Below are positions 1 through 64,000 of a stretch of DNA of 64,000 nucleotides, piece after piece; position 1 is the stretch's first letter, and every line of letters begins with the position of its first letter. The notes beneath the pieces are model-generated. The model had not been told where the DNA came from. It saw only the letters and a list, made by a program, of their open reading frames with translations, and did no database searches. Origin of the DNA: Nitrososphaeria archaeon (lineage in GTDB: Archaea > Thermoproteota > Nitrososphaeria > JACIWG01); the NCBI GenBank assembly GCA_963752255.1, contig CAVVXT010000003.1, positions 96,001 to 160,000 on the forward strand, read 5' to 3'. The position numbers and the translations under genes are program-made.

Positions 1-150
1 CCAGATGAATAACGTGATGGAATCATCATTCTTTTTAAAATGCCTCACACATCTGCTCTATGACCTTGCGTAATGTGCCCTTATCGGGGTAGATGGGAAG
101 AATTGTTTATGAGAGTAATACTTATCAATAAGTCAATATAATATAAGATT

Positions 151-411
151 ATGTCAGAGGTTAAGAAGACAGTAGTGGGTGAAATCGAACACTTCTATCC
201 CAAAATAAATGTAGTTGTTGTGACTGTTAAAATCCCATTGAAGGTTGGCGACAAAATAATGATAGAAGGTAAAACCACACATTTTGAGCAGATCGTAGAT
301 TCAATGCAGATCGAACATTCTAATATTAAGGAAGTGGAGCAGGGACAATCCATAGGCCTTAAAGTTGTTGATAAAGTAAAAGAAGGCGATACTGTTTTCA
401 AATTAGATTAA
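151..411 (+). CDS. Small translation-elongation-factor-like beta-barrel protein (EF-Tu domain II / U32 peptidase C-terminal-like)
   Basis: 86 aa: VGEIEHFYPKINV...LKVGDKI.IEG.TT.FEQ.V.SMQIEH...GQSIGLKV...VKEGD.VF pattern. Confidence 0.8.
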   Translation: MSEVKKTVVGEIEHFYPKINVVVVTVKIPLKVGDKIMIEGKTTHFEQIVDSMQIEHSNIKEVEQGQSIGLKVVDKVKEGDTVFKLD

Positions 412-550
412 AAAAGGCCTAGGTTCACCAAAGATCATTGCTAAATATTTTAAATAATAAAAAATAGTTTAAAAATAAATATTCTTTTAAAGTGATAACA
501 ATTGTTTAATAAATAATGGAATATCATATATCGTAAATGGCGTGTAATAC

Positions 551-1171
551 ATGTTTGACTTATCGGTGCTCTTGAAAATTATAATCGTTAGTGCTTCAGG
601 AGCACTTGCACCAGGTCCTTTAACGGCATCGGCTACTACACTTGGTGTAAAAAGTGGGTGGAAGGCTGGTTTAAGAATTGCATTTGGTCATACACTTGTT
701 GAATTTCCTCTGGTTATTTCGATAGCCTATGGACTTGAAACTGTCTTTCAGATTCCGTCAATAAAATTTTTCTTAGGATTAGTTGGTGGGTCATTTCTGT
801 TATTTTTTGGTTGTCTAACAGTAAAAGATGCACTTTACGTTAAAAGCAGTGATTTTCAGAACGCAAAATCCAAGCATAATTCTGCCCTATTCGTGGGCGT
901 TATCTTAACATTATTTAATCCATACTTTATCGCTTGGTGGTTAGGTGTAGGATCAACTCTTATGATGCAAGTGTTATCTTCAATAAGTCTATTTGCGGTC
1001 ATTATTTTTTATTTGGCTCACGTGTGGTTGGATTACATCTGGCTTATGTTTATTTCTATGGTTGGTTCAGCATCAAGAATAAATCTCAAACTCTATAAGA
1101 TGATTTTGATAATATTATCAATAATAATATTCTATTTCGGAATAAATCTGATTATCTCAACAATATTTTAA
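551..1171 (+). CDS. LysE-family translocator
   Basis: SGALAPGP motif, GH.LVE, NPYF..WW, six hydrophobic segments. Confidence 0.9.
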   Translation: MFDLSVLLKIIIVSASGALAPGPLTASATTLGVKSGWKAGLRIAFGHTLVEFPLVISIAYGLETVFQIPSIKFFLGLVGGSFLLFFGCLTVKDALYVKSSDFQNAKSKHNSALFVGVILTLFNPYFIAWWLGVGSTLMMQVLSSISLFAVIIFYLAHVWLDYIWLMFISMVGSASRINLKLYKMILIILSIIIFYFGINLIISTIF

Positions 1172-1398
1172 TCAAAATATGTATAAATTTTATTAAAGCT
1201 ACCAATATCTTCTAGCTTTTTACTTTGACGTATGGTCTATGCAGGTTTTTCTTTTGAGTTTTTTCCACAAACAGAATATCCTATAGGTAGAAGAAAAACA
1301 ATTGTGAATTTTTAGGGTATTTCAAAAAGATTTTTAATTAATTCGTCTCCAAAGTTTCCTACCCAACAAGTGCCTAAACCTAATTCTTCAGCTTCTAA
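1168..1398 (-). pseudogene. Nitroreductase C-terminal relic
   Basis: Manual translation LEAEELGLGTCWVGNFGDELIKNLFEIP*KFTIVFLLPIGYS...PA*TIRQSKKLEDIGSFNK; two in-frame stops, no N-terminus. Confidence 0.8.
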
Positions 1399-1483
1399 AA
1401 GACAGGCATATAAAAATAGGTCTGTAACTTGACACACACATAGAAGAATAAGCATATTAGTTTAGAAAGTTTGATGCTAGCTT

Positions 1484-2188
1484 ATGAAGGTAGCCGCACT
1501 CGGAGACATTCATGCTCCAAAGTACTTTGACCTTTTTAAGAAAAGTTTAGAAGAATTCCTCAAAAGAAAAGAAGATGTATCAGCTTTTTTGCTTGCAGGA
1601 GACTTAATAGATAGTGGACGTTATGACCAACTTGATATAATAAGAGAGTTTATAAAAAAGGTGGATTTACCGACTTACAGTTGTTTCGGTAATAATGAAT
1701 ATCAAGAATATTCAGATATTGTTATGAAAAAACTTCCAGAAGTAGTTTTTTTAGACGACAATTGTGTGAAACTTAAAAGAAAAGAAGATTACGTCGCTAT
1801 AGTCGGATCAAGAGGTGTTCTCGACAAACCAACTTACTGGCAGAAGAAAAACTGGAATGATATTGACGAAATCTATGAAAAAAGGAGAAACAGGCTCAAT
1901 GAATTAGCTGATATGTGCCAAGCGGACATGAAGATTTTACTAATCCATTATCCACCGACATTGAAAATCGTTAAGGGGGAAAATCCTAGATTTATAGAAC
2001 AAATGGGGTCCAATAAGCTCGACCCAGTCATCAGGAAGTTTAACCTAGTTATAACTGCTCATGCTCATAAGGGGAAAAAGTTGGTGGAAGTAGAAGGTAT
2101 TCCAGTTTACAACGTTTCCTTACCATTAAATGGTCGGATATGCATTTTGGAAGTAGTGCAAAAACATGGTCTAGAAAAGTTTATGTGA
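1484..2188 (+). CDS. Calcineurin-like metallophosphoesterase
   Basis: GDIH, AGDLID, FGNNE, IHYPP, AHAH motifs. Confidence 0.9.
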   Translation: MKVAALGDIHAPKYFDLFKKSLEEFLKRKEDVSAFLLAGDLIDSGRYDQLDIIREFIKKVDLPTYSCFGNNEYQEYSDIVMKKLPEVVFLDDNCVKLKRKEDYVAIVGSRGVLDKPTYWQKKNWNDIDEIYEKRRNRLNELADMCQADMKILLIHYPPTLKIVKGENPRFIEQMGSNKLDPVIRKFNLVITAHAHKGKKLVEVEGIPVYNVSLPLNGRICILEVVQKHGLEKFM

Positions 2189-2404
2189 CTATCTCTCAAT
2201 TAAATCATAAAGGAGACCTAAACCTATTTTCACATCTTTTATTTACCTTATAAATTCCAGTAGCAAAGCCGAACACTAAACATTTTCGTTAAAGAGAGGA
2301 CTATAACATTGAATGTTTGAAATGACAGTTTTATAAGTACATAGTAAAAAGATAAGGCTTTATGATAAACATTTATAATATAAAAATGACAATATTAGAA
2401 TAGG

Positions 2405-4081
2405 GTGTCTCAATTGAGGATAGCATTAGCTCAGATGAATTCTACTGTGGGTGACATTGAAGGAAATATTAAGAAAATTAGAGATTTCATTTCAAAAGCA
2501 AAAAATGCTGAGGTTGATTTAATAATTTTTCCTGAGCTCTGCGTTACCGGATATCCCCCACAAGATCTACTTTATGAAAAAGAGTTTGTTAGAAAGAACA
2601 AGGAAATGTTGCTCGATCTTATAAGTAAAAATTTAGAAATAGCTGCCGTTGTCGGTTTTGTCGACTATAAAGATGAAGGATTATACAACTCTGCTGCTGT
2701 CTTTAAGAACACTTTTCTTTTAGGTACCGTTTATAAAACACTTTTACCTACTTACGATGTTTTTGATGAGGCTAGATATTTTATTCCTCAGGCTAAGCGG
2801 CAAATTAAACCTGTGGCTGTAAAAATAAAAAATGCTATTATAAAATTGGGTGTTGAAATCTGCGAAGACTTATGGGATGAGCGTTATGAAACAAAGGTTA
2901 CAGATCTGTTAACACAAAAAGGTGCAGATTTGATAATTAACATTTCTGCATCTCCATTTTACGTTGGTAAGAGGTTTGAACGAGAGATACTTTTGACTGA
3001 AAAAGCTCAAAAAAACAAGGTACCTATATTCTACGTCAACTTAGTCGGTGGACAAGATGAACTTGTCTTCGATGGTCAAAGTCTTGCTGTCGATGCTTTT
3101 GGAAAATTTATATGTTTTGGGAAACAGTTTGAAGAAGACCTAATCGTTATCGAAACTGAAACAAAACAGAAGGTTGCAGAGAATGTTATTCTTCCTCCCT
3201 ATGATAGGGAGGAGGAAATGTTCAGTGCATTGGTTCTTGGTGTCCGGGACTACTTCAAAAAGACTGGATTTAAAAGAGCAATTATAGGGATGAGTGGTGG
3301 TATAGATTCTTCTGTAACTACCTGCATCGCATCTAGCGCCCTTGGCAGAGATAACGTTATAGGTTTATCAATGCCCTCTAAATTCTCGAGCATGCACAGT
3401 AGAACTGATGCTGGAACATTAGCAAATAACCTAGGGATCTACTTCATCCAATTATCCATTCAGGATATTGTTGAGAGTTTTCATAAGACTTTGGAAGAAC
3501 CATTGTGTCTAATAAGAAATCATTTTGGTATGGATAAAAGTCAAGATGACAGTGTTGCTGATGAAAACATCCAACCACGAGTAAGGGGGAATTCTTTAAT
3601 GGACATCTCGAATCGTCTCAGGGATTTAAGAATATTAGTCTTGAACACAGGAAATAAAACAGAGGTTGCTCTTGGTTACAATACTCTTTACGGTGACATG
3701 ACCGGTGGACTAGGTGTTTTAGGGGATGTCAGTAAGCTTGATGTTTACAAGTTGGCTGATTTTATTAATCAGAAATCTGGAAAGGAAATTATTCCCAAAG
3801 ACGTGTTGAAAAAGAAACCATCTCCAGAACTTAAAGAGAATCAGTTTGATCCTTTTGACTTTAACATAGTAAGCCCTCTAGTTGACGAGATAATCGGCAA
3901 CAGGAGAAGCAAAAAAGAACTAATTAACATGGGATATTCCTCAGTTGTCGTCAATGATATATACAAGAGAATCAGAAATGCTGAGTACAAAAGATGGCAG
4001 GCACCTCCCGCCATCAAAATCACGAAGAAAGCTTTTGGAATAGGATGGAAGATGCCTATAGTAAATAAATATGAAGGTTAA
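2405..4081 (+). CDS. nadE: Glutamine-dependent NAD+ synthetase
   Basis: Nitrilase domain (FPEL, EICEDLW) plus synthetase domain (SGGIDS, ENIQPRVRG, TGNKTE, PSPEL). Confidence 0.95.
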   Translation: MSQLRIALAQMNSTVGDIEGNIKKIRDFISKAKNAEVDLIIFPELCVTGYPPQDLLYEKEFVRKNKEMLLDLISKNLEIAAVVGFVDYKDEGLYNSAAVFKNTFLLGTVYKTLLPTYDVFDEARYFIPQAKRQIKPVAVKIKNAIIKLGVEICEDLWDERYETKVTDLLTQKGADLIINISASPFYVGKRFEREILLTEKAQKNKVPIFYVNLVGGQDELVFDGQSLAVDAFGKFICFGKQFEEDLIVIETETKQKVAENVILPPYDREEEMFSALVLGVRDYFKKTGFKRAIIGMSGGIDSSVTTCIASSALGRDNVIGLSMPSKFSSMHSRTDAGTLANNLGIYFIQLSIQDIVESFHKTLEEPLCLIRNHFGMDKSQDDSVADENIQPRVRGNSLMDISNRLRDLRILVLNTGNKTEVALGYNTLYGDMTGGLGVLGDVSKLDVYKLADFINQKSGKEIIPKDVLKKKPSPELKENQFDPFDFNIVSPLVDEIIGNRRSKKELINMGYSSVVVNDIYKRIRNAEYKRWQAPPAIKITKKAFGIGWKMPIVNKYEG

Positions 4082-4323
4082 ACCAACATCAAACTTTTAT
4101 CAGCTATCGTAAAAGCGTATCAGCTCCAATTGTAGAAGATAACATTCTCCCGGCTGTAATTTTCAAATATTATTACTTCTATTAAAAAATATTGCTCATA
4201 ATCCTTTTGTATCGCTATCAATCGATTTGGTTCCAAATTCTTTAAAAAAGTGTAACATTTTTTAGACACATAAAAACAGGGATTACGGGAACATAAATAA
4301 TTCTCCAATATTGATGGTGAACC

Positions 4324-4755
4324 ATGAAAAGGATAAGATTGATCATTGTAACTTTTGTACTGATTATTGTAATTGTCTCCTTAATTTATTGGGGTAGACA
4401 AAACTATTTTCAAGAAACAAAACACAGTGGCGATATTTGGGCAACGATAGAAGATTCGAAAGGGAATCTTATTTCGATAGATTTTCTAAATACGAACAAT
4501 AATATCTGGGATACGTTGATAAAACTTAATCTAAATAAGACCAAGATGTTTATTGGAGGAATCATAGAACAATATCAAAACAAATGGGGCTTCCATTTTA
4601 AGATTAATAGTATAGTGATCTCACAATCTGTGCCCGAGGACAGACAGGCTAATATTGAACAAATAAGTTTAGACCTGAATCACTGGGAAAACGGGCAAGT
4701 AGTTTACATCTACTCAACAGTTGTTGAAGTTCACATTCTGGTTCCAATTAATTGA
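4324..4755 (+). CDS. Hypothetical membrane-anchored or secreted protein
   Basis: N-terminal basic plus hydrophobic helix; GGTGA RBS upstream. Confidence 0.7.
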   Translation: MKRIRLIIVTFVLIIVIVSLIYWGRQNYFQETKHSGDIWATIEDSKGNLISIDFLNTNNNIWDTLIKLNLNKTKMFIGGIIEQYQNKWGFHFKINSIVISQSVPEDRQANIEQISLDLNHWENGQVVYIYSTVVEVHILVPIN

Positions 4756-4841
4756 AAATCTTCCTTGTATTAAAATTATTTTTTGGATAGCCTATTAGAA
4801 AAGAATAAATTAAACAGGTTATTTAGATCATTGACTATTAC

Positions 4842-5432
4842 ATGAGAACATTTTGTGTTGTAGGCGAGTCAAACTCTGGAAAAACTATGCTCATAGAAAA
4901 ATTGGTTAAAACATTAACGGCTAAGGGATATACGGTTTGCACTTTAAAACATACGAATCTCAATTCATTCGATACGGAAGGTAAGGACACATCAAAACAT
5001 CTTCATGCGGGAGCAAGAATAGCATTCGGTCTCTCAAGGAAAGAATCTATTGCATTCCTCGAAAGGAAAACTATCGATGATCTATCCCAATTGCTTCCAC
5101 CATCCGATTTTTTTATCATTGAAGGTGGAAAGAATGCAGTTTGTCCCAAGATACTTGTAGGAAAAAAGAAGGTTAATGGAAAATATATAGCTAACTGGCA
5201 AATGGGACAGCCAATTGAAAAGGTTATTCAATCTATAATTGCTCTACCTTCCGATTCAACACAACTATATGTAGACTGTAAAAGGATTAACCTGAATCCT
5301 TTTATCCAAAAAGCCGTAATATCTATGCTCTTAGGTTTTATCGTAAGTCTTAAGGGTGTTGAAAGCACAGAACGCGAACTAACAATAAAAGTAAACCTTA
5401 AGGAATTTAAGAATCAGTTAAAGGAGACATGA
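4842..5432 (+). CDS. mobB: Molybdopterin-guanine dinucleotide biosynthesis protein B
   Basis: GESNSGKT Walker A, LKH, DTEGKDT..H..AGA, IIEG. Confidence 0.9.
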   Translation: MRTFCVVGESNSGKTMLIEKLVKTLTAKGYTVCTLKHTNLNSFDTEGKDTSKHLHAGARIAFGLSRKESIAFLERKTIDDLSQLLPPSDFFIIEGGKNAVCPKILVGKKKVNGKYIANWQMGQPIEKVIQSIIALPSDSTQLYVDCKRINLNPFIQKAVISMLLGFIVSLKGVESTERELTIKVNLKEFKNQLKET

Positions 5433-5565
5433 TTATCTTAGGCATTTGTTTAAGATATTTCAATGTCACTATCAATATAAAAAGAGATCTTAAAATGGAA
5501 AGAATAAACAAAGAGCATTTAAAGTTTCTTTCAAATAATACTGTAAATTAAGTCATAAAAACTGT

Positions 5566-6129
5566 TTATTTTTTTGTCTCAGGAGAAAGCTTGAGGGAGA
5601 AAGAGGCTTTTGCAATCATAAGCCATGCAACTAATAATATTATGAAGCCGATCAAAAATATGATGAGCACCGAACCAATAAGGAGAAGAAAGCCCCCGGT
5701 ACTGAACGACTTCGCTCCCGTCTTTGATGCCAGCGCATTAAAGGTTCTTTTAAAGAATATACTTTCGAAAAAAAAGAGCAAGAACATTATTAAAAATATA
5801 CCTATTAGATCAAAAAAAATTGGTGACGCAAATTCCTTTGTTAATTCTGTTGGATTACTTATAATTTCACTGATTATTGATAAAAGTAATCCAGGAATGT
5901 GAACAAAGGTTATGACTGTAAAAAAAAATAAGGCAAGAATACCAAAAATAAAGCCGTATAACGTATTTCTAAGCATATCGATGTCCTGATAATAATATGA
6001 CAATTCTCTTAGACCGATTAAAAGGATCACTATTCCAATAATGCCTACTGCGGGAATCAATGATCCTATTGCAATCAAAATTGCTCCTACTCCCGAGTAA
6101 ATTTTATTCGTATTAAAATTAGAAGGCAT
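5566..6129 (-). CDS. DUF996-like membrane protein
   Basis: GVGAIL..IG...GIIG.ILLLIGL..LS.YY and F.TGG.LLLIG..L.I..IG pattern. Confidence 0.75.
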   Translation of the reverse strand: MPSNFNTNKIYSGVGAILIAIGSLIPAVGIIGIVILLIGLRELSYYYQDIDMLRNTLYGFIFGILALFFFTVITFVHIPGLLLSIISEIISNPTELTKEFASPIFFDLIGIFLIMFLLFFFESIFFKRTFNALASKTGAKSFSTGGFLLLIGSVLIIFLIGFIILLVAWLMIAKASFSLKLSPETKK

Positions 6130-6232
6130 AATAAGAAACCTTTTATTCTGTTTTTAAACTTTTTAATTAAAATTTAGTGTAGTGGCGTAACGCAAAAATA
6201 TAACCGTAAAATATGGTACCTGGCGGATTCGA

Positions 6233-7379
6233 TTGAAATATAGGCAATTTGGGAAACTAGATTGGAAAGTATCTGCTCTTGGTTTTGGAGCAATGAGGCT
6301 ACCAATTATAGGCTCAGATAAAAGTAAGATAGAGGAGGGAGAAGCAATTAAAATGATACGTTATGCTATAGATCATGGTGTGAACTATTTAGATTCTGCG
6401 TATACCTACCATGAAGGTAATAGCGAGACACTTGTTGGGAAGGCTCTAAAAGGTGGATACAGACAAAAAGTCAGGGTAGCTACAAAGATGCCTACCTGGT
6501 TGGTCAATTCTCAATCTGATATGACAAAATTCTTGAACGAGCAGTTAACAAGATTACAATTAGATCATGTTGACTTCTATTTGCTCCATGGTCTCAAAAA
6601 GGATCGTTGGTTGAAGATGAAAGAATTAAATGTTTTTGATTGGGCTGAAAAAGCGATCGAAGAAGGTAAGATAATGCATTTAGGTTTCAGCTTCCATGAC
6701 GATTACGAAACATTTAAGGAAATTATAGATGGCTATGATAAATGGGATCTTTGCCAGATACAATACAATTACTTAGATCAAGACATTCAAGCCGGTACTC
6801 GTGGCTTGAGGTATGCTACATCAAAAAAGTTAGCTGTTGTTGTTATGGAGCCTATCGCCGGTGGAATTCTTGCTTTCAAACCATCAAAAGAAATCCGGGA
6901 TATTTGGAGTAGAATGAAGATTAAAAGAACGCCTGCTGAATGGGCTCTACAATGGGTTTGGGATCACCCTGAAGTGTCCTTAGCCTTAAGTGGGATGAGC
7001 ACTATGGAACAGGTTATAGAAAACATAAAAAGTGCAGGTAGATCTAAACCAAGTAAATTAACAGAAAAAGAATTGGATACGATCACAGAAGTAAAGAAGA
7101 AGTATATTCAATTTGGACTCATAGGCTGTAAAAATTGCGGGTACTGTATGCCATGTCCTCAAGGTGTGGAAATACCCAAGATTCTAGCATTCTATAATGA
7201 ACATAGTAAAAGACGTGGAAACGGTGAAGCAATAAGAGAAACTAGCTTCAAAATATAAAGAGACAATACCTGCTGAAAATCGTGCTACGAAATGTGTTAA
7301 ATGTGGACAATGTGAGGAAAGATGTCCTCAGCAGCTGCCTATCCGTGACTTACTTGCAAAAGCTGTTACAACATTCTAG
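6233..7379 (+). CDS. Aldo/keto reductase with C-terminal 2x[4Fe-4S] domain (frameshift near 7240)
   Basis: LGFGAMRLP, DSAYTY, C..CGYCMPCP; the shifted frame continues CVKCGQCEERCPQQLPIRDLL to TAG at 7379. Confidence 0.85.
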
Positions 7380-7447
7380 GCGATATTAAATATTCATAGA
7401 AAATTTTTGAATATATAATCTGGTGCAAGATTCATATATGATCAATA

Positions 7448-8416
7448 TCATTCTTTAAAGGGCAACATTGCCATAATAAGTGGAAATATAATTGTTGCGT
7501 CACCGTTAACAAAACAGTGTTCTGCATTCGGTTTTATCTTCCCCCATGTTATTGCTTCCTTAGGTTTTGCACCACTTAGACTTCCATCAAATTCCTGTGC
7601 AGTAGATATATAGACGACGTAGTCTAAGCCGTCTTTGAATTGATTCCACCAAATTGTATGATGTTTGCTTATACCACCACCTATCACGATCGCTCCGCTT
7701 CTTTTGGCTTTAAATACGATGTCAGCAAGTTCGTTCTGATCTTTGAAGGGATTCAACGTAAACTTATGTAGCCCTGAATAGCTGAACATTGCTGTGCCAA
7801 ATGCACCATCCAAAAAACCCGGCACGAAGATCGGGACGTTCTTTTTACAAGCATTAAATATAAATGAATCATCATTTCCGATGTCCCTCGCGATTGATTC
7901 GATTACTTCCCTAACGCCATACGTGTTACTTGAATCTAGCCTTGATAATGTATTGTAAACGATGCGCTCGACAACTGGACCGTAATTTTCTATTGGGATG
8001 AAAACATTTCCAAGTCTATGAATATGCATTCGTTCAAGATATTTATCATCTACTTCAAAAGTCCCTCTAAAATAGCCATCTCCACATGTTCTAGCGATAT
8101 CATGGTCTATAGCGCCGCAGGTTGTAATAATAACATCCACGAATCCATTATTAATCGCGTCCTTTATCAAACCACGGAAGCCTGTTGAGACAAGATTGCC
8201 TGTAAAGGATAAAAACTTAATACACTTTTTATCTTTAATCATCCTACTGGCTATATTCGTTGCGTTAGCGATGTCCGCTGCAGAAAAACCCCAGATATTT
8301 TCGTATAGGTCACCCAGAGATTTGATATCCTTCAGATCTTGAATTGAAGGATCTTTAATTAACGGACCCAAAACCTTTTTTCTTTCCTTCAACGTCATAC
8401 TTCTCGACATTATCAT
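7448..8416 (-). CDS. dys: Deoxyhypusine synthase
   Basis: FTGNLVSTG, GGGISKHH, STAQEFDGSLSGAKPKEAITWGKI, GDATI. Confidence 0.95.
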   Translation of the reverse strand: MIMSRSMTLKERKKVLGPLIKDPSIQDLKDIKSLGDLYENIWGFSAADIANATNIASRMIKDKKCIKFLSFTGNLVSTGFRGLIKDAINNGFVDVIITTCGAIDHDIARTCGDGYFRGTFEVDDKYLERMHIHRLGNVFIPIENYGPVVERIVYNTLSRLDSSNTYGVREVIESIARDIGNDDSFIFNACKKNVPIFVPGFLDGAFGTAMFSYSGLHKFTLNPFKDQNELADIVFKAKRSGAIVIGGGISKHHTIWWNQFKDGLDYVVYISTAQEFDGSLSGAKPKEAITWGKIKPNAEHCFVNGDATIIFPLIMAMLPFKE

Positions 8417-8467
8417 TATCTTAATATTTTATAAACAATTATTTTTTCGTTAAGAAAAATCTTTTTG

Positions 8468-9520
8468 TCAAAAGACTACTGACAGGTATCTTATTGCATT
8501 GCTAGCCATCTTAGACATTAAAAAATTCTTTGGCCAAGAATATCCTTTTGATTCCGAGAACATGTCCTCAACAGAATTTAAATCTCTATCTCTTACATAT
8601 TTAAGTGAAGTTGACAGCAATTTTATTGTATCTTTGCTTGAATATTTGGAAGAAGCGACTTTCAAGAAATCGATAAGAGCCTGCCATTTAGAAACAAGTT
8701 TTGCTTTAGTTATCGCATCTTCCCGACTTTCTGATAAAGCAAGTAAATCGACATGCTTTTTTATGTTTATACTGCATATCTGTAAATATTTATTTACATT
8801 ACTCGAAGCCATGTTTTCAGAGACTGTTTTAACAAGTTGGTCAAAAAAGATTCCAGGTTTTTCAGTTGAAATTGTTGTAAAACTTTTTTCCTTCATGACA
8901 ATTTTTTCTGGCCCAGAATTTATTGATGCCACTGTATTCATGCAATCACACAGTCCTTGCAAACCATCCATTACTGTATATCCAAATTCGCATGAGGTTT
9001 TAGACAGCCACGTTAAATTGATGACTTTCTGCAAGATAGTTTTTCCGCTAACCTCTGTAAGCGCCTGCTTAGTGATGAACTTCCCGCGTGAAAAAGCCAA
9101 AATATACTCTCCTTTTTCGTTTTCAATTCTGTAGAATCCAAGCTCCGGTGATGATTTAGATAAAAAGATAGATTGCTCCTCCAGTAGGTTCTTCATCAAT
9201 TTTTCATCAAATAAATTTATGACTAAATTCTCAACTCTCGGAGGATAATATATGAACATTAACTTTGCTGGGTCAGACGCACACGGCGTGATACTTTCGA
9301 AGCCAGTCTTGTATTCAACTAAATCATTATTTATTCCCTCATCCACAAGTTTATATATATCATCTAAATTTTCTTTGTTCTCATTGACAAGGAAATGACA
9401 TTCACTTGGATCCATTCTTCCTTTAAAAATAGCTATTGTTGCTAACCTGCATGTCATGTTTCCGCATAATCCGCAATTTTCTGCTGGCATCTTAACGTTC
9501 AAGTCATGTATAAAATGCAT
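8468..9520 (-). CDS. Fe-S cluster-binding protein with uncharacterised C-terminal region
   Basis: N-terminal P..NCG.CG..TC...A.......ECHFL (RnfB/CdhE-type FeS domain). Confidence 0.7.
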   Translation of the reverse strand: MHFIHDLNVKMPAENCGLCGNMTCRLATIAIFKGRMDPSECHFLVNENKENLDDIYKLVDEGINNDLVEYKTGFESITPCASDPAKLMFIYYPPRVENLVINLFDEKLMKNLLEEQSIFLSKSSPELGFYRIENEKGEYILAFSRGKFITKQALTEVSGKTILQKVINLTWLSKTSCEFGYTVMDGLQGLCDCMNTVASINSGPEKIVMKEKSFTTISTEKPGIFFDQLVKTVSENMASSNVNKYLQICSINIKKHVDLLALSESREDAITKAKLVSKWQALIDFLKVASSKYSSKDTIKLLSTSLKYVRDRDLNSVEDMFSESKGYSWPKNFLMSKMASNAIRYLSVVF

Positions 9521-9940
9521 TTAAGACACCATGGTATCTACTATATCTTTTACCGCCTCCGCGAATATCGTTATGTCTTTTTCTGTATTATAAAAATAGG
9601 TCGATACTCTAACAACCCCTTTTACCTCTCCTAGAACCTTTTTCGTATAAACTTGAGCACATAGATGGCCGCTCCTAACTTCAATATTGTTTGTGGAATA
9701 CAAGATCATAGCTATTTCAACAGGATCCATATTTTCGATATTAAAGGTAAATATATCTGTACGACGTTCAATAGATGGCCCATAGGTCTTTATTCCATTA
9801 ACATTCCCTAACAGTTGATTAGCTAATCCTATTAGGTTTCGATCATGTTGAAGAATTCCGTTTAAACCGACTCTCTTAACGTATTCGAAAGCATCAGCCA
9901 TTACCATCACTTCGCAATGAGCCACAGTTCCAGCCTCAAA
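9521..9940 (-). pseudogene. 5'-truncated SufS/Csd-type cysteine desulfurase (C-terminal third only)
   Basis: Begins abruptly at FEAGT; has VRSGHLCA and VRVSTYFYNT; the PLP-lysine region is missing. Confidence 0.85.
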
Positions 9941-10005
9941 TTATTAAATTTTGTGTTTATCATAGTTAAAATACTTATATCTGGGTTTTTAATAATGTAT
10001 GCGAA

Positions 10006-10434
10006 GTGATAAATTTGGTATCGGAAGAATTAAAGAATATGCTGAACAATGCCATTGCCAGAGAACTTCAAGTCGCTATTCAATATATGTGGCAACACGT
10101 TACATGGCGGGGTGTCAAAGCATATGCGTATAATGATAAGGTGCAAGAGATAGCAATAGAGGAGATGAAGCATGCTGAGAAGATTGCTGAAAGGCTCTTT
10201 TATTTGGGTGGCACGCCGACTACAAAACCAGAGCCAATTAACGTGGGAGTGACGATCAAGGAACAAATAAAGCAAGACATTAAAGACGAAGAGAATGCTA
10301 TATCGATGTACAAGGGCATAATTGAAAAAGCCAATTCAGAGAAAGATGTAACGACAGCTTTCATATTTAAGGAAATATTAGAGCAAGAAGAAGAACACCA
10401 CGATTTCTTCACAACAGCTATTGAGGATCTCTAG
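10006..10434 (+). CDS. Ferritin/bacterioferritin-like protein
   Basis: LNNAIAREL.VAIQY, EEMKHAE.IAERL..LGG.P, EEEHH. Confidence 0.9.
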   Translation: MINLVSEELKNMLNNAIARELQVAIQYMWQHVTWRGVKAYAYNDKVQEIAIEEMKHAEKIAERLFYLGGTPTTKPEPINVGVTIKEQIKQDIKDEENAISMYKGIIEKANSEKDVTTAFIFKEILEQEEEHHDFFTTAIEDL

Positions 10435-10522
10435 CCTCCTCTACTCTTTTTTATTGCCATCATAATTTTTAAAATGTTTAAGTTAGCTAATGTTTTTATG
10501 CATAGAAGGTATAACAATTGAT

Positions 10523-12043
10523 ATGCCTTTAAAGGTAAAAATACTTGATATTCTTTCTGGGAAAAGAGCTATTATTCTAAACAAGGCTGACGCCGATCAT
10601 ATTGGAGTAGAGCTGCTTGACCGAGTTAAAGTAGTTCATGAGAATAATACCCTTACTGCAATCGCGGAGATAAGCGAGGACCCAAAGCTTGTGCCTCAGG
10701 GGCAAATAGGGTTCTATAAAGAGATCGCTTCAGAGATAGGCGCATTAAATGGTGAACAAGCTGATGTTTCTTTAGCGAAGACTCCTATGTCTGTAACTTA
10801 CATTAGGAAGAAGGTTAAGGGAAAGACTCTTCTTCCCGAAGAAATAGGAAGTATCTTACAGGACGCAGTTGCATTGAACCTGAGTGAATTAGAGATAGCC
10901 GCCTTCCTGCTTGCCCAAGAATTTTATGGGATGAATATGGATGAAGTAGAAGCTTTAACTAAAGGTATGATAAAAACTGGCAACGTTCTTGAACTGCCAG
11001 GTAAGGTCGTCGACAAACATTCTATTGGAGGAGTACCTGGGAATAAGGTATCTTTGCTTATCGTACCTATAATAGCTGCAACAGGATTATACATACCTAA
11101 AACGTCTTCTAGAGCAATAACAAGCCCTTCGGGAACAACTGATACAATGAGTGTTTTAGCTAATGTTGAATTTTCAATCGAAGAATTAAGAAAGATTGTA
11201 ATGAAAGTTGGAGGATCAATTGTTTGGGGTGGTGCGTTAAATTTAGCGCCGACAGACGATATTTTCATTAGAGTTGAGCATCCGCTTAGCATAGATCCTA
11301 AATCACAAATGCTGGCTAGTATTATGTCAAAAAAAGCTGCGGAAGGTATTTCCTGCCTCGTTCTAGACCTACCGACTGGAAAAGGAGCTAAAGTTGAAAC
11401 AGCCGCGCAGGCTAACTCTCTGGCAGCAGATTTTGTAGAGTTAGGTAAACGACTAAGCATAACGGTTAGGTGTGGAATAACATATGGCGGTCAACCTATA
11501 GGACGGGCTATAGGACCCGCGCTAGAAGCAAGTGAAGCACTTAACGCGCTTATAAACCCAGAAGGAGCATCAAAAAGTCTTGTAGGTAAATCAACAGCAT
11601 TAGCGGGAATATTGCTAGAGCTTACAGGATTAGCGGAAAAGGGACAGGGTGAAGGGATGGCAATGGAGATACTTAGAAACGGTAAAGCGTACAAGAAATT
11701 TAAAGAAATAATTGAAGCACAGGGAGGAAATCCGAACATAAAGCCTGAAATGATACCTATAGGAAAAAACTCATATAAGATAATTTCAGAAACCGATGGT
11801 TACGTTACTTATGTCGATAACCAAGTAATAAACGATGTCGCCCGTGCCGTCGGTGCTCCTATGGAAAAAGGTTCAGGAATTATTATTCACGCAAAACAAG
11901 GATACAAAGTTGAGAAAGGGCAAGTTTTAATGGAAATCTTTGCTGAAAGAGCGACAAAGTTGCAGGAGGCTATTTCTATATGTAACAATGAAAAACCCAT
12001 TTTAGTCGAAAGTATGTTGCTGTCAACTTATCCTGTTTTCTAG
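10523..12043 (+). CDS. deoA: AMP phosphorylase (archaeal thymidine-phosphorylase family)
   Basis: N-terminal barrel extension, DKHSIGGVPGNK, IPKTSSRAITSPSGT, QPIGRAIGPALEA; start approximate. Confidence 0.9.
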   Translation: MPLKVKILDILSGKRAIILNKADADHIGVELLDRVKVVHENNTLTAIAEISEDPKLVPQGQIGFYKEIASEIGALNGEQADVSLAKTPMSVTYIRKKVKGKTLLPEEIGSILQDAVALNLSELEIAAFLLAQEFYGMNMDEVEALTKGMIKTGNVLELPGKVVDKHSIGGVPGNKVSLLIVPIIAATGLYIPKTSSRAITSPSGTTDTMSVLANVEFSIEELRKIVMKVGGSIVWGGALNLAPTDDIFIRVEHPLSIDPKSQMLASIMSKKAAEGISCLVLDLPTGKGAKVETAAQANSLAADFVELGKRLSITVRCGITYGGQPIGRAIGPALEASEALNALINPEGASKSLVGKSTALAGILLELTGLAEKGQGEGMAMEILRNGKAYKKFKEIIEAQGGNPNIKPEMIPIGKNSYKIISETDGYVTYVDNQVINDVARAVGAPMEKGSGIIIHAKQGYKVEKGQVLMEIFAERATKLQEAISICNNEKPILVESMLLSTYPVF

Positions 12044-12103
12044 GAATTAACTAATACTTTAAAAGTTATAAGATTGACAGAGAGAGCGTTGGGGTTGAAC
12101 TAG

Positions 12104-12610
12104 ATGTCTTCGATGGATAGCTTTCTCGAAGCGATATATAACAAGTATAACAAGAATCCTCAAGGTTGGAATGTTGTGGTCAGCAAAGACGAGAAAGGTT
12201 ACCCCACGGTTCTATTTTTCTCAGAAGATGAAATTTGGGAGCTAAAGATGGATAGCATGTACAAACCTAATCCAATATGGGTGGGAAAAAGTTTTAAAAA
12301 TGAAGAAAAAAACAGAAAGATAGAAAACCCAAGCTATGGATTCAGGGGTTTAGAGAACGAACAAGCCAGTCGCTTGCTTAAAGCTATGGCTAGAGAGGAT
12401 GCAGCAAAGGAAATAATAAAGAGTGTCCTAGAAAATGAACCAAAACCTTTAGAAGAAATAAAAGATAGAAAAATGGTACTGCATGGGCCAATTATAAATT
12501 CACCTAGAATACCCATTATTTCCCAAAAGCAAGTAGATCTTGATCTAAAGTTGAGAATTGAATTACAAAAGCTTCTGTTAAATAGAGGAATTGGTTCCAT
12601 GTACGGCTAA
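12104..12610 (+). CDS. Conserved archaeal hypothetical protein
   Basis: 168-aa ORF closely linked to the rhomboid gene. Confidence 0.65.
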   Translation: MSSMDSFLEAIYNKYNKNPQGWNVVVSKDEKGYPTVLFFSEDEIWELKMDSMYKPNPIWVGKSFKNEEKNRKIENPSYGFRGLENEQASRLLKAMAREDAAKEIIKSVLENEPKPLEEIKDRKMVLHGPIINSPRIPIISQKQVDLDLKLRIELQKLLLNRGIGSMYG

Positions 12611-12612
12611 TT

Positions 12613-13236
12613 ATGGTCTTCTACATGGAAATTACTCACAGTAAGCCAATTTGGACATATATCATTATTGCTGCATGCGTTGTCATGTTCATTATCCAAC
12701 AAATAACACCTTACAGCTTATGGGCAACCTTAGAATTTTGGCCTGCTTATGTAGCTGTTTTCCCATGGTCTTTTGTTACAGCTATTTTTCTTCACGCTAG
12801 CATAGAACATTTAGTTTTTAACATGATAGCCCTATTGTTTTTTGGTTATACATTAGAGAATGTGCTTGGACGGAAAATTTTTTTAATAATATTCTTTCTT
12901 TCAGGAATAATTGGAAATGTCGGATACCTACTTACTTCTATTACAGGATTAACTGATTTGTACACACCAGCTATCGGAGCATCAGGGGCAATATACGGCA
13001 TAATTGGGACTCTTGTCGTCCTTATTCCTTTAAGAAGCGTTTACTTATATGGTCTTTTTCCGATACCGTTAGTATTCGTTGTAGCATTTTGGTTGTTGTT
13101 GGACATAATCGGACTGTTTGAACCTTCAGGAATAGCTGAAGGGGCGCACTTAGGTGGAATTGTTTTTGGAGCCATCTGTGGCTTCTATATAAGAAAAAGA
13201 ATGTCGGTTATTAGATATTCATACACTGTAGTGTAG
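12613..13236 (+). CDS. Rhomboid intramembrane serine protease
   Basis: FLHASIEHLVFNM, GASG, AHLGG. Confidence 0.95.
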   Translation: MVFYMEITHSKPIWTYIIIAACVVMFIIQQITPYSLWATLEFWPAYVAVFPWSFVTAIFLHASIEHLVFNMIALLFFGYTLENVLGRKIFLIIFFLSGIIGNVGYLLTSITGLTDLYTPAIGASGAIYGIIGTLVVLIPLRSVYLYGLFPIPLVFVVAFWLLLDIIGLFEPSGIAEGAHLGGIVFGAICGFYIRKRMSVIRYSYTVV

Positions 13237-13845
13237 AGCTGCCGAACTCGTCTGAAGAGATTTTTTCAATAAGCCTTCTATCGGAGGAATACCTATTGCA
13301 ATAACCTTATTTTGTATACTTCCATTTCGAAACATTATCGAACCACTCGCATTGGGAACGACCACTCCCCAAGAATTAATTTCATCTTCTAAACCCAATT
13401 GCTTTGAAAGTATTACCCTTATAGGGTCGTAGTGTGAAACCATAACGATGATTTCTCTACACCTCTCTTGTAGAAAATCGTTAGCACGCCTGCTAATTTC
13501 ATCCCATGATTCAACTCCTTCATACACACCTTCCATGAGTAATGTTTTCCAATTAATTGAATCAACCTTTTTGTTGTTTAAGCAACCAAAAGATCTCTCT
13601 CTGATTCTGTCATCAATCACTACCTTGCATTCTAGTTTTGAAGCTATAATGTCAGCCGTTTCCCTAGCTCTAAGGATAGGGCTCGAATAAATCGCTCCTA
13701 ATCTTAGACCCACCAGTTCTTCGCCTATCACTGAGGCTTGAGCTCTACCTTTCTCTGTTAGTGGATAAGACCCATGGTCGTGACTTATTATACGTTGGAC
13801 ATTGGATGTACTTTCACCATGTCTTATCATTATCAAAACAGACAT
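13219..13845 (-). CDS. Histidine phosphatase / cofactor-dependent phosphoglycerate mutase family
   Basis: RHGES, SSP..RA.ETA, RERSFG, VSH. Confidence 0.9.
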   Translation of the reverse strand: MSVLIMIRHGESTSNVQRIISHDHGSYPLTEKGRAQASVIGEELVGLRLGAIYSSPILRARETADIIASKLECKVVIDDRIRERSFGCLNNKKVDSINWKTLLMEGVYEGVESWDEISRRANDFLQERCREIIVMVSHYDPIRVILSKQLGLEDEINSWGVVVPNASGSIMFRNGSIQNKVIAIGIPPIEGLLKKSLQTSSAALHYSV

Positions 13846-13866
13846 TCAGTTATCACTTCTTTTAAC

Positions 13867-14478
13867 TTACACTAAGAAGAATCCGACCAGAACCGTAGCA
13901 AATGGGACGGAAATGTTATCATCCAACCAGGGCTGGTACTCTGCTAAAGTCGCAACTGTTGCAAGTAGTATTCCCTTTAAACCTAAAAATAGGTATCCTA
14001 TTAGGACACATGTTAAAACCATCGCCAGTGTTCCACTCCAATGCTTACCTCTTTTCTTAAGAAACCTTGATCGTACTATGCCGGTTATGGAGTCGCCTAC
14101 TGCCATAAAAAGCATTGCTGTACCAGCCAAAATTCTGGTGGTTGGTGGCCAAAGGAGTAAGCCTAACACAGCGAAGCTAAAACAAAAGAAGACCTCGCCG
14201 AAATTGTTCTTCTCCTGGAACCATTTAAGCTCCATTGATCTAAAGTGTGGAACCGCCAAGAAAAGGACAAAAAGTGTGCCGAACAAAGAAAAGACGTACG
14301 GTTCCTTAAATAGATACATATAAGACAGTACAGCAGGTGTTACTGAAAGGTGTATTAACTTTCTGTTCACCCAAATGTTTTTGAACCTTCTCGTCAAAAT
14401 GACGGTTGATAGAATCAGGATAAAAAGTAGAAAAGCCAATAAGGAGTCTGTAAAGAACTCCATAAAAATTTCATTCAT
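13867..14478 (-). CDS. Dolichol/phytol kinase-like membrane protein
   Basis: RKLIH, GD..TGIV, K.WSGT, DDNISVP. Confidence 0.8.
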   Translation of the reverse strand: MNEIFMEFFTDSLLAFLLFILILSTVILTRRFKNIWVNRKLIHLSVTPAVLSYMYLFKEPYVFSLFGTLFVLFLAVPHFRSMELKWFQEKNNFGEVFFCFSFAVLGLLLWPPTTRILAGTAMLFMAVGDSITGIVRSRFLKKRGKHWSGTLAMVLTCVLIGYLFLGLKGILLATVATLAEYQPWLDDNISVPFATVLVGFFLV

Positions 14479-14627
14479 ACTTAGTAATTTAAAAATTTTC
14501 TTTATAATGTTTGCTAAAAAAAGGGTTATAGGGAAAAATTTAAAGATAATAAGTAGATAAAAGGTGCTCTTTATAAGAAGATTTAATAACTATTAAATTC
14601 ACAGTTGCAATTCATATTAATAGTGAT

Positions 14628-15191
14628 TTGATGGAAAAAATTACATATTTTGGGAATGCTGGGAAATGGACAGGAAAAGTTTTTGAGGTTTCAAAGGAAT
14701 ATGCCGAAAAATCTGGTATAAAGGATGTTGTTGTTGCTTCAACCTCAGGAGAAACAGGAGCAAAAGCGTCTGTTTTTTTCAAGGGGTATAACTTGGTAGT
14801 GGTAACTCATGCAGCTGGTTTTAAAGGGCTAGGTAAAAATGAACTCACCGAAAAAAATAGGAAAATTATTGAAAGAAATGGCGGTAAGATTCTGACAGCA
14901 ACTCATGCATTAAGTAGTGCGGAACGGGCTTTTAAAAAGAAGCTTGGCACAGTTGGCACTTTAGAGATTATGGCGAATACCCTTAGGGTCTTTGGACAAG
15001 GAGCTAAGGTTTGTATAGAAATAGCAGTGATGGCAGCAGATGCAGGACTTATTCCCGTTGACAGAGATATAATATGCATTGGTGGTACAGGGAAAGCCGC
15101 TGACACAGCTTTATTGATTAAGGCAGCGAATTCGTCTGATTTCTTTGATCTAAAGGTAAGGAAGGTTCTTTGCAAGCCTTCGGACTTTTAA
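14628..15191 (+). CDS. Pyruvate kinase C-terminal alpha/beta domain protein (MTH1675-like)
   Basis: VVVASTSGETG, VVVTH, GQG.KVC.EIA.MAADAG, GGT...ADTA. Confidence 0.85.
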   Translation: MMEKITYFGNAGKWTGKVFEVSKEYAEKSGIKDVVVASTSGETGAKASVFFKGYNLVVVTHAAGFKGLGKNELTEKNRKIIERNGGKILTATHALSSAERAFKKKLGTVGTLEIMANTLRVFGQGAKVCIEIAVMAADAGLIPVDRDIICIGGTGKAADTALLIKAANSSDFFDLKVRKVLCKPSDF

Positions 15192-15238
15192 AAAAGACTT
15201 ATTTTTGATAGATATTTACCTACGACGATGAATAGAAG

Positions 15239-16036
15239 ATGTTTAAAGGGGTCCATGGCGTATTTTTGGATCTAGATGGTTGCATGTATAGAGGTAAAAC
15301 GCTTGTTCCGAACGCTGACAAGACAGTTGCATTATTAAAAGAACGAGGGTATAAGATACTTTATGTGACAAATAACGCTTCTAGGACGCAAAAGGAATAT
15401 GTAGATCACTTGAGGAGAATGGGTTTACCTGCGGAAGAAAAAGAGTTTTACACATCAGCTATGGCAACAACTTCCTATTTGACAAAGATGTACGGATCAG
15501 GCCGGCGTGTATTCGTTGTAGGCACAGAGGCTTTGAAGAGTGAATTAAGAGAAAAAAATTTTGTTATAGTGAACGAAGATGATGCCAAGAAAGCCGAATT
15601 CGTTGTTCTTTGCCTAGATTTGGATACAACTTACAAACGCTTGACAGCAGCCTGTTATGCGTTACAGAATGGAGCGCGGTTCATTGCGACAAATCTAGAT
15701 ATGGTTCTGCCGGTTGAAGACGGATATTGGCCAGGTGCAGGAGCAATTTCAGCGGCAATTACTGCGGCTACAAAAGTTAAACCCTTTTTGATAGGGAAAC
15801 CTTCAAAAATAATAATCCAAATGGCCCTAAAATACTGTGGATTAAACAAAAACGAAGTCCTTATCGTTGGTGACAAGTTTGAGACAGATATCAGGGTCGC
15901 GAACAAGCTCAAAATGAAGTCAGTACTTGTTCTCACAGGTGTGACTAAAATGGAGCAGCTTGAAAGGATACCGAAGAGGCTTCACCCAAGTGTAATATTA
16001 GATAGTGTTAACGATCTTCCTAAAGTTCTTCCTTGA
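15239..16036 (+). CDS. HAD-IIA hydrolase (NagD family)
   Basis: DLDG, TNNA, ATNLD, GKP, VGD..ETDI, VLTG. Confidence 0.92.
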   Translation: MFKGVHGVFLDLDGCMYRGKTLVPNADKTVALLKERGYKILYVTNNASRTQKEYVDHLRRMGLPAEEKEFYTSAMATTSYLTKMYGSGRRVFVVGTEALKSELREKNFVIVNEDDAKKAEFVVLCLDLDTTYKRLTAACYALQNGARFIATNLDMVLPVEDGYWPGAGAISAAITAATKVKPFLIGKPSKIIIQMALKYCGLNKNEVLIVGDKFETDIRVANKLKMKSVLVLTGVTKMEQLERIPKRLHPSVILDSVNDLPKVLP

Positions 16037-16122
16037 CTAAAGATCTATCGATTGGGCGAGACATGTGTCTCCTATGGTAACTCCTGATAAAATAAATAAA
16101 TTAGAAAAGAGTTAGGCCCGAT

Positions 16123-16617
16123 TTACAAGCTTATTCTAACCTTATTTTCTAGGTCACTGTTGAATATATCTTCTTTTACAGTATTCTTTCTAGAAATAAT
16201 CAAGAAAGTAGCTTGTTCTGTTAATGGAATAGGAGGCACATGCCATGTTCCTTCATTCATCACTATAGCTTTAGTTCCGTCAAATATGAATGCCTCCAAT
16301 TTGTTCATTTCTGGTTTTGCTTTTGGATCTCCTAACCTATTTGGTGGCGCAAAAGGAAAGATGCTATACCCTTCAAGTGGAACAAATATTTCTGACGTCT
16401 TTACATGCCGCTCCATGCTTGTGAACTCAAAAGGCTTCCTTTTACATAGAAGAAAACTTGCCGCTCTTTCTTCAATTGGAAGATGAACAACTTCATCCCA
16501 GTAATCTAGGGCAGGTGTTGATGCACTCGGTTTTGTTTTCGGTAAGCCGATAATCGTACCAAATGGGCTGAATCCTTTATCTGTTAATAATTTTGCTTTA
16601 ACTTCCACGTATTTCAT
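16123..16617 (-). CDS. Ureidoglycolate lyase-like cupin
   Basis: LT..GFSPFG, MERH..TSE.F.PL, GTWH; likely start MKYVEV. Confidence 0.8.
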   Translation of the reverse strand: MKYVEVKAKLLTDKGFSPFGTIIGLPKTKPSASTPALDYWDEVVHLPIEERAASFLLCKRKPFEFTSMERHVKTSEIFVPLEGYSIFPFAPPNRLGDPKAKPEMNKLEAFIFDGTKAIVMNEGTWHVPPIPLTEQATFLIISRKNTVKEDIFNSDLENKVRISL

Positions 16618-16732
16618 ACCATCATTATAATATGCCCTGCAATGATTTATAATGATTTTTCTTAAACGAGGACTTTTTTTCATAATGTCCTCTAATATTT
16701 TTAATATCTATTTTCTTTGAATATTGTTTCAA

Positions 16733-17443
16733 CTAATAGCCGTGAAAGCTTTCTTTTTTAATTTTCGTTGAATCTACGTTCAATTTTATAAGCAGATCTT
16801 CCATGGCATTCACCATCATAGGTGGGCCACATATGTAAAATACCCTATTTAGGTAATCTGGGACTTCTTTATTAACCATTTCACCAGTTATTACACCTTT
16901 GTAACCGACCCATTTTTCTTGAGGTTCGTCTAGAGTTAAGATAACCTTCAAATTCGGGTTCTTCTGCTGCATTTCTTCTAATTCTTCTCTGAAAGCTATA
17001 TCAGCTTCTGTGTGGTTTCCGTAGATAAGCGTGATTTTGGTTGCAAGTTTAAGATCTGAGCAGTATCTGCATATACTTCTCAGAGGTGTAATTCCAATCC
17101 CTCCTGACAGTAAAACAATGCCATCATACTGACCTTCGAAAATGAAATTTCCGTATGACGCATCTATTTTAACCCGGTCGCCAACCTCTAAAGAGTCTAA
17201 AGCGTTCGAGAATTCGTGCCCTGTCAACTTCTTCGTGAACTCTATAAATTCCTTTTCAGTTGGACTACTCGAGATCGAAAAAGGCTTTTTAGCTTCTTCC
17301 CCTTGAATTTTTAATGTTAACAACATAAACTGACCAGCCTTATAATTAAAAGATTGAGGCCTGTTAAACCTAAAACTCTTAACATTATTTGTTCTTTTAA
17401 TGATTTCTTTAACTTCTGTCTCAAACATCATTATACTCACCAT
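16733..17443 (-). CDS. FAD/NAD(P)-binding ferredoxin-reductase-type oxidoreductase
   Basis: GQF, PFSISSSP, GGIGITP, YICGPP, ESF. Confidence 0.9.
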   Translation of the reverse strand: MVSIMMFETEVKEIIKRTNNVKSFRFNRPQSFNYKAGQFMLLTLKIQGEEAKKPFSISSSPTEKEFIEFTKKLTGHEFSNALDSLEVGDRVKIDASYGNFIFEGQYDGIVLLSGGIGITPLRSICRYCSDLKLATKITLIYGNHTEADIAFREELEEMQQKNPNLKVILTLDEPQEKWVGYKGVITGEMVNKEVPDYLNRVFYICGPPMMVNAMEDLLIKLNVDSTKIKKESFHGY

Positions 17444-17540
17444 CTTATTTTACTAATTTAATAGAGTTTCCGGTAGACTGTGAATAACTTTTTTGAATTA
17501 TGAAGAATTTATAAGTCTCTATTTATTGATATTATAACAT

Positions 17541-17906
17541 ATGACTGTTTTGCAAACTAAACGTTTAAGGTACGGTGAATACGCTATTTTTTTGATTATA
17601 TTAATTCTAGGCCTGTCTGGAATCCTTTATTTCGGAGGCGTGATAAAATATGGTATCGAATTCTATGTGAGCTTATTACTAGCAGCTGTAGGCGTCTATA
17701 CCGTCGCCTTTGATTTATATTATTTGAAATTTATGCGTAGGTACGTAAGAAACTATATGTTCCTTTGGGGTTATATCTTAGCTTCAATAGGTTTCGCGCT
17801 GTTCTTCGATTTATTTAATCATAATCTATTTCTAAATATTAGCATAGCTGTATTAATAGGCGCCTTGCTTGGGTTTGCCAGTATAAGATATATTGGAAAA
17901 CAATGA
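17541..17906 (+). CDS. Hypothetical 4-TM membrane protein
   Basis: Four hydrophobic segments. Confidence 0.65.
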   Translation: MTVLQTKRLRYGEYAIFLIILILGLSGILYFGGVIKYGIEFYVSLLLAAVGVYTVAFDLYYLKFMRRYVRNYMFLWGYILASIGFALFFDLFNHNLFLNISIAVLIGALLGFASIRYIGKQ

Positions 17907-18010
17907 CTAATCAATATTAGTCGAACTACTACTACGTTATTAGAATATTTTATATTTTATTGATACTATCCTTATAAGTATACTGTTTATATTTTTAAGT
18001 TAGGATAAAA

Positions 18011-18523
18011 ATGTCAGACGTTTATGAAAAAATTAAAGGGGAACAGGGATTAGCTGAAAAGGTAATGTCAAACATACCCGGGTACCATGGATACAAAGAG
18101 AAAGAACTCCGGAGAGAAACCGATAAATCAGTCAGAGAATTTTCTGCTCAGAAGCTGAAAGAAGCAAAGATCGCTCTCGATGTAGCAGTCAGAGAAGTTT
18201 CAGATTCAGGAAATGTCGGTGCGTTTCAATACGCCAACCGCGCAATGGCTGTACTATATAGAGTGACAAACAAAATCGAGCACGCTGATTACGGTTATTC
18301 CGGCTTCTTCGACGCCATCAAGGTAAGAGAGGATAAGTTGGATAAGCTGATCGAATTCGACTATGCTCTAATTGACCTTTGCAAGTCAATGCAGGAAACA
18401 GCAACTACTGTAGCAGGTCAGCCTGACATAGATAAAGCGTTCGACGATTTTAGAAAAAAGCTACTTGAAGTAGAATCTAAACTTAATAATAGGGAAAGGG
18501 TTATTTTCCAGTTGAGTAAGTGA
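18011..18523 (+). CDS. Conserved hypothetical helical protein
   Basis: IPGYHGYKEKELRRETDK..R and ADYGYSGFFDAIKVRE..L..L..FD motifs. Confidence 0.75.
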   Translation: MSDVYEKIKGEQGLAEKVMSNIPGYHGYKEKELRRETDKSVREFSAQKLKEAKIALDVAVREVSDSGNVGAFQYANRAMAVLYRVTNKIEHADYGYSGFFDAIKVREDKLDKLIEFDYALIDLCKSMQETATTVAGQPDIDKAFDDFRKKLLEVESKLNNRERVIFQLSK

Positions 18524-18558
18524 TGCCGCAAGTTATTGAATGGTCAACAGAATTTTAG
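18523..18558 (+). pseudogene. 11-codon stub of a translationally coupled downstream gene (MPQVIEW..., SPFH-like N-terminus)
   Basis: TGATG stop/start overlap followed by MPQVIEWSTEF*; family assignment from memory. Confidence 0.45.
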
Positions 18559-18568
18559 TCTTTTATTT

Positions 18569-18588
18569 TTGTTCATATATATGAACAA
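18569..18588. repeat. Perfect 20-bp palindrome TTGTTCATATATATGAACAA
   Basis: Read directly. Confidence 0.8.
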
Positions 18589-18653
18589 TTATTTAGGAAA
18601 TTTTTTATTAAAGTGATTAAGGTGCAGCACAAATTTATTATTAACAACTATCT

Positions 18654-18680
18654 TATCAAGCTTGATATCAAAGTTGATAT
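18654..18680. repeat. Palindromic motif copy A: TATCAAGCTTGATATCAAAGTTGATAT
   Basis: 22-bp core 18656-18677 with 2 mismatches to the perfect palindrome. Confidence 0.9.
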
Positions 18681-18844
18681 TCTCAAAGGAAAATCTGTAA
18701 ATAGGTATTCTGTAGAGAAGGCTATAAAATTGACTTAAGATAAGTATTGTTCAATCAAAAGTACATTAGATAAGGAAATTATCATATGAACTAGGTGAAT
18801 AACCGAATAGATCGAGACACATTAACTTTCTCCCAAGTTAAAGG

Positions 18845-18852
18845 ATATATAA
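18845..18852 (+). promoter_or_regulatory. Probable TATA box of the dehydratase gene
   Basis: ATATATAA about 25-32 bp upstream of GTG 18877, purine-rich BRE-like bases before it. Confidence 0.5.
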
Positions 18853-18876
18853 GTGACGATTTCAAACATTTAGTAA

Positions 18877-20052
18877 GTGTCATATTTGAAAATAGCAGAA
18901 GTTAAAGCTCTAATTTCCAAACCTCCACGTTCTTTTGTTTTTGCTAAAGTAACGACAAATGATGGAATCGTGGGTTACGGTGAAGCAGCATCGGATGGTG
19001 CGCCAGTAGTACACGCGGAGAGCATTAACACTCTAGGAAAAACTATAATTGGTATGGATCCTTTCAACACTGAACTAGCCTATTATACTATGGACAATGC
19101 CTTCTTTGGATGGAATCCGGAAGCAACCATGCGCGCGACAGGCGCAATAGACGAAGCCCTATTTGATATCAAAGGTAAAGCGTTGAAGACACCAGTCTAT
19201 AACCTGCTCGGCGGAAAATTTCGGGATAAAGTAAAATTATACTGTCATATCGTTCTAAGGCCAGGAGAGAAAGCTACTCCTGAAACTGTTGCAGAGGGCG
19301 CTGTGCGCCAAGTTAAACTCGGTTTTAGAGCAGTCAAGTTCGATCCTTTTACAACAGTCATGCGAAGTGATATGAATGAAAAGGAGATAGGTTTCGTTTC
19401 AATACCTCAGGGAATGAATTTTTCCCATGAGCTGACGCTTAAAACTCTTGAAATGGTGAAGTCGGTTAGAGACGCCATTGGACCTAAGGTCGATCTGATG
19501 CTAGATATTCACGGTAGATTCGATGTTGAATCAGCGATAAGAATAGGGAAAAAACTTGAACCATTTGACCTTCTCTTCTACGAAGAGCCTATTCCACCAA
19601 CTAACGATGAGCTTCTCGCCTATGTACGTAAAAGGGTAGATGTACCAATCTGTGTAGGTGAGAGAAGGTATACGTTGGAAAGTTTTAGAAGATTATTTGC
19701 ACTTGATGCAGCGGATATAATTATGCCAGACCACTCTAGGAATGGTGGCATAACGTGGGTGAAGAAGATAGCGGACATGGCTCAAACTTATTTTGTTCCG
19801 GTCGCACCTCATGTTGTCTTCTCTAGCCCTCTAAACGCTGTAATCAGTGCTCAGAACATGGTTTCTATACCAAACTTCCTAATTCACGAATCCATGGGTC
19901 CTCAAAGACTTGAACTCTACAAAGATGTTTTAAAGCCAAACGTGTTACCTGAAGATGGTTACATTAAAATTTCAGACAGACCTGGTCTAGGCGTTGAACT
20001 GAATGAAGAGAGCCTTGAAATCGAATATGATGAGAGCCTGATTGGATTATAA
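18877..20052 (+). CDS. Mandelate racemase/muconate lactonizing enzyme family sugar-acid dehydratase (DgoD-like)
   Basis: G.VGYGEA, ALFDIKGKAL..PVYNLLGG..R, K.K, D.HGR, EEP, GER, APH, PGLGVE. Confidence 0.9.
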   Translation: MSYLKIAEVKALISKPPRSFVFAKVTTNDGIVGYGEAASDGAPVVHAESINTLGKTIIGMDPFNTELAYYTMDNAFFGWNPEATMRATGAIDEALFDIKGKALKTPVYNLLGGKFRDKVKLYCHIVLRPGEKATPETVAEGAVRQVKLGFRAVKFDPFTTVMRSDMNEKEIGFVSIPQGMNFSHELTLKTLEMVKSVRDAIGPKVDLMLDIHGRFDVESAIRIGKKLEPFDLLFYEEPIPPTNDELLAYVRKRVDVPICVGERRYTLESFRRLFALDAADIIMPDHSRNGGITWVKKIADMAQTYFVPVAPHVVFSSPLNAVISAQNMVSIPNFLIHESMGPQRLELYKDVLKPNVLPEDGYIKISDRPGLGVELNEESLEIEYDESLIGL

Positions 20053-20574
20053 TCTCATCCTCCCATTTTGTACCCCTTTGGAAGCCCTATTGTAACGTTT
20101 TAATCCATTTATTCTGAGGACTGAATATAATTTTTTAAGATCAACATTAGTTTTTGCAGTAATATCTTTTATTGACGCGCCTTCTTTATACAACTTGATT
20201 GCCGTGTTTAACGATTTAATACTGTCTTCTCTGCTCCTTTTAACAAATTTTAACTTCCAATTAAGAAAACAATTTTTAAATTTTTCAAAGTCCTTAGACT
20301 TGGCCAGTGGAGGATTAATGGAGAAGAAATCGATAATCGACTTTAACTCATCATATTTTGTCACAGAATAGACGTAAATTGCATGGTGTGTGACCCTTTT
20401 TGGTTTAAGGACAGAAATCTTTCCAACCCCGAAAAAAGCCTGAATCCTTCTGATTATAATATTGTTCTTGCTTGTCACAAAAAATTTAGGATAGTAATGG
20501 TTATGCGACAATATTATAGAGAAATTACCTTGACCATCGACAAATCCGACAACATAGTCTGGAGAGATGCCCAT
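20047..20574 (-). CDS. Single-motif LAGLIDADG homing-endonuclease-like protein with C-terminal HTH
   Basis: YVVGFVDGQGNFSI helix, FFGVGKI, YVYSVT, IIDFF..NP..K.KDF; C-terminal AIKLYKEGASIKDITAKTNVDLKKLYSVLR. Confidence 0.85.
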   Translation of the reverse strand: MGISPDYVVGFVDGQGNFSIILSHNHYYPKFFVTSKNNIIIRRIQAFFGVGKISVLKPKRVTHHAIYVYSVTKYDELKSIIDFFSINPPLAKSKDFEKFKNCFLNWKLKFVKRSREDSIKSLNTAIKLYKEGASIKDITAKTNVDLKKLYSVLRINGLKRYNRASKGVQNGRMRL

Positions 20575-20648
20575 TATACGGTTATCGACAAATCCTAAAT
20601 AATTAAATCTTTCTAGGATATAAAAGAAGACTCTGTGTATTAAAATTT

Positions 20649-20966
20649 CTATTGAACATGCCTTCTTTTTATTTCAGATATCGCTTTTGTAAGTGTTAGC
20701 TTGGCAATAGAACGTGGAGATACGTTAAACTGGTTATAGAGCCGATTTATCATCGACGGTAATATGAACGATACACCGTAACCAAAGATGTTAGTAAGAA
20801 AAACCTCAAAGTCCTCTATATGATCCGCCAACTCTTCTTCTTCTCTTAAGTTGTTGCTGCTCATGAACTTGTATATGATCGCATTCTTTGCATTTTCCCC
20901 TAAAAATGATAAGCTATAGTTTATTACCTGTACAACCTTAACTTTAGTTTGGGAGTCAAGTATCAT
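20649..20966 (-). CDS. Small archaeal hypothetical protein (DUF3227-like)
   Basis: SLSFLGENAK.AI.Y...IEDF...L..IFG.G pattern; likely start ATG 20966. Confidence 0.6.
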   Translation of the reverse strand: MILDSQTKVKVVQVINYSLSFLGENAKNAIIYKFMSSNNLREEEELADHIEDFEVFLTNIFGYGVSFILPSMINRLYNQFNVSPRSIAKLTLTKAISEIKRRHVQ

Positions 20967-21539
20967 CTTTATTGCACACCAAATCAATTTGTTATCATCA
21001 AGACAAATTTTATATAACAAAGCAAAATTTTGATAACAAGCGGCAAAGAAAAAATTAATCAAGAAATTATCCGGCAGATAATATAAATTATTTCTCCAAA
21101 ACTCCCTGGGTGGGCCATTTAATGATGTAGACACCATGGTATAAACACAACAAACTAGGCAATCATGGAAATTGGCAAATCCTGCTTAAGTCAGCCAAGT
21201 AAAAATGAACAGGTGCTTTTCAGCAGCAAATTATTATAAAAACCCTCTACTTCTAAAATAGTTGGATTTTTATTGACAAATAATAATGATGTTTTCCTGT
21301 CACTAAAACTAAAAAGTCAATTAGACCCATATGACATGAACCTATCACTAAGGGCCAATAGCGTCAAAGCACCCCCCTGTCATGATAGGAGCCTTATGGT
21401 GGGCGATAAATCGATAGATACTTATCATAAATTATAAAATTATGGGCTCTGATAATAATGTACTCTAATGATTTATTTAATTTGTTCCTTAAAACTTAAT
21501 ATTAATAATATGTTATGTTTTTCATAACCAATAATTTAT

Positions 21540-21566
21540 TATCAAGTTTGATATCAAGCTTGAATA
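21540..21566. repeat. Palindromic motif copy B: TATCAAGTTTGATATCAAGCTTGAATA
   Basis: 26/27 identical to copy C. Confidence 0.9.
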
Positions 21567-21748
21567 ATTAAGACAATTGCTAGAAGAACAGATAAGATAA
21601 TTTTACACTAGTATCTCCTTCCTTTCCGACTCTTAAGCCATTTGTCCAAGACTTTATATCCTCTTATTTACAAATTCCCACATCTTTGGCACTCCATCAG
21701 ATGATCGTTCGTAGTTTATTTGAATACATTTCTTCTAGAAAATAGAGG

Positions 21749-22768
21749 TTAGGGTCTAAAGACTATGTGTACTTTGTTTCCTGTCGGGTCGGTTTTCTTT
21801 AGGTATGCTAACTTGAAGCCTGACGCGATTATTGGCTGTTCAAGTTCTATGCCCTTTTCTTGTAGGTAGTTGTATGCGGCTTCAAAATTTGACACATTTA
21901 TTGCTATGTGCGTACGTGTTTCCTTTTCATGCGCTTTCATGACTTCTATTTTTCCAATACTTGTCCCTGTTAGCATTATCGATGATGGCCCTTCTTCTTT
22001 TGCGAAGCCGAAGGTTCCAGCGTACCAGTCAGCTATTTGCTTAGCGTTCGCGGTTTCTGTTGGATATATCGCTATATGTTCAACGCCTAAGAATATAGAT
22101 TTACCTTTTACCTCCCATATCCATTGCATGCAGTCTTCCACCTTCCTTTTTATGGATTCAAAGTTGCCCGACTTTACTAGGTCTTTTTGTATGAGGTTTG
22201 AGCCCAAGTTTACTGCTGCCGCGCCCGCTCTTATCCAACTCGAAATGCCTTCTTTTGTGGCCTCTACACCTCCTGAGGGCATAAGTTTTAACCATGGAAA
22301 CGGACCGAGCAAGTCTTTTATAAATTGTGGGCCTAGTACGTCTGCTGGAAATATTTTGATTATGTCAGCGCCCATCTCTTCTGCCATGTATATTTCTGAT
22401 GGAGTACTACATCCTGGAATATATAAAATATTGTATCTATTAGACGTCTTTGCCACATCTGGGTTGAATACTGGTCCGACGATAAAGTTTGCTCCACAAT
22501 TAATATAGAGTGAGGCTGCTGATGGTTCGACTATCGTGCCAGCTCCTAGGACAACGTCTGGAAACTCTCTATCCTTCCATTTTATGAGTTCGCTGAAGAC
22601 TTGATATGCTAATGCGCCACGGTTTGTGAACTCAACCACTTTAGCTCTGCCTTCGGCGCATGCCCTAACAATTTTTTTAGCAGTCTCCAAGTCTTCTTCA
22701 TAAAATGTTGGGATTAGCCCGATTTCGAGAACACTTGAAACAACCTCATGTCTCATCGACATCGACAT
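21749..22768 (-). CDS. eda: KDPG/KHG aldolase fused to a C-terminal VOC (glyoxalase-like) domain
   Basis: EFTNRG, GAGT, PGCSTPSE, KIFPA, MPSGGV; then VEHIAIY...WY..TFGF...IEVM...HIAINV...DP.GN.VH. Confidence 0.88.
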   Translation of the reverse strand: MSMSMRHEVVSSVLEIGLIPTFYEEDLETAKKIVRACAEGRAKVVEFTNRGALAYQVFSELIKWKDREFPDVVLGAGTIVEPSAASLYINCGANFIVGPVFNPDVAKTSNRYNILYIPGCSTPSEIYMAEEMGADIIKIFPADVLGPQFIKDLLGPFPWLKLMPSGGVEATKEGISSWIRAGAAAVNLGSNLIQKDLVKSGNFESIKRKVEDCMQWIWEVKGKSIFLGVEHIAIYPTETANAKQIADWYAGTFGFAKEEGPSSIMLTGTSIGKIEVMKAHEKETRTHIAINVSNFEAAYNYLQEKGIELEQPIIASGFKLAYLKKTDPTGNKVHIVFRP

Positions 22769-23246
22769 ATTTTCTTACCCCATAAAAGCGTGAGAAACTC
22801 GTCTTCTTAAATTTTTATCTGATATACGTCTCATTGTTAATAGAAAGATGATAAATAACTGATCAAGCCTACCGCCTAAAGATCTTCCTAGAGGGCCTAA
22901 AGGAATCGACAACACATGAACACCTAGTTAAATAACGAGCGGCATTTTCGTATCCAATTGAAAGTATGATAAGTCTCTTAGAATATTCATTGTCAGGAAC
23001 AGAATAAAAAGTTAGTTAATGTAATTCTACTAAACTGAGATAAACACTAGGCCATCAAGACGATTGATTCACCCTACATTTTTGGTACATGTTTTCTTTT
23101 TCACGATGCTAAATAAATCTTCAATCCCAACGTGCCTATCTTGTTATGTAACTATTATTTAGTTAATGAATAAAGTTATAAACCTTTTAATATCAAAACA
23201 AACAGATGCAGAAAAAGATAGCGCTTCTCTTGTTGGGGGCGTAAGG

Positions 23247-24824
23247 ATGAAGGGTGGCTACAAGATCGTCCTCACAGCCGATAGAACACTCATGAGCGAA
23301 TACGGCGACAACATATTCCTCGGATTCAGCGCCTGTATGCCCATAGGAGTGATCCCAGACAAGCTCTACTTTTCCATGTTCTGTCCTTCCGTCAAGGCCA
23401 ATAAGGACGGTTCAGCAGAGGTGGCGCTGTGTGGGACGAGGAAGGTGGAGGCTTCGTTGTTGAAATATGGCTTTCGAAGGGACGAGGTCATAGTAGCACA
23501 TCCAGATCACATCGGCGAGGCTGTTGGGCAAAAGACGAAGGTTGTGGGGGTCACGGAGAACGACCCTCTTGGAATTGGTCCCGCCACATCCACCTTCACG
23601 CAGTTGTTCTCCGGAGAGGCTTACATGGCGGTGAAGTTCAGAGAACTCCTAAACCATCCGGCCGTCAAAGAGTTTCATCCGAAGATAATTGTTGGTGGGT
23701 CCGGAGCATGGCAGCTTGAAGACTCCAGGATCCGAGGAGAACTGGGGATCGACTGTGTGGTGAATGGGGAAGGAGAGGAAGTGGTCGGCCCCCTCTTTGA
23801 AAAAGCTGTCAGGGGCGAGCCATTACCAGGGTTAGTCCATGGAAATGTAGTTCCAGAGGAAAGTATTCCCACGATAGTTGATCCTACTATCTCTGGTATC
23901 GTAGAGATCGCTAGGGGATGTGGGAGAGGTTGTGACTTCTGCGTGCCTACAATGCTCCACTACCGTTGTCTTTCCTTGGATCACATCCTAAAGGAGGTGG
24001 ACATCAACCTGAAGGCCAATAGACAGCCCCTCCTGCACGCGGAAGACGTCTTGAGGTACAAGGCTAAGGGTTTAGAGGTCAACGGCGATGCCGTGACGGG
24101 CCTCTTCAAAGCCGTGAAGAATCATCCCGGCGTCAGAACTATCGAGATAAGCCACTTCGCTCTCTCATCAGTTCTGAGCGCACCTGAAGTTGTTGAGGAA
24201 ATATCAAATATACTTGGTTTAGATGGTGATGATGCTTTGCTAGGGGGTCAGACAGGCATCGAAACAGGTAGTCCTAGGCTGATTAAGGAACACATGCTAG
24301 GGAAATGTAAGCCCTTTCGTCCAGAAGATTGGCCAGATGTTGTTCTCAATTCCTTTGAGGTTCTCTCTAAGAACCATTGGGCTCCATGTGCTACGCTCAT
24401 CCTCGGCCTTCCAGGTGAACAGGAAGAGGACATTAACCTCACGATAGAACTCGTCGAGAAATTAAAGAACTTTGAGAGCCTGATTGTGCCTCTTTTTCTA
24501 GTCTCCTTGGGTGGATTGAAGGACAAGTCCGATTCCTTCACGCTCCAGAGGATGACACCTAGGCATTCTGAACTCTTCTTGAAGTGTTGGGAGCACAACT
24601 TCCGCTGGACCCCCAAATTCTTGGACGACTTTACAAAGGGCAGACGCGGAATGAGGATCCTACTATCCTATGGCATTAGATACACTGAGAATCTGATTCA
24701 GGAATGTCAAAATCACTATAATTACGACATGCTTCGAATGATAACGGATATTAAAAGTGGCAGGAAAACGATAGCTCCTCTATCAAACCGTCTGTTGAAC
24801 CGATTGTTACATTTTGTGAAGTGA
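23247..24824 (+). CDS. B12-binding-domain radical SAM protein
   Basis: KIVLTADRTLMS, IIVGG.GAWQ, EIARGCGRGCDFC (CxxxCxxC), GIETGS. Confidence 0.9.
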   Translation: MKGGYKIVLTADRTLMSEYGDNIFLGFSACMPIGVIPDKLYFSMFCPSVKANKDGSAEVALCGTRKVEASLLKYGFRRDEVIVAHPDHIGEAVGQKTKVVGVTENDPLGIGPATSTFTQLFSGEAYMAVKFRELLNHPAVKEFHPKIIVGGSGAWQLEDSRIRGELGIDCVVNGEGEEVVGPLFEKAVRGEPLPGLVHGNVVPEESIPTIVDPTISGIVEIARGCGRGCDFCVPTMLHYRCLSLDHILKEVDINLKANRQPLLHAEDVLRYKAKGLEVNGDAVTGLFKAVKNHPGVRTIEISHFALSSVLSAPEVVEEISNILGLDGDDALLGGQTGIETGSPRLIKEHMLGKCKPFRPEDWPDVVLNSFEVLSKNHWAPCATLILGLPGEQEEDINLTIELVEKLKNFESLIVPLFLVSLGGLKDKSDSFTLQRMTPRHSELFLKCWEHNFRWTPKFLDDFTKGRRGMRILLSYGIRYTENLIQECQNHYNYDMLRMITDIKSGRKTIAPLSNRLLNRLLHFVK

Positions 24825-25443
24825 GTTGAATGGTATTCAAAAGGATTTTACTGGTAAGGTCTTACAAAAGAAGAAATTTGAGCTCCGCTTTAGTTGCTTC
24901 GTTCGCTATCGAGCTAGTGGTTTATTCGAGACTAACGACGATTGGAGAGCGTCCTGAAGCTTAGATAAGATAAGTGTCCTAATACTTGTATATTTTGAGA
25001 ATCCAAACTCCTTAAACGTGTGCTGCACCTAGGAGAATTAGCCAGTTAGTTTTGTCCCATTAATGTATAAGGCTAGTTTCAGAGGCTTAATCTAAAGATG
25101 TCTGGTCACAGGAGCTAGCAAGTCAATTATGTTAGATTATCAAAGTTAAAGTTTATTGGTATATGGCATGATCATCCAAAAATTGAGTGAAGTTTTTTAC
25201 CTGTGCCAAAAGTTCTTGGTGGAGGTCACTTTTTATCTTCTGACAGCCATCTTCCAACAATTCAACTACTTTAAATGCTTTAGAAGAACAGTTTACACTC
25301 ACATAGTACGCATTTAGAATTCCATTCCAAGAATTTCTTTCAGTACTTCACTCATAACTTTTTATGATGATCATTTTTTTAAAATATGAGTAATTTTATT
25401 ATCGTAAAACTTTTAAATAAACTATTATTTAGTTTAACTTGTT

Positions 25444-26088
25444 ATGACCGTTGTTACTATATCAAGAGAAGCAGGAAGCTGGGGTGATGAAATTGCAAGA
25501 AGGGCTTCAGGCCTTCTTCAATATACTTTGATCGACAAAGTTACAATGATAGAAGCTGCCACAAAAACTGGGATATCTGAATCTGGGTTTATTGACTTGG
25601 ATGTTGATTCATACCAATTTAGAAATTTAACTGACAGACTTTTAGGTAGAAAGGAGCCTGAAATTAAAGTCGCGATTCCGACAGTCACTTCTGCAAGTGG
25701 AATGGATTTTAGAATACAAACTTTGGATGCTAAACAATGTATGGCAACTCTCCAGACTGTCATCACTTTTTTGAGTAAAAGTGGAAATATAGTTATTTTA
25801 GGAAGAGGGGGACAAGCTATCCTTAAAGATGCCAAAGATGCTTTGCATGTGAAGATTATTGCACCTTTTGAAGTCAGAGTAAGAAGAGTGATGGAAAGTC
25901 AAGGATGCAGTGAGAATAAGGCGTTTTGGTTTATCAGAGATAGGGATAAAGCTATAACGCAATATCTTCAAAGATTTTTTGGCATTGAATGGAATGATAA
26001 CACATTATATCATCTTGTAATTAACACGGGAAAATTGGATGTTGAACAATCTGCAGCTGTAATAGTAAATTCAGTTAGAGTACTGTAA
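25444..26088 (+). CDS. Cytidylate kinase-like family protein
   Basis: VTISRE.GS.G.EIA, VILGRG, APFEVR..R, YHLVINT. Confidence 0.88.
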   Translation: MTVVTISREAGSWGDEIARRASGLLQYTLIDKVTMIEAATKTGISESGFIDLDVDSYQFRNLTDRLLGRKEPEIKVAIPTVTSASGMDFRIQTLDAKQCMATLQTVITFLSKSGNIVILGRGGQAILKDAKDALHVKIIAPFEVRVRRVMESQGCSENKAFWFIRDRDKAITQYLQRFFGIEWNDNTLYHLVINTGKLDVEQSAAVIVNSVRVL

Positions 26089-26247
26089 GATTAATAGTTA
26101 TAGGAATCTTTGGATTTCTTATTTTATAATAGAACTAATTAGATTAAATTATGCAACACTTAAGCACTATATTATAAAATTTCTAAACTTCTTTCTTATT
26201 GCAGAAGTAGGAAGACAGCCATATTGAACCCCAATTTATGCTTATTG

Positions 26248-27231
26248 TTATACGAGACTTGTGACAGGCTTTGGTCTATAAGGCTCTTCTAAGTACTTCA
26301 TATCTGCGTCTGAGAGCTTGATATCCAATGCTTCAACTGCATCCTGTAAATGTTCTGGAGTTGATGTACCTATTATCGGAGCTGTGACACCTTTGTGAAT
26401 AAGCCATGATATGGCTATCTGAGTTGGCTTAACACCTTTACTTTGCGCCAACTCAATGACTCTTTTTACGATCTCAGCGTTTTCTGGTGGTTCTATATAA
26501 TCCCTATAGCCATTACTATTTGGTTGTAATCTCTTGATATCGTCTTGTCCTATCAGAAGCTTTCCATCCTTTAAATATCTTCCAGAAAGAACCCCAACCG
26601 CAGTAGGGCTCCAAGGTATGATGCCTATGTTCTGGCTTTTACATAAAGGCACCATCTCTCTCTCCTCTTCCCTATACAGCAGATTCCACTTATCCTGCAT
26701 ACTCACAAACCTCTCAAAACCCAACATCTCACTTGTGTACAAAGCTTTAGAGAACTGCCAAGCCCACATACTTGAAGCACCAATATACCTCACAACACCA
26801 CCCCTAACAAGACAATCAAGAGTGAAGAGAGTCTCTTCAATAGGCGTCCCGTAATCCCACCTGTGAATCTGATAAAGGTCAATATAGTTTGTCCTAAGTC
26901 TCCTAAGAGATTCACTCGCCTGCCATAATATATGCTTCCTTGAAAGTCCACTTTGATTCGGCTTCTGCCCCATAACATTGTAAACCTTAGAAGCTATCAC
27001 AACATCTTCCCTAACGTCTTTGAGTAATTCGCCTACAATCTCCTCAGACCTACCAACCGAATAAACGTTCGCAGTATCAAAAAAGTTAACACCTAAATCC
27101 AACGCCCTATCGACAACCTTCTTAGCGCCATCCCTCTCAACCATCCATTTCTCTGCGTTCCCAAAAGACATACAACCAACCACAATAGGAGAAACCTTCA
27201 AACCAGAAGACCCAAAACTAACATATTTCAT
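26248..27231 (-). CDS. Aldo/keto reductase (YajO/AAD-like)
   Basis: GCMSFG, FDTANVYS.G.SEE, YIDLYQIHRWD, IPWSP. Confidence 0.93.
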   Translation of the reverse strand: MKYVSFGSSGLKVSPIVVGCMSFGNAEKWMVERDGAKKVVDRALDLGVNFFDTANVYSVGRSEEIVGELLKDVREDVVIASKVYNVMGQKPNQSGLSRKHILWQASESLRRLRTNYIDLYQIHRWDYGTPIEETLFTLDCLVRGGVVRYIGASSMWAWQFSKALYTSEMLGFERFVSMQDKWNLLYREEEREMVPLCKSQNIGIIPWSPTAVGVLSGRYLKDGKLLIGQDDIKRLQPNSNGYRDYIEPPENAEIVKRVIELAQSKGVKPTQIAISWLIHKGVTAPIIGTSTPEHLQDAVEALDIKLSDADMKYLEEPYRPKPVTSLV

Positions 27232-27495
27232 ACTAAAACACCATCTTTTTACCTACTTCAATCTTATAAATGTTCCTCATACACTTAGAATTGAAGGTCT
27301 CTAATATTAATATCCAGTTTACATTACACCCTATGTTTTGAGATATAAGAGTGAGTATTTGGATAATATATAATGAAATCATTTTGCTCTTTTTTTTCTC
27401 ATAATTAATATGTTCAAGTTTAATTCTAAAAATACCTTCCATTAGTTTAGATTTCATATAAGCACGCTTATCATGTTCTGATTCCTTTACCCTAC

Positions 27496-28524
27496 TCACA
27501 TTTTTGGTTCAACTTGGACTTTGAGAGCTTTAGCACTATTTACCAGGTCAAATCCTTCTTTCAGTCGATTAAGTGGAAAAGTATTGGAAACGAGTTTCTC
27601 TACATTTATCTGCTTCTTTGAAAGAACTTTCAAAGCCCTCTCAACATGAGCTGGAACATGATCATAACTTCCTGTGACCTTGAGTTCACCATAATGTATA
27701 ATGTTGGGGTCCAATTCAATATTCGTTTGAGGGTAGGTTCCACCGAAAAACACAATTGTGGCCGATGAAGCCACCGCTTTAAAAGCACTTTCTATAGCAG
27801 TTCTGTTTCCTGTCGCTACAATTACAGAATCAGCACCATATCCTCCTGTGAAATCTTTAACAGCTTTAGACATATCTTCCCTCAAAGGGTTGACTATTGA
27901 GTCGGCACCTAGCTCGATTGCCATTTTGAGTCTGCTTTCAATAACTTCACTTAATATAACACTTGCTCCTGAAAGCTTAGTAATCTGTAGGTTAAGCAGA
28001 CCCATTGGTCCTCCGCCTATGATCAAAACTGTCTCACCTGGTCTTGGTGATATTATCTCATTCGCATGTAAACACACTGCAATCGGTTCTGTAAACGCAG
28101 CTTCCAAAAAACTTACACTTTCTGGGATTCTGAACAAAGACTTGGCAGGCGTCTTTGCATATTCAGCAAATCCTCTAACGATATTACTTTTATTTTTGCA
28201 CAAATTCGTTAAACCTTTTTCACAATACTTACAAATTCCGCATGAGACAATTATTTCAGGTACAACTCTATCTCCTATAGAGAAATCCTTAACCGAACCG
28301 CCAACTTCAACAACGTCGCCACACCATTCATGTCCAGAAAGACCATAGCTTTCTTTACCATATGGAAACATCTGCCTCTTATACACACCTTGATAACTTC
28401 TTACATCGCTAGGGCAGATACCGATTCTTTGAACTCTTATCAAAACTTCGTCTTCCCTAGGAGTTGGAATGTCGACATCTTCTATGTGGATGTCCATCGG
28501 ACTATAAAGTAATGCAGCCTTCAT
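27496..28524 (-). CDS. Zn-dependent alcohol/polyol dehydrogenase (MDR family)
   Basis: GICPSD, GHE, C..C..C.......C, GGGPMG; likely start MKAALL. Confidence 0.9.
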   Translation of the reverse strand: MKAALLYSPMDIHIEDVDIPTPREDEVLIRVQRIGICPSDVRSYQGVYKRQMFPYGKESYGLSGHEWCGDVVEVGGSVKDFSIGDRVVPEIIVSCGICKYCEKGLTNLCKNKSNIVRGFAEYAKTPAKSLFRIPESVSFLEAAFTEPIAVCLHANEIISPRPGETVLIIGGGPMGLLNLQITKLSGASVILSEVIESRLKMAIELGADSIVNPLREDMSKAVKDFTGGYGADSVIVATGNRTAIESAFKAVASSATIVFFGGTYPQTNIELDPNIIHYGELKVTGSYDHVPAHVERALKVLSKKQINVEKLVSNTFPLNRLKEGFDLVNSAKALKVQVEPKM

Positions 28525-28819
28525 CTTTTTTCTATTAAAATTAGACATACACTTCACTATGAAAAAAAGTGAAAATAAGTTTTTAAACTTTTCCATGAAT
28601 TGATGTAACATCTAAAGAAACTGAAAAGAGCTCCTAACAATAGTGAAAATATAATTAAAACTGATAAAAAATAAAGTCTAGCTGACATAGAAATAAAAAT
28701 AACGATTTTAATAAAAATAATTAAACTAAATTTTTGACTAAAAACAAATTTTTGATAGTTAAATTAATATAAAAATGCCTACAGGCATTAAAAAAAGATA
28801 AGACCAGCTATATTCAATT

Positions 28820-29562
28820 TTAGATTTTAAGTATTTTTGCTATATTACCTCCCAAAATAAGTTCTCTTTTCTTCCGATCAGGGACTGCTACATTGATTTT
28901 CATGATTTCAACTTGCATAGATGGTCCGGGCGTATCTGTCCCAAAAACCAATTTCTCTGCTCCCGCCTTGTCCACAGCTTTCCTTAAAGAGTCTACATTG
29001 TTGTTCATTGTTGTATCCAAGTAGAGGTTATCATATTTCATAGCTTTAGAAATGGCGTCTTCTATGTTCTGCCAAAACCCCATATGCGCCATAATTAGAG
29101 GGACATCCGGGAAAGTTTCCGCCATGTCCCCAAACTGTGCCGGAGTGCAGTGAGGACAATCGCCTTGGCCGTGACTTATTATCGGGATCTTGAGCTTTGA
29201 ACATTCTTCGAATATTACATCCGTCAGTGAATGTGCGTTAAGGGAAAAATGGTGTATAGCTGGGTGAAGTTTTAAACCCTTGAATCCTAGTTTGTTTACA
29301 CACCTTTCCAGTTCCTTCACTGCTTTTTCTTAGACCATGGGTTTACAAGTGAGAAGCCGATTAACCTATTGGGATATTTTTTTATTGATTCAAATATATA
29401 GTCATTGTTTTCGACAATATTAAATGAGTATTCAGGGAAACCGAATATGATCGCTTTGTCAACGCCTGCAATATCCATTTCGCTAATAAGCCTTTCAGGA
29501 GTTTGATACACTTCAAGCCCCGGTTCAGGTTTTCCTATGTGGTTGTGAACGTCTATTATCAC
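28820..29562 (-). CDS. Amidohydrolase_2 family protein, split by a frameshift in an A-run near 29325
   Basis: IIDVHNH N-terminal part plus GLKLHP, AHMG, FGTD C-terminal part. Confidence 0.85.
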
Positions 29563-29694
29563 ATTTTCAGGAATAAGCTTTTGTATATTTAAGTATTGAG
29601 ATTTTATAAAAAATTTTTCTACAAAAATTTCACCTTTATAATTGTTAGTTGACGCTAAAATATTTAAGTAGGTAAATTTTCACATAATGAAATT

Positions 29695-30099
29695 ATGAAA
29701 GTGTACAAGGAGTCTATTGATTTTAAAACGTCTAAAGGGATCAGTTTTATGGATATAACTGAGAAAATATCTGATGTAGTAAGTAATTCAAAGGTTACGA
29801 ACGGTATAGTTTTTCTTTTTGCGCCACATGCAACAGGAGCCATAATAATCAACGAGTATGAGAGTCGGCTCCTAATAGATATCAGGAAATTCTTGGAGAA
29901 GCTTATTCCTATAAATGAACCCTATGAACATCCAGAGAATGCGCCATCGCACATTCTCTCTTCTTTCTTCAGACCGTCATTGGCTGTTCCTCTTACACAA
30001 GGCATAATACAGCTTGGAACTTGGCAGAGTATAATTTGGGTCGAAGTCGAACCTTGGTCACGCAATAGGAATGTCTATATTACAATAATTGGCGAATAA
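29695..30099 (+). CDS. yjbQ: YjbQ/UPF0047 protein
   Basis: HATGAI.INE, Y.H..NA.SH, LGTWQ. Confidence 0.9.
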   Translation: MKVYKESIDFKTSKGISFMDITEKISDVVSNSKVTNGIVFLFAPHATGAIIINEYESRLLIDIRKFLEKLIPINEPYEHPENAPSHILSSFFRPSLAVPLTQGIIQLGTWQSIIWVEVEPWSRNRNVYITIIGE

Positions 30100-30146
30100 T
30101 TTTAAATCTTAGCACTTACAAATAAATGTAATCGGCGTAGAATACC

Positions 30147-30860
30147 GTGAATATCGCCGCTGTTTCCTTTGACGTGTGGGACACCCTTCTAAGGCTCAAG
30201 CCTTTCTATTTTAGGATTGCTAATGAAATCGGCTTAGAGAACAATAATAGCCCAACTAAGGTCTACGAAGATATGTTGAAGAACTATGTGGTGTTAAAAG
30301 AATATAGAAGTAAGGGAATGCTAAGGTATGATGATATCGTTAACCATTGTTTGGAATTGTCATCAGAGAATTTAGGTATCGATATAGAACTTCTAAAAAG
30401 GTCAATAACGAGAGCCATCCTTAATGTTGAGCCAAATGAAATTCTTGTTAAAGAAGCGCCTCATATATTAAGTGAACTTAAATTTCAAGGGAAACAGATT
30501 GTAACGCTTGGGAATCTGATCTTCTGGCCTGGTTATTATAATAGGATTCTTTTAGAAAGAACTGGTTTAACTAAGTACTTTGACTCTCAGTTATATGCGG
30601 ATGAAATAAAATTCTCAAAACCTAGTAAAGAAATTTTTTCGAGGTTGTGTCATGTGTTAAGTCTTGAACCTCAGAGAATTGTTCACATAGGAGATAATAA
30701 GATAGAAGATTATGAAGGCGCATTAAATGTAGGCTTTTACGGAATCTGGGTTAATCCCTTATATAATAATAGTGTTGAAATCATGGATAAAAGTGCGATA
30801 GTGAATTCAATATCTCACATACCTAAAGTTGTTAAAATATTTGATGGGGATCCCATTTAA
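30147..30860 (+). CDS. HAD-family hydrolase
   Basis: FDVWDTL, SKP..EIF, HIGD...EDY.GA. Confidence 0.88.
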   Translation: MNIAAVSFDVWDTLLRLKPFYFRIANEIGLENNNSPTKVYEDMLKNYVVLKEYRSKGMLRYDDIVNHCLELSSENLGIDIELLKRSITRAILNVEPNEILVKEAPHILSELKFQGKQIVTLGNLIFWPGYYNRILLERTGLTKYFDSQLYADEIKFSKPSKEIFSRLCHVLSLEPQRIVHIGDNKIEDYEGALNVGFYGIWVNPLYNNSVEIMDKSAIVNSISHIPKVVKIFDGDPI

Positions 30861-30901
30861 TGTCCCAACCATATAATAATGTGGTTAATTCATGATATAT
30901 G

Positions 30902-31357
30902 TTAGTCAATTGATATTTCTGATATTATGGCTTCATTTAGTGCTATGATATCTTCTGTCCTTAATTCAAGAAGTTTTTCCCTTGTACCGCCCCCACAGAA
31001 TATGGTGTTATAATTCACTAGAGATTTGTCGATGATTGTTTTCATCTTTATCTTATGGCCGACCGAAGGAGTGGCGCCTGGAAGGAAACCGCTGATCTGT
31101 TCCGCTTGATCAAAGGGTACGAGCCGGACTTTCTTTACGCCTAGCAAAGAAGCAACGCGATCCAGATTAACTTTCTTATCACCGGGTACAATCAACAGTA
31201 TGTATTCTCCTGTATCCATTTTAGAAACCAGGTTCTTCGTAAGCCTATTTAATTCGAGCCCTGCAACCTTAGCCGCATCCGCTGTATGAATCGTCTCAGG
31301 TTTCTCAATAAATCGATGCCATATTTTCTTCTCTTTAAGAAATTCTTCAAGACTCAT
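30902..31357 (-). CDS. YbaK/EbsC aminoacyl-tRNA deacylase
   Basis: T..TA.AA, KNL, SGF.PG..P.VG, CGGG. Confidence 0.9.
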   Translation of the reverse strand: MSLEEFLKEKKIWHRFIEKPETIHTADAAKVAGLELNRLTKNLVSKMDTGEYILLIVPGDKKVNLDRVASLLGVKKVRLVPFDQAEQISGFLPGATPSVGHKIKMKTIIDKSLVNYNTIFCGGGTREKLLELRTEDIIALNEAIISEISID

Positions 31358-31484
31358 TGTTTTTCACCGAATATGCTCTAGTTTAAACGAGTTATGGTCG
31401 TCCTAATGGGTACTAAAAGATAGCGTCATGTTACTTATTCTATATTTTCACAAAAATCGAACTAAATTCGTTTAACATATTGTA

Positions 31485-31511
31485 TATCAAGCTTGATATC
31501 AAGCTTGAATA
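31485..31511. repeat. Palindromic motif copy C: TATCAAGCTTGATATCAAGCTTGAATA
   Basis: Perfect 22-bp palindrome at 31487-31508. Confidence 0.92.
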
Positions 31512-31655
31512 GGATAAATAGGAGGAAATAAAGGTGAACAGTTTAACCAATTCTATGTTTTTATGGTGATTCCAATAATAATTCCTAAATTTTCCATCAC
31601 CTTTTAAAAAAAGCTTATATGAGGCAAAAAGTTAGCGGTTAAACGTGATATATAC

Positions 31656-32537
31656 ATGTTAGAAAGCACAAAAGAAATGTTAGAGAAGGCGAAAGAGGAG
31701 AAATATGGTATCGGACTATTTGTTATTTTCAATTTGTCCTTTATTAAACCAGTAATTGAAGCCGCTGAAGAAGCACATTCTCCTGTAATGATTGGAGCTA
31801 CATATGGGCTCGCTGAGGCAAGTGGAGGTGAAAGCTTCCTAGCGCATATGAGGGTCGCCGCTGAAGAGGCTAAGATTCCTGTAACAGTTCACCTGGACCA
31901 TGGAAAAACCTTCGAGGAGGTGATGACATGTTTAAAGTACGGATGGACTTCTATGATGTTTGATGCCGCAAATAAGCCTCTAAAAGAGAATATCCAATTA
32001 ACACGTGAAGTGGCAAGGGCATGTCATGCTGCGGGAGTACCGATCGAAGCCGAGCTTGGTGAAATGCCTGTCGTGAAAGACCAAAACAAAGCTGAATTTC
32101 CAAAGGAAATGATGACGAAACCGGAAGAAGCAGAGATTTTTGTCAAGGAAACAGGAATCGATATATTAGCTATTTCTATTGGACAGATTCACCATTCTCC
32201 TCAGATGGAGAACGGTATGCACCCAGTGAAAAGAGTCGCAAAATTAGATTTTGAGAGGCTTAAAAAAATTAGAGAGGTTACAGGAAACACCTATTTGTGT
32301 ATGCACGCAGGTTCACATGTGCCTTTCGAAGCTTTGGAGAAAGCTATTTCCATGGGGATTGTTAAATTAAACATTGGCATGGCTTTGTCATCGGTTTGGA
32401 CAGACACCTTAAGAAAAACAATAATAGAAAACCCAAATGAAGCGATGGCGCATAAAATAGTGGAGCCTGCTGAAAAAGCGGTAAAAAAAGAAGTTGCCGA
32501 GTATCTAAAAGTTCTGGGATCAGCGGGTAAAGTATAA
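31656..32537 (+). CDS. fba: Class II fructose/tagatose-bisphosphate aldolase
   Basis: HLDHG, SMMFD, EAELG, LAISIGQIH, H.GS, K.NIG. Confidence 0.9.
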   Translation: MLESTKEMLEKAKEEKYGIGLFVIFNLSFIKPVIEAAEEAHSPVMIGATYGLAEASGGESFLAHMRVAAEEAKIPVTVHLDHGKTFEEVMTCLKYGWTSMMFDAANKPLKENIQLTREVARACHAAGVPIEAELGEMPVVKDQNKAEFPKEMMTKPEEAEIFVKETGIDILAISIGQIHHSPQMENGMHPVKRVAKLDFERLKKIREVTGNTYLCMHAGSHVPFEALEKAISMGIVKLNIGMALSSVWTDTLRKTIIENPNEAMAHKIVEPAEKAVKKEVAEYLKVLGSAGKV

Positions 32538-33099
32538 GATGTGCACCTAGCACTCATTTACCAAATAAAATTTGAAGGAGAATCTTTCTCCTTCTAGGCT
32601 TCCTACTTTTTTTGTTTCTTAGACATATTTATCTAAATTTATTAAATATCTAGTAAAAATAACAATTTCCCTAACATATTCGGGTATAATATTATTAAGT
32701 TTTCAAATGTTTCCTTATGGCCACAACTCAAACTCTACCATATTTATGATAAACCTACTGATAAATTCTATGTATATCGAGGCGTTAAAATTAAGGTCGT
32801 ACCTTCTCACAGTATTTTCAGAGTTTCTTCTCGATCGAGATTCAAGAATTTCACCGAACATAAATCTTCAAAGACATTCGAATGCTGGTATTCCTGTATT
32901 GTAAATCCCGCCTTGTTGAAAAACAGTTTTAATATCTTCACACCGTAGTCAAGCCATGTAGCATACCTCATGCACTTGAATTTAAATCAAAATCAAGGGA
33001 TTTTAAGTTTATTTATCAATTATAACGTGGATAACTTACATTTTGAATTTAACGTTCCCAATTGCAAGAGAAAGACGATATTAATAGTGATAGGTTCAT

Positions 33100-33333
33100 T
33101 TATCCTTCCATGACAATCATGGTCAACGTTGAAATAACATTATCAAGCCGTCTCGTTCTCCAAGTTATTACCTCCTTCAACTTGTCCATTGTTTCTGCTT
33201 CGACTTTTGCTATTACATCGTATGTGCCGTACACAACATAAGCTTCTTTTACTTCATTCATGCTCTTCAGTTCTTTCAATACTTCTTTTTCTGTTCCTGC
33301 TTCTGAATTGATCAACACAAATGCTATTTGCAT
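33100..33333 (-). CDS. Stand-alone Lrp/AsnC ligand-binding domain protein
   Basis: AFVLIN.E.G.E..V...L, V.EA..VYG.YD.IAKV. Confidence 0.9.
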   Translation of the reverse strand: MQIAFVLINSEAGTEKEVLKELKSMNEVKEAYVVYGTYDVIAKVEAETMDKLKEVITWRTRRLDNVISTLTMIVMEG

Positions 33334-33413
33334 CTTAATCCTTAAGTTATTAATATAAAAGAATATTAAACTTTTCTTTTTCTACTTAAAATATAAGATA
33401 AAGTAACAACCAT

Positions 33414-33580
33414 CTACTCCATTCTAGCCCATATTACAACATCTTCCGCATTCCAACTTACGAATATATCTTCCCCCTTCCTGAATTGGCTTCTTAGCGC
33501 CTGGGCGCGTGCCGAAATTTCAAATTTGTCTCCTATTGAGTTGTTACTACTAGCTAAGTGTGATATTGACCCTCGTAGAC
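33414..33580 (-). pseudogene. C-terminal relic resembling the TOBE domain of an ABC ATPase
   Basis: Manual translation ...GDKFEISARAQALRSQFRKGEDIFVSWNAEDVVIWARME*. Confidence 0.5.
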
Positions 33581-33630
33581 GAAAAAACAATTTTAGAGAA
33601 AAAAAGTATATTCAGTAAATTCTAAAGATA

Positions 33631-34270
33631 TTAAAATATAAGGCCACGATTTTCAAGGAAATACATAGTATAATCTGATAACTTTAAGGCTGCAAGAGAG
33701 AGGAATATCCCTCCAATTGTATCGGTCGGGAAATGAGCTCCTAGAATAATCCTGCTTAAAGCGAGTAGAAACACACGCACATAGGACAGATATCTAGCCA
33801 CTTTTGATTTGTTTGGAAGAATCAAGAGAGCCCCAAAAGCTCTTGAGACATGCCCAGAAGGATAGGAAGAATTATATCCTTTAAAAACATATTGAATTAC
33901 ATCTGAGGAATATTGGTATGGCCTTGGACGGTTCGTAACATTTTGGAAAAAATACGTCATAAGGGTTGTTAGCACCAAAAAGATTGCCAGTTCTAGTGCT
34001 TGAGGTTTTTTTTTCTTTAATTTTATGAATGAATATATTAAGTAAATGATTGTTAATGCCGTCCAGAACATAGAAGTCTCCGATATATGTTATTAAAGAA
34101 AATAACTGTATGCCAATTGTTCCTCTCAAAAAACCTTGGAGGTCTAAAACTATGGCAACTTCGAATCTGTTTAACGATAATAGAATGATTATTAAGCCTA
34201 ACCCTATCGTTATTAAAGTATAAATAAACGCTTGAGTTATCAGAATCTTAGAATCTTGTTTTTTAAGCAT
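33631..34270 (-). CDS. PAP2-family phosphatase, frameshifted near 34070
   Basis: RPRP, SYPSGH, SRI.LGAHFPTD. Confidence 0.85.
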
Positions 34271-34537
34271 AGCAGCCCTCCTATAAGAATCTAATCAAAC
34301 GTTTTGTTCGATGGTTTCTATAAAGACCATTAAATGAATTCAAAAATGAAAAATAATTCGATGACATGTGTGAAGATGAATGGGAGAAAAATACAGACAA
34401 AATGTCTCTCCTTAGCATATCTTCGAATGAATTAGAGGCAAATAAAAACATTAGCGAATGCTTATTAGGTAAGTAGATTTAATAGGACAGTTTTTTGTTA
34501 AAAAGTGCGGAATACTATCAGCAGACGATGGAAATTT

Positions 34538-35243
34538 CTAGGATGTACCCTGCTTTTCTTTATCAAAATAGTTTGCGATTTCTTGCCGAATCTGTTTTAT
34601 TGTTTTACCCTCTATAGATAAACCTAAGCCTTTTGCAGCCACAAGTGTGGCTTTTATCTGGGCATTCTTCTGCTCTTTACGAACTCTCCTAGGCCGCAAA
34701 ACATCAGTCTGAATCCTGAACAAGACCATAATGAAACCGACTGCGATTAGAAGAGGACCTATAATAAGGGCAAATATTGAAGGTCCATGTTTTTCTTCAA
34801 CTAGGTCAAGAGACAATAGCATTATTGTGGCCTTACCTGTTTCAGATCTTATGAATACGAAATGATAAATATCGTCTTTATCAAACTTGTAAGAGAAAGT
34901 ACCATTTGAAGACATTTCCTTCGTATAAAAAAAAGCCACACCATTACCGTTTAGAGACCAACTCTTAAACTCATTACTATCGAATCCTAGACACGATGAT
35001 GCTTCCGTTTACAACAGTAAAGTTTCCGACAACACTGAGTCCTTTATGGATATTAAATTGAAGATTAAGGCTGGAAGTGTTAATATTATACACACTTCCT
35101 GGAGGTATTAACGCAGAAGAGTTGTATGTAGTTTGTGAGAGACCTACTACGTCTGCAAATTGATTGAAATATTGAGAGGGGATTAAAACAAGAATGCCTC
35201 CGATAAGTAGTAATATTAAACCGAGTGTAAGAAGCTTTCTCAT
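34538..35243 (-). CDS. Hypothetical membrane protein, frameshifted near 34990
   Basis: N-terminal TM ORF continues in the shifted frame LGFDSNEFKSW...AFFYTK to a second TM helix. Confidence 0.6.
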
Positions 35244-35320
35244 ACTTTGGCGATAACCGAGAACGGTTATTAAGTATTATGGTGAAATAGTAGTCTTAAG
35301 ATCGCACTTTATTAATTCAC

Positions 35321-36178
35321 TTATTTTGAAGTATCTTGCTGATTGTTGGTAGTCTTCTTACCAGCTGCGTTGAAGCTCTCAATATCCTTCCAAGCATCTT
35401 CGGAAATCAGTTTGTTCAGGCGTTCCTCTTCAACAGGTGCACCAAATTCTTTCTCTAACCGCGCCTTTAAATCTGGTGACTGTGCCATTTGAACAAGGAA
35501 TATGTACATCTCCATGTTATATGCAAATGTGCTTTCGAAATAGAGCCTAAGAACGGCTCTAGCCAGTTCTTTATCCTCAAAATTATTTGATGCCTTTTCA
35601 ATCACTTTTTCAACATTTTTCTTCTGTTCACCGATGAACTCTTCGAATATTCCTTCGATTTCGACACTAAATATGTTTTTTTCTCTAATGAAAGAGATAA
35701 GGTTCTTTATTTCTTCCTGGTATTGATCAAGATATAAAAGAATTAAGTAATCGGAATATTCAGGATTTCCAACCATATAGTTTAATGTAAATAAAAAGTT
35801 GTGTCTAAGAGAGTTAAATTTATTAGCAAGAATCTCCTTTGTAGTGCTTTTCTCAATCAATCTAAATAAATTAGCCGATTGATTTTTCTTGTCCAAGAAT
35901 TTCTGGAAGACAGAAAAAAGGTAGCCATGAGGAAAATTAGTTATATCAATGTTAGTATTCAATTCATAATATGTCGAAGGTGGGTGCGTTCCAGGGTCAA
36001 CCTTTCTCTTAACAATGCCTTTATCTGTAAGATCTTTGAGCCTATCACTAAGGGTTCTAGAGCTGATATCAGTTAATTTCTTCAATTCCTGCCACCGCAA
36101 ACTGCCCCTACTTAGAAGTAGATTCAGAATTTTAGTTGTCGTTATAACCTTCTGAACATCTTGCATCTTTTCTTTCAT
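35321..36178 (-). CDS. HxlR-like winged-HTH protein with long C-terminal extension
   Basis: LRW.ELK..T.ISSRTLSDRLK.L...GIV.R......PP...YEL. Confidence 0.8.
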   Translation of the reverse strand: MKEKMQDVQKVITTTKILNLLLSRGSLRWQELKKLTDISSRTLSDRLKDLTDKGIVKRKVDPGTHPPSTYYELNTNIDITNFPHGYLFSVFQKFLDKKNQSANLFRLIEKSTTKEILANKFNSLRHNFLFTLNYMVGNPEYSDYLILLYLDQYQEEIKNLISFIREKNIFSVEIEGIFEEFIGEQKKNVEKVIEKASNNFEDKELARAVLRLYFESTFAYNMEMYIFLVQMAQSPDLKARLEKEFGAPVEEERLNKLISEDAWKDIESFNAAGKKTTNNQQDTSK

Positions 36179-36373
36179 GTCAATCCAACATTAAGTTTAG
36201 GGGACATTGATAATAAACTTTCTGTTTACCAATTTTTATTGCAATAATATCACTTTATAAAATATAGCTAAAATATGGCACGTTACATTTAAAATAGCAG
36301 AGATATAAAAGTTAAAATATTATATTTGGCAATAAAATTTGGAAATCATAAAGAAAAAAAGATGATTTTATTA

Positions 36374-37717
36374 TCATGACACTAGAACGACGAAAGATAA
36401 TGAGTATGTATTTGTGCCATCGCTTAGTTCTAAGCCTAAAGTATATGAAACGCTGGGAATAAAGGTGCCGTTTGCCCATGTGAACCAAAGTGTCTTGGTT
36501 TCTCCAGGGTTAATAATGGTGCTTTGTGGAAGTGGATTTGATCCCCCTGGTGAAGGTGTAATTGATGTTATCTTTTCCTGGGTTATCTTTGAGAAACCAG
36601 TGTTCTTTATGTTCAGGATCAAGTTGTTTCCAGTAGTGTATTCACCGTCGATTTCTGCTCTGAACTGACTGCCGCTTCCAGTTAATTTACACGAAAAGTC
36701 ATATGCCTGTTGAGTCTGAGCCCAACCTACAGATAATTTAATGTTGTAAGTTTCGGCAGGGTCAAATGTAATTGGTTTACCGTATATGTCCTTGAGATCG
36801 TAGGAGAATTTGACAGCCGCACCTGGATTGATACCACCAAGTAGTTGAATCTGTCCACTTGGTAAATTTGCACCCTTTGGTCTCGGTTCAATATCAACTA
36901 CTTCAATCCAATTTATCGGTAGAGAACCCGTGTTTCTTACATCAGTGTAAAGTCTGTCACCGATAACATATGCATTCTCCACTCGACATTTAAGTAGAAT
37001 CGAAATAATGCCCTCGTGTTCCTTTCTTATTTCACTATAGTCCTTAGAAAGTTTCAAGTAATTCTCCTTTATTGAATCAATATTGGTTGTCAGTTTGTTG
37101 TATTTATCTCGAGATGATTTTACCTCTGAGTTTATTCCTGTAAAATATGTTGTAAGCTGACTACTCTTCAAGACACGGTCTTCAAGAAAATACGCTATAA
37201 AGAAAATTATTCCTACAAGAATTACGACAAAAACTCCATAGCCTATCATAACTATAGAAAATACGCCTTTTTCGATAAGAGGTTGAAGCGAACCACTTTG
37301 ACTTCCGGCTTCAGAGATAAGTTCCGATCTTACCGAATCAACGCCGAGTATCCACAGAAGACCTGTCATAATGCTAAAGAGACCTGCGAATAATGATATT
37401 TTTCTGTAAGCTATAGATAGAATACCCAATATTATTGAAGTGAAGTAAAGAAAAGTTGCGGCTATCATTGTTCTCATCATCAATAAAATCTGAATCAAAG
37501 TATTAAGGAAAATGCCCATGTTAGTCGCAGGAAATGAAATAGAGTTGTTAATGATTATTCCAAATATATTAGCCAACATCAGGTTATATTGATCATTAGT
37601 TGTATTAATAGGCAAGCTCGTACTCGTGCTAAACAAGCTAATACTGAGCCAAGGCATGGGGGAAGCAAGTATCAGCACTAATAACCCTAATCCAGCTACA
37701 ATACTAAAAGTTTTCAT
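36374..37717 (-). CDS. Membrane protein: 4 TM + coiled coil + two Ig/pilin-like beta domains
   Basis: Hydrophobic N-half, heptad region, two VRNTGS/IKNTGF...INPG repeats. Confidence 0.65.
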   Translation of the reverse strand: MKTFSIVAGLGLLVLILASPMPWLSISLFSTSTSLPINTTNDQYNLMLANIFGIIINNSISFPATNMGIFLNTLIQILLMMRTMIAATFLYFTSIILGILSIAYRKISLFAGLFSIMTGLLWILGVDSVRSELISEAGSQSGSLQPLIEKGVFSIVMIGYGVFVVILVGIIFFIAYFLEDRVLKSSQLTTYFTGINSEVKSSRDKYNKLTTNIDSIKENYLKLSKDYSEIRKEHEGIISILLKCRVENAYVIGDRLYTDVRNTGSLPINWIEVVDIEPRPKGANLPSGQIQLLGGINPGAAVKFSYDLKDIYGKPITFDPAETYNIKLSVGWAQTQQAYDFSCKLTGSGSQFRAEIDGEYTTGNNLILNIKNTGFSKITQEKITSITPSPGGSNPLPQSTIINPGETKTLWFTWANGTFIPSVSYTLGLELSDGTNTYSLSFVVLVS

Positions 37718-37921
37718 TGTTACTATTTGTTAAGATTCCGTTATTTAACGATTACGGAGCAAATATTTTTTCTAAGGATTGACACGTTAGTACTTCGAAG
37801 CTTTAATGTTATGGTAAACAAAGTTTACCCTACATTAAAATATCTGGCTCAAAAATTTGAGCAGTTTAGAGTAAATAAAGTGTGCCCTATTTTTAATTTT
37901 GTATATAGTAACAGAGACCTA

Positions 37922-38614
37922 TTATTTTATTTTTAAGACATTAAGTCCTTCAATGATTCTTTGTACCGTTTCCTCAGGAGGACTGTTCATCCAAACATCA
38001 ACAAAGGGGATCTTAACTTCCTTCTTATTCATATAGTATTCAATAATAGGTTTACTCTGTTTTTCATAGACATTTAATCGTTCTTCTATCACCTTTGGAT
38101 TATCATCGTTTCTCTGAATAAGAGGTGAACCGCATTTATCACATATCATATTTTTGCGAGGCAGCAGGGGTGGTAAAACATAATTTACGCCGTTAATAGT
38201 TTTTTTAATGTCTGCGATATTGTAATTGCCATCACACTTTGGATTAGAGCATATTCTTCTCGCCGAAATCTTTTCGACTAAAATTTCGCTTGGGGCGTTA
38301 ATTCTTATTATAGCATCAATCTTTGCAATTTTATCTAGCGCTTCAGCTTGTCTTAAGGTTCTAGGGAAACCATCTAAAATAAAATTATCCAAGTTACGAA
38401 GTTTCTTTTGAATTACTTCTATCACTATATCGTCTGGAACAAGCTTTCCCTCCCTTAGGAGATTCTCAATCTTCTTACCCAATGTTGAACCCTTCTTTAT
38501 TTCTTTCCTAAAGATGTCGCCAGTGGAAATCTTTTCTAAACGAAATTTCTCCTTAAGCCTAATGGAGTACGTGCCTTTACCTGAACCAGGGGGTCCTAAA
38601 ATTATCAACTTCAT
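37922..38614 (-). CDS. adk: Adenylate kinase (bacterial-type, Zn-lid)
   Basis: GPPGSGKGT, STGDIFR, DGFPRT..QA, RR.C...CDKCG..L.QR.DD. Confidence 0.93.
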   Translation of the reverse strand: MKLIILGPPGSGKGTYSIRLKEKFRLEKISTGDIFRKEIKKGSTLGKKIENLLREGKLVPDDIVIEVIQKKLRNLDNFILDGFPRTLRQAEALDKIAKIDAIIRINAPSEILVEKISARRICSNPKCDGNYNIADIKKTINGVNYVLPPLLPRKNMICDKCGSPLIQRNDDNPKVIEERLNVYEKQSKPIIEYYMNKKEVKIPFVDVWMNSPPEETVQRIIEGLNVLKIK

Positions 38615-38714
38615 ATTATTCGCTCACATACTCCTACAGTAAATATTTTAAACTTTTTCTACAGCAAAAATTGCTTTAAAAATATTTAACTAAGAATATT
38701 GCTTGCTATTAACA

Positions 38715-40211
38715 ATGCATCGGGAACAAACGGTAGATGAGCAGATAAATATTTTCTTTGATCCAAAGTCAGTAGCTGTAGTAGGTGCTTCACGGAAAGT
38801 AAACAAGGCAGGTTATGTGATATTTAAGAACTTTGCTGAGAATAAGAGAACCGGTTTATTCAAAGGAGAACTCTATCCGATTAACCCTAACGAAGATACT
38901 ATTCTAGGATACAAATGTTACCCGACGTTAACAAAAGTTCCGATTGATGAAATAGAACTTGTCGTAGTAATTGTTCCAGCAGCCGCCGTCCCTGAGGTTA
39001 TGGAGGATGCGTCACAAAAGAAATCAAAAGCGGCTATAATAATAACAAGCGGTTTTGGCGAAACAGGAAATCACGAACTTGAGAGCCGTATCAAAGAGAT
39101 CTGTCTCAAATCTGGGATACGAGTCTTGGGACCTAACTGCCTTGGCGTTTACGATCCTCTAACAGGTATAGATACTCTCTTCTTGCCGGAGACAAAGGTT
39201 CTTATTTCTGGAGAAGAAGTAATCGCGACACCTCGTCCGATTCCCGGTGAGATAGCTGTAGTAACGCAAAGTGGTGCATTTGGTGCAGCCACCCTAGATT
39301 ATCTTGCGGGTAGACAATTGGGGATCAGTAAGTTTGTTAGCTTCGGCAACAGACTAGATTTGGATGAATCAGATTTGCTACAATACTTTTTTAAAGATGA
39401 AACAACAAAAGGCATATTAGTCTATCTTGAGGGAATTAAAGATGGAAAAAGGTTCATGGAAATCTCCCAAAAAGTAACCGAGATCAAACCTGTAGTCGTG
39501 CTTAAGACTGGGAGGACTAATGCGGGAGCTAAAGCAGCAATGTCACACACAGGATCAATGGCCGGAGCAGACGACATATATAATACTGTTTTTTTGCAAA
39601 CTGGTATAATTAGAGCAAGCGATATGAATGAATTTTTTGATAACTGCAAGGCCTTGGTGTTCCAGCCCCCTGCATCTGGCAACAATATAGCTATAATTAC
39701 AGATGCCGGTGGACCCGGCATAATGGCTGCGGATGAATGTGAGTTTAAGGGACTAAGAATTGGAGAACTTTCCAGAGAAGGTGTAAAAGCGTTGGAGGAA
39801 ATGCGTCAAAGAAAAGAAATTCCTGAATACGCAAGCATTTCAAATCCAATCGATCTAACCGGCTCTGTTACAACTGACATGTTCGTTAATGTAACAAAAA
39901 TAATATTAGAGGACTCTGCTGTTAACGGAATTATAATACTCGGACTACATCACGTCCCTGGTCTGCAAGAAGATTTTATCGATAGAGTCGCCAATTTAAC
40001 AAAATATTACACTAAACCAATAGTATTTTGCGATATTGGCGAAACCGAAATGGCACTTTATGTTCGCTCAAAATTTGAAAAATTTGGCATTCCAGCTTAC
40101 GCATCCCCTGAGGATGCAGCTCGAGCTATGGCTTCCCTTTATAATTACGGTCTATACCTTTTAAAACAAAACAAATTTAATGATTTTCTAAATAAATTCA
40201 TGAAGAAATGA
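38715..40211 (+). CDS. acdA: ADP-forming acetyl-CoA synthetase alpha subunit
   Basis: P.SVAVVGAS, GPNCLG, QSGA, SHTGS.AG, GGPG, NP.DL.G. Confidence 0.9.
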   Translation: MHREQTVDEQINIFFDPKSVAVVGASRKVNKAGYVIFKNFAENKRTGLFKGELYPINPNEDTILGYKCYPTLTKVPIDEIELVVVIVPAAAVPEVMEDASQKKSKAAIIITSGFGETGNHELESRIKEICLKSGIRVLGPNCLGVYDPLTGIDTLFLPETKVLISGEEVIATPRPIPGEIAVVTQSGAFGAATLDYLAGRQLGISKFVSFGNRLDLDESDLLQYFFKDETTKGILVYLEGIKDGKRFMEISQKVTEIKPVVVLKTGRTNAGAKAAMSHTGSMAGADDIYNTVFLQTGIIRASDMNEFFDNCKALVFQPPASGNNIAIITDAGGPGIMAADECEFKGLRIGELSREGVKALEEMRQRKEIPEYASISNPIDLTGSVTTDMFVNVTKIILEDSAVNGIIILGLHHVPGLQEDFIDRVANLTKYYTKPIVFCDIGETEMALYVRSKFEKFGIPAYASPEDAARAMASLYNYGLYLLKQNKFNDFLNKFMKK

Positions 40212-40581
40212 AGAGTTTTAGATTTCAATAACTAGCCTTGACTGAGTTAAATGATAACATATATAGCTCTTTTCGTTACAATTAATACTTACTACATAAT
40301 AGCCAAATATATTAAAAACAACTGATTTTTTCTTATTAGTTATAAGTTCGGTGTAAATATGAAGTATTAAATTATTGTTAATCAATTACTGTGGGAATAC
40401 CAGCTTTATTGTATAACTTTTTGTGATTAGTGTATAAAAGTTATTTCAAACTAGTATTATGTTTTACCAGCTACGGATTTTGCAGTAGTTTTTAATCCGA
40501 ATAAGATCTATTTGACGGTAAAAAAATAGTCAATTATTTATACAGAAACGTTTAAAAAACTTAATGACACAATAATAAACT

Positions 40582-41326
40582 ATGACAGAGAAGAAAGAAA
40601 ATAAAAAGGACATAGGTCAAATGACTAATGTTGAAATAATGCAAGAACTCAGAAAGTTTGATACTGCCACCATATGTAACGTCGTTGCAACATACCCGGG
40701 AAGTGATATTTGCTTAAAATTATATGATGCATGGTATGGAGAATATTACACCGATCTGAATCTCCATTGCATGTATCCAGACCTTGGCCCACTTTGTGGC
40801 TATGCGGCGACTGCTTGGTATTCCCAAACATCAGCGGATTATACTAAATTAGATGAATGGTTATTGTATGATCATCTGGACTTGAGTAATAAACCAATAA
40901 TTCTAGTGTACCAAACAAACATACCCTCCTGAACTAGTTGATTCGTCAGGCCTTTTTGGGGGAAATATGACTTCCCAGTTTAAAGCAATGAAAGTCATCG
41001 GTATTGTCACAGACGGTCCCATGAGAGATTATGAAGAAATAAAAGAGATGAAAGTACAATATCTTGCAAAAGGACTTACTTCTGGACATGGCCCACTAAT
41101 GTTGAGAGGAGCGAACATACCGATTAAGGTCGCTGGAATGTCTGTCTCACCAGGCGATATAATACATATGGATATCTGTGGAGCTGCAAAGTTCCCAGAA
41201 AAATATCTTCAAAAAGTATTAGAATATGCTATTGAACTCCGAGATAGAGAGGTCAAACACCAAAGCATGTTCCAAGACCCTAATTTTAATTATAAAAAAT
41301 GGAAGGAGAGCTCCAAGAAATACTGA
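40582..41326 (+). CDS. RraA/HMG-aldolase family protein, frameshifted near 40920
   Basis: FDTATICN, GYA.TA; shifted frame FGG.M...VTDG..RD..E, V.PGD..H.D. Confidence 0.85.
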
Positions 41327-41369
41327 GTCTATTTCCCTCTATTTGGAGAAACGATCTTGATACACTGAG

Positions 41370-42339
41370 TTACCGTTCAATTGAACAGTACATTTTTTCT
41401 CCTTTCTTTTTTACTTTAATAAGTGTCTTAACTTGTATACCGAACTTATCTAGCACCTGTTGTTTCCCCTTATACATTTCCTTCTCCATTATACATGCGA
41501 CATCAATTATTTTTACACCATGTTTTTGGAAAGTGTCGATCAAAGAAATTAACGTGCCGCCAGTTGATATCGTGTCATCGATTATTAGTATTCGTTCACC
41601 TGCTTTAACACCATATATGTAGTATACTTCCTTTCTCATAACCGGAAGAATATTTTACTTTATCTAAGAGGTAGTCGTTTGTACCCAAAGGTCTCTTCCT
41701 TACGATCGCCATAGGTTTTCCCTTACTTTGAGCTACGAGCGTAGCTATTGGTAAACCTAATACTTCAGGCACCACCACCTTATCAATTTCGTCTGAAGTT
41801 CTATAATTTATTTCGCTTGCTATCCAGGATAGCGTTCTAGGACTCGGGGGAGGCACGTGTTCTGTAATCCTATTTAATATGAACTCGTATACCTTCCTTG
41901 AACCGTCTTTCACCCAACGCCTTCTAATTATTTTTGCATTTTCATAATACGAGGTTATTTCAGAGACTATTTCTTCATCATATTTCTTTTTCAGCGTTTG
42001 CGATTGTCTGATTTCTCTGAAGAAACATGTAACATTTCCTGTGTGGCAGGTCGGTCCAAATGGCTCGACCATATAAAGTATGGTATCATTGTCGCAGTCT
42101 ACTCTGATCTGTACAACTTTAAGACGATTTCCGGATGTTTCACCTTTCATCCATAACTTTTTCCTCGATCTGCTCCAGAAATAACCGTATCCTGTTTCTA
42201 TAGTTCTGTTTACAGCCTCTTTGTTGGCATAGGCTATCATAAGTACCCTGTTTGTTACAAAATCTTGCACGACAACAGGAACGAGACCGTTTTCCCCAAA
42301 TTCTATGTTCCCTATTTCAACTGCTCCGTATGTTTTCAT
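41370..42339 (-). CDS. hisI: Phosphoribosyl-AMP cyclohydrolase fused to a type I purine phosphoribosyltransferase domain (frameshift near 41630)
   Basis: GLVPVVVQD, SRSR..LW.KGETSG, DCDND, CHTG..TCF; then DKVVVPEVLGLP, VRKR, ILIIDDTISTGGT. Confidence 0.85.
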
Positions 42340-43106
42340 GTAATCCTTACACACACTCCTCTATCGGCAAGATATTTTTTCACAACTTGCACAGGATACT
42401 CGTTAAAATGGAATATTGACGCGGCCAGCACAGCGTCAGCCTTCCCGATAGTAACCGCTTCATATAGATGCTGTGGGTTTCCTCCGCCTCCACTCGCTAT
42501 AACCGGGATGTTAACGTTTGAAGCAACAAGTGAAGTTAGTTCAAGATCATATCCGATCTTTGAGCCATCCCTATCTATCGATGTTAGAAGGATCTCCCCT
42601 GCCCCAAGCTTTTCCACAGTCACAGCCCAATCCCTCACATCAATTCCCCTTGCTTTGCGGGCACCGTGAGTATAAACCTCAAAGCCTGAATACACGTTTT
42701 TCGATCGTTTCCCATCTATGGCTACAACCACACACTGGCTACCATATTTGTTAGCGAGCTCGGTTATTATGGTGGGTTTTTCGACAGCCATAGTATTTAT
42801 TGATATTTTATCGGCTCCATTCCTCAAAATCGAATATGTATCATCCATGCTTCTTATCCCACCTCCGACAGTAAACGGAATATCCAGAACTTCTGCAACG
42901 CTCTTGACAACGCTTAGTAAAGTTTTTCTTGTTTCAATTGTTGCGGTTATATCTAAAAAGACTATCTCATCAGCGTTATCATTTCTGTACTTAAGCGCCA
43001 TTTCAACAGGGTCACCCGCTACTTTCAAGTCGACAAAGCTTTTTCCTTTCATTACCTTACCGTTGTCGACATCTAGGCACGGAATTATCCTTTTAGCTAT
43101 AGTCGT
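42336..43106 (-). CDS. hisF: Imidazole glycerol phosphate synthase cyclase subunit (apparent ACG start)
   Basis: AKRIIPCLDV, FLDI.A, VGGGIR, TSIDRDG, IASGG, AASIFH. Confidence 0.93.
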   Translation of the reverse strand, partial: TTIAKRIIPCLDVDNGKVMKGKSFVDLKVAGDPVEMALKYRNDNADEIVFLDITATIETRKTLLSVVKSVAEVLDIPFTVGGGIRSMDDTYSILRNGADKISINTMAVEKPTIITELANKYGSQCVVVAIDGKRSKNVYSGFEVYTHGARKARGIDVRDWAVTVEKLGAGEILLTSIDRDGSKIGYDLELTSLVASNVNIPVIASGGGGNPQHLYEAVTIGKADAVLAASIFHFNEYPVQVVKKYLADRGVCVRIT

Positions 43107-43812
43107 TTCTGGTCACCTTTAAAGCATCAGAGATGTCAATTAATCTATCGTATATCACTCGGCCGAGGATTACCCCCTTGATTTTATAATTCTTCAAGAT
43201 CCTGATATCGTTTAATGAAGAGATTCCGCCTGCAACATAAATTTGTTCAGAAAAATCACGTAACAGGTCCAAATATGAGGTATCAAGTCCTGTTAGGGTG
43301 CCATCTCTTTGAACGTTTGTTGAAAGAAATAACCTGAAACCCTGGTTCCAAAGACCTTGGAGTGTGGGTCGAAGCTCGAGAGCCAATTTTTTTTTCCAGC
43401 CATTTATAACAATCTTTCCCCATGAATGATCTATGGCAACAATTATTCTTTCAGCACCAAATTTTAACAACTCCGCGCGATCAATTTGACCGGTAAATAT
43501 TCCAGTTCCAAGAATAGCTCTGCAAGATCCTATTTCAAATATCTTTTCTACTTCCCGGATGCTATGCAGTCCACCTCCCACCTGGATTTTTAGATTAGAT
43601 TTCTGAATAATTTTCCCAATTACTTCAAAGTTACTTCCTATGCCTAAAGCCGCATCAAGATCTATAATGTGCAAGCCGTCAACCTTCATTTTCTCCCAAT
43701 TTTCTGCGGTTTTAACGGGGTTATCACTGTAAACTATCATTTTTTCTTGTTCCCCTTTTATTAGCCTTACAACCTTTCCTTTCATTAAGTCAACTGACGG
43801 CCATACTTCCAA
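43093..43812 (-). CDS. hisA: ProFAR isomerase
   Basis: PSVDL..GKVVRL..G, LHIIDLD, QVGGG, RDGTL.G, VAGG; TTG start after GAGGTGA. Confidence 0.9.
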   Translation of the reverse strand: MEVWPSVDLMKGKVVRLIKGEQEKMIVYSDNPVKTAENWEKMKVDGLHIIDLDAALGIGSNFEVIGKIIQKSNLKIQVGGGLHSIREVEKIFEIGSCRAILGTGIFTGQIDRAELLKFGAERIIVAIDHSWGKIVINGWKKKLALELRPTLQGLWNQGFRLFLSTNVQRDGTLTGLDTSYLDLLRDFSEQIYVAGGISSLNDIRILKNYKIKGVILGRVIYDRLIDISDALKVTRNDYS

Positions 43813-43816
43813 TTTA

Positions 43817-44418
43817 TCACCTCTTTGCGTACTCAATAAAATTCTCCAAGATTTTTTTCCTATATCTCCCGACTTTTCAGGATGGAATTGTGTTCCGAAC
43901 ACGTTTTTCTTTTCGACAACTGAAGTGAATGTTGAGCCATAGAATGTTGTACCTGTTTTAATAGAATCTTCTTTTGGTTCAGGATAATACGAGTGAGCAA
44001 AGTAAACCCACCTCGGTTCATATATATGATTAAGTAAAATGCTGTCGTTATTTAATTTAACAGAGTTCCATCCCATATGCGGTATTTTTACACCATTGCT
44101 AAATCTAATTACTTCACCTTTGAGTATGCCTAATCCGCCGCCCGGTCCCTCTTCACTTCGTTCAAACATGAGCTGAAGTCCAAGACATATTCCAAGAAGG
44201 GGAATACCTTCTCCGATCGCATCAATGATCTCGTTTTTGACTTTTTCCATGGTGCCGCAGGCTGATGAAAAACTTCCGACACCTGGAAGAATGATTGCGG
44301 AATATTTCCTTAGGTCATTATTTTTTGAGATGACTTCAACATCGACGCTGAGTCTTCTCAGTGAAGAGAGAAGGCTAAACATGTTGCTTGCGCCATAGTC
44401 TATTACAGCAAATTTCAT
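43817..44418 (-). CDS. hisH: Imidazole glycerol phosphate synthase glutaminase subunit (A-run frameshift near 43855)
   Basis: IDYG..N, LPGVG, GICLGLQ, PHMGWN, QFHPEKS. Confidence 0.92.
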
Positions 44419-44994
44419 CTACATCTTGCCTTTGGAGCTGGGAATACCTTTACGTTTCCGATCAACTTCCCATGCTTCGCTTAAAGATAGAGCAATTCCT
44501 TTGAATACTGCCTCGACCTTGTGATGATTGTTTGTGCCATTCAGAACATTTACGTGCAAAGTAAATTTTAACGAATTCGCTAAGAGTTTCAATAAAGTGC
44601 TGTATGTCTTCTGAAGCCATGTCTTCTATTTGTCCACCCCATAAACCAAGTTCTATATCTGAGAATTGGCGAGTGACTAAATCAATGCTCACGAGCGCCA
44701 AAGCGTCATCCATTGGAACTATTGAATGGCCAAACCTCTTAATGCTCTTCCTGTCACCGAGTGCCTGTCTTAACGCTTCCCCTAACGTTATCGCGACATC
44801 TTCAACTATGTGGTGACTTAGATCTCCTCTTGCTTTAATTTCAGGTCAATATAGCTGTGAACAGCAAGTTCACAAAGGAGGTGGTCTAAAAATCTTACAC
44901 CGGTGTCTATGTTGGTTTTACCCTCTCCGTCTACGTTCAACCTTATCTTGATTTCAGTTTCTTTGGTCTTTCTCTCAACAGTTGAAGTTCTCAT
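44419..44994 (-). CDS. hisB: Imidazoleglycerol-phosphate dehydratase (two frameshifts)
   Basis: Manual translation: R.TKET.I...L.VDG, TG..FLDHLL, HHIVEDV, PMDDAL, NNHHKVEAVFK, IPSSKG. Confidence 0.9.
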
Positions 44995-44995
44995 G

Positions 44996-46093
44996 TTAAG
45001 TCACCGTAAATTCCCTTGTATATAACGTTGCGAGATCATCGACTGACTTCACAATCAAATCTGCACCTTGCTCCATAAAGAACTTTTCGACAGCCACAGG
45101 ATCTTCCTTTAGTCCTGTTATACCTGCAAACATAATTTGAGCTAAACTTTTTTTTGCGTTATTAACCATTAGAACATCCTCAGATGAGTCGCCGACATAT
45201 AATGTAACAGAATTTCCGACTAAATTTAAAAGCGGTAAAGGAGAAGGTTTCTTCATCGGAATTGCCTTTTTGTTATCCCGTCTGACAACATCCTCTATAA
45301 AGATTGAAGAATCAAAGTCAAAATATTCTATGAGAGAGCCTAAAACATGTTCTACACCCATTCTTGAACGCCCTGTAAGCATAAAAAAAGGTAAACCGAT
45401 ATCTGTTCCAAGCCTTTTAAATGATTTTTCGTTTACCGCCGCTCTCTCATTTCCAATTAGTCCTCCCCTAGTCAATATAGGTCTTGAGCCATAGATCTTC
45501 TTATAAATTCTGTTACCATAGTATATCGAATCGAAAAGTTTAACAAGGTAACTCTTTGAAGGATTTAATGGCACACCGAGTTCCTCTATTAGTTGTTGGA
45601 ACTCATCAAAAGTTCCTTTTTTATTGCACGTCGATATTGCATATTTGTCTACATCAGAGATCGGATCTGTTTTAAGAGAGCTAAGGAAAGTCTTAAATTG
45701 TAACTGCAATAATTTCTCGTTTATTTCTTCGCTCTCCTGATTCAACTTGCCATATTCCAACCAAAATAGGATTGCTTGTGCTGATTCCTTTGACAGCTGT
45801 GAAAAAATGAAGACTGTTAAGGCGTATACAGCATCCCACTCGTTGTTATAGAGCCCACTTTCCCTCAATTTTTCAATCTGCGCTCGATCTATAGATGATT
45901 TTTTCCTCAGTGGCCTAAAAATGTAGTTAAGAACTTCAATTATTGCAGAGTCATACGAATTTCTTGAATCAACGAGAACGCCATCGCAATCAAATACTAG
46001 GCGATTAGCTGAATTTAGTTTACCCAAACTCCTGTTAAGCAACAATGCTCTCCCCTTGCTCAGTCTGATTTCTAAATAGTTATTGACTGACAA
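44996..46093 (-). CDS. HAD-family hydrolase, candidate histidinol-phosphate phosphatase
   Basis: FDCDGVLVD, LTGR, KKP.P, YVGDS.ED; located between hisC and hisB. Confidence 0.75.
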   Translation of the reverse strand: MSVNNYLEIRLSKGRALLLNRSLGKLNSANRLVFDCDGVLVDSRNSYDSAIIEVLNYIFRPLRKKSSIDRAQIEKLRESGLYNNEWDAVYALTVFIFSQLSKESAQAILFWLEYGKLNQESEEINEKLLQLQFKTFLSSLKTDPISDVDKYAISTCNKKGTFDEFQQLIEELGVPLNPSKSYLVKLFDSIYYGNRIYKKIYGSRPILTRGGLIGNERAAVNEKSFKRLGTDIGLPFFMLTGRSRMGVEHVLGSLIEYFDFDSSIFIEDVVRRDNKKAIPMKKPSPLPLLNLVGNSVTLYVGDSSEDVLMVNNAKKSLAQIMFAGITGLKEDPVAVEKFFMEQGADLIVKSVDDLATLYTREFTVT

Positions 46094-47148
46094 TCTTCTT
46101 CACTAGTTTGAAAAAAGTTTGGTTCATTTCACCTGTTCCGACTGTAACTCTAAAATAGTGTTCGCCAAATATCTTCCCAATGTTCCTAATCATTACACCC
46201 TTATCATACAATTTATTATAGAATTTGTCAGGGTCAATAGGAGAGCGGAAAAGTATAAAGTTGGCCTCTGATTTATAGGCTTCAACTCCCACCGATTTAA
46301 GGTCGTTATAGAGTTTTTCCCTTTCAACCTTAAGTCTATCGACTGCATCTTCTATAATCTTTCTGTTTTGAATAAGCTTGATAGCGATTCTAGCTGCGAA
46401 GTTTACGATAGGGTATGTTAACTGAGCAACAGTTGAGATAGGCTTCGATATTTTGGGGTTAGCTATCATGTAACCTATTCTCAATCCCAGCTAAGCCATA
46501 CGACTTCGAGAAAGTTCTCAATACAATAAGATTTTCATATTCATTGATCAAAGAATAAACTGAGTATTTTGCGAAATCAACGTATGCTTCATCGATGACT
46601 ACGAGACCATCAAGTCTGTTAACCACTTCTCTGACAATCTCTATAGGAAACTGATTACCTGTTGGATTATTTGGTGAACAAAGTATAGCTAATGCGGCCC
46701 CTTGTCCTTCTTGAACAAATTTATCGAGGTCCAAAGAGAAATCGTGTTTAAGTGGCACAGCTACATATTCGCCTCCATTAAAAATTGTCCTATAGCGATA
46801 AACTGGAAAGGTTGGGAAGATTGAGACAACTTTTTGTTCCGGGGCAAAAATGTTAAGCAGTATGTCGATGAGCTGGTCCTCTCCAGAACCCACAGTAATA
46901 CTGTCTTCACCCAAATTTAGAAACCTTGAGAGAACCTTAACTATTTCAACGTTTTCTATATTTGGGTAGAGCCTTAAATCAACTTCATTAAGCACTTCTT
47001 CAGCTAATCTTTTTAGAACATCTCTGTCCATAAGAAAATTCTCGTTAGCATTAAGCCTTAGAATTACATTTTCCACTTCTTCCATGGGATAATATTCGTA
47101 CTTGTTCAAGTTTTCAAGCCTATCAGCTACTACCCTGTTAAGCGTCAT
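46080..47148 (-). CDS. hisC: Histidinol-phosphate aminotransferase (frameshift near 46480)
   Basis: RLNANEN, SPNNPTG, DEAY, RTFSKSYGLAG / RIGY, RVTVG. Confidence 0.9.
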
Positions 47149-48423
47149 TTTCTTCTCACTGAATATTCTATTGACTTCAAATGGTTATTTAGGCCTTCTG
47201 AAGAAGCTAACGTCTTGATTGTTGGGAACGATTTGACGATCCCAGACTTGGAAGCTATAACCACTCTAACCAACTTAATATAGTCTAACACGTTTAATCC
47301 ACCTCTCTTTAACGCGTAACAGTCAGTTGGAAGAACATGATTTACTCCGACAAAATAGTCCGTCACAACACTCGACGAATTAACTACGGTTACTCCAACA
47401 TTTTCAATTTTGTCTATGATTCGACTAAAATCTTTTGAAATTACTTCAAAGTGTTCAGGGGCAAAACCGTTAACGAAATCAACTACGGTATCTACTTTAT
47501 CAGCAACGATAACAAATCCCTTGCCTTCAAGAGCTGCTGTGACTATTTCTTTACGGTCCACGGTTCCAATTATCTTTGATATCTCGCTCACTACTTTTTC
47601 AGCTAACTCTTTGGAACAGGTTATGAACCCGCAAACAGAGTCAGTTCCATGTTCCGCTTGAGAAATTAAATCCAGAGCTATAGACTTGGGATCAGATTCC
47701 AGTATCTGCATAGATTATTATTTCTGTAGGCCCAGCGGGCATGTCTATTTGAACGTCTCTTGAAACTATTGTTTTAGCTTTTGTAACATAAGCATTACCT
47801 GGACCAACTATCTTATCAACTGGCGCAATTGTCTCTGTGCCGTATGCAAGAGCTGCGATAGCCTGCGCACCTCCGATCCGATAAACTTCTGAAGCACCCG
47901 CGATATTGGAGGCAACAAGCATCAATGGAGTGAGTTTATTTGGTGGTGTTACAACGACTGTTCTTTCTACACCGGCTACTTTGGCCGGAACCACAGTCAT
48001 CAATAGTGTACTTGGATACGACGCCTTCCCACCAGGGATATAGCATCCCACACTACGGATAGGTCTTGTTGTCTGACGAATTATGAAACCATTAGCTCTA
48101 AGTGTTATGTGCAGTCTATCCTTTGTTTTTTTTTCTAATTTCTCAATGTTCTTCTTTAACGTATAAAGCGCTCGAACCTCTTTCTCATTGACTTTTCCAT
48201 AAGCCTGTTGTATTTCTTTCTGGGAAATTCGAAGCAAATTTTGCTTTAAAGATATACCATCAAATTGCCTTGTATACTCTATCAGAGCATTGTCACCCCT
48301 TTTTCTAACCTGGCCAACTATTTCCACAACCTTTTTGTCAAGTCCAATATCCAAATCAGATTTCTTTCTTACTTCATTTAGTACGTAATCTATGTCGTTC
48401 TTAGATAGTTTGAAGAATTTCAT
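47145..48423 (-). CDS. hisD: Histidinol dehydrogenase (frameshift near 47705)
   Basis: YIPGG, GGAQAIAALAYGT, GPGN, DMPAGPTE / DL.SQAEH, APEH, NHVLPT. Confidence 0.92.
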
Positions 48424-48424
48424 G

Positions 48425-49408
48425 TTATTTTTCCCCGTTTTCTTCTTTGGCGATATCTTCAAGCGGCATTATCAGTTGGGGCTCGTGTACTACAAGACCT
48501 TGAGCTACTTTACGAAGTTTAGGTAGTAATCTTATGTAATCAGACCTGTTAATGATGGTGTTGACAGCATACCAACCGGGCTTAGAAAGGGGGCTTATCG
48601 TTGGACCTTTAAGCCCAGGTAGCAGAGTGATAAGGTCCTGTAGTTTATCCTCTTTAACATTAACAAATATGTGCAGTTTCTTGCTACTTTCAATTACACC
48701 CCTAAAGAGTGCAACCACATCGTAGATTTTTTCTCTTTTATTTGGATCATTTAAAGAAGCTTTGTTAGCGATTAGAACCGCTTGAGACCTCACTATTACA
48801 TCTATGGGTTTTAATCCGTTTTGCTCTAAAGTCGTACCAGTTTCTGACACATCAGCTATTGCATCAGCTTCTTCTGGAGGTTTGGCTTCTGTAGCACCGA
48901 AAGAAAGGTAGACTTGAACGTGCTTATTTTCACCAGTCTTCCACCATGGTGTTACAATAATTGGTTTCTCTCTGCCGTAGAGTTTTTTATATTCTCTGAG
49001 ATCAGATATGTACTGAGACACGGATGATGGGTACTCCGTTGATATTCTAATGATCTTATCGGAAGCATGATATGATTCAAGAAGTTTCTCGAATGAATCT
49101 ACGTTAATTGTTTTTGGAACCGCTATCATAAGATTTACAGCACCATACTCCAAATTTAAAAGAACCTTTACACGCGCTTTAGTTTCTTGAACCCAGTCAA
49201 GGCCCGTTATTCCGATGTCATAAAGACCGTCGGAAACGTAGATAGGTATTTCCTGAGGTCTTAGAATCTTAAACTTTATCTCAGAGTCGTCGGATGTGGG
49301 GCGATAGCTTCGTTCTTTTCCGTATATTCTAATAAACGCTTTCTCAAGAAAGTCGTAGGTTGACTTTTCAAGTGATCCTTTCGGTATAGCAAAAAGTATT
49401 CTAGACAA
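48425..49408 (-). CDS. hisG: ATP phosphoribosyltransferase (long form)
   Basis: AIPKGSL, RPQEIP, DIGITG.D, GATE, DVSETGTTL..NGL, PG..GPT. Confidence 0.95.
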   Translation of the reverse strand: MSRILFAIPKGSLEKSTYDFLEKAFIRIYGKERSYRPTSDDSEIKFKILRPQEIPIYVSDGLYDIGITGLDWVQETKARVKVLLNLEYGAVNLMIAVPKTINVDSFEKLLESYHASDKIIRISTEYPSSVSQYISDLREYKKLYGREKPIIVTPWWKTGENKHVQVYLSFGATEAKPPEEADAIADVSETGTTLEQNGLKPIDVIVRSQAVLIANKASLNDPNKREKIYDVVALFRGVIESSKKLHIFVNVKEDKLQDLITLLPGLKGPTISPLSKPGWYAVNTIINRSDYIRLLPKLRKVAQGLVVHEPQLIMPLEDIAKEENGEK

Positions 49409-49653
49409 AAAATAACACCTTCCAGACCGCTAAATTATTTGATTCCTTTTTATCCTTATCTTCAATAAAATTTCTTAGTGTTACACAAAGTTCATAGGTT
49501 ATTATGAACTAAACCACCCATCAGCTAACCACGCCAACATCTCATAAATAAAGTGTATATAAATATAGTGTGGAAATTTTCTATGAAATATATTATAACT
49601 AAACAGGATTTTCGATTATATCTATTTTTTAGTTAATACAACCTATATTATAG

Positions 49654-50898
49654 ATGGTAAAACATTTATTTCAGCGTTCTCTGCCACATCAGACGATGGG
49701 TTCAGAAAAAACGAATACAAATAAAAACAATAAGAAGTACAAGGGTTTTTCAACGGAAAGCGTGCACGGTCACGACTTTTATGAAGTCGAAAAAGGGCTT
49801 TTTAAGGTTCCTATATATATGACTGCAATATGGGAACAGTTCGACAGAGTTACTGGAAAGGAAAGAAAAACTGAAAGGAACGTTGATCTTAAATATTCTA
49901 GAGAAGAAAATTTGACTGTTAACGCCTTTGAGAAGGCACTTTGTAAACTTGAACAAGGGGAAGATGCCCTGGCCTTTAACAGTGGCATGGCGGCGATATT
50001 AACTCTTTATCTTAGCTATCTATCTTCGAATGACAGAATTTTGATAACAAAGGAGAGCTACGGTTTAACGCAGCAACTAGCGAAAGACATGGGTAAATAT
50101 GGTATTAAAACAATTTTAGCTGGCCCCGAAACCGATGATTTAGTTAATTCAATTGATAAGCACATCAAAATGGTTGTTATTGAGACAATAACGAACCCTC
50201 TGCTAAAGGTCGTGGACGTTGATGAAATCGCCAAAAGATGTCTAGAGGTTGGTGTAAAACTTGTAGTCGACAACACCTTCGCTACACCTCTACTTCTAAA
50301 ACCGCTTAAACACAACGCATGGATCTCGATGAACAGCTTAACAAAGTACATAGGTGGACACAATGACCTAATCGGAGGAGCTATCGCATCAGATTCGAAG
50401 AGTATCTTACAGCTTTTTGACTGGCGGAAGAAAATAGGCAATATAATGAACCCATTTGAAGCCTTCCTTATGTTAAGAAGCCTGCCAACTTTAAAGCTCA
50501 GGTTCATGCAGGAATCGAAGACGGCGAAGGAGCTAGCCGAATATTTGCTTAATCATAGGGGAGTTGAAGAAGTTTATTATCCAGGATTAAAGAACAGCCC
50601 TTACCTCGATGTCGCGAACAGGTTGTTCGAAGAGAAGGCGTACGGCGGTGTTTTAAGCTTTAAGATTAAGGGTGGAAAAGACGAGGTTTTAAGATTTCTT
50701 ATGCGCCTACAGATCGTTAAAGCATCTCCGAGCCTCGGTGGCGTAGAATCACTAGCCACATACCCCGTTCTAAGTGCTTCGCGTGGCATGGAACCTGCGG
50801 TAAGAGAGGAGCTGGGCATAACTGAGAATCTTATAAGATTGTCTGTAGGTCTCGAAGACGTTGAGGATTTGAAGGAAGACATCGACAACGCTCTATGA
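49654..50898 (+). CDS. Cystathionine gamma-synthase/lyase family PLP enzyme
   Basis: YSR..N.TV, SGMAA, ET.TNP, VDNTFATP, TKYIGGH, SLGG.ESL, RLSVGLE. Confidence 0.92.
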   Translation: MVKHLFQRSLPHQTMGSEKTNTNKNNKKYKGFSTESVHGHDFYEVEKGLFKVPIYMTAIWEQFDRVTGKERKTERNVDLKYSREENLTVNAFEKALCKLEQGEDALAFNSGMAAILTLYLSYLSSNDRILITKESYGLTQQLAKDMGKYGIKTILAGPETDDLVNSIDKHIKMVVIETITNPLLKVVDVDEIAKRCLEVGVKLVVDNTFATPLLLKPLKHNAWISMNSLTKYIGGHNDLIGGAIASDSKSILQLFDWRKKIGNIMNPFEAFLMLRSLPTLKLRFMQESKTAKELAEYLLNHRGVEEVYYPGLKNSPYLDVANRLFEEKAYGGVLSFKIKGGKDEVLRFLMRLQIVKASPSLGGVESLATYPVLSASRGMEPAVREELGITENLIRLSVGLEDVEDLKEDIDNAL

Positions 50899-50981
50899 AC
50901 ACGCAATTTACACGAATTCTAACGAAACTCTTTTTTCCTAAGTACGGCGTATGTTATTGATAAATTTCAAGCCAAAGAATT

Positions 50982-51462
50982 TTACCCGCCGGGTCCACCG
51001 TGTAACACTGCATCTTTCCAGACCATATCCCATACAACATCTTCTGTAAGTGCTTCTTTTGACATTATCGCGTTTTTCAGCTCTTGAAATATCCTGTGAT
51101 GTTTACCTTCGTCTTCTAGGTATTATATTAAGTATCATCTTTAACCTAGAATCGTCAACAGATTGTATTATCTTTTTAACTCCATCATAAAGATGTGCCT
51201 CATTTTTGATGTGAAAGTCGATTTCTTCCTGGATCTTTTCAATGTCACTTTCAGGCACCATCTTCCTTTCTTTGTCCAGAAGATCTATTGCAGATAGATA
51301 GAGGTTAGAATGCTTCTCGGAATCCAAAGCTGTTACTTGGATAAGAGACTTAATCACGTTACTATCTATTTGGTCGGCAAGTTTATGAAGCTTCTTAGAT
51401 AGGTCATATTCTTCACCTACCATTTCGTTAAGAACGCTTCTGACATCAATTTTAATAGTCAT
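50982..51462 (-). CDS. Ferritin/rubrerythrin-like four-helix protein (frameshift near 51120)
   Basis: E..., DSEKH, HI..E; shifted frame LEDEGKHH...WDMVWKDAVLHGGPGG*. Confidence 0.75.
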
Positions 51463-51815
51463 ATTTTAAAAGTGTTCTTTAAAATATATATAAATCTTTA
51501 CATGTTTATCGTCATTTAGATAAACAAATAACTTAAACAAAAAAAGTTTTATTGAAGTTTATGTTAGCGTTTACGTTGCTAGTTAAACCTCTTGAGGTTA
51601 CAACTGACTTAATATTCCGAATTCTCAAGTAGTTGGAATTTAATGCTTGAATTTATCTCTACACTTAGTTTATCCAACACTGTTCAAGAAAAAGTCAATC
51701 AGATGGGAGTGTTGGGTAAACTTAGTTTTGGGTCTAAAACTAAATGTTAAGATTTTATGTGCAAAATAAATGTAAAGATGATCCTTGTAAAATGTTGTCT
51801 CCTATAGGGATTCAA

Positions 51816-52337
51816 TCAGTGTAGTCCTTTGTCCCAAGGGAACACTTTATACTTCCGATAATAGTCAGCGATTCCTCCTTCAGTAATTATTTCTAGCATG
51901 AATTGAGGATAAGGTTTTATTTGATCGATTAAATCACTTTTTTCATCAGTTATTCTACCTTCAGTTAAGTCAATTGAAAGCACATCTCCATCCTTCACAT
52001 TTTCGATAAACTTGGATGATGCAACAACGGTTGGTAGACCAACGTTGACTGAATTTCTAAAAAATATCCTTGCAAAAGATTCTGCTACTATGGCTTTCAC
52101 ACCAGCTGCTTTAAGCACTCTAGGAGCCTGCTCTCTGCTAGAGCCGCATCCGAAATTTTTGCCCGCAACGATAACACTGCCGACAGCCATTCTATCTCTA
52201 AGCTTAGGGTCAAGGTCTTCGAAAACAAACTTCGTAAGCTCACTAATCACCTGCGTCCTATATTTGTATTTCCCAGATATTATCAAATCAGTGTTTATAT
52301 GATCACCTAATTTAACGCATTTCGCTGTTATTTTCAT
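51816..52337 (-). CDS. leuD: Isopropylmalate/homoaconitase-family small subunit
   Basis: GDHINTD.II, GKNFGCGSSREQA, SFARIFFRN..N.G; substrate uncertain. Confidence 0.88.
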   Translation of the reverse strand: MKITAKCVKLGDHINTDLIISGKYKYRTQVISELTKFVFEDLDPKLRDRMAVGSVIVAGKNFGCGSSREQAPRVLKAAGVKAIVAESFARIFFRNSVNVGLPTVVASSKFIENVKDGDVLSIDLTEGRITDEKSDLIDQIKPYPQFMLEIITEGGIADYYRKYKVFPWDKGLH

Positions 52338-53588
52338 ACAACGTCACCATATTTCCTTGGATCAGTTATCTTGCCCTCTAAGGCTGTTGCAGCTGCCGTT
52401 ACCGGACTAGCGTAGGAATATCTTTGATGTACTTGCCCCCATCCTTCCTGTAAAGTTTCTATTACTAGTGGACACAGCGATTTCTTCTTCGCCTAGAAGC
52501 CCCATATGAGCTCCAATACATGGACCACAAGTCGGCGGACCAACAGTGCATCCTGCACTTACAAGTTTCTGAAGATAGCCAGCTTTCAGAGATTCCAGAT
52601 AAAGTCTCCTTGAGGCAGGAATTACGATACACCTTACTTTAACATGTTTTCCTTCAAGGATTTTTGTAGCAGCCTTAATGTCTTCAATTCGTCCATTTGT
52701 GCAACTGCCTATGAACACTTGGTCAACTTCCAAACCCTCGACTTCAGTTACTTTTTTAACGTTATCAACATTCGAGGGCGCTGCCACCATTGGTTCAAGC
52801 TTTCCAGCATCGAAGTGTAGTTCTCTTACGTATTTGGCTTCCTTATCAGGTTTAATAGCTTCAAAGTTACCTATTCTGCCTTTAAGCCAGGATTCTGTTT
52901 TTTCATTAAGTTCCATAGGACATGCTTTTGCGCCCATCTCGACTGCCATATTAGCGATTGTCATCCTGCTATCAACGGAAAGCTCATCTATACAAGAGCC
53001 GTGATATTCAACGGCTTCATAGGTTAGTCCATCAGCTTTAACCGCACCCAGAACCTGAAGAACGATGTCCTTTGACATAACCATGTTCGGAAGCTTTCCA
53101 TCAACAGTGATCTTGACGGTCTCTGGCACTTTAAACCAGAGCTTCCCCGTTGCCATCGCTAAAGCTGCATCAGTGCTGCCGACACCTGTCGCAAAGGCGT
53201 TAAAAGCGCCGTGTGTTACACTGTGAGAGTCCGCCCCGATAACGACATTTCCCGGTTTAACATACCCCTCTTCAGGTAAAACTTGGTGACAGATACCTGA
53301 ACCGATATCAAAAAGTTTCAAACCTTGCTGTTCTGCGAACTTCCTTAAAGAAATGTGAATATTCGAAATCTGTGGAGATGGACTAGGTGCTGCATGGTCT
53401 ATGAAGAAGACGACTTTAGTTGGGTCAAAAACCTTCTTGATTCCTAGCTCCTCCATTGATTCAATGGCGAGCAACGCTGTGCCGTCGTGCGCGAAGACGA
53501 CATCAATATTTGATACAATAAAGTCTCCTGAGGAGACTTCCTTCTTTCCCGACGATTTTGCCAGGATTTTCTCAACAATCGTTGACAT
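52334..53588 (-). CDS. leuC: Isopropylmalate/homoaconitase-family large subunit (frameshift near 52410)
   Basis: HDGT, GICHQ, GADSH, GSCTNGR, CGPC.G, NRNF.GRMG / ASP.TAAA.A; substrate uncertain. Confidence 0.88.
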
Positions 53589-53618
53589 AACTTTCACCGT
53601 GATAGTTGCTATATGTTA

Positions 53619-53954
53619 TCATTCTGCATCACTCTTTGTAGCTCTAATCAAACCAATTATTTTTGGAAAATTAAAACCTAGATCCTTGATTTTTTTAAGA
53701 ACTTCTATATCATTTTTAGTGTACAAGAAAAGCTCTGAGGTTCTTATAATACCCTTCTTGCCACCTAAGGTATTTAACAATCCGTAGATCTTTAAAGACT
53801 TTTCCACAGAAAAAATTCTCCAACCCTGTTGTCTGACTCTTAAAGTTGTATCAGCAAGCCAGATATTGCCAATATTTTGTAGAAAACATATGATTGGAGT
53901 AACATCGAAGGGGAAAATTTCTCTGAAAAAAATTTTCTTTTCTACGGGAATCAA
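53619..53954 (-). pseudogene. Truncated, degenerate Re-citrate synthase-like (DRE-TIM) N-terminus
   Basis: FREIFPFD..P, IW.ADTTLRVRQQ (canonical RDGQQ broken), LGG.KGII..SE.FLY, G..FP....IRA; ends after about 110 aa. Confidence 0.7.
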
Positions 53955-54060
53955 CTGATTTTCCCTTGAACTATCATTCTGTTTAACTCCTTAAATCCAA
54001 AACTATTCGTAATATAAACTTTTTAAATTTTAGAGAAAAAATTGTCTTTTTAATAGAAAA

Positions 54061-54414
54061 TTAGCCATTAAAGATTTTTTTGATTTCACTAAATAACCTG
54101 CCTAGAGCAGATACCTTAGGTTCGACTACTTTTGGCACGTAATTTGCCTGTGGTGCTGTAACTCCGCTTAAAATGTCATAGAATGTTTTATATATCAAAA
54201 CACCTTTACTCGTAAGTTTGTATGAGACACCTTCCTTGATAACAAGGTCATTCCCAAGCATTTTAACTAATGTTACATAAAGCGATGATTTTGGTAGGTT
54301 TGTTTTATCCAAAATATCTGGGAAAGATTTAATTGAACTATCTAATGAACCTAAAATGATATACGCATTTTCATCTAATATACCCAAAACCATCCTATGA
54401 GGTTGCTTAGGCAC
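54061..54414 (-). CDS. Winged-HTH protein
   Basis: F.DI...T.LPKSSLY..L..M....LV.K....Y.LT.KG. Confidence 0.75.
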   Translation of the reverse strand: MPKQPHRMVLGILDENAYIILGSLDSSIKSFPDILDKTNLPKSSLYVTLVKMLGNDLVIKEGVSYKLTSKGVLIYKTFYDILSGVTAPQANYVPKVVEPKVSALGRLFSEIKKIFNG

Positions 54415-54455
54415 ATAAGCAACACCTAAGTTTATATATATAAGTATGAATGAAA

Positions 54456-54863
54456 CTATTTCTGCTCTCCATTATCAGATTGTCCTTTTGGAGGTTGTTG
54501 AATCTGAGCAATCGGAGGTGGTGGCGGTATTTGGACGGTTTGAATCATCTGGGACTTTTTTACCTCTTCTATAACAGTATTGGAAATCACCTTCACAACC
54601 GAGGCAAAAGTGGCTACGCCGACAAAAAAGCCAACAAAAATAAAGATCAATAAGATAGGACCGGCATATTGTTGAATAATAGGCTGCACTTGCGTAACAA
54701 TTTGAGTACTGTTAAGGTTGCCCAGATTTCCGATTCTGGATACTAAACTTGCTAAAATAGAGACGCTAAGAAATATAAAAATCAGAGCACCAATTATCGC
54801 CCATAGAGCGACCCAAAGAAATATTATGAATCCATTCCAAAAAGCTTTACCCCAACCGATCAT
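54456..54863 (-). CDS. Hypothetical 2-TM protein with Pro/Gln-rich tail
   Basis: Two hydrophobic helices, PPPPP tail. Confidence 0.65.
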   Translation of the reverse strand: MIGWGKAFWNGFIIFLWVALWAIIGALIFIFLSVSILASLVSRIGNLGNLNSTQIVTQVQPIIQQYAGPILLIFIFVGFFVGVATFASVVKVISNTVIEEVKKSQMIQTVQIPPPPPIAQIQQPPKGQSDNGEQK

Positions 54864-54962
54864 CTACATCAAATTTTGCAAACACTTCTATGATATAAAT
54901 TTATCTCCAAGAATTTTCACGATGAGAGTTTAATACTTATATAAATAAGATGTTAAGCCTTT

Positions 54963-55265
54963 TTGAGTGAGATGGAAATCGTTTTATACGTTGAACAAAA
55001 AAATAATGAAAAACTTAAACAGGCTCTTTTTGGAGATGATATTGTTTCTAGATCAAATATCATCGTACATGAAGCTGCTTCCTTTGGAAAAAGTGCCGGA
55101 TTTTATATAAGGGTTTTAGGTGACGAAAAACAATGCAAGAAAGCCTTAGAACTTTCAAAGGATTTAGGAATTGAAGTTACGGGTGAAGAAAAAGAGAAGG
55201 TGCTCAAACAGTTGAATGAGGAAAGTGAAAAATCATTAGAAGGCTTTGGAGGCATATTCGGCTAA
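54963..55265 (+). CDS. Conserved archaeal hypothetical protein
   Basis: DD.VSR.NI...A...G and C-terminal A/S..GFGGIFG pattern. Confidence 0.65.
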   Translation: MSEMEIVLYVEQKNNEKLKQALFGDDIVSRSNIIVHEAASFGKSAGFYIRVLGDEKQCKKALELSKDLGIEVTGEEKEKVLKQLNEESEKSLEGFGGIFG

Positions 55266-55456
55266 GTGTCTTTTTAAATAGATAACTAAATCTTATAACA
55301 CATTATATTCTTAATAAAACAGTTAACTGTTTTTATTTTGATTATTAAGATTTAATGTTCTAAGCACATGAAACGAATTTTAAAGCCTTCTAAAATGCTA
55401 ATAATGATAGATAAATATCATGAATGATTAATTACTATTTTTTTCTTTTCTATTCC

Positions 55457-55867
55457 TTATAATTTAAAAAGTGAAAAATCGACATTAGGAAATATTATTA
55501 TAACGTTCCTTTTTGAAGCGTTAAAGTCAAATCTTATACCATTTGTAGCATTGCAGAATATTTCAATCGCAGGTTTAGGTATATATCCTAAGTTGCTAAT
55601 ATCAGATATATAACGAGCTATCTTTTGAAAGCGTTGAAAATCATCATCCTTAACTTTGGCATAACTTCCAATTACACTCAGAATTGATATTATCCTTGTC
55701 ATATCTTTTTTGATCCTATTCTTCTTTTCTTTAAACTCCATAGATTCATCTTCTATAATATCGTTCATCTCTAAACAGATTTTCCTTATCTCATCCTTCT
55801 TTTCTACCAACATCAGCCTTTCTTTTTCAGTAATTTCCATGCAAGATAATACAATTTCACTCTCCAC
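55457..55867 (-). CDS. Hypothetical protein
   Basis: 136-aa ORF divergent from the HNH gene. Confidence 0.55.
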   Translation of the reverse strand: MESEIVLSCMEITEKERLMLVEKKDEIRKICLEMNDIIEDESMEFKEKKNRIKKDMTRIISILSVIGSYAKVKDDDFQRFQKIARYISDISNLGYIPKPAIEIFCNATNGIRFDFNASKRNVIIIFPNVDFSLFKL

Positions 55868-55958
55868 TTAAATTCCTTTCCAATAATCTGTTTAGATGTT
55901 GGCTACACTATGTTTAGGTTAAGCACAAAATCCTAAATATAAAGTTAGCAAGAAAGAA

Positions 55959-56411
55959 TTGATGTGGGAAGAGGAAGAAACAAGAAAGCCTATTCCAATG
56001 AGTGTTAAAAAGGAAGTCTATAAAAGAGCTAAGGGAAGATGTGAAAAATGCCATACTCCTTGGAAATGGGAGAATGGCAACTTCCATCACCTTAGAACCC
56101 CCACTATTACGCCAACAGCTAAAACAGTCGTCTTCCTTTGTCCCAACTGTCATACAAAATATGGACACAAACGAATAACTAGAAGATATGAAGATTTACT
56201 TGGAACACATTCTTATACTCAAGTCATTAGGCAAAGAGTTGTAAGAAAGCCGAAAAGTAAGACCAGAAGAATTGCTATTAGAAGTCTTCTTGGTGAGGTT
56301 ATAGGATATAGGACAATTAAGATTAGAAAAAAGAAGAGAAAAGTAAAACAAAAAGGGAAAGTCGTTAAAAGGAAAGCAAAGAAGATGAAAAGAAGACGCA
56401 GACGTCGATAA
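55959..56411 (+). CDS. Zn-binding HNH-like protein with highly basic C-terminal tail
   Basis: RKPIP..VKKEV..R..GRCEKC...FHH...LCPNCH; K/R-rich tail. Confidence 0.75.
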   Translation: MMWEEEETRKPIPMSVKKEVYKRAKGRCEKCHTPWKWENGNFHHLRTPTITPTAKTVVFLCPNCHTKYGHKRITRRYEDLLGTHSYTQVIRQRVVRKPKSKTRRIAIRSLLGEVIGYRTIKIRKKKRKVKQKGKVVKRKAKKMKRRRRRR

Positions 56412-56898
56412 GACTATGGATTAGTTAGTTATTATTACTTAGATTATAAATTAGGTTAGAAGTCAACTAGTTAAAAGAACAAATTTAACATATTCCTTAA
56501 CGCACTTTTTGGAGTCCCCAGTTAGAAGGGTTATCTTTAAGCACAAGACCCCATGCTATTAGCGTTAAAGTTTATTATATTAGATGGCGTTTTTAGAGGT
56601 CTTTAGCACATCTTAATCTTTCTTGACTTTGTTCATGGCTTGGTAAACTTTAACCATCTCAGAGTAATATAAGCATTTTGAAATAATATAATCCTCTCTC
56701 ATCTTCTTGGATTCCTTACCCTTAAATGGGCTATAAAAAAGTTCCCAGAAATATATCGAACATGAACAATTTGGGCTTAACGCTTAACGCTCCTTCCGGA
56801 AAATTTGTCAAATTAAATAAAAGGAAATGATTATACATAATAACGCACAAGTTTAATATATTTGCGATTATTGCTTAATACCGAGTGTTCAGAGAACA

Positions 56899-58362
56899 TT
56901 GATAATAAAAAATTCTATGGAACTTCTACAACATGGCAACGTTTCAGGGCGGAAAACTGTTTTAGAAATTATCGAATCAGGACTTAAGGCGTCCGACCCA
57001 TACTTTAACACTAAGGAATTGATCAAACTAAGAAATAAAGAATTGATTATTGGTCGACCAGGGCTATCTTTTTTTACATCGGATGGCAGAAATATTAGCT
57101 CACCACTTGTTTTTGACCTATCCAAAATAAATAACATTTACGTCGTCGGCGGAGGAAAAGCCGCTCAAAGACAAGCTAAAGCCATAGAAGATGTCCTTAA
57201 AAATCTGATTACTGAAGGACATATAAATGCTAAGAAGGGAGAGGAGGTTCAGCTCAAGAAAATTGAAGTTACTCTTGCTGGGCACCCCTTACCTGACGAA
57301 GACGGAGTCAGAGGCTCAAAAAGGATCATGGAGATAGAGTTAAAGGCAAAGAAAGGTGACATCGTCTTCTTTTCAGAATCTGGAGGAGGCTCCGCATTAA
57401 TGGCTTTACCCGGACCCGGACTTAAACTGGAAGACATCCAAGCTGTCACAAAAAAACTTTACTTTGAAAAGGGCGCGTTGATGTGGGACACAAATACGGT
57501 TAGATGGAATCTGATGATTCTTAGAGGAAGGGATGAAAGGTATGTCGGAGACGCTACGATGATCTGTTTTCACACAGACGAGAGACCTTTAGGTGTTAAA
57601 GTTAACGTAAACAAACAAGTGAGAGGAGTTGGAACATATAGTGATGCTAAGAATATATTAAAAAAATATGGCATCTGGAATGACGTCCCTGAATCGGTCC
57701 GAAGATATTTAGATAAAGCAGATCCCCGCTATTCGCTAATAAAAAAAGGTGAATTAAATGGTAGACCCCATTACCATTTTAGGGTCATGGGGCCTGAATA
57801 CATGTTGGAAGCTGCCAAAAAAAGAGCTGAAGAGATGGGTGTTACCGCATCGATAATTGCCTCAAGCTTAAGCGATATTGAAGCTAATGCGGTCGGAAAC
57901 ATGTTGGCCTATATCGCCAAAGAAATAGAAGTCTTTGGCAGGCCATTTAAGCCTCCTTGTGTTCTAATCTCTGGTGGGGAACTTCTTGTTAAGGTGGGTG
58001 AAAAGAAGGGACGAGGTGGAAGAAATCAAGAATTCGTCCTCTCTGCAGCTTCCAGGTTAGCTGGAAGTAGTAATATTGTTATTGCATCATGCGATTCAGA
58101 TGGAACAGACGGACCTACCGAGGCAGCTGGCGGCATAGTAGACGGTTTTACGGTAGAAAGGGCTGAAAAAGAAGAAATTCAAATAATGGAAGAGCTCGAT
58201 AATCATGACAGCTTTAATGCTTTATCAAAATTGAAAGATCTTTTTTTCACTGGCGCAAGAGGAACAAACGTTCAAGACCTTCGCATCGTATATGTTGGAG
58301 GTATGAAACAAAATCAATGTGAACAGATTCCAGATTACATAACATCATTATTTATAAAGTGA
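56899..58362 (+). CDS. Glycerate 2-kinase (DUF4147/MOFRL family)
   Basis: GGGKAA, AGHP.PD, SGGGSAL, SGGE, GGRNQE, SDG.DGP..AAG, TG..GTNV.D. Confidence 0.9.
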   Translation: MIIKNSMELLQHGNVSGRKTVLEIIESGLKASDPYFNTKELIKLRNKELIIGRPGLSFFTSDGRNISSPLVFDLSKINNIYVVGGGKAAQRQAKAIEDVLKNLITEGHINAKKGEEVQLKKIEVTLAGHPLPDEDGVRGSKRIMEIELKAKKGDIVFFSESGGGSALMALPGPGLKLEDIQAVTKKLYFEKGALMWDTNTVRWNLMILRGRDERYVGDATMICFHTDERPLGVKVNVNKQVRGVGTYSDAKNILKKYGIWNDVPESVRRYLDKADPRYSLIKKGELNGRPHYHFRVMGPEYMLEAAKKRAEEMGVTASIIASSLSDIEANAVGNMLAYIAKEIEVFGRPFKPPCVLISGGELLVKVGEKKGRGGRNQEFVLSAASRLAGSSNIVIASCDSDGTDGPTEAAGGIVDGFTVERAEKEEIQIMEELDNHDSFNALSKLKDLFFTGARGTNVQDLRIVYVGGMKQNQCEQIPDYITSLFIK

Positions 58363-58577
58363 TAGACTCAGTTGTCTTTTTAAAGATAGAGAGAGAGTTT
58401 AATGAACACAATCTTTAGTGTAAACCAATCTATATTTGCTAAAATAAGTTTAAGTGTAGTCTAAACAGCGTTTACAGATAAAAGCTAGCTATTAAAAATT
58501 GAACACCGAAATTATTGCACGCTGGCTAAGCACTTTTTTAGGTTAAATACATTAAGTAGAAATTATAACCCTAAAAT

Positions 58578-59693
58578 ATGAAGGTTAGAGAAGTTTTTAA
58601 TACGTTTGCACCTTATGAATGGGAAATTTCATCTCGTGAAATTGCGGGTATAGCAAGCATCCCGGTTGAAAGGGTTTTGCGGCTTGATACAAACACTTCT
58701 CCTTTCCCCCCCAAAAAATGGCTCAAAAAATTAGCTAAAAATTTGGTTAACGCACCCGTGAATCAATATCCTGATACAAAATATTCAGAAATAACTCAAG
58801 CAATTACGAAATATGTTAAAGTGGATTTGGACAATATCGTGATGACTAAGGGTGCTGACGAAGCGATAGATATAATAGTTAAGACACTGTTAGACTGCGG
58901 AGACAAAATAATTCTTTCAGTCCCCTCATATCCCATGTTTAGGGTCGCATCGGAGATAGCAGGCGCCAAAGTTCTTGAAGTGGACAGAAAAAGCGAACCA
59001 CCATTCATGGACGATGTAGATGAGATGATTCATGTCGGAAAAAAAGAGAAAGTTTCTGCTGTTTTCCTTAGTAATCCCAACAATCCCACTGGAACTCTAA
59101 TGGAAGTAGATGATATAAGAAGATTAGCGGAAGAAATAAAGTGCGGTATCATAGTCGACGAAGCATACTTCGAATATTGTGGTAAGTCTGCCGTGAAATT
59201 AATAAAAGAGTATGAAAACGTCGTAATTATTAGGACCCTTTCTAAAGCCTTTTCTCTCGCTGGTGAAAGGATAGGCTACATTCTGGCAGATCAGAAGACA
59301 GTTGACAAATTCAACTACGTTAGACCTCCGAATTCACTAAGCGTTACTTCAATGGAATTGGCGCTGATAGCTTTATCCGATATCAAACAGATACAAAAGT
59401 GGGTCAACGAAGTGGTAAGTGAAAGGGAAAGATGCTTTAATTTTTTAAAGTCAATTAGCGATATTAACCCATACCCTAGTACTGCCAACTTCATACTCTT
59501 TAAACTCTACAATCTTAGGGCGGACACTGTACACGGAGAGTTGTTGAAGAAGGGAATAAGCGTCCGAAACCTAAGTGGTACGAGAAACCTTAAAAACTGT
59601 CTAAGAGTGACAATCGGCTCAAGAAATGATAACGATAGATTCTTGGAGGAGTTTAAGACAATCATTAAAACCAATCGTAAGAATAATATATGA
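58578..59693 (+). CDS. hisC: Second histidinol-phosphate aminotransferase-family enzyme
   Basis: RLDTNT, YPD, GADE, NPNNPTG, DEAY, RTLSKAFSLAG.RIGY, LRVTIG. Confidence 0.8.
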   Translation: MKVREVFNTFAPYEWEISSREIAGIASIPVERVLRLDTNTSPFPPKKWLKKLAKNLVNAPVNQYPDTKYSEITQAITKYVKVDLDNIVMTKGADEAIDIIVKTLLDCGDKIILSVPSYPMFRVASEIAGAKVLEVDRKSEPPFMDDVDEMIHVGKKEKVSAVFLSNPNNPTGTLMEVDDIRRLAEEIKCGIIVDEAYFEYCGKSAVKLIKEYENVVIIRTLSKAFSLAGERIGYILADQKTVDKFNYVRPPNSLSVTSMELALIALSDIKQIQKWVNEVVSERERCFNFLKSISDINPYPSTANFILFKLYNLRADTVHGELLKKGISVRNLSGTRNLKNCLRVTIGSRNDNDRFLEEFKTIIKTNRKNNI

Positions 59694-59722
59694 GAGCCTG
59701 TTGAACACCAACGACATATTTA

Positions 59723-59902
59723 ATGCCTTCGATAATTAACAACTTTGATACACTTTCAACACACGGCAATATTAGGGGAAGGAAGATTATTTTAGACATT
59801 CTCGAAGCAGGACTTCAAGCCACAGACCCCTACGACAACGTGCGAAAGCTAATTAATCTGAAAGGAAAAAAATTCTATAGGACGACCCAAGACAAGATTT
59901 AA
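59723..59902 (+). pseudogene. N-terminal relic of a glycerate-kinase paralogue
   Basis: MPSIINNFDTLSTHGNIRGRKIILDILEAGLQATDPY aligns by eye with MIIKNSMELLQHGNVSGRKTVLEIIESGLKASDPY at 56899. Confidence 0.85.
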
Positions 59903-60059
59903 AACAATTGGCTTGCCCAATACCATCAACTTCTAGTATACGAGACTCAATTTAAAGTTTACAAGGGGCTGTCATATAGTATACAGAGTCAATTTGATTC
60001 TATAGTTCAGAATATTCCTTAAAGGCGTAACTATCTTAAAATCAAAAGCGTCTATTAAA

Positions 60060-61043
60060 TTATTTTTTAGTAAAAGGTGAATTTACAGGGAATAATGGTT
60101 TCTCTCCGTGAAGAACCCTTAATATCTCTTCTGCTGCTGTCACCGCCATCCTTTTTCTGCACTCGATCGTATTCGAAGCTAGATGAGGTGTGAGTAAAAC
60201 GTTCTCCAATCCTATAATTGGGTCGTCGACTGGAAGAGGCTCTTTGTAAAAGACGTCGATTCCTGCTCCAGCTATCCATTTTTCCTTCAAAGCCTTCACA
60301 AGTGCACTGTGATCAATTATTGGTCCCCGAGCAACGTTTATTATAAAAGCGGTGTCCTTCATCTTTTTTAACTCTTCTTCACCGATCAACCCCCTCGTCT
60401 GCTCCGTCAGAGCACAGGAAATGGTAACGAAATCGGAATCGTGTAAAAGCGTTTCCAAGGGTTCAAATTCTAAGCCAAATCTGTTTTCAAGATCAACCTT
60501 TCGAACAATATCGTAATATAGGAGCTTCATCTTAAAACCTTTAGCTCTTTCAGCGATACAGACACCTATTCTACCTAAGCCTATGATACCAAGAGTTTTC
60601 CCGCAGACATCGGTTCCCGTAAACAGCATAGGATCTCTAACAGTCCAACGCTTCGATTTGACGAAGTAATTTGCCTCACAGATCCTTCTTGCCAAAGTTA
60701 GGAGAAGACTAAAAGCCTGATCCGCAACGGTCTCGTTAAGAACAGGCGTCGTAGTCACCCAAATCCCCCTTTTATTAGCCGCTTCCAAATCCACGTTATC
60801 GAATCCTACACCATGTCTTGCGATGACCTTCAGCTTAGATCCTGATTCAATAACCTTCCTAGTAGCTCTTTCAACATTTAATGTTACAAGCAGTGCGTCG
60901 GCATCTTTAACAGCTTCTACCAGCTCCTCCTCACTCGGCGGCTTCGGGAAGATTTTTAGCTCAGCTTCACTTTCTAGAATCCTTATTCCTTCTTCTCTCA
61001 TCGGAGCGGTTACAACTATCCTAAACTTTACCAAGACCTTCAC
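60060..61043 (-). CDS. D-2-hydroxyacid dehydrogenase (glyoxylate/hydroxypyruvate reductase-like)
   Basis: GVGFDNVD, GLGRIG, IN.ARG, DVF..EP, TPH.A. Confidence 0.92.
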   Translation of the reverse strand: MKVLVKFRIVVTAPMREEGIRILESEAELKIFPKPPSEEELVEAVKDADALLVTLNVERATRKVIESGSKLKVIARHGVGFDNVDLEAANKRGIWVTTTPVLNETVADQAFSLLLTLARRICEANYFVKSKRWTVRDPMLFTGTDVCGKTLGIIGLGRIGVCIAERAKGFKMKLLYYDIVRKVDLENRFGLEFEPLETLLHDSDFVTISCALTEQTRGLIGEEELKKMKDTAFIINVARGPIIDHSALVKALKEKWIAGAGIDVFYKEPLPVDDPIIGLENVLLTPHLASNTIECRKRMAVTAAEEILRVLHGEKPLFPVNSPFTKK

Positions 61044-61214
61044 CCTTTCTTATGCAAAACCTTTAAGCCAAAATGAAACGTTATTACAACTCTCCGGTTA
61101 GAAGTTGAAAACATAAGCTGTGAATAATGTATACAATATTTAAGCTTTGAGTTTCTTTTTTCCTACGGAAAATACTTTTTATATATAAAGGGTTTAGTTG
61201 GAGACGATAACATA

Positions 61215-62693
61215 ATGGAATATAATTTGTTAACAAGATTACATAGGTTTCCTCCTCGATACGGTCCTGAATGGGGATCTGGTGGGATATTCGGTCTAAG
61301 ATACTATAAGGGTACTTTATACTTCAATCTGTCATTTGAAGGTGAAGCCCACTTTGTTGACGCTGAAAGAGATAAAGTATATAGTTACAACCTGATTGGA
61401 CCAAGCCCTGTATCAGGAGGCGACACATACAACGCCGTCGACACGGTTGACAATAAGATATACTTCGGTGGATGGATACATGCACCTGCAGTTTACGACA
61501 GATCTGGTGAAAAGAGAGCAATATCATTTGTCAACAAATACAGTCACGTCCACGAATATGATACCAAAGAAAAAAAGATACGCCTAGTGTGGAAAGATAG
61601 CATACATGATTCTACTGAATGGGCGGGAGAGGTCTCAGAGATAGTGTACAACCCTGTCGACGACAAGCTGTTGTTGGCTAGGGCTGACGGACACAAGAAC
61701 CTCGGCATATTCTCTCTCGATAGAAAAAGTGGGGAAACCCAGTTGATTAGCCAGGATCCAGGTGTCAAGGGGACACTCTTCCTTGACACAGCATGCTTTG
61801 ACACATCAAGCATCGGTAATTTTACTGGAATACAGTGCTTGGAGCTTTCCAGTAACAAATGGGTAAAACAGAAGATAGAAGATTTATCGGAGATTTCAGT
61901 CGACGACGGCTCATGCTTTAGACCGTTCGTCGGATCCATGACTTCTGCGTACGCGAGGCTATTCGTTTTCATTAAGGGAGGAATGATTGTAGACAACCCC
62001 TTAGATTACAATAGAGAAACAGTGAAATTCATCAGGCTATTCGACTTTGGATACTCGGGATACTCGCCGAGCAGAACGGTCGCACTGCCTCTTGGAGGAG
62101 GCGTTCTAACGGCGTTCAATTCATTCACGCACGGTTTCGTTAATCCGATGAATCCGGAAGAAGTAAAAGAAGCAGAAGTCGTAAACACAATTATCGGCCC
62201 ATCAGTGCTGGTTTATCTGTCGCCTCCAATGGCTCGAATAGTAGGCTCCTTCGGAGCTAGGGTAACTTCGATAGAAAGCTTTGGCGACAAGATTCTACTA
62301 GGCACCTCTACAACAGCGAATCTAGCAAGGTTTGATGCGACACCCATAGACGCGGGATACAGGGATATTCTGACTTTAGACAACAACTTGCTCCTTTCGA
62401 ATCCACCTCCAGTAAGCTACAGTATACCAGGTAGCAGGATCGCTAACCTAAATTGGGGAGGAATACCTCTTTTCGGCTACAAGAACTCGAAAATGGTTTT
62501 CAAAGCCTCGAAAGACAACAGGTTAACCGTGTACGAATATGACATAGGTCTACCTGTGCAAAAAGCTGAAAGGAGTGTCCGCCAAATTAAAGCTGGGAAG
62601 AATATAATTAACCTTTCAGATTACGATAGAATATTGTCGTTCAAACTCGAAGAAGAGGATTTAGAGGCTACGATTTATTTACATCTTAAATAA
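61215..62693 (+). CDS. DUF2139-like beta-propeller protein
   Basis: FPPRYGPEWGSGGIFGL.Y, SGGDTYNAV, YFGGW.HAP, NKYSHVH, WGGIPL motifs; family from memory. Confidence 0.75.
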   Translation: MEYNLLTRLHRFPPRYGPEWGSGGIFGLRYYKGTLYFNLSFEGEAHFVDAERDKVYSYNLIGPSPVSGGDTYNAVDTVDNKIYFGGWIHAPAVYDRSGEKRAISFVNKYSHVHEYDTKEKKIRLVWKDSIHDSTEWAGEVSEIVYNPVDDKLLLARADGHKNLGIFSLDRKSGETQLISQDPGVKGTLFLDTACFDTSSIGNFTGIQCLELSSNKWVKQKIEDLSEISVDDGSCFRPFVGSMTSAYARLFVFIKGGMIVDNPLDYNRETVKFIRLFDFGYSGYSPSRTVALPLGGGVLTAFNSFTHGFVNPMNPEEVKEAEVVNTIIGPSVLVYLSPPMARIVGSFGARVTSIESFGDKILLGTSTTANLARFDATPIDAGYRDILTLDNNLLLSNPPPVSYSIPGSRIANLNWGGIPLFGYKNSKMVFKASKDNRLTVYEYDIGLPVQKAERSVRQIKAGKNIINLSDYDRILSFKLEEEDLEATIYLHLK

Positions 62694-62809
62694 ATTTGAA
62701 AAATAAGCATTTAGTGGCGCTTAAGTAAAGCCTTTCTCAGTTGCAGTGTACCCTAAGCCTTAGAAAAAAAATACTTCTGGATTTTTTAATCTCCTTGAGG
62801 TTCAAAATA

Positions 62810-63559
62810 TCATAATTTATCATAATCAAAGTATAATGTATTATACGCCTTTATTACGTGATCGATGGCATCTTCTCTTTTTCCTTGTAGGATCAAATTT
62901 TTTGCGGAATCATATTCTTCCATCGCAATTTCGAAGCCGGGTTTACCTTTTGAAATCTGGATCAGTTGACTGACTAGGAGAAGCATTTCATCCAAGTATG
63001 TATTGTTGAGAAAATTAAGTTTTTCATAGTACTTGATTTTGTCCCTAAAGCCCTTAAATGGCTCTTTTTCAGAAGGCAGCTCTGCCAGCCTTTGTCCTGA
63101 CGTAAAAATGGATTCAATAACTTGTTCGAAGTTAAACCTAGACACCGGCGTCGGTTCAATAGCTCTGAAGCCTTTGTGATAGAAGAAACGATATATGTTC
63201 TGCACAGCCGAGCATAGGCCTGTACCAGTTCCACCCGCAACCGATATTCCAATCCCATATTTTCCTTTTGAATTGGATATTCTAACAGTATCCATGAAAT
63301 TTTTCGTCAAACCATTGATTAAACCCCAATAGACGGGTGCACCGATGACAATAGCATCTGCTCCTTCGCATAAGGAATTCAACTCTTCAGGGCAGACAGC
63401 TTCTTCCGTGTATACTGGAACATCATAATCGATTAAGTATATCTTCTTAACTTCTGTACCCTTTGATTTAACGCCTTCTAAACATCTACTAACTAGCTGA
63501 TCGGTCAGTTTCCCCTTTCTTGGACTTCCAATGATGCCTATAACCTTCTTTAACGTCAT
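62810..63559 (-). CDS. Flavodoxin/NADPH-dependent FMN reductase family protein with helical C-terminal extension
   Basis: GSPRKG..T..L, AD.IV.G.PVYW, K.FMD, VAGG.G.G. Confidence 0.85.
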   Translation of the reverse strand: MTLKKVIGIIGSPRKGKLTDQLVSRCLEGVKSKGTEVKKIYLIDYDVPVYTEEAVCPEELNSLCEGADAIVIGAPVYWGLINGLTKNFMDTVRISNSKGKYGIGISVAGGTGTGLCSAVQNIYRFFYHKGFRAIEPTPVSRFNFEQVIESIFTSGQRLAELPSEKEPFKGFRDKIKYYEKLNFLNNTYLDEMLLLVSQLIQISKGKPGFEIAMEEYDSAKNLILQGKREDAIDHVIKAYNTLYFDYDKL

Positions 63560-63679
63560 ATTTCTCTTAAAGTCTCGACAACTTGCACTATATAGATTTT
63601 TTCAAAAAAGTTTTATAATATAACTACTATATTGATGTAAGTTGGAAATCTCACAGGTATAGCACGAAGGACTGATTGA

Positions 63680-64000
63680 CTAAACCTTATTATTTCGAGA
63701 GATGAAGTCTTCCTTATCACCTGATAGTTGGTAAATATATGCTCCAATTTCTACCTTCCCTTCTCTTCTAAGTTTAGAAACGAGCCAAGACAATAAGCTA
63801 AATTGTTCTACTGTAAGTGGTGGGTCCTTATAACGTGATGGATCGCTGAAGACCCATTCACCTTCTCCCTGCTTATATGCCTTCCAAGGAAGCACGCTAA
63901 GGGCGGGTTCTTGAGCTTGTTGTGATATTATACTGGGCTGGAAGCTCTGTTCAGACTGGGATGTAGGAACAGGAGAAGGTTTTGTCTTCCTTAATCCTAA
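63680..64000 (-). CDS. Partial hypothetical protein (continues beyond the window)
   Basis: Frame is open to the window edge: P/Q/S-rich linker then LPWKAYKQGEGEWVFSD...GKVEIGAYIYQLSG. Confidence 0.6.
   Translation of the reverse strand, partial: LGLRKTKPSPVPTSQSEQSFQPSIISQQAQEPALSVLPWKAYKQGEGEWVFSDPSRYKDPPLTVEQFSLLSWLVSKLRREGKVEIGAYIYQLSGDKEDFISRNNKV

Follow-up and report, generated by a model that had tools for sequence, protein, structure and literature searches.

Closest described systems

Homodimeric LAGLIDADG endonucleases such as I-TnaI and I-Vdi141I have pseudo-palindromic targets of about 22 bp. The archaeal sugar regulons of the TrmB family feature a palindromic site that is located upstream of both sugar-metabolism genes and the regulator gene. 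According to one account, the regulator WhiA (DUF199) consists of a LAGLIDADG scaffold devoid of the catalytic acidic residues that is followed by a C-terminal HTH and also controls its own gene, and the homing endonuclease I-TevI binds an operator over its own promoter and thereby regulates transcription (PMC3384342).

Here, we describe a nested palindrome, three copies of which lie in the window, i.e. the whole stretch of 64,000 nucleotides of a soil archaeon that was analysed (Table 1). Based on position, symmetry and co-occurrence, this motif is the putative operator of a WhiA-like, independently domesticated LAGLIDADG-HTH regulator, to which we assign a probability of roughly 0.55. If true, a nuclease-dead protein resembling homing endonucleases would have been co-opted for the control of sugar-oxidation genes in this uncultured archaeon.

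The candidate regulator of 175 aa shares with WhiA the loss of the catalytic acidic residue and the presence of a C-terminal HTH. However, WhiA is a bacterial monomer with two LAGLIDADG domains and roles in sporulation and cell division, whereas the 175-aa protein is archaeal, carries one such domain, is a predicted homodimer and does not match any WhiA Pfam model at E values up to 10. The single domain, the lack of matches to WhiA models and the relatives in archaeal rRNA introns argue for independent domestication rather than for membership in the WhiA family. In size, fold and predicted dimerization via the LAGLIDADG helices, the protein resembles I-TnaI (5gkk) and I-Vdi141I (3e54), from which it differs by the replacement of the catalytic E with Q or L, a shorter β1-β2 hairpin, a better-developed HTH, a basic tail and the location of its gene in a conserved metabolic locus instead of an intron. 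I-TevI, in contrast, is a GIY-YIG enzyme and still an active nuclease, while the 175-aa protein has lost the nuclease center and has several host genes as apparent targets. Compared with the TrmB systems, the motif differs in sequence and the candidate regulator in fold, and a domain scan revealed no TrmB-type gene in the locus.

Table 1. Positions of the motif copies and of relevant genes in the window.
Feature	Position	Strand	Remarks
170-aa protein of unknown function	18011..18523	+	conserved locus neighbor in the same 8 genomes; rival candidate binder
Copy A of the 26-bp double palindrome	18654..18679	.	22-mer at 18656-18677; 199-208 nt before the enolase-superfamily dehydratase gene
Enolase-superfamily sugar-acid dehydratase (gluconate/galactonate/mannonate dehydratase-like)	18877..20052	+	likely target of copy A
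Candidate regulator, 175 aa	20047..20574	-	between copies A and B; LAGLIDADG (1-105), three-helix HTH (115-155), basic tail
105-aa all-helical protein	20649..20966 (ORF open to 21137)	-	just upstream of the regulator gene; PH0832 (2p9x)-like fold
Copy B	21540..21565	.	22-mer at 21542-21563; upstream of the minus-strand 105-aa/LAGLIDADG-HTH gene pair; 185 nt beyond the 3' end of the eda-like gene
KDPG/KHG aldolase fused to a glyoxalase-like domain (eda-like)	21749..22768	-	copy B past its 3' end
Sugar-oxidation genes between copies B and C	26248..29562	-	from domain scan; group also contains an 88-aa ORF
Aldo/keto reductase	26248-27231	-
Zn-dependent dehydrogenase	27496-28611	-	relatives in other genera directly adjoin the motif
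Split Amidohydro_2 gene	28820-29320 and 29317-29562	-
YbaK/aminoacyl-tRNA-editing-domain gene	30902..31357	-	divergent from copy C
Copy C	31485..31510	.	22-mer at 31487-31508, perfect; divergent spacer, 129 nt to YbaK-like gene and 147 nt to class II aldolase gene
Class II fructose/tagatose-bisphosphate aldolase (fba)	31656..32537	+	likely target of copy C

The motif and its distribution

A search of the window with the 22-mer TCAAGCTTGATATCAAGCTTGA retrieved copy C without mismatch, copy B with one and copy A with two mismatches. At least three such matches were obtained in none of 100 dinucleotide shuffles of the window (mean 0.00), and when both central dinucleotides are left free (NN), all three copies become exact (shuffle mean 0.01). 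Copies B and C are identical at 26 of 27 bases, all copies lie between ORFs and their distances to the neighboring carbohydrate genes (Table 1) agree with the preliminary description. The 22-bp palindrome reported there is real, albeit the conserved unit extends to 26 bp with a TA on each side that results in a strict 12-bp period (TA-TCAAGYTTGA-TA-TCAARCTTGA-TA); beyond these 26 bp, the flanks of the three copies do not resemble each other. The label "dispersed" proved incorrect, as the copies form a cluster of 13 kb and no further one was found in the entire assembly of 2,107,113 bases with up to 2 mismatches. Gene content also does not support assignment as an ORB origin element: no Orc1/Cdc6-type gene, which such repeats would flank, was found among the window ORFs scanned.

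Scanning of relatives, which had been proposed as a check, revealed the motif in seven of the nine other members of this Nitrososphaeria family (f1). Including the genome at hand, 17 copies (up to 1 mismatch) are distributed over eight of ten family members and four of five genera, all of them (17/17) outside ORFs of at least 90 aa. Among 191 genomes of 13 other families, a single AT-rich match with one mismatch was detected. The two family members without the motif are 68% and 85% complete, and their assemblies may just lack the entire locus. While the site is kept across four genera, the flanks of the 17 copies are unrelated. The 22 core positions of the conservation profile were set by the search pattern; apart from these, the free NN positions favor G and C/T (34 oriented sites from 17 copies), the flanking TA is favored in 23-26 of 34 oriented sites and positions further out contribute about 0.1 bit. 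The earlier statement that all mismatches fall into NN holds for the window, but in the relatives the A at position 3 gives way to G in 5 of 34 oriented half-sites. The data are compatible with TCAA/TTGA half-sites that a protein may read. All three palindromes are genuine DNA sites specific to this lineage.

Genes facing the motif

Among the 17 copies, six face the gene pair encoding the 105-aa and the LAGLIDADG-HTH protein (G000, the present genome, as well as G001, G002, G007, G008 and G009), three a sugar-acid dehydratase gene, alone or together with OsmC, four Zn-dehydrogenase/ADH_N genes, one an aldehyde:ferredoxin oxidoreductase gene and three a YbaK-like gene that is divergent from fba or an ABC permease gene. 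The copy at the regulator pair is thus present in six of the eight motif genomes. It is located at a distance of 120-150 nt in the four genomes of genus g2 (G002, G007, G008 and G009), whereas in the present genome copy B is separated from the pair by 404 nt (long ORF start) or 575 nt (conserved ATG), and the distance in G001 is similarly large. In G004 and G005, no copy lies directly upstream of the LAGLIDADG-HTH gene, which, like the long distance in the present genome, weighs against the favored reading. The distance from motif to start codon ranges from 18 to 575 nt, and the TATA-like boxes of the facing genes, as judged by eye, are all located downstream of the motif copies. This placement upstream of the boxes at variable distance points to activation from an upstream site more than to repression by promoter occlusion. 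The copy that precedes the regulator gene pair in six genomes hints at autoregulation.

With a short symmetric sequence, an intergenic location and conservation between genera despite diverging flanks, the motif has the hallmarks of an operator. Of the three options offered in the preliminary description, the operator therefore fits, all the more since the copies face the 5' ends of genes for sugar oxidation and for a DNA-binding protein, while a role in chromosome segregation or organization and one in recombination found no support.

The candidate regulator and its neighbors

The 175-aa protein exhibits the LAGLIDADG fold and motif (PF00961, E 2.8e-10, 41.4 bits versus a cut-off of 23.1) as well as a weak HTH_7; at E values up to 10, the Pfam scan retrieved LAGLIDADG_1, HTH_7, PPIP5K2_N, DUF2802, HTH_28 and HTH_23. 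The top fold matches are the archaeal homodimeric I-TnaI (Foldseek E 3e-8) and I-Vdi141I. However, the acidic residue that closes the motif and binds the catalytic metal is replaced, with VDGQG in four of seven orthologues (g1, g4 and g5) and VD[CS]LG in the other three (g2). The Q/L position aligns to the catalytic E in the VDGEG/VDAEG of I-TnaI, I-OnuI variants, I-PanMI and three 23S-intron relatives. Within the class, the closest relatives outside the family are located inside 23S rRNA (LSU rRNA) genes and have an intact catalytic E, whereas the gene under study occupies a conserved locus with the same neighbors in eight genomes of four genera and is neither intron-borne nor patchy. Judged from its sequence, the protein thus appears to have the fold of the active homing endonucleases (PF00961) but neither their catalytic acid nor their intron-borne or mobile distribution. 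Orthologues are very scarce, since a search of 1.84 billion cluster representatives yielded 2 with an E value below 1e-30. LAGLIDADG+HTH relatives that retain the catalytic E also exist, and hence the architecture alone is no proof of a regulator. The gene had been overlooked in the preliminary description.

The protein is strongly basic, with a net charge of about +21 (33-37 K+R versus 12-18 D+E). At the deepest split, identity amounts to 52% in the HTH region compared to 36% in the endonuclease domain. The β3-β4 region is poorly conserved (27%) although the DNA site is almost invariant, which, like the β1-β2 hairpin shortened with respect to the intron enzymes, speaks against the favored reading. 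A symmetric homodimer was predicted with a score of 0.70 (best of 3 controls, 0.00), with at least 96% contact agreement between runs, a partner pLDDT of at least 78 and an interface formed by residues 3-15, 35-43 and 90-91; the mark for this score was attained by 20 of 30 proteins solved as same-chain pairs and by 1 of 23 solved as single chains, and the prediction may mirror the likeness to solved LAGLIDADG dimers. Among the ORFs scanned at 15000-33000 of the window, no other recognizable DNA-binding domain was detected.

The 175-aa protein is the probable binder of the motif. It is predicted to dimerize via its LAGLIDADG helices, as in the homodimeric endonucleases, and the dimer would occupy the site of 22-26 bp with its two-fold symmetry. 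The TCAA/TTGA boxes could then be recognized by the better-conserved HTH and the tail, leaving the endonuclease domain mainly as a scaffold for dimerization and spacing. How the four boxes would match a dimer that has two types of DNA-binding module is not obvious; a pair of dimers or a different protein could account for them just as well. In the favored reading, the system would control a small lineage-specific regulon for sugar oxidation along an Entner-Doudoroff-like route in a single uncultured Nitrososphaeria family.

The co-encoded 105-aa protein is a four-helix bundle without a DNA-binding fold, with PH0832 as best fold match (Z 11.4, rmsd 2.4, 96 residues aligned), followed by acyl-carrier-like folds. 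An atlas lead pointed to NitrOD5 (PF11537) with a score of 0.88, the family being carried by 12% of the cluster members. None of 13 orthologues matches NitrOD5 at E values up to 10, and a paralogue (G000:C7:76967-77245) does so at E 2.2e-4 with 22.3 bits, below the cut-off of 27. In one account, NitrOD5 is grouped with "Death domain-like" signaling modules and not with DNA binders (PMC5847659). The 105-aa protein is a possible signaling partner that may relay a signal to the regulator. Going further, a homodimeric LAGLIDADG endonuclease of the rRNA-intron type might have been domesticated independently of WhiA into a sequence-specific transcription activator of an Entner-Doudoroff-like sugar-oxidation regulon, with retention of a long palindromic target as is typical for homing enzymes, here the 26-bp nested palindrome, and with a Death-domain-like (NitrOD5-like) adaptor providing the signal; this fuller scenario is put forward tentatively.

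Alternative explanations

An operator bound by a protein other than the LAGLIDADG-HTH candidate, i.e. the 105-aa protein, the 170-aa protein or a regulator encoded elsewhere, is considered rather unlikely. Orthologues of both small proteins are present in exactly the 8 motif genomes, and thus co-occurrence within the family is not specific to the LAGLIDADG-HTH protein. In addition, the 105-aa gene comes first after the motif in 6 genomes, and a small HTH-type protein that binds as two dimers would be well served by four equal TCAA/TTGA boxes with a 12-bp period. The fold of the 105-aa protein and its sub-threshold link to a signaling module nevertheless speak against DNA binding, as does a premature stop in the orthologue of G001 from the same genus, which yet keeps all three motif copies. 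The 170-aa protein belongs to a family without DNA-binding signature, and 30 of the 191 genomes from other families contain relatives of it but lack the motif.

Few palindromes clustered within 13 kb recall centromere-like sites, yet a segregation or organization site or a replication-origin element is very improbable: neither ParA/SegA-, ParB- and Orc1/Cdc6-like genes nor integrase- and transposase-like genes were found among the window ORFs scanned (20 ORFs; 50 ORFs of at least 90 aa), the cumulative GC skew lacks a marked turn at 18-32 kb and the copies follow particular metabolic genes through differing gene orders across genera. The missing genes, together with only three copies in the genome at hand and the unrelated flanks, also leave a recombination or homing target, or remnant ends of a module-shuffling mobile element, with very little probability. 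Such an origin would account for the homing-endonuclease homologue within the locus and for motif-adjacent genes that vary between genera, but the catalytic residue is gone in 7/7 orthologues by two different substitutions, and positions are syntenic between genera that share gene order. Least probable of all is a hairpin or cruciform (RNA terminator or structural DNA) or a cloning-vector or assembly artefact. Although the perfect palindrome could fold back, asymmetric copies break the stem and the arm covariation of 0.094 is indistinguishable from the shuffled mean (0.093; 246 of 500 shuffles as high). The restriction sites in AAGCTT-GATATC-AAGCTT, which read HindIII-EcoRV-HindIII like part of a polylinker, are abolished in variant copies (AAGTTT, AAACTT, AATATT). 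The concern that sequence data might not span the copies is answered by syntenic occurrences in seven other assemblies and by independent contigs from other public runs that bridge copy A (X1 record 1, 18196-20177; X5 record 17, 18130-18869) and copy B (X1 record 4, 21285-21793).

Form and Distribution of the Motif

The 22-bp double palindrome of TCAA/TTGA boxes was recovered at all three positions and with the mismatches that the preliminary description had given it (see the table below), and it did not appear in any of 100 dinucleotide-preserving shuffles. All three copies become exact once the two central dinucleotides are left free, and, as had been claimed, all lie outside open reading frames (ORFs). 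With a TA directly before each copy and a TA or AT directly after it, the actual unit is 26 bp long and consists of two 10-bp palindromes, TCAAGCTTGA, held in a strict 12-bp frame. The term "dispersed" turned out to be the wrong word, as the assembly (2.1 Mb in 19 contigs, 94.7% complete, with the window forming part of contig C3) holds only these three copies at up to two mismatches, clustered within 13 kb. In addition, single 14-bp units of the form TATCAAGCTTGATA occur three more times in this genome, at C3:60004 and C3:176046, which both fall outside the window, and at C5:79951. All three are intergenic, against an estimated count of about 0.02 expected from base composition, and the same regulator may use them as additional, weak sites. 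Nearby genes comprise an HxlR-like gene, a peroxiredoxin and others that lack annotation, one of them a 111-aa ORF that precedes the peroxiredoxin, with no clear tie to sugar genes; the 111-aa ORF, which follows the unit at C3:60004, is unrelated to the 105-aa protein discussed below.

Within the host's family (f1), the motif was found in eight of ten genomes and four of five genera, with 17 copies at no more than one mismatch; the two genomes that lack it, G003 and G006 of genera g3 and g2, are only 68% and 85% complete. Outside the family, a single AT-rich one-mismatch match was obtained in 191 genomes of a 201-genome class sample, which takes in the unpublished genome G131 as a contributor of a negative only. 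The 17 copies have unrelated flanks, and the constancy of the 18 fixed positions is partly by construction, as these served as the search pattern. The free dinucleotides prefer G and C/T, an adjacent TA is likewise preferred, and positions beyond the flanking TA carry almost no information. One additional two-mismatch site was noted in the same-genus genome G001 (C118:862).

Several other explanations of the repeat were considered. An adapter or assembly artefact, which had been named as a possible refutation, is countered by independent contigs from other public runs, which span copy A (two runs, each from a different study) and copy B (one run); among the differences listed for these contigs, several fall in the flanks (e.g. 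18642, 18699 and 18704-18711) and none within copy A itself. The resemblance to a HindIII-EcoRV-HindIII polylinker is coincidental, because such contigs bridge copies A and B, and variant copies moreover break those restriction sites. One independent contig (record 22 of run X5) stops at window position 21543, right where copy B begins. Palindromes of this kind may break short-read assemblies, and further copies could hide at contig ends of fragmented relatives. A longer repeat or mobile element was rejected because neither a repeat search nor the alignment of 220-nt flanks, in direct and in inverted orientation, revealed anything shared beyond approximately 26 bp. A hairpin was set aside as well, since covariation is absent; no RNA families or tRNAs were found in the window. 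Intergenic DNA is 90% identical between the host and G001, which is too close for footprinting. The unusually long spacer (404-575 nt) that separates copy B from the small-protein gene contains a G+C-richer patch, which is kept in G001, although the two genomes share 90% identity in this region. Rfam gave no match to the patch, and its ORFs are all tiny.

Gene Context of the Motif

Features of the motif-bearing region (window coordinates)
Feature	Position	Strand	Remarks
Split class V aminotransferase	8468-9520 + 9521-9925		
170-aa protein gene	18011-18523	+	
Motif copy A	18656-18677		two mismatches
Enolase-superfamily sugar-acid dehydratase	18877-20052		Pfam/NCBIfam
Candidate regulator, 175 aa	20047-20574	-	LAGLIDADG + helix-turn-helix (HTH)
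105-aa protein gene	20649-20966	-	
G+C-richer patch	21340-21430		
Motif copy B	21542-21563		one mismatch
KDPG/KHG aldolase fused to glyoxalase domain	21749-22768		Pfam/NCBIfam
Aldo/keto reductase, Zn-dependent dehydrogenase, split Amidohydro_2 gene	26248-29562		Pfam/NCBIfam
Split Amidohydro_2 gene	28820-29320 + 29317-29562		one 288-aa ORF in G001
Motif copy C	31487-31508		perfect
Class II ketose-bisphosphate aldolase	31656-32537		Pfam/NCBIfam
Split class I/II aminotransferase	46080-46484 + 46459-47148		
Split histidinol dehydrogenase	47145-47711 + 47692-48462		
DUF4147+MOFRL gene, glycerate-kinase-type	56899-58362		~25 kb from cluster

Judging from their family names, the cluster genes together with the glycerate-kinase-type gene appear to make up a sugar route that is oxidative and Entner-Doudoroff-like; the latter gene fits this theme and has no adjoining motif copy. 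Across the eight genomes, six of the 17 copies face a two-gene unit consisting of a 105-110-aa ORF followed by the 175-aa LAGLIDADG+HTH ORF. Zn-dehydrogenase/ADH_N genes are faced by four copies, a dehydratase or OsmC plus dehydratase by three, a YbaK-like gene divergent from fba or from an ABC permease by another three, and an aldehyde:ferredoxin oxidoreductase by one. The distance from motif to start codon ranges from 18 to 575 nt, and AT-rich TATA-like boxes, identified by eye, are always located downstream of the motif. Four genes of the window appear split into two adjacent or overlapping ORFs, which are assembly frameshifts or real pseudogenes.

The motif is long, symmetric and rare, the bare 26-mer is conserved across genera, and it is always intergenic and faces the 5' ends of a coherent gene set. 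For these reasons, its interpretation as a protein-binding regulatory site is well supported (probability roughly 0.85). The direction of control, activation or repression, would be a guess from position only.

A LAGLIDADG-HTH Protein as Candidate Binder

The 175-aa protein matches PF00961 (LAGLIDADG_1), along with weak matches to resolvase-type and Cbp1-type HTH models (E 0.013 for the Cbp1 NCBIfam model). Its predicted structure (mean pLDDT 80) combines an endonuclease fold (residues 1-105) with a three-helix bundle (115-155), and the small archaeal enzymes I-TnaI and I-Vdi141I are its best structural matches. The glutamate of I-TnaI (VDGEG), I-OnuI variants and I-PanMI aligns with glutamine in the 175-aa protein; among seven orthologues, this catalytic position is occupied by Q in four and L in three. 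The orthologues are very basic (33-37 K+R versus 12-18 D+E) and extremely rare in public data, with six proteins found by word search and two among 1.84 billion cluster representatives below E 1e-30.

The nearest relatives in other parts of the class sit in 23S rRNA genes, according to Rfam LSU matches, and keep the glutamate; the β1-β2 hairpin is shorter in the orthologues than in these enzymes. Three such LAGLIDADG genes of 158-182 aa with intact catalytic glutamate (L040, L042 and L043 in G191, G129 and G132) lie within 23S rRNA genes and presumably encode intron-encoded homing endonucleases. A looser set of single-domain LAGLIDADG+HTH proteins also exists, most of which retain the glutamate, and hence the architecture is older than the loss of activity. 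The family genome G008 contains a second LAGLIDADG match (C1:87797). Furthermore, the HTH part of the regulator was matched five to eight times in a row in proteins of 300-440 aa (P0026, P0027, P0031, P0034 and others); with their tandem HTHs, these recall the CRISPR repeat-binding protein Cbp1.

A complex predictor gave the homodimer a score of 0.70, compared with 0.00 for the best of three controls; the mark was attained for 20 of 30 solved same-chain pairs and for one of 23 proteins solved as single chains. Contacts agree by at least 96% between runs, with a pLDDT of at least 78, and the predicted symmetric interface is formed by residues 3-15, the LAGLIDADG helix. As homodimeric LAGLIDADG structures have already been solved, this score may reflect likeness only.

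The LAGLIDADG-HTH protein is therefore a candidate binder: no other protein of the conserved locus has modules recognisable as sequence-specific DNA binders, this one combines a dead nuclease centre with a basic character, its predicted dimer has the two-fold symmetry expected for the reader of a palindrome, and its operon is directly served by a copy in six genomes. Against this assignment, the phyletic match fails to separate three neighbouring proteins with the same pattern, the regulator gene lacks a nearby copy in two genomes, and one dimer offers no simple explanation for four equal TCAA/TTGA boxes. Over the deepest split, identity amounts to 52% in the HTH region, 36% in the endonuclease domain and 27% in β3-β4. 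Since the HTH is the better conserved part, HTH and tail may be what reads the boxes, with the endonuclease domain serving mostly as a scaffold, an arrangement that a review, in its discussion of WhiA, considers possible (PMC3384342).

Relation to WhiA and Implications

The functionally closest known case is bacterial WhiA, in which a catalytically dead LAGLIDADG scaffold is joined to an HTH and which regulates genes including its own. Membership in the WhiA family is excluded, as the archaeal protein has one LAGLIDADG domain instead of two, matches none of the WhiA Pfam models and is nearest to archaeal rRNA-intron enzymes. The site itself is an ordinary kind of cis-element, i.e. an operator, of unusual form; its reader is probably unusual. 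The 22-mer was found in no paper of the literature searched, and keyword searches brought up nothing whose title or abstract pointed to a LAGLIDADG regulator in archaea.

To our knowledge, transcription regulators of the Nitrososphaeria are almost uncharacterised, and we know of no cultured members of the heterotrophic soil and peat lineages. The present finding offers a short regulon hypothesis with an exact operator, a candidate regulator and defined sugar-oxidation targets. Should the protein indeed bind the site, it would represent an archaeal counterpart of WhiA of separate origin and would show that gene control can draw on the extended, very specific target sites of homing endonucleases; the length and rarity of the site (three copies per genome) would then be accounted for. 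The protein would also furnish a LAGLIDADG scaffold for DNA binding that is homodimeric, nuclease-dead by nature and matched to a known palindrome.

Other Proteins of the Locus

The 170-aa neighbour has orthologues in the same eight genomes and remoter relatives in 30 of the 191 other genomes. Searches gave no informative family or structure match and no solved relative for it, and the atlas returned hypothetical proteins only.

The 105-aa protein is confidently modelled as four helices (pLDDT 89). Its only clear structural relative is PH0832 from Pyrococcus horikoshii (Foldseek TM 0.69-0.75; Z 11.4 and rmsd 2.4 over 96 aligned residues). Two to five paralogues are present per genome in the family; the C7 paralogue stands alone, with no regulator gene beside it, and one paralogue matches Pfam NitrOD5 at 22.3 bits, under the cut-off of 27, a lead also given by the atlas. 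In PMC5847659, NitrOD5 is described as a thaumarchaeotal output domain, stand-alone or receiver-fused, of the "Death domain-like" group. The 105-aa protein looks like a signalling adaptor and not a DNA binder. Its orthologue in G001 (L018:8032-8400) is interrupted in frame by a stop at codon 13 of the conserved frame, ahead of the invariant INYSLSFLGENAKNAI block, and the three motif copies of G001 are intact.
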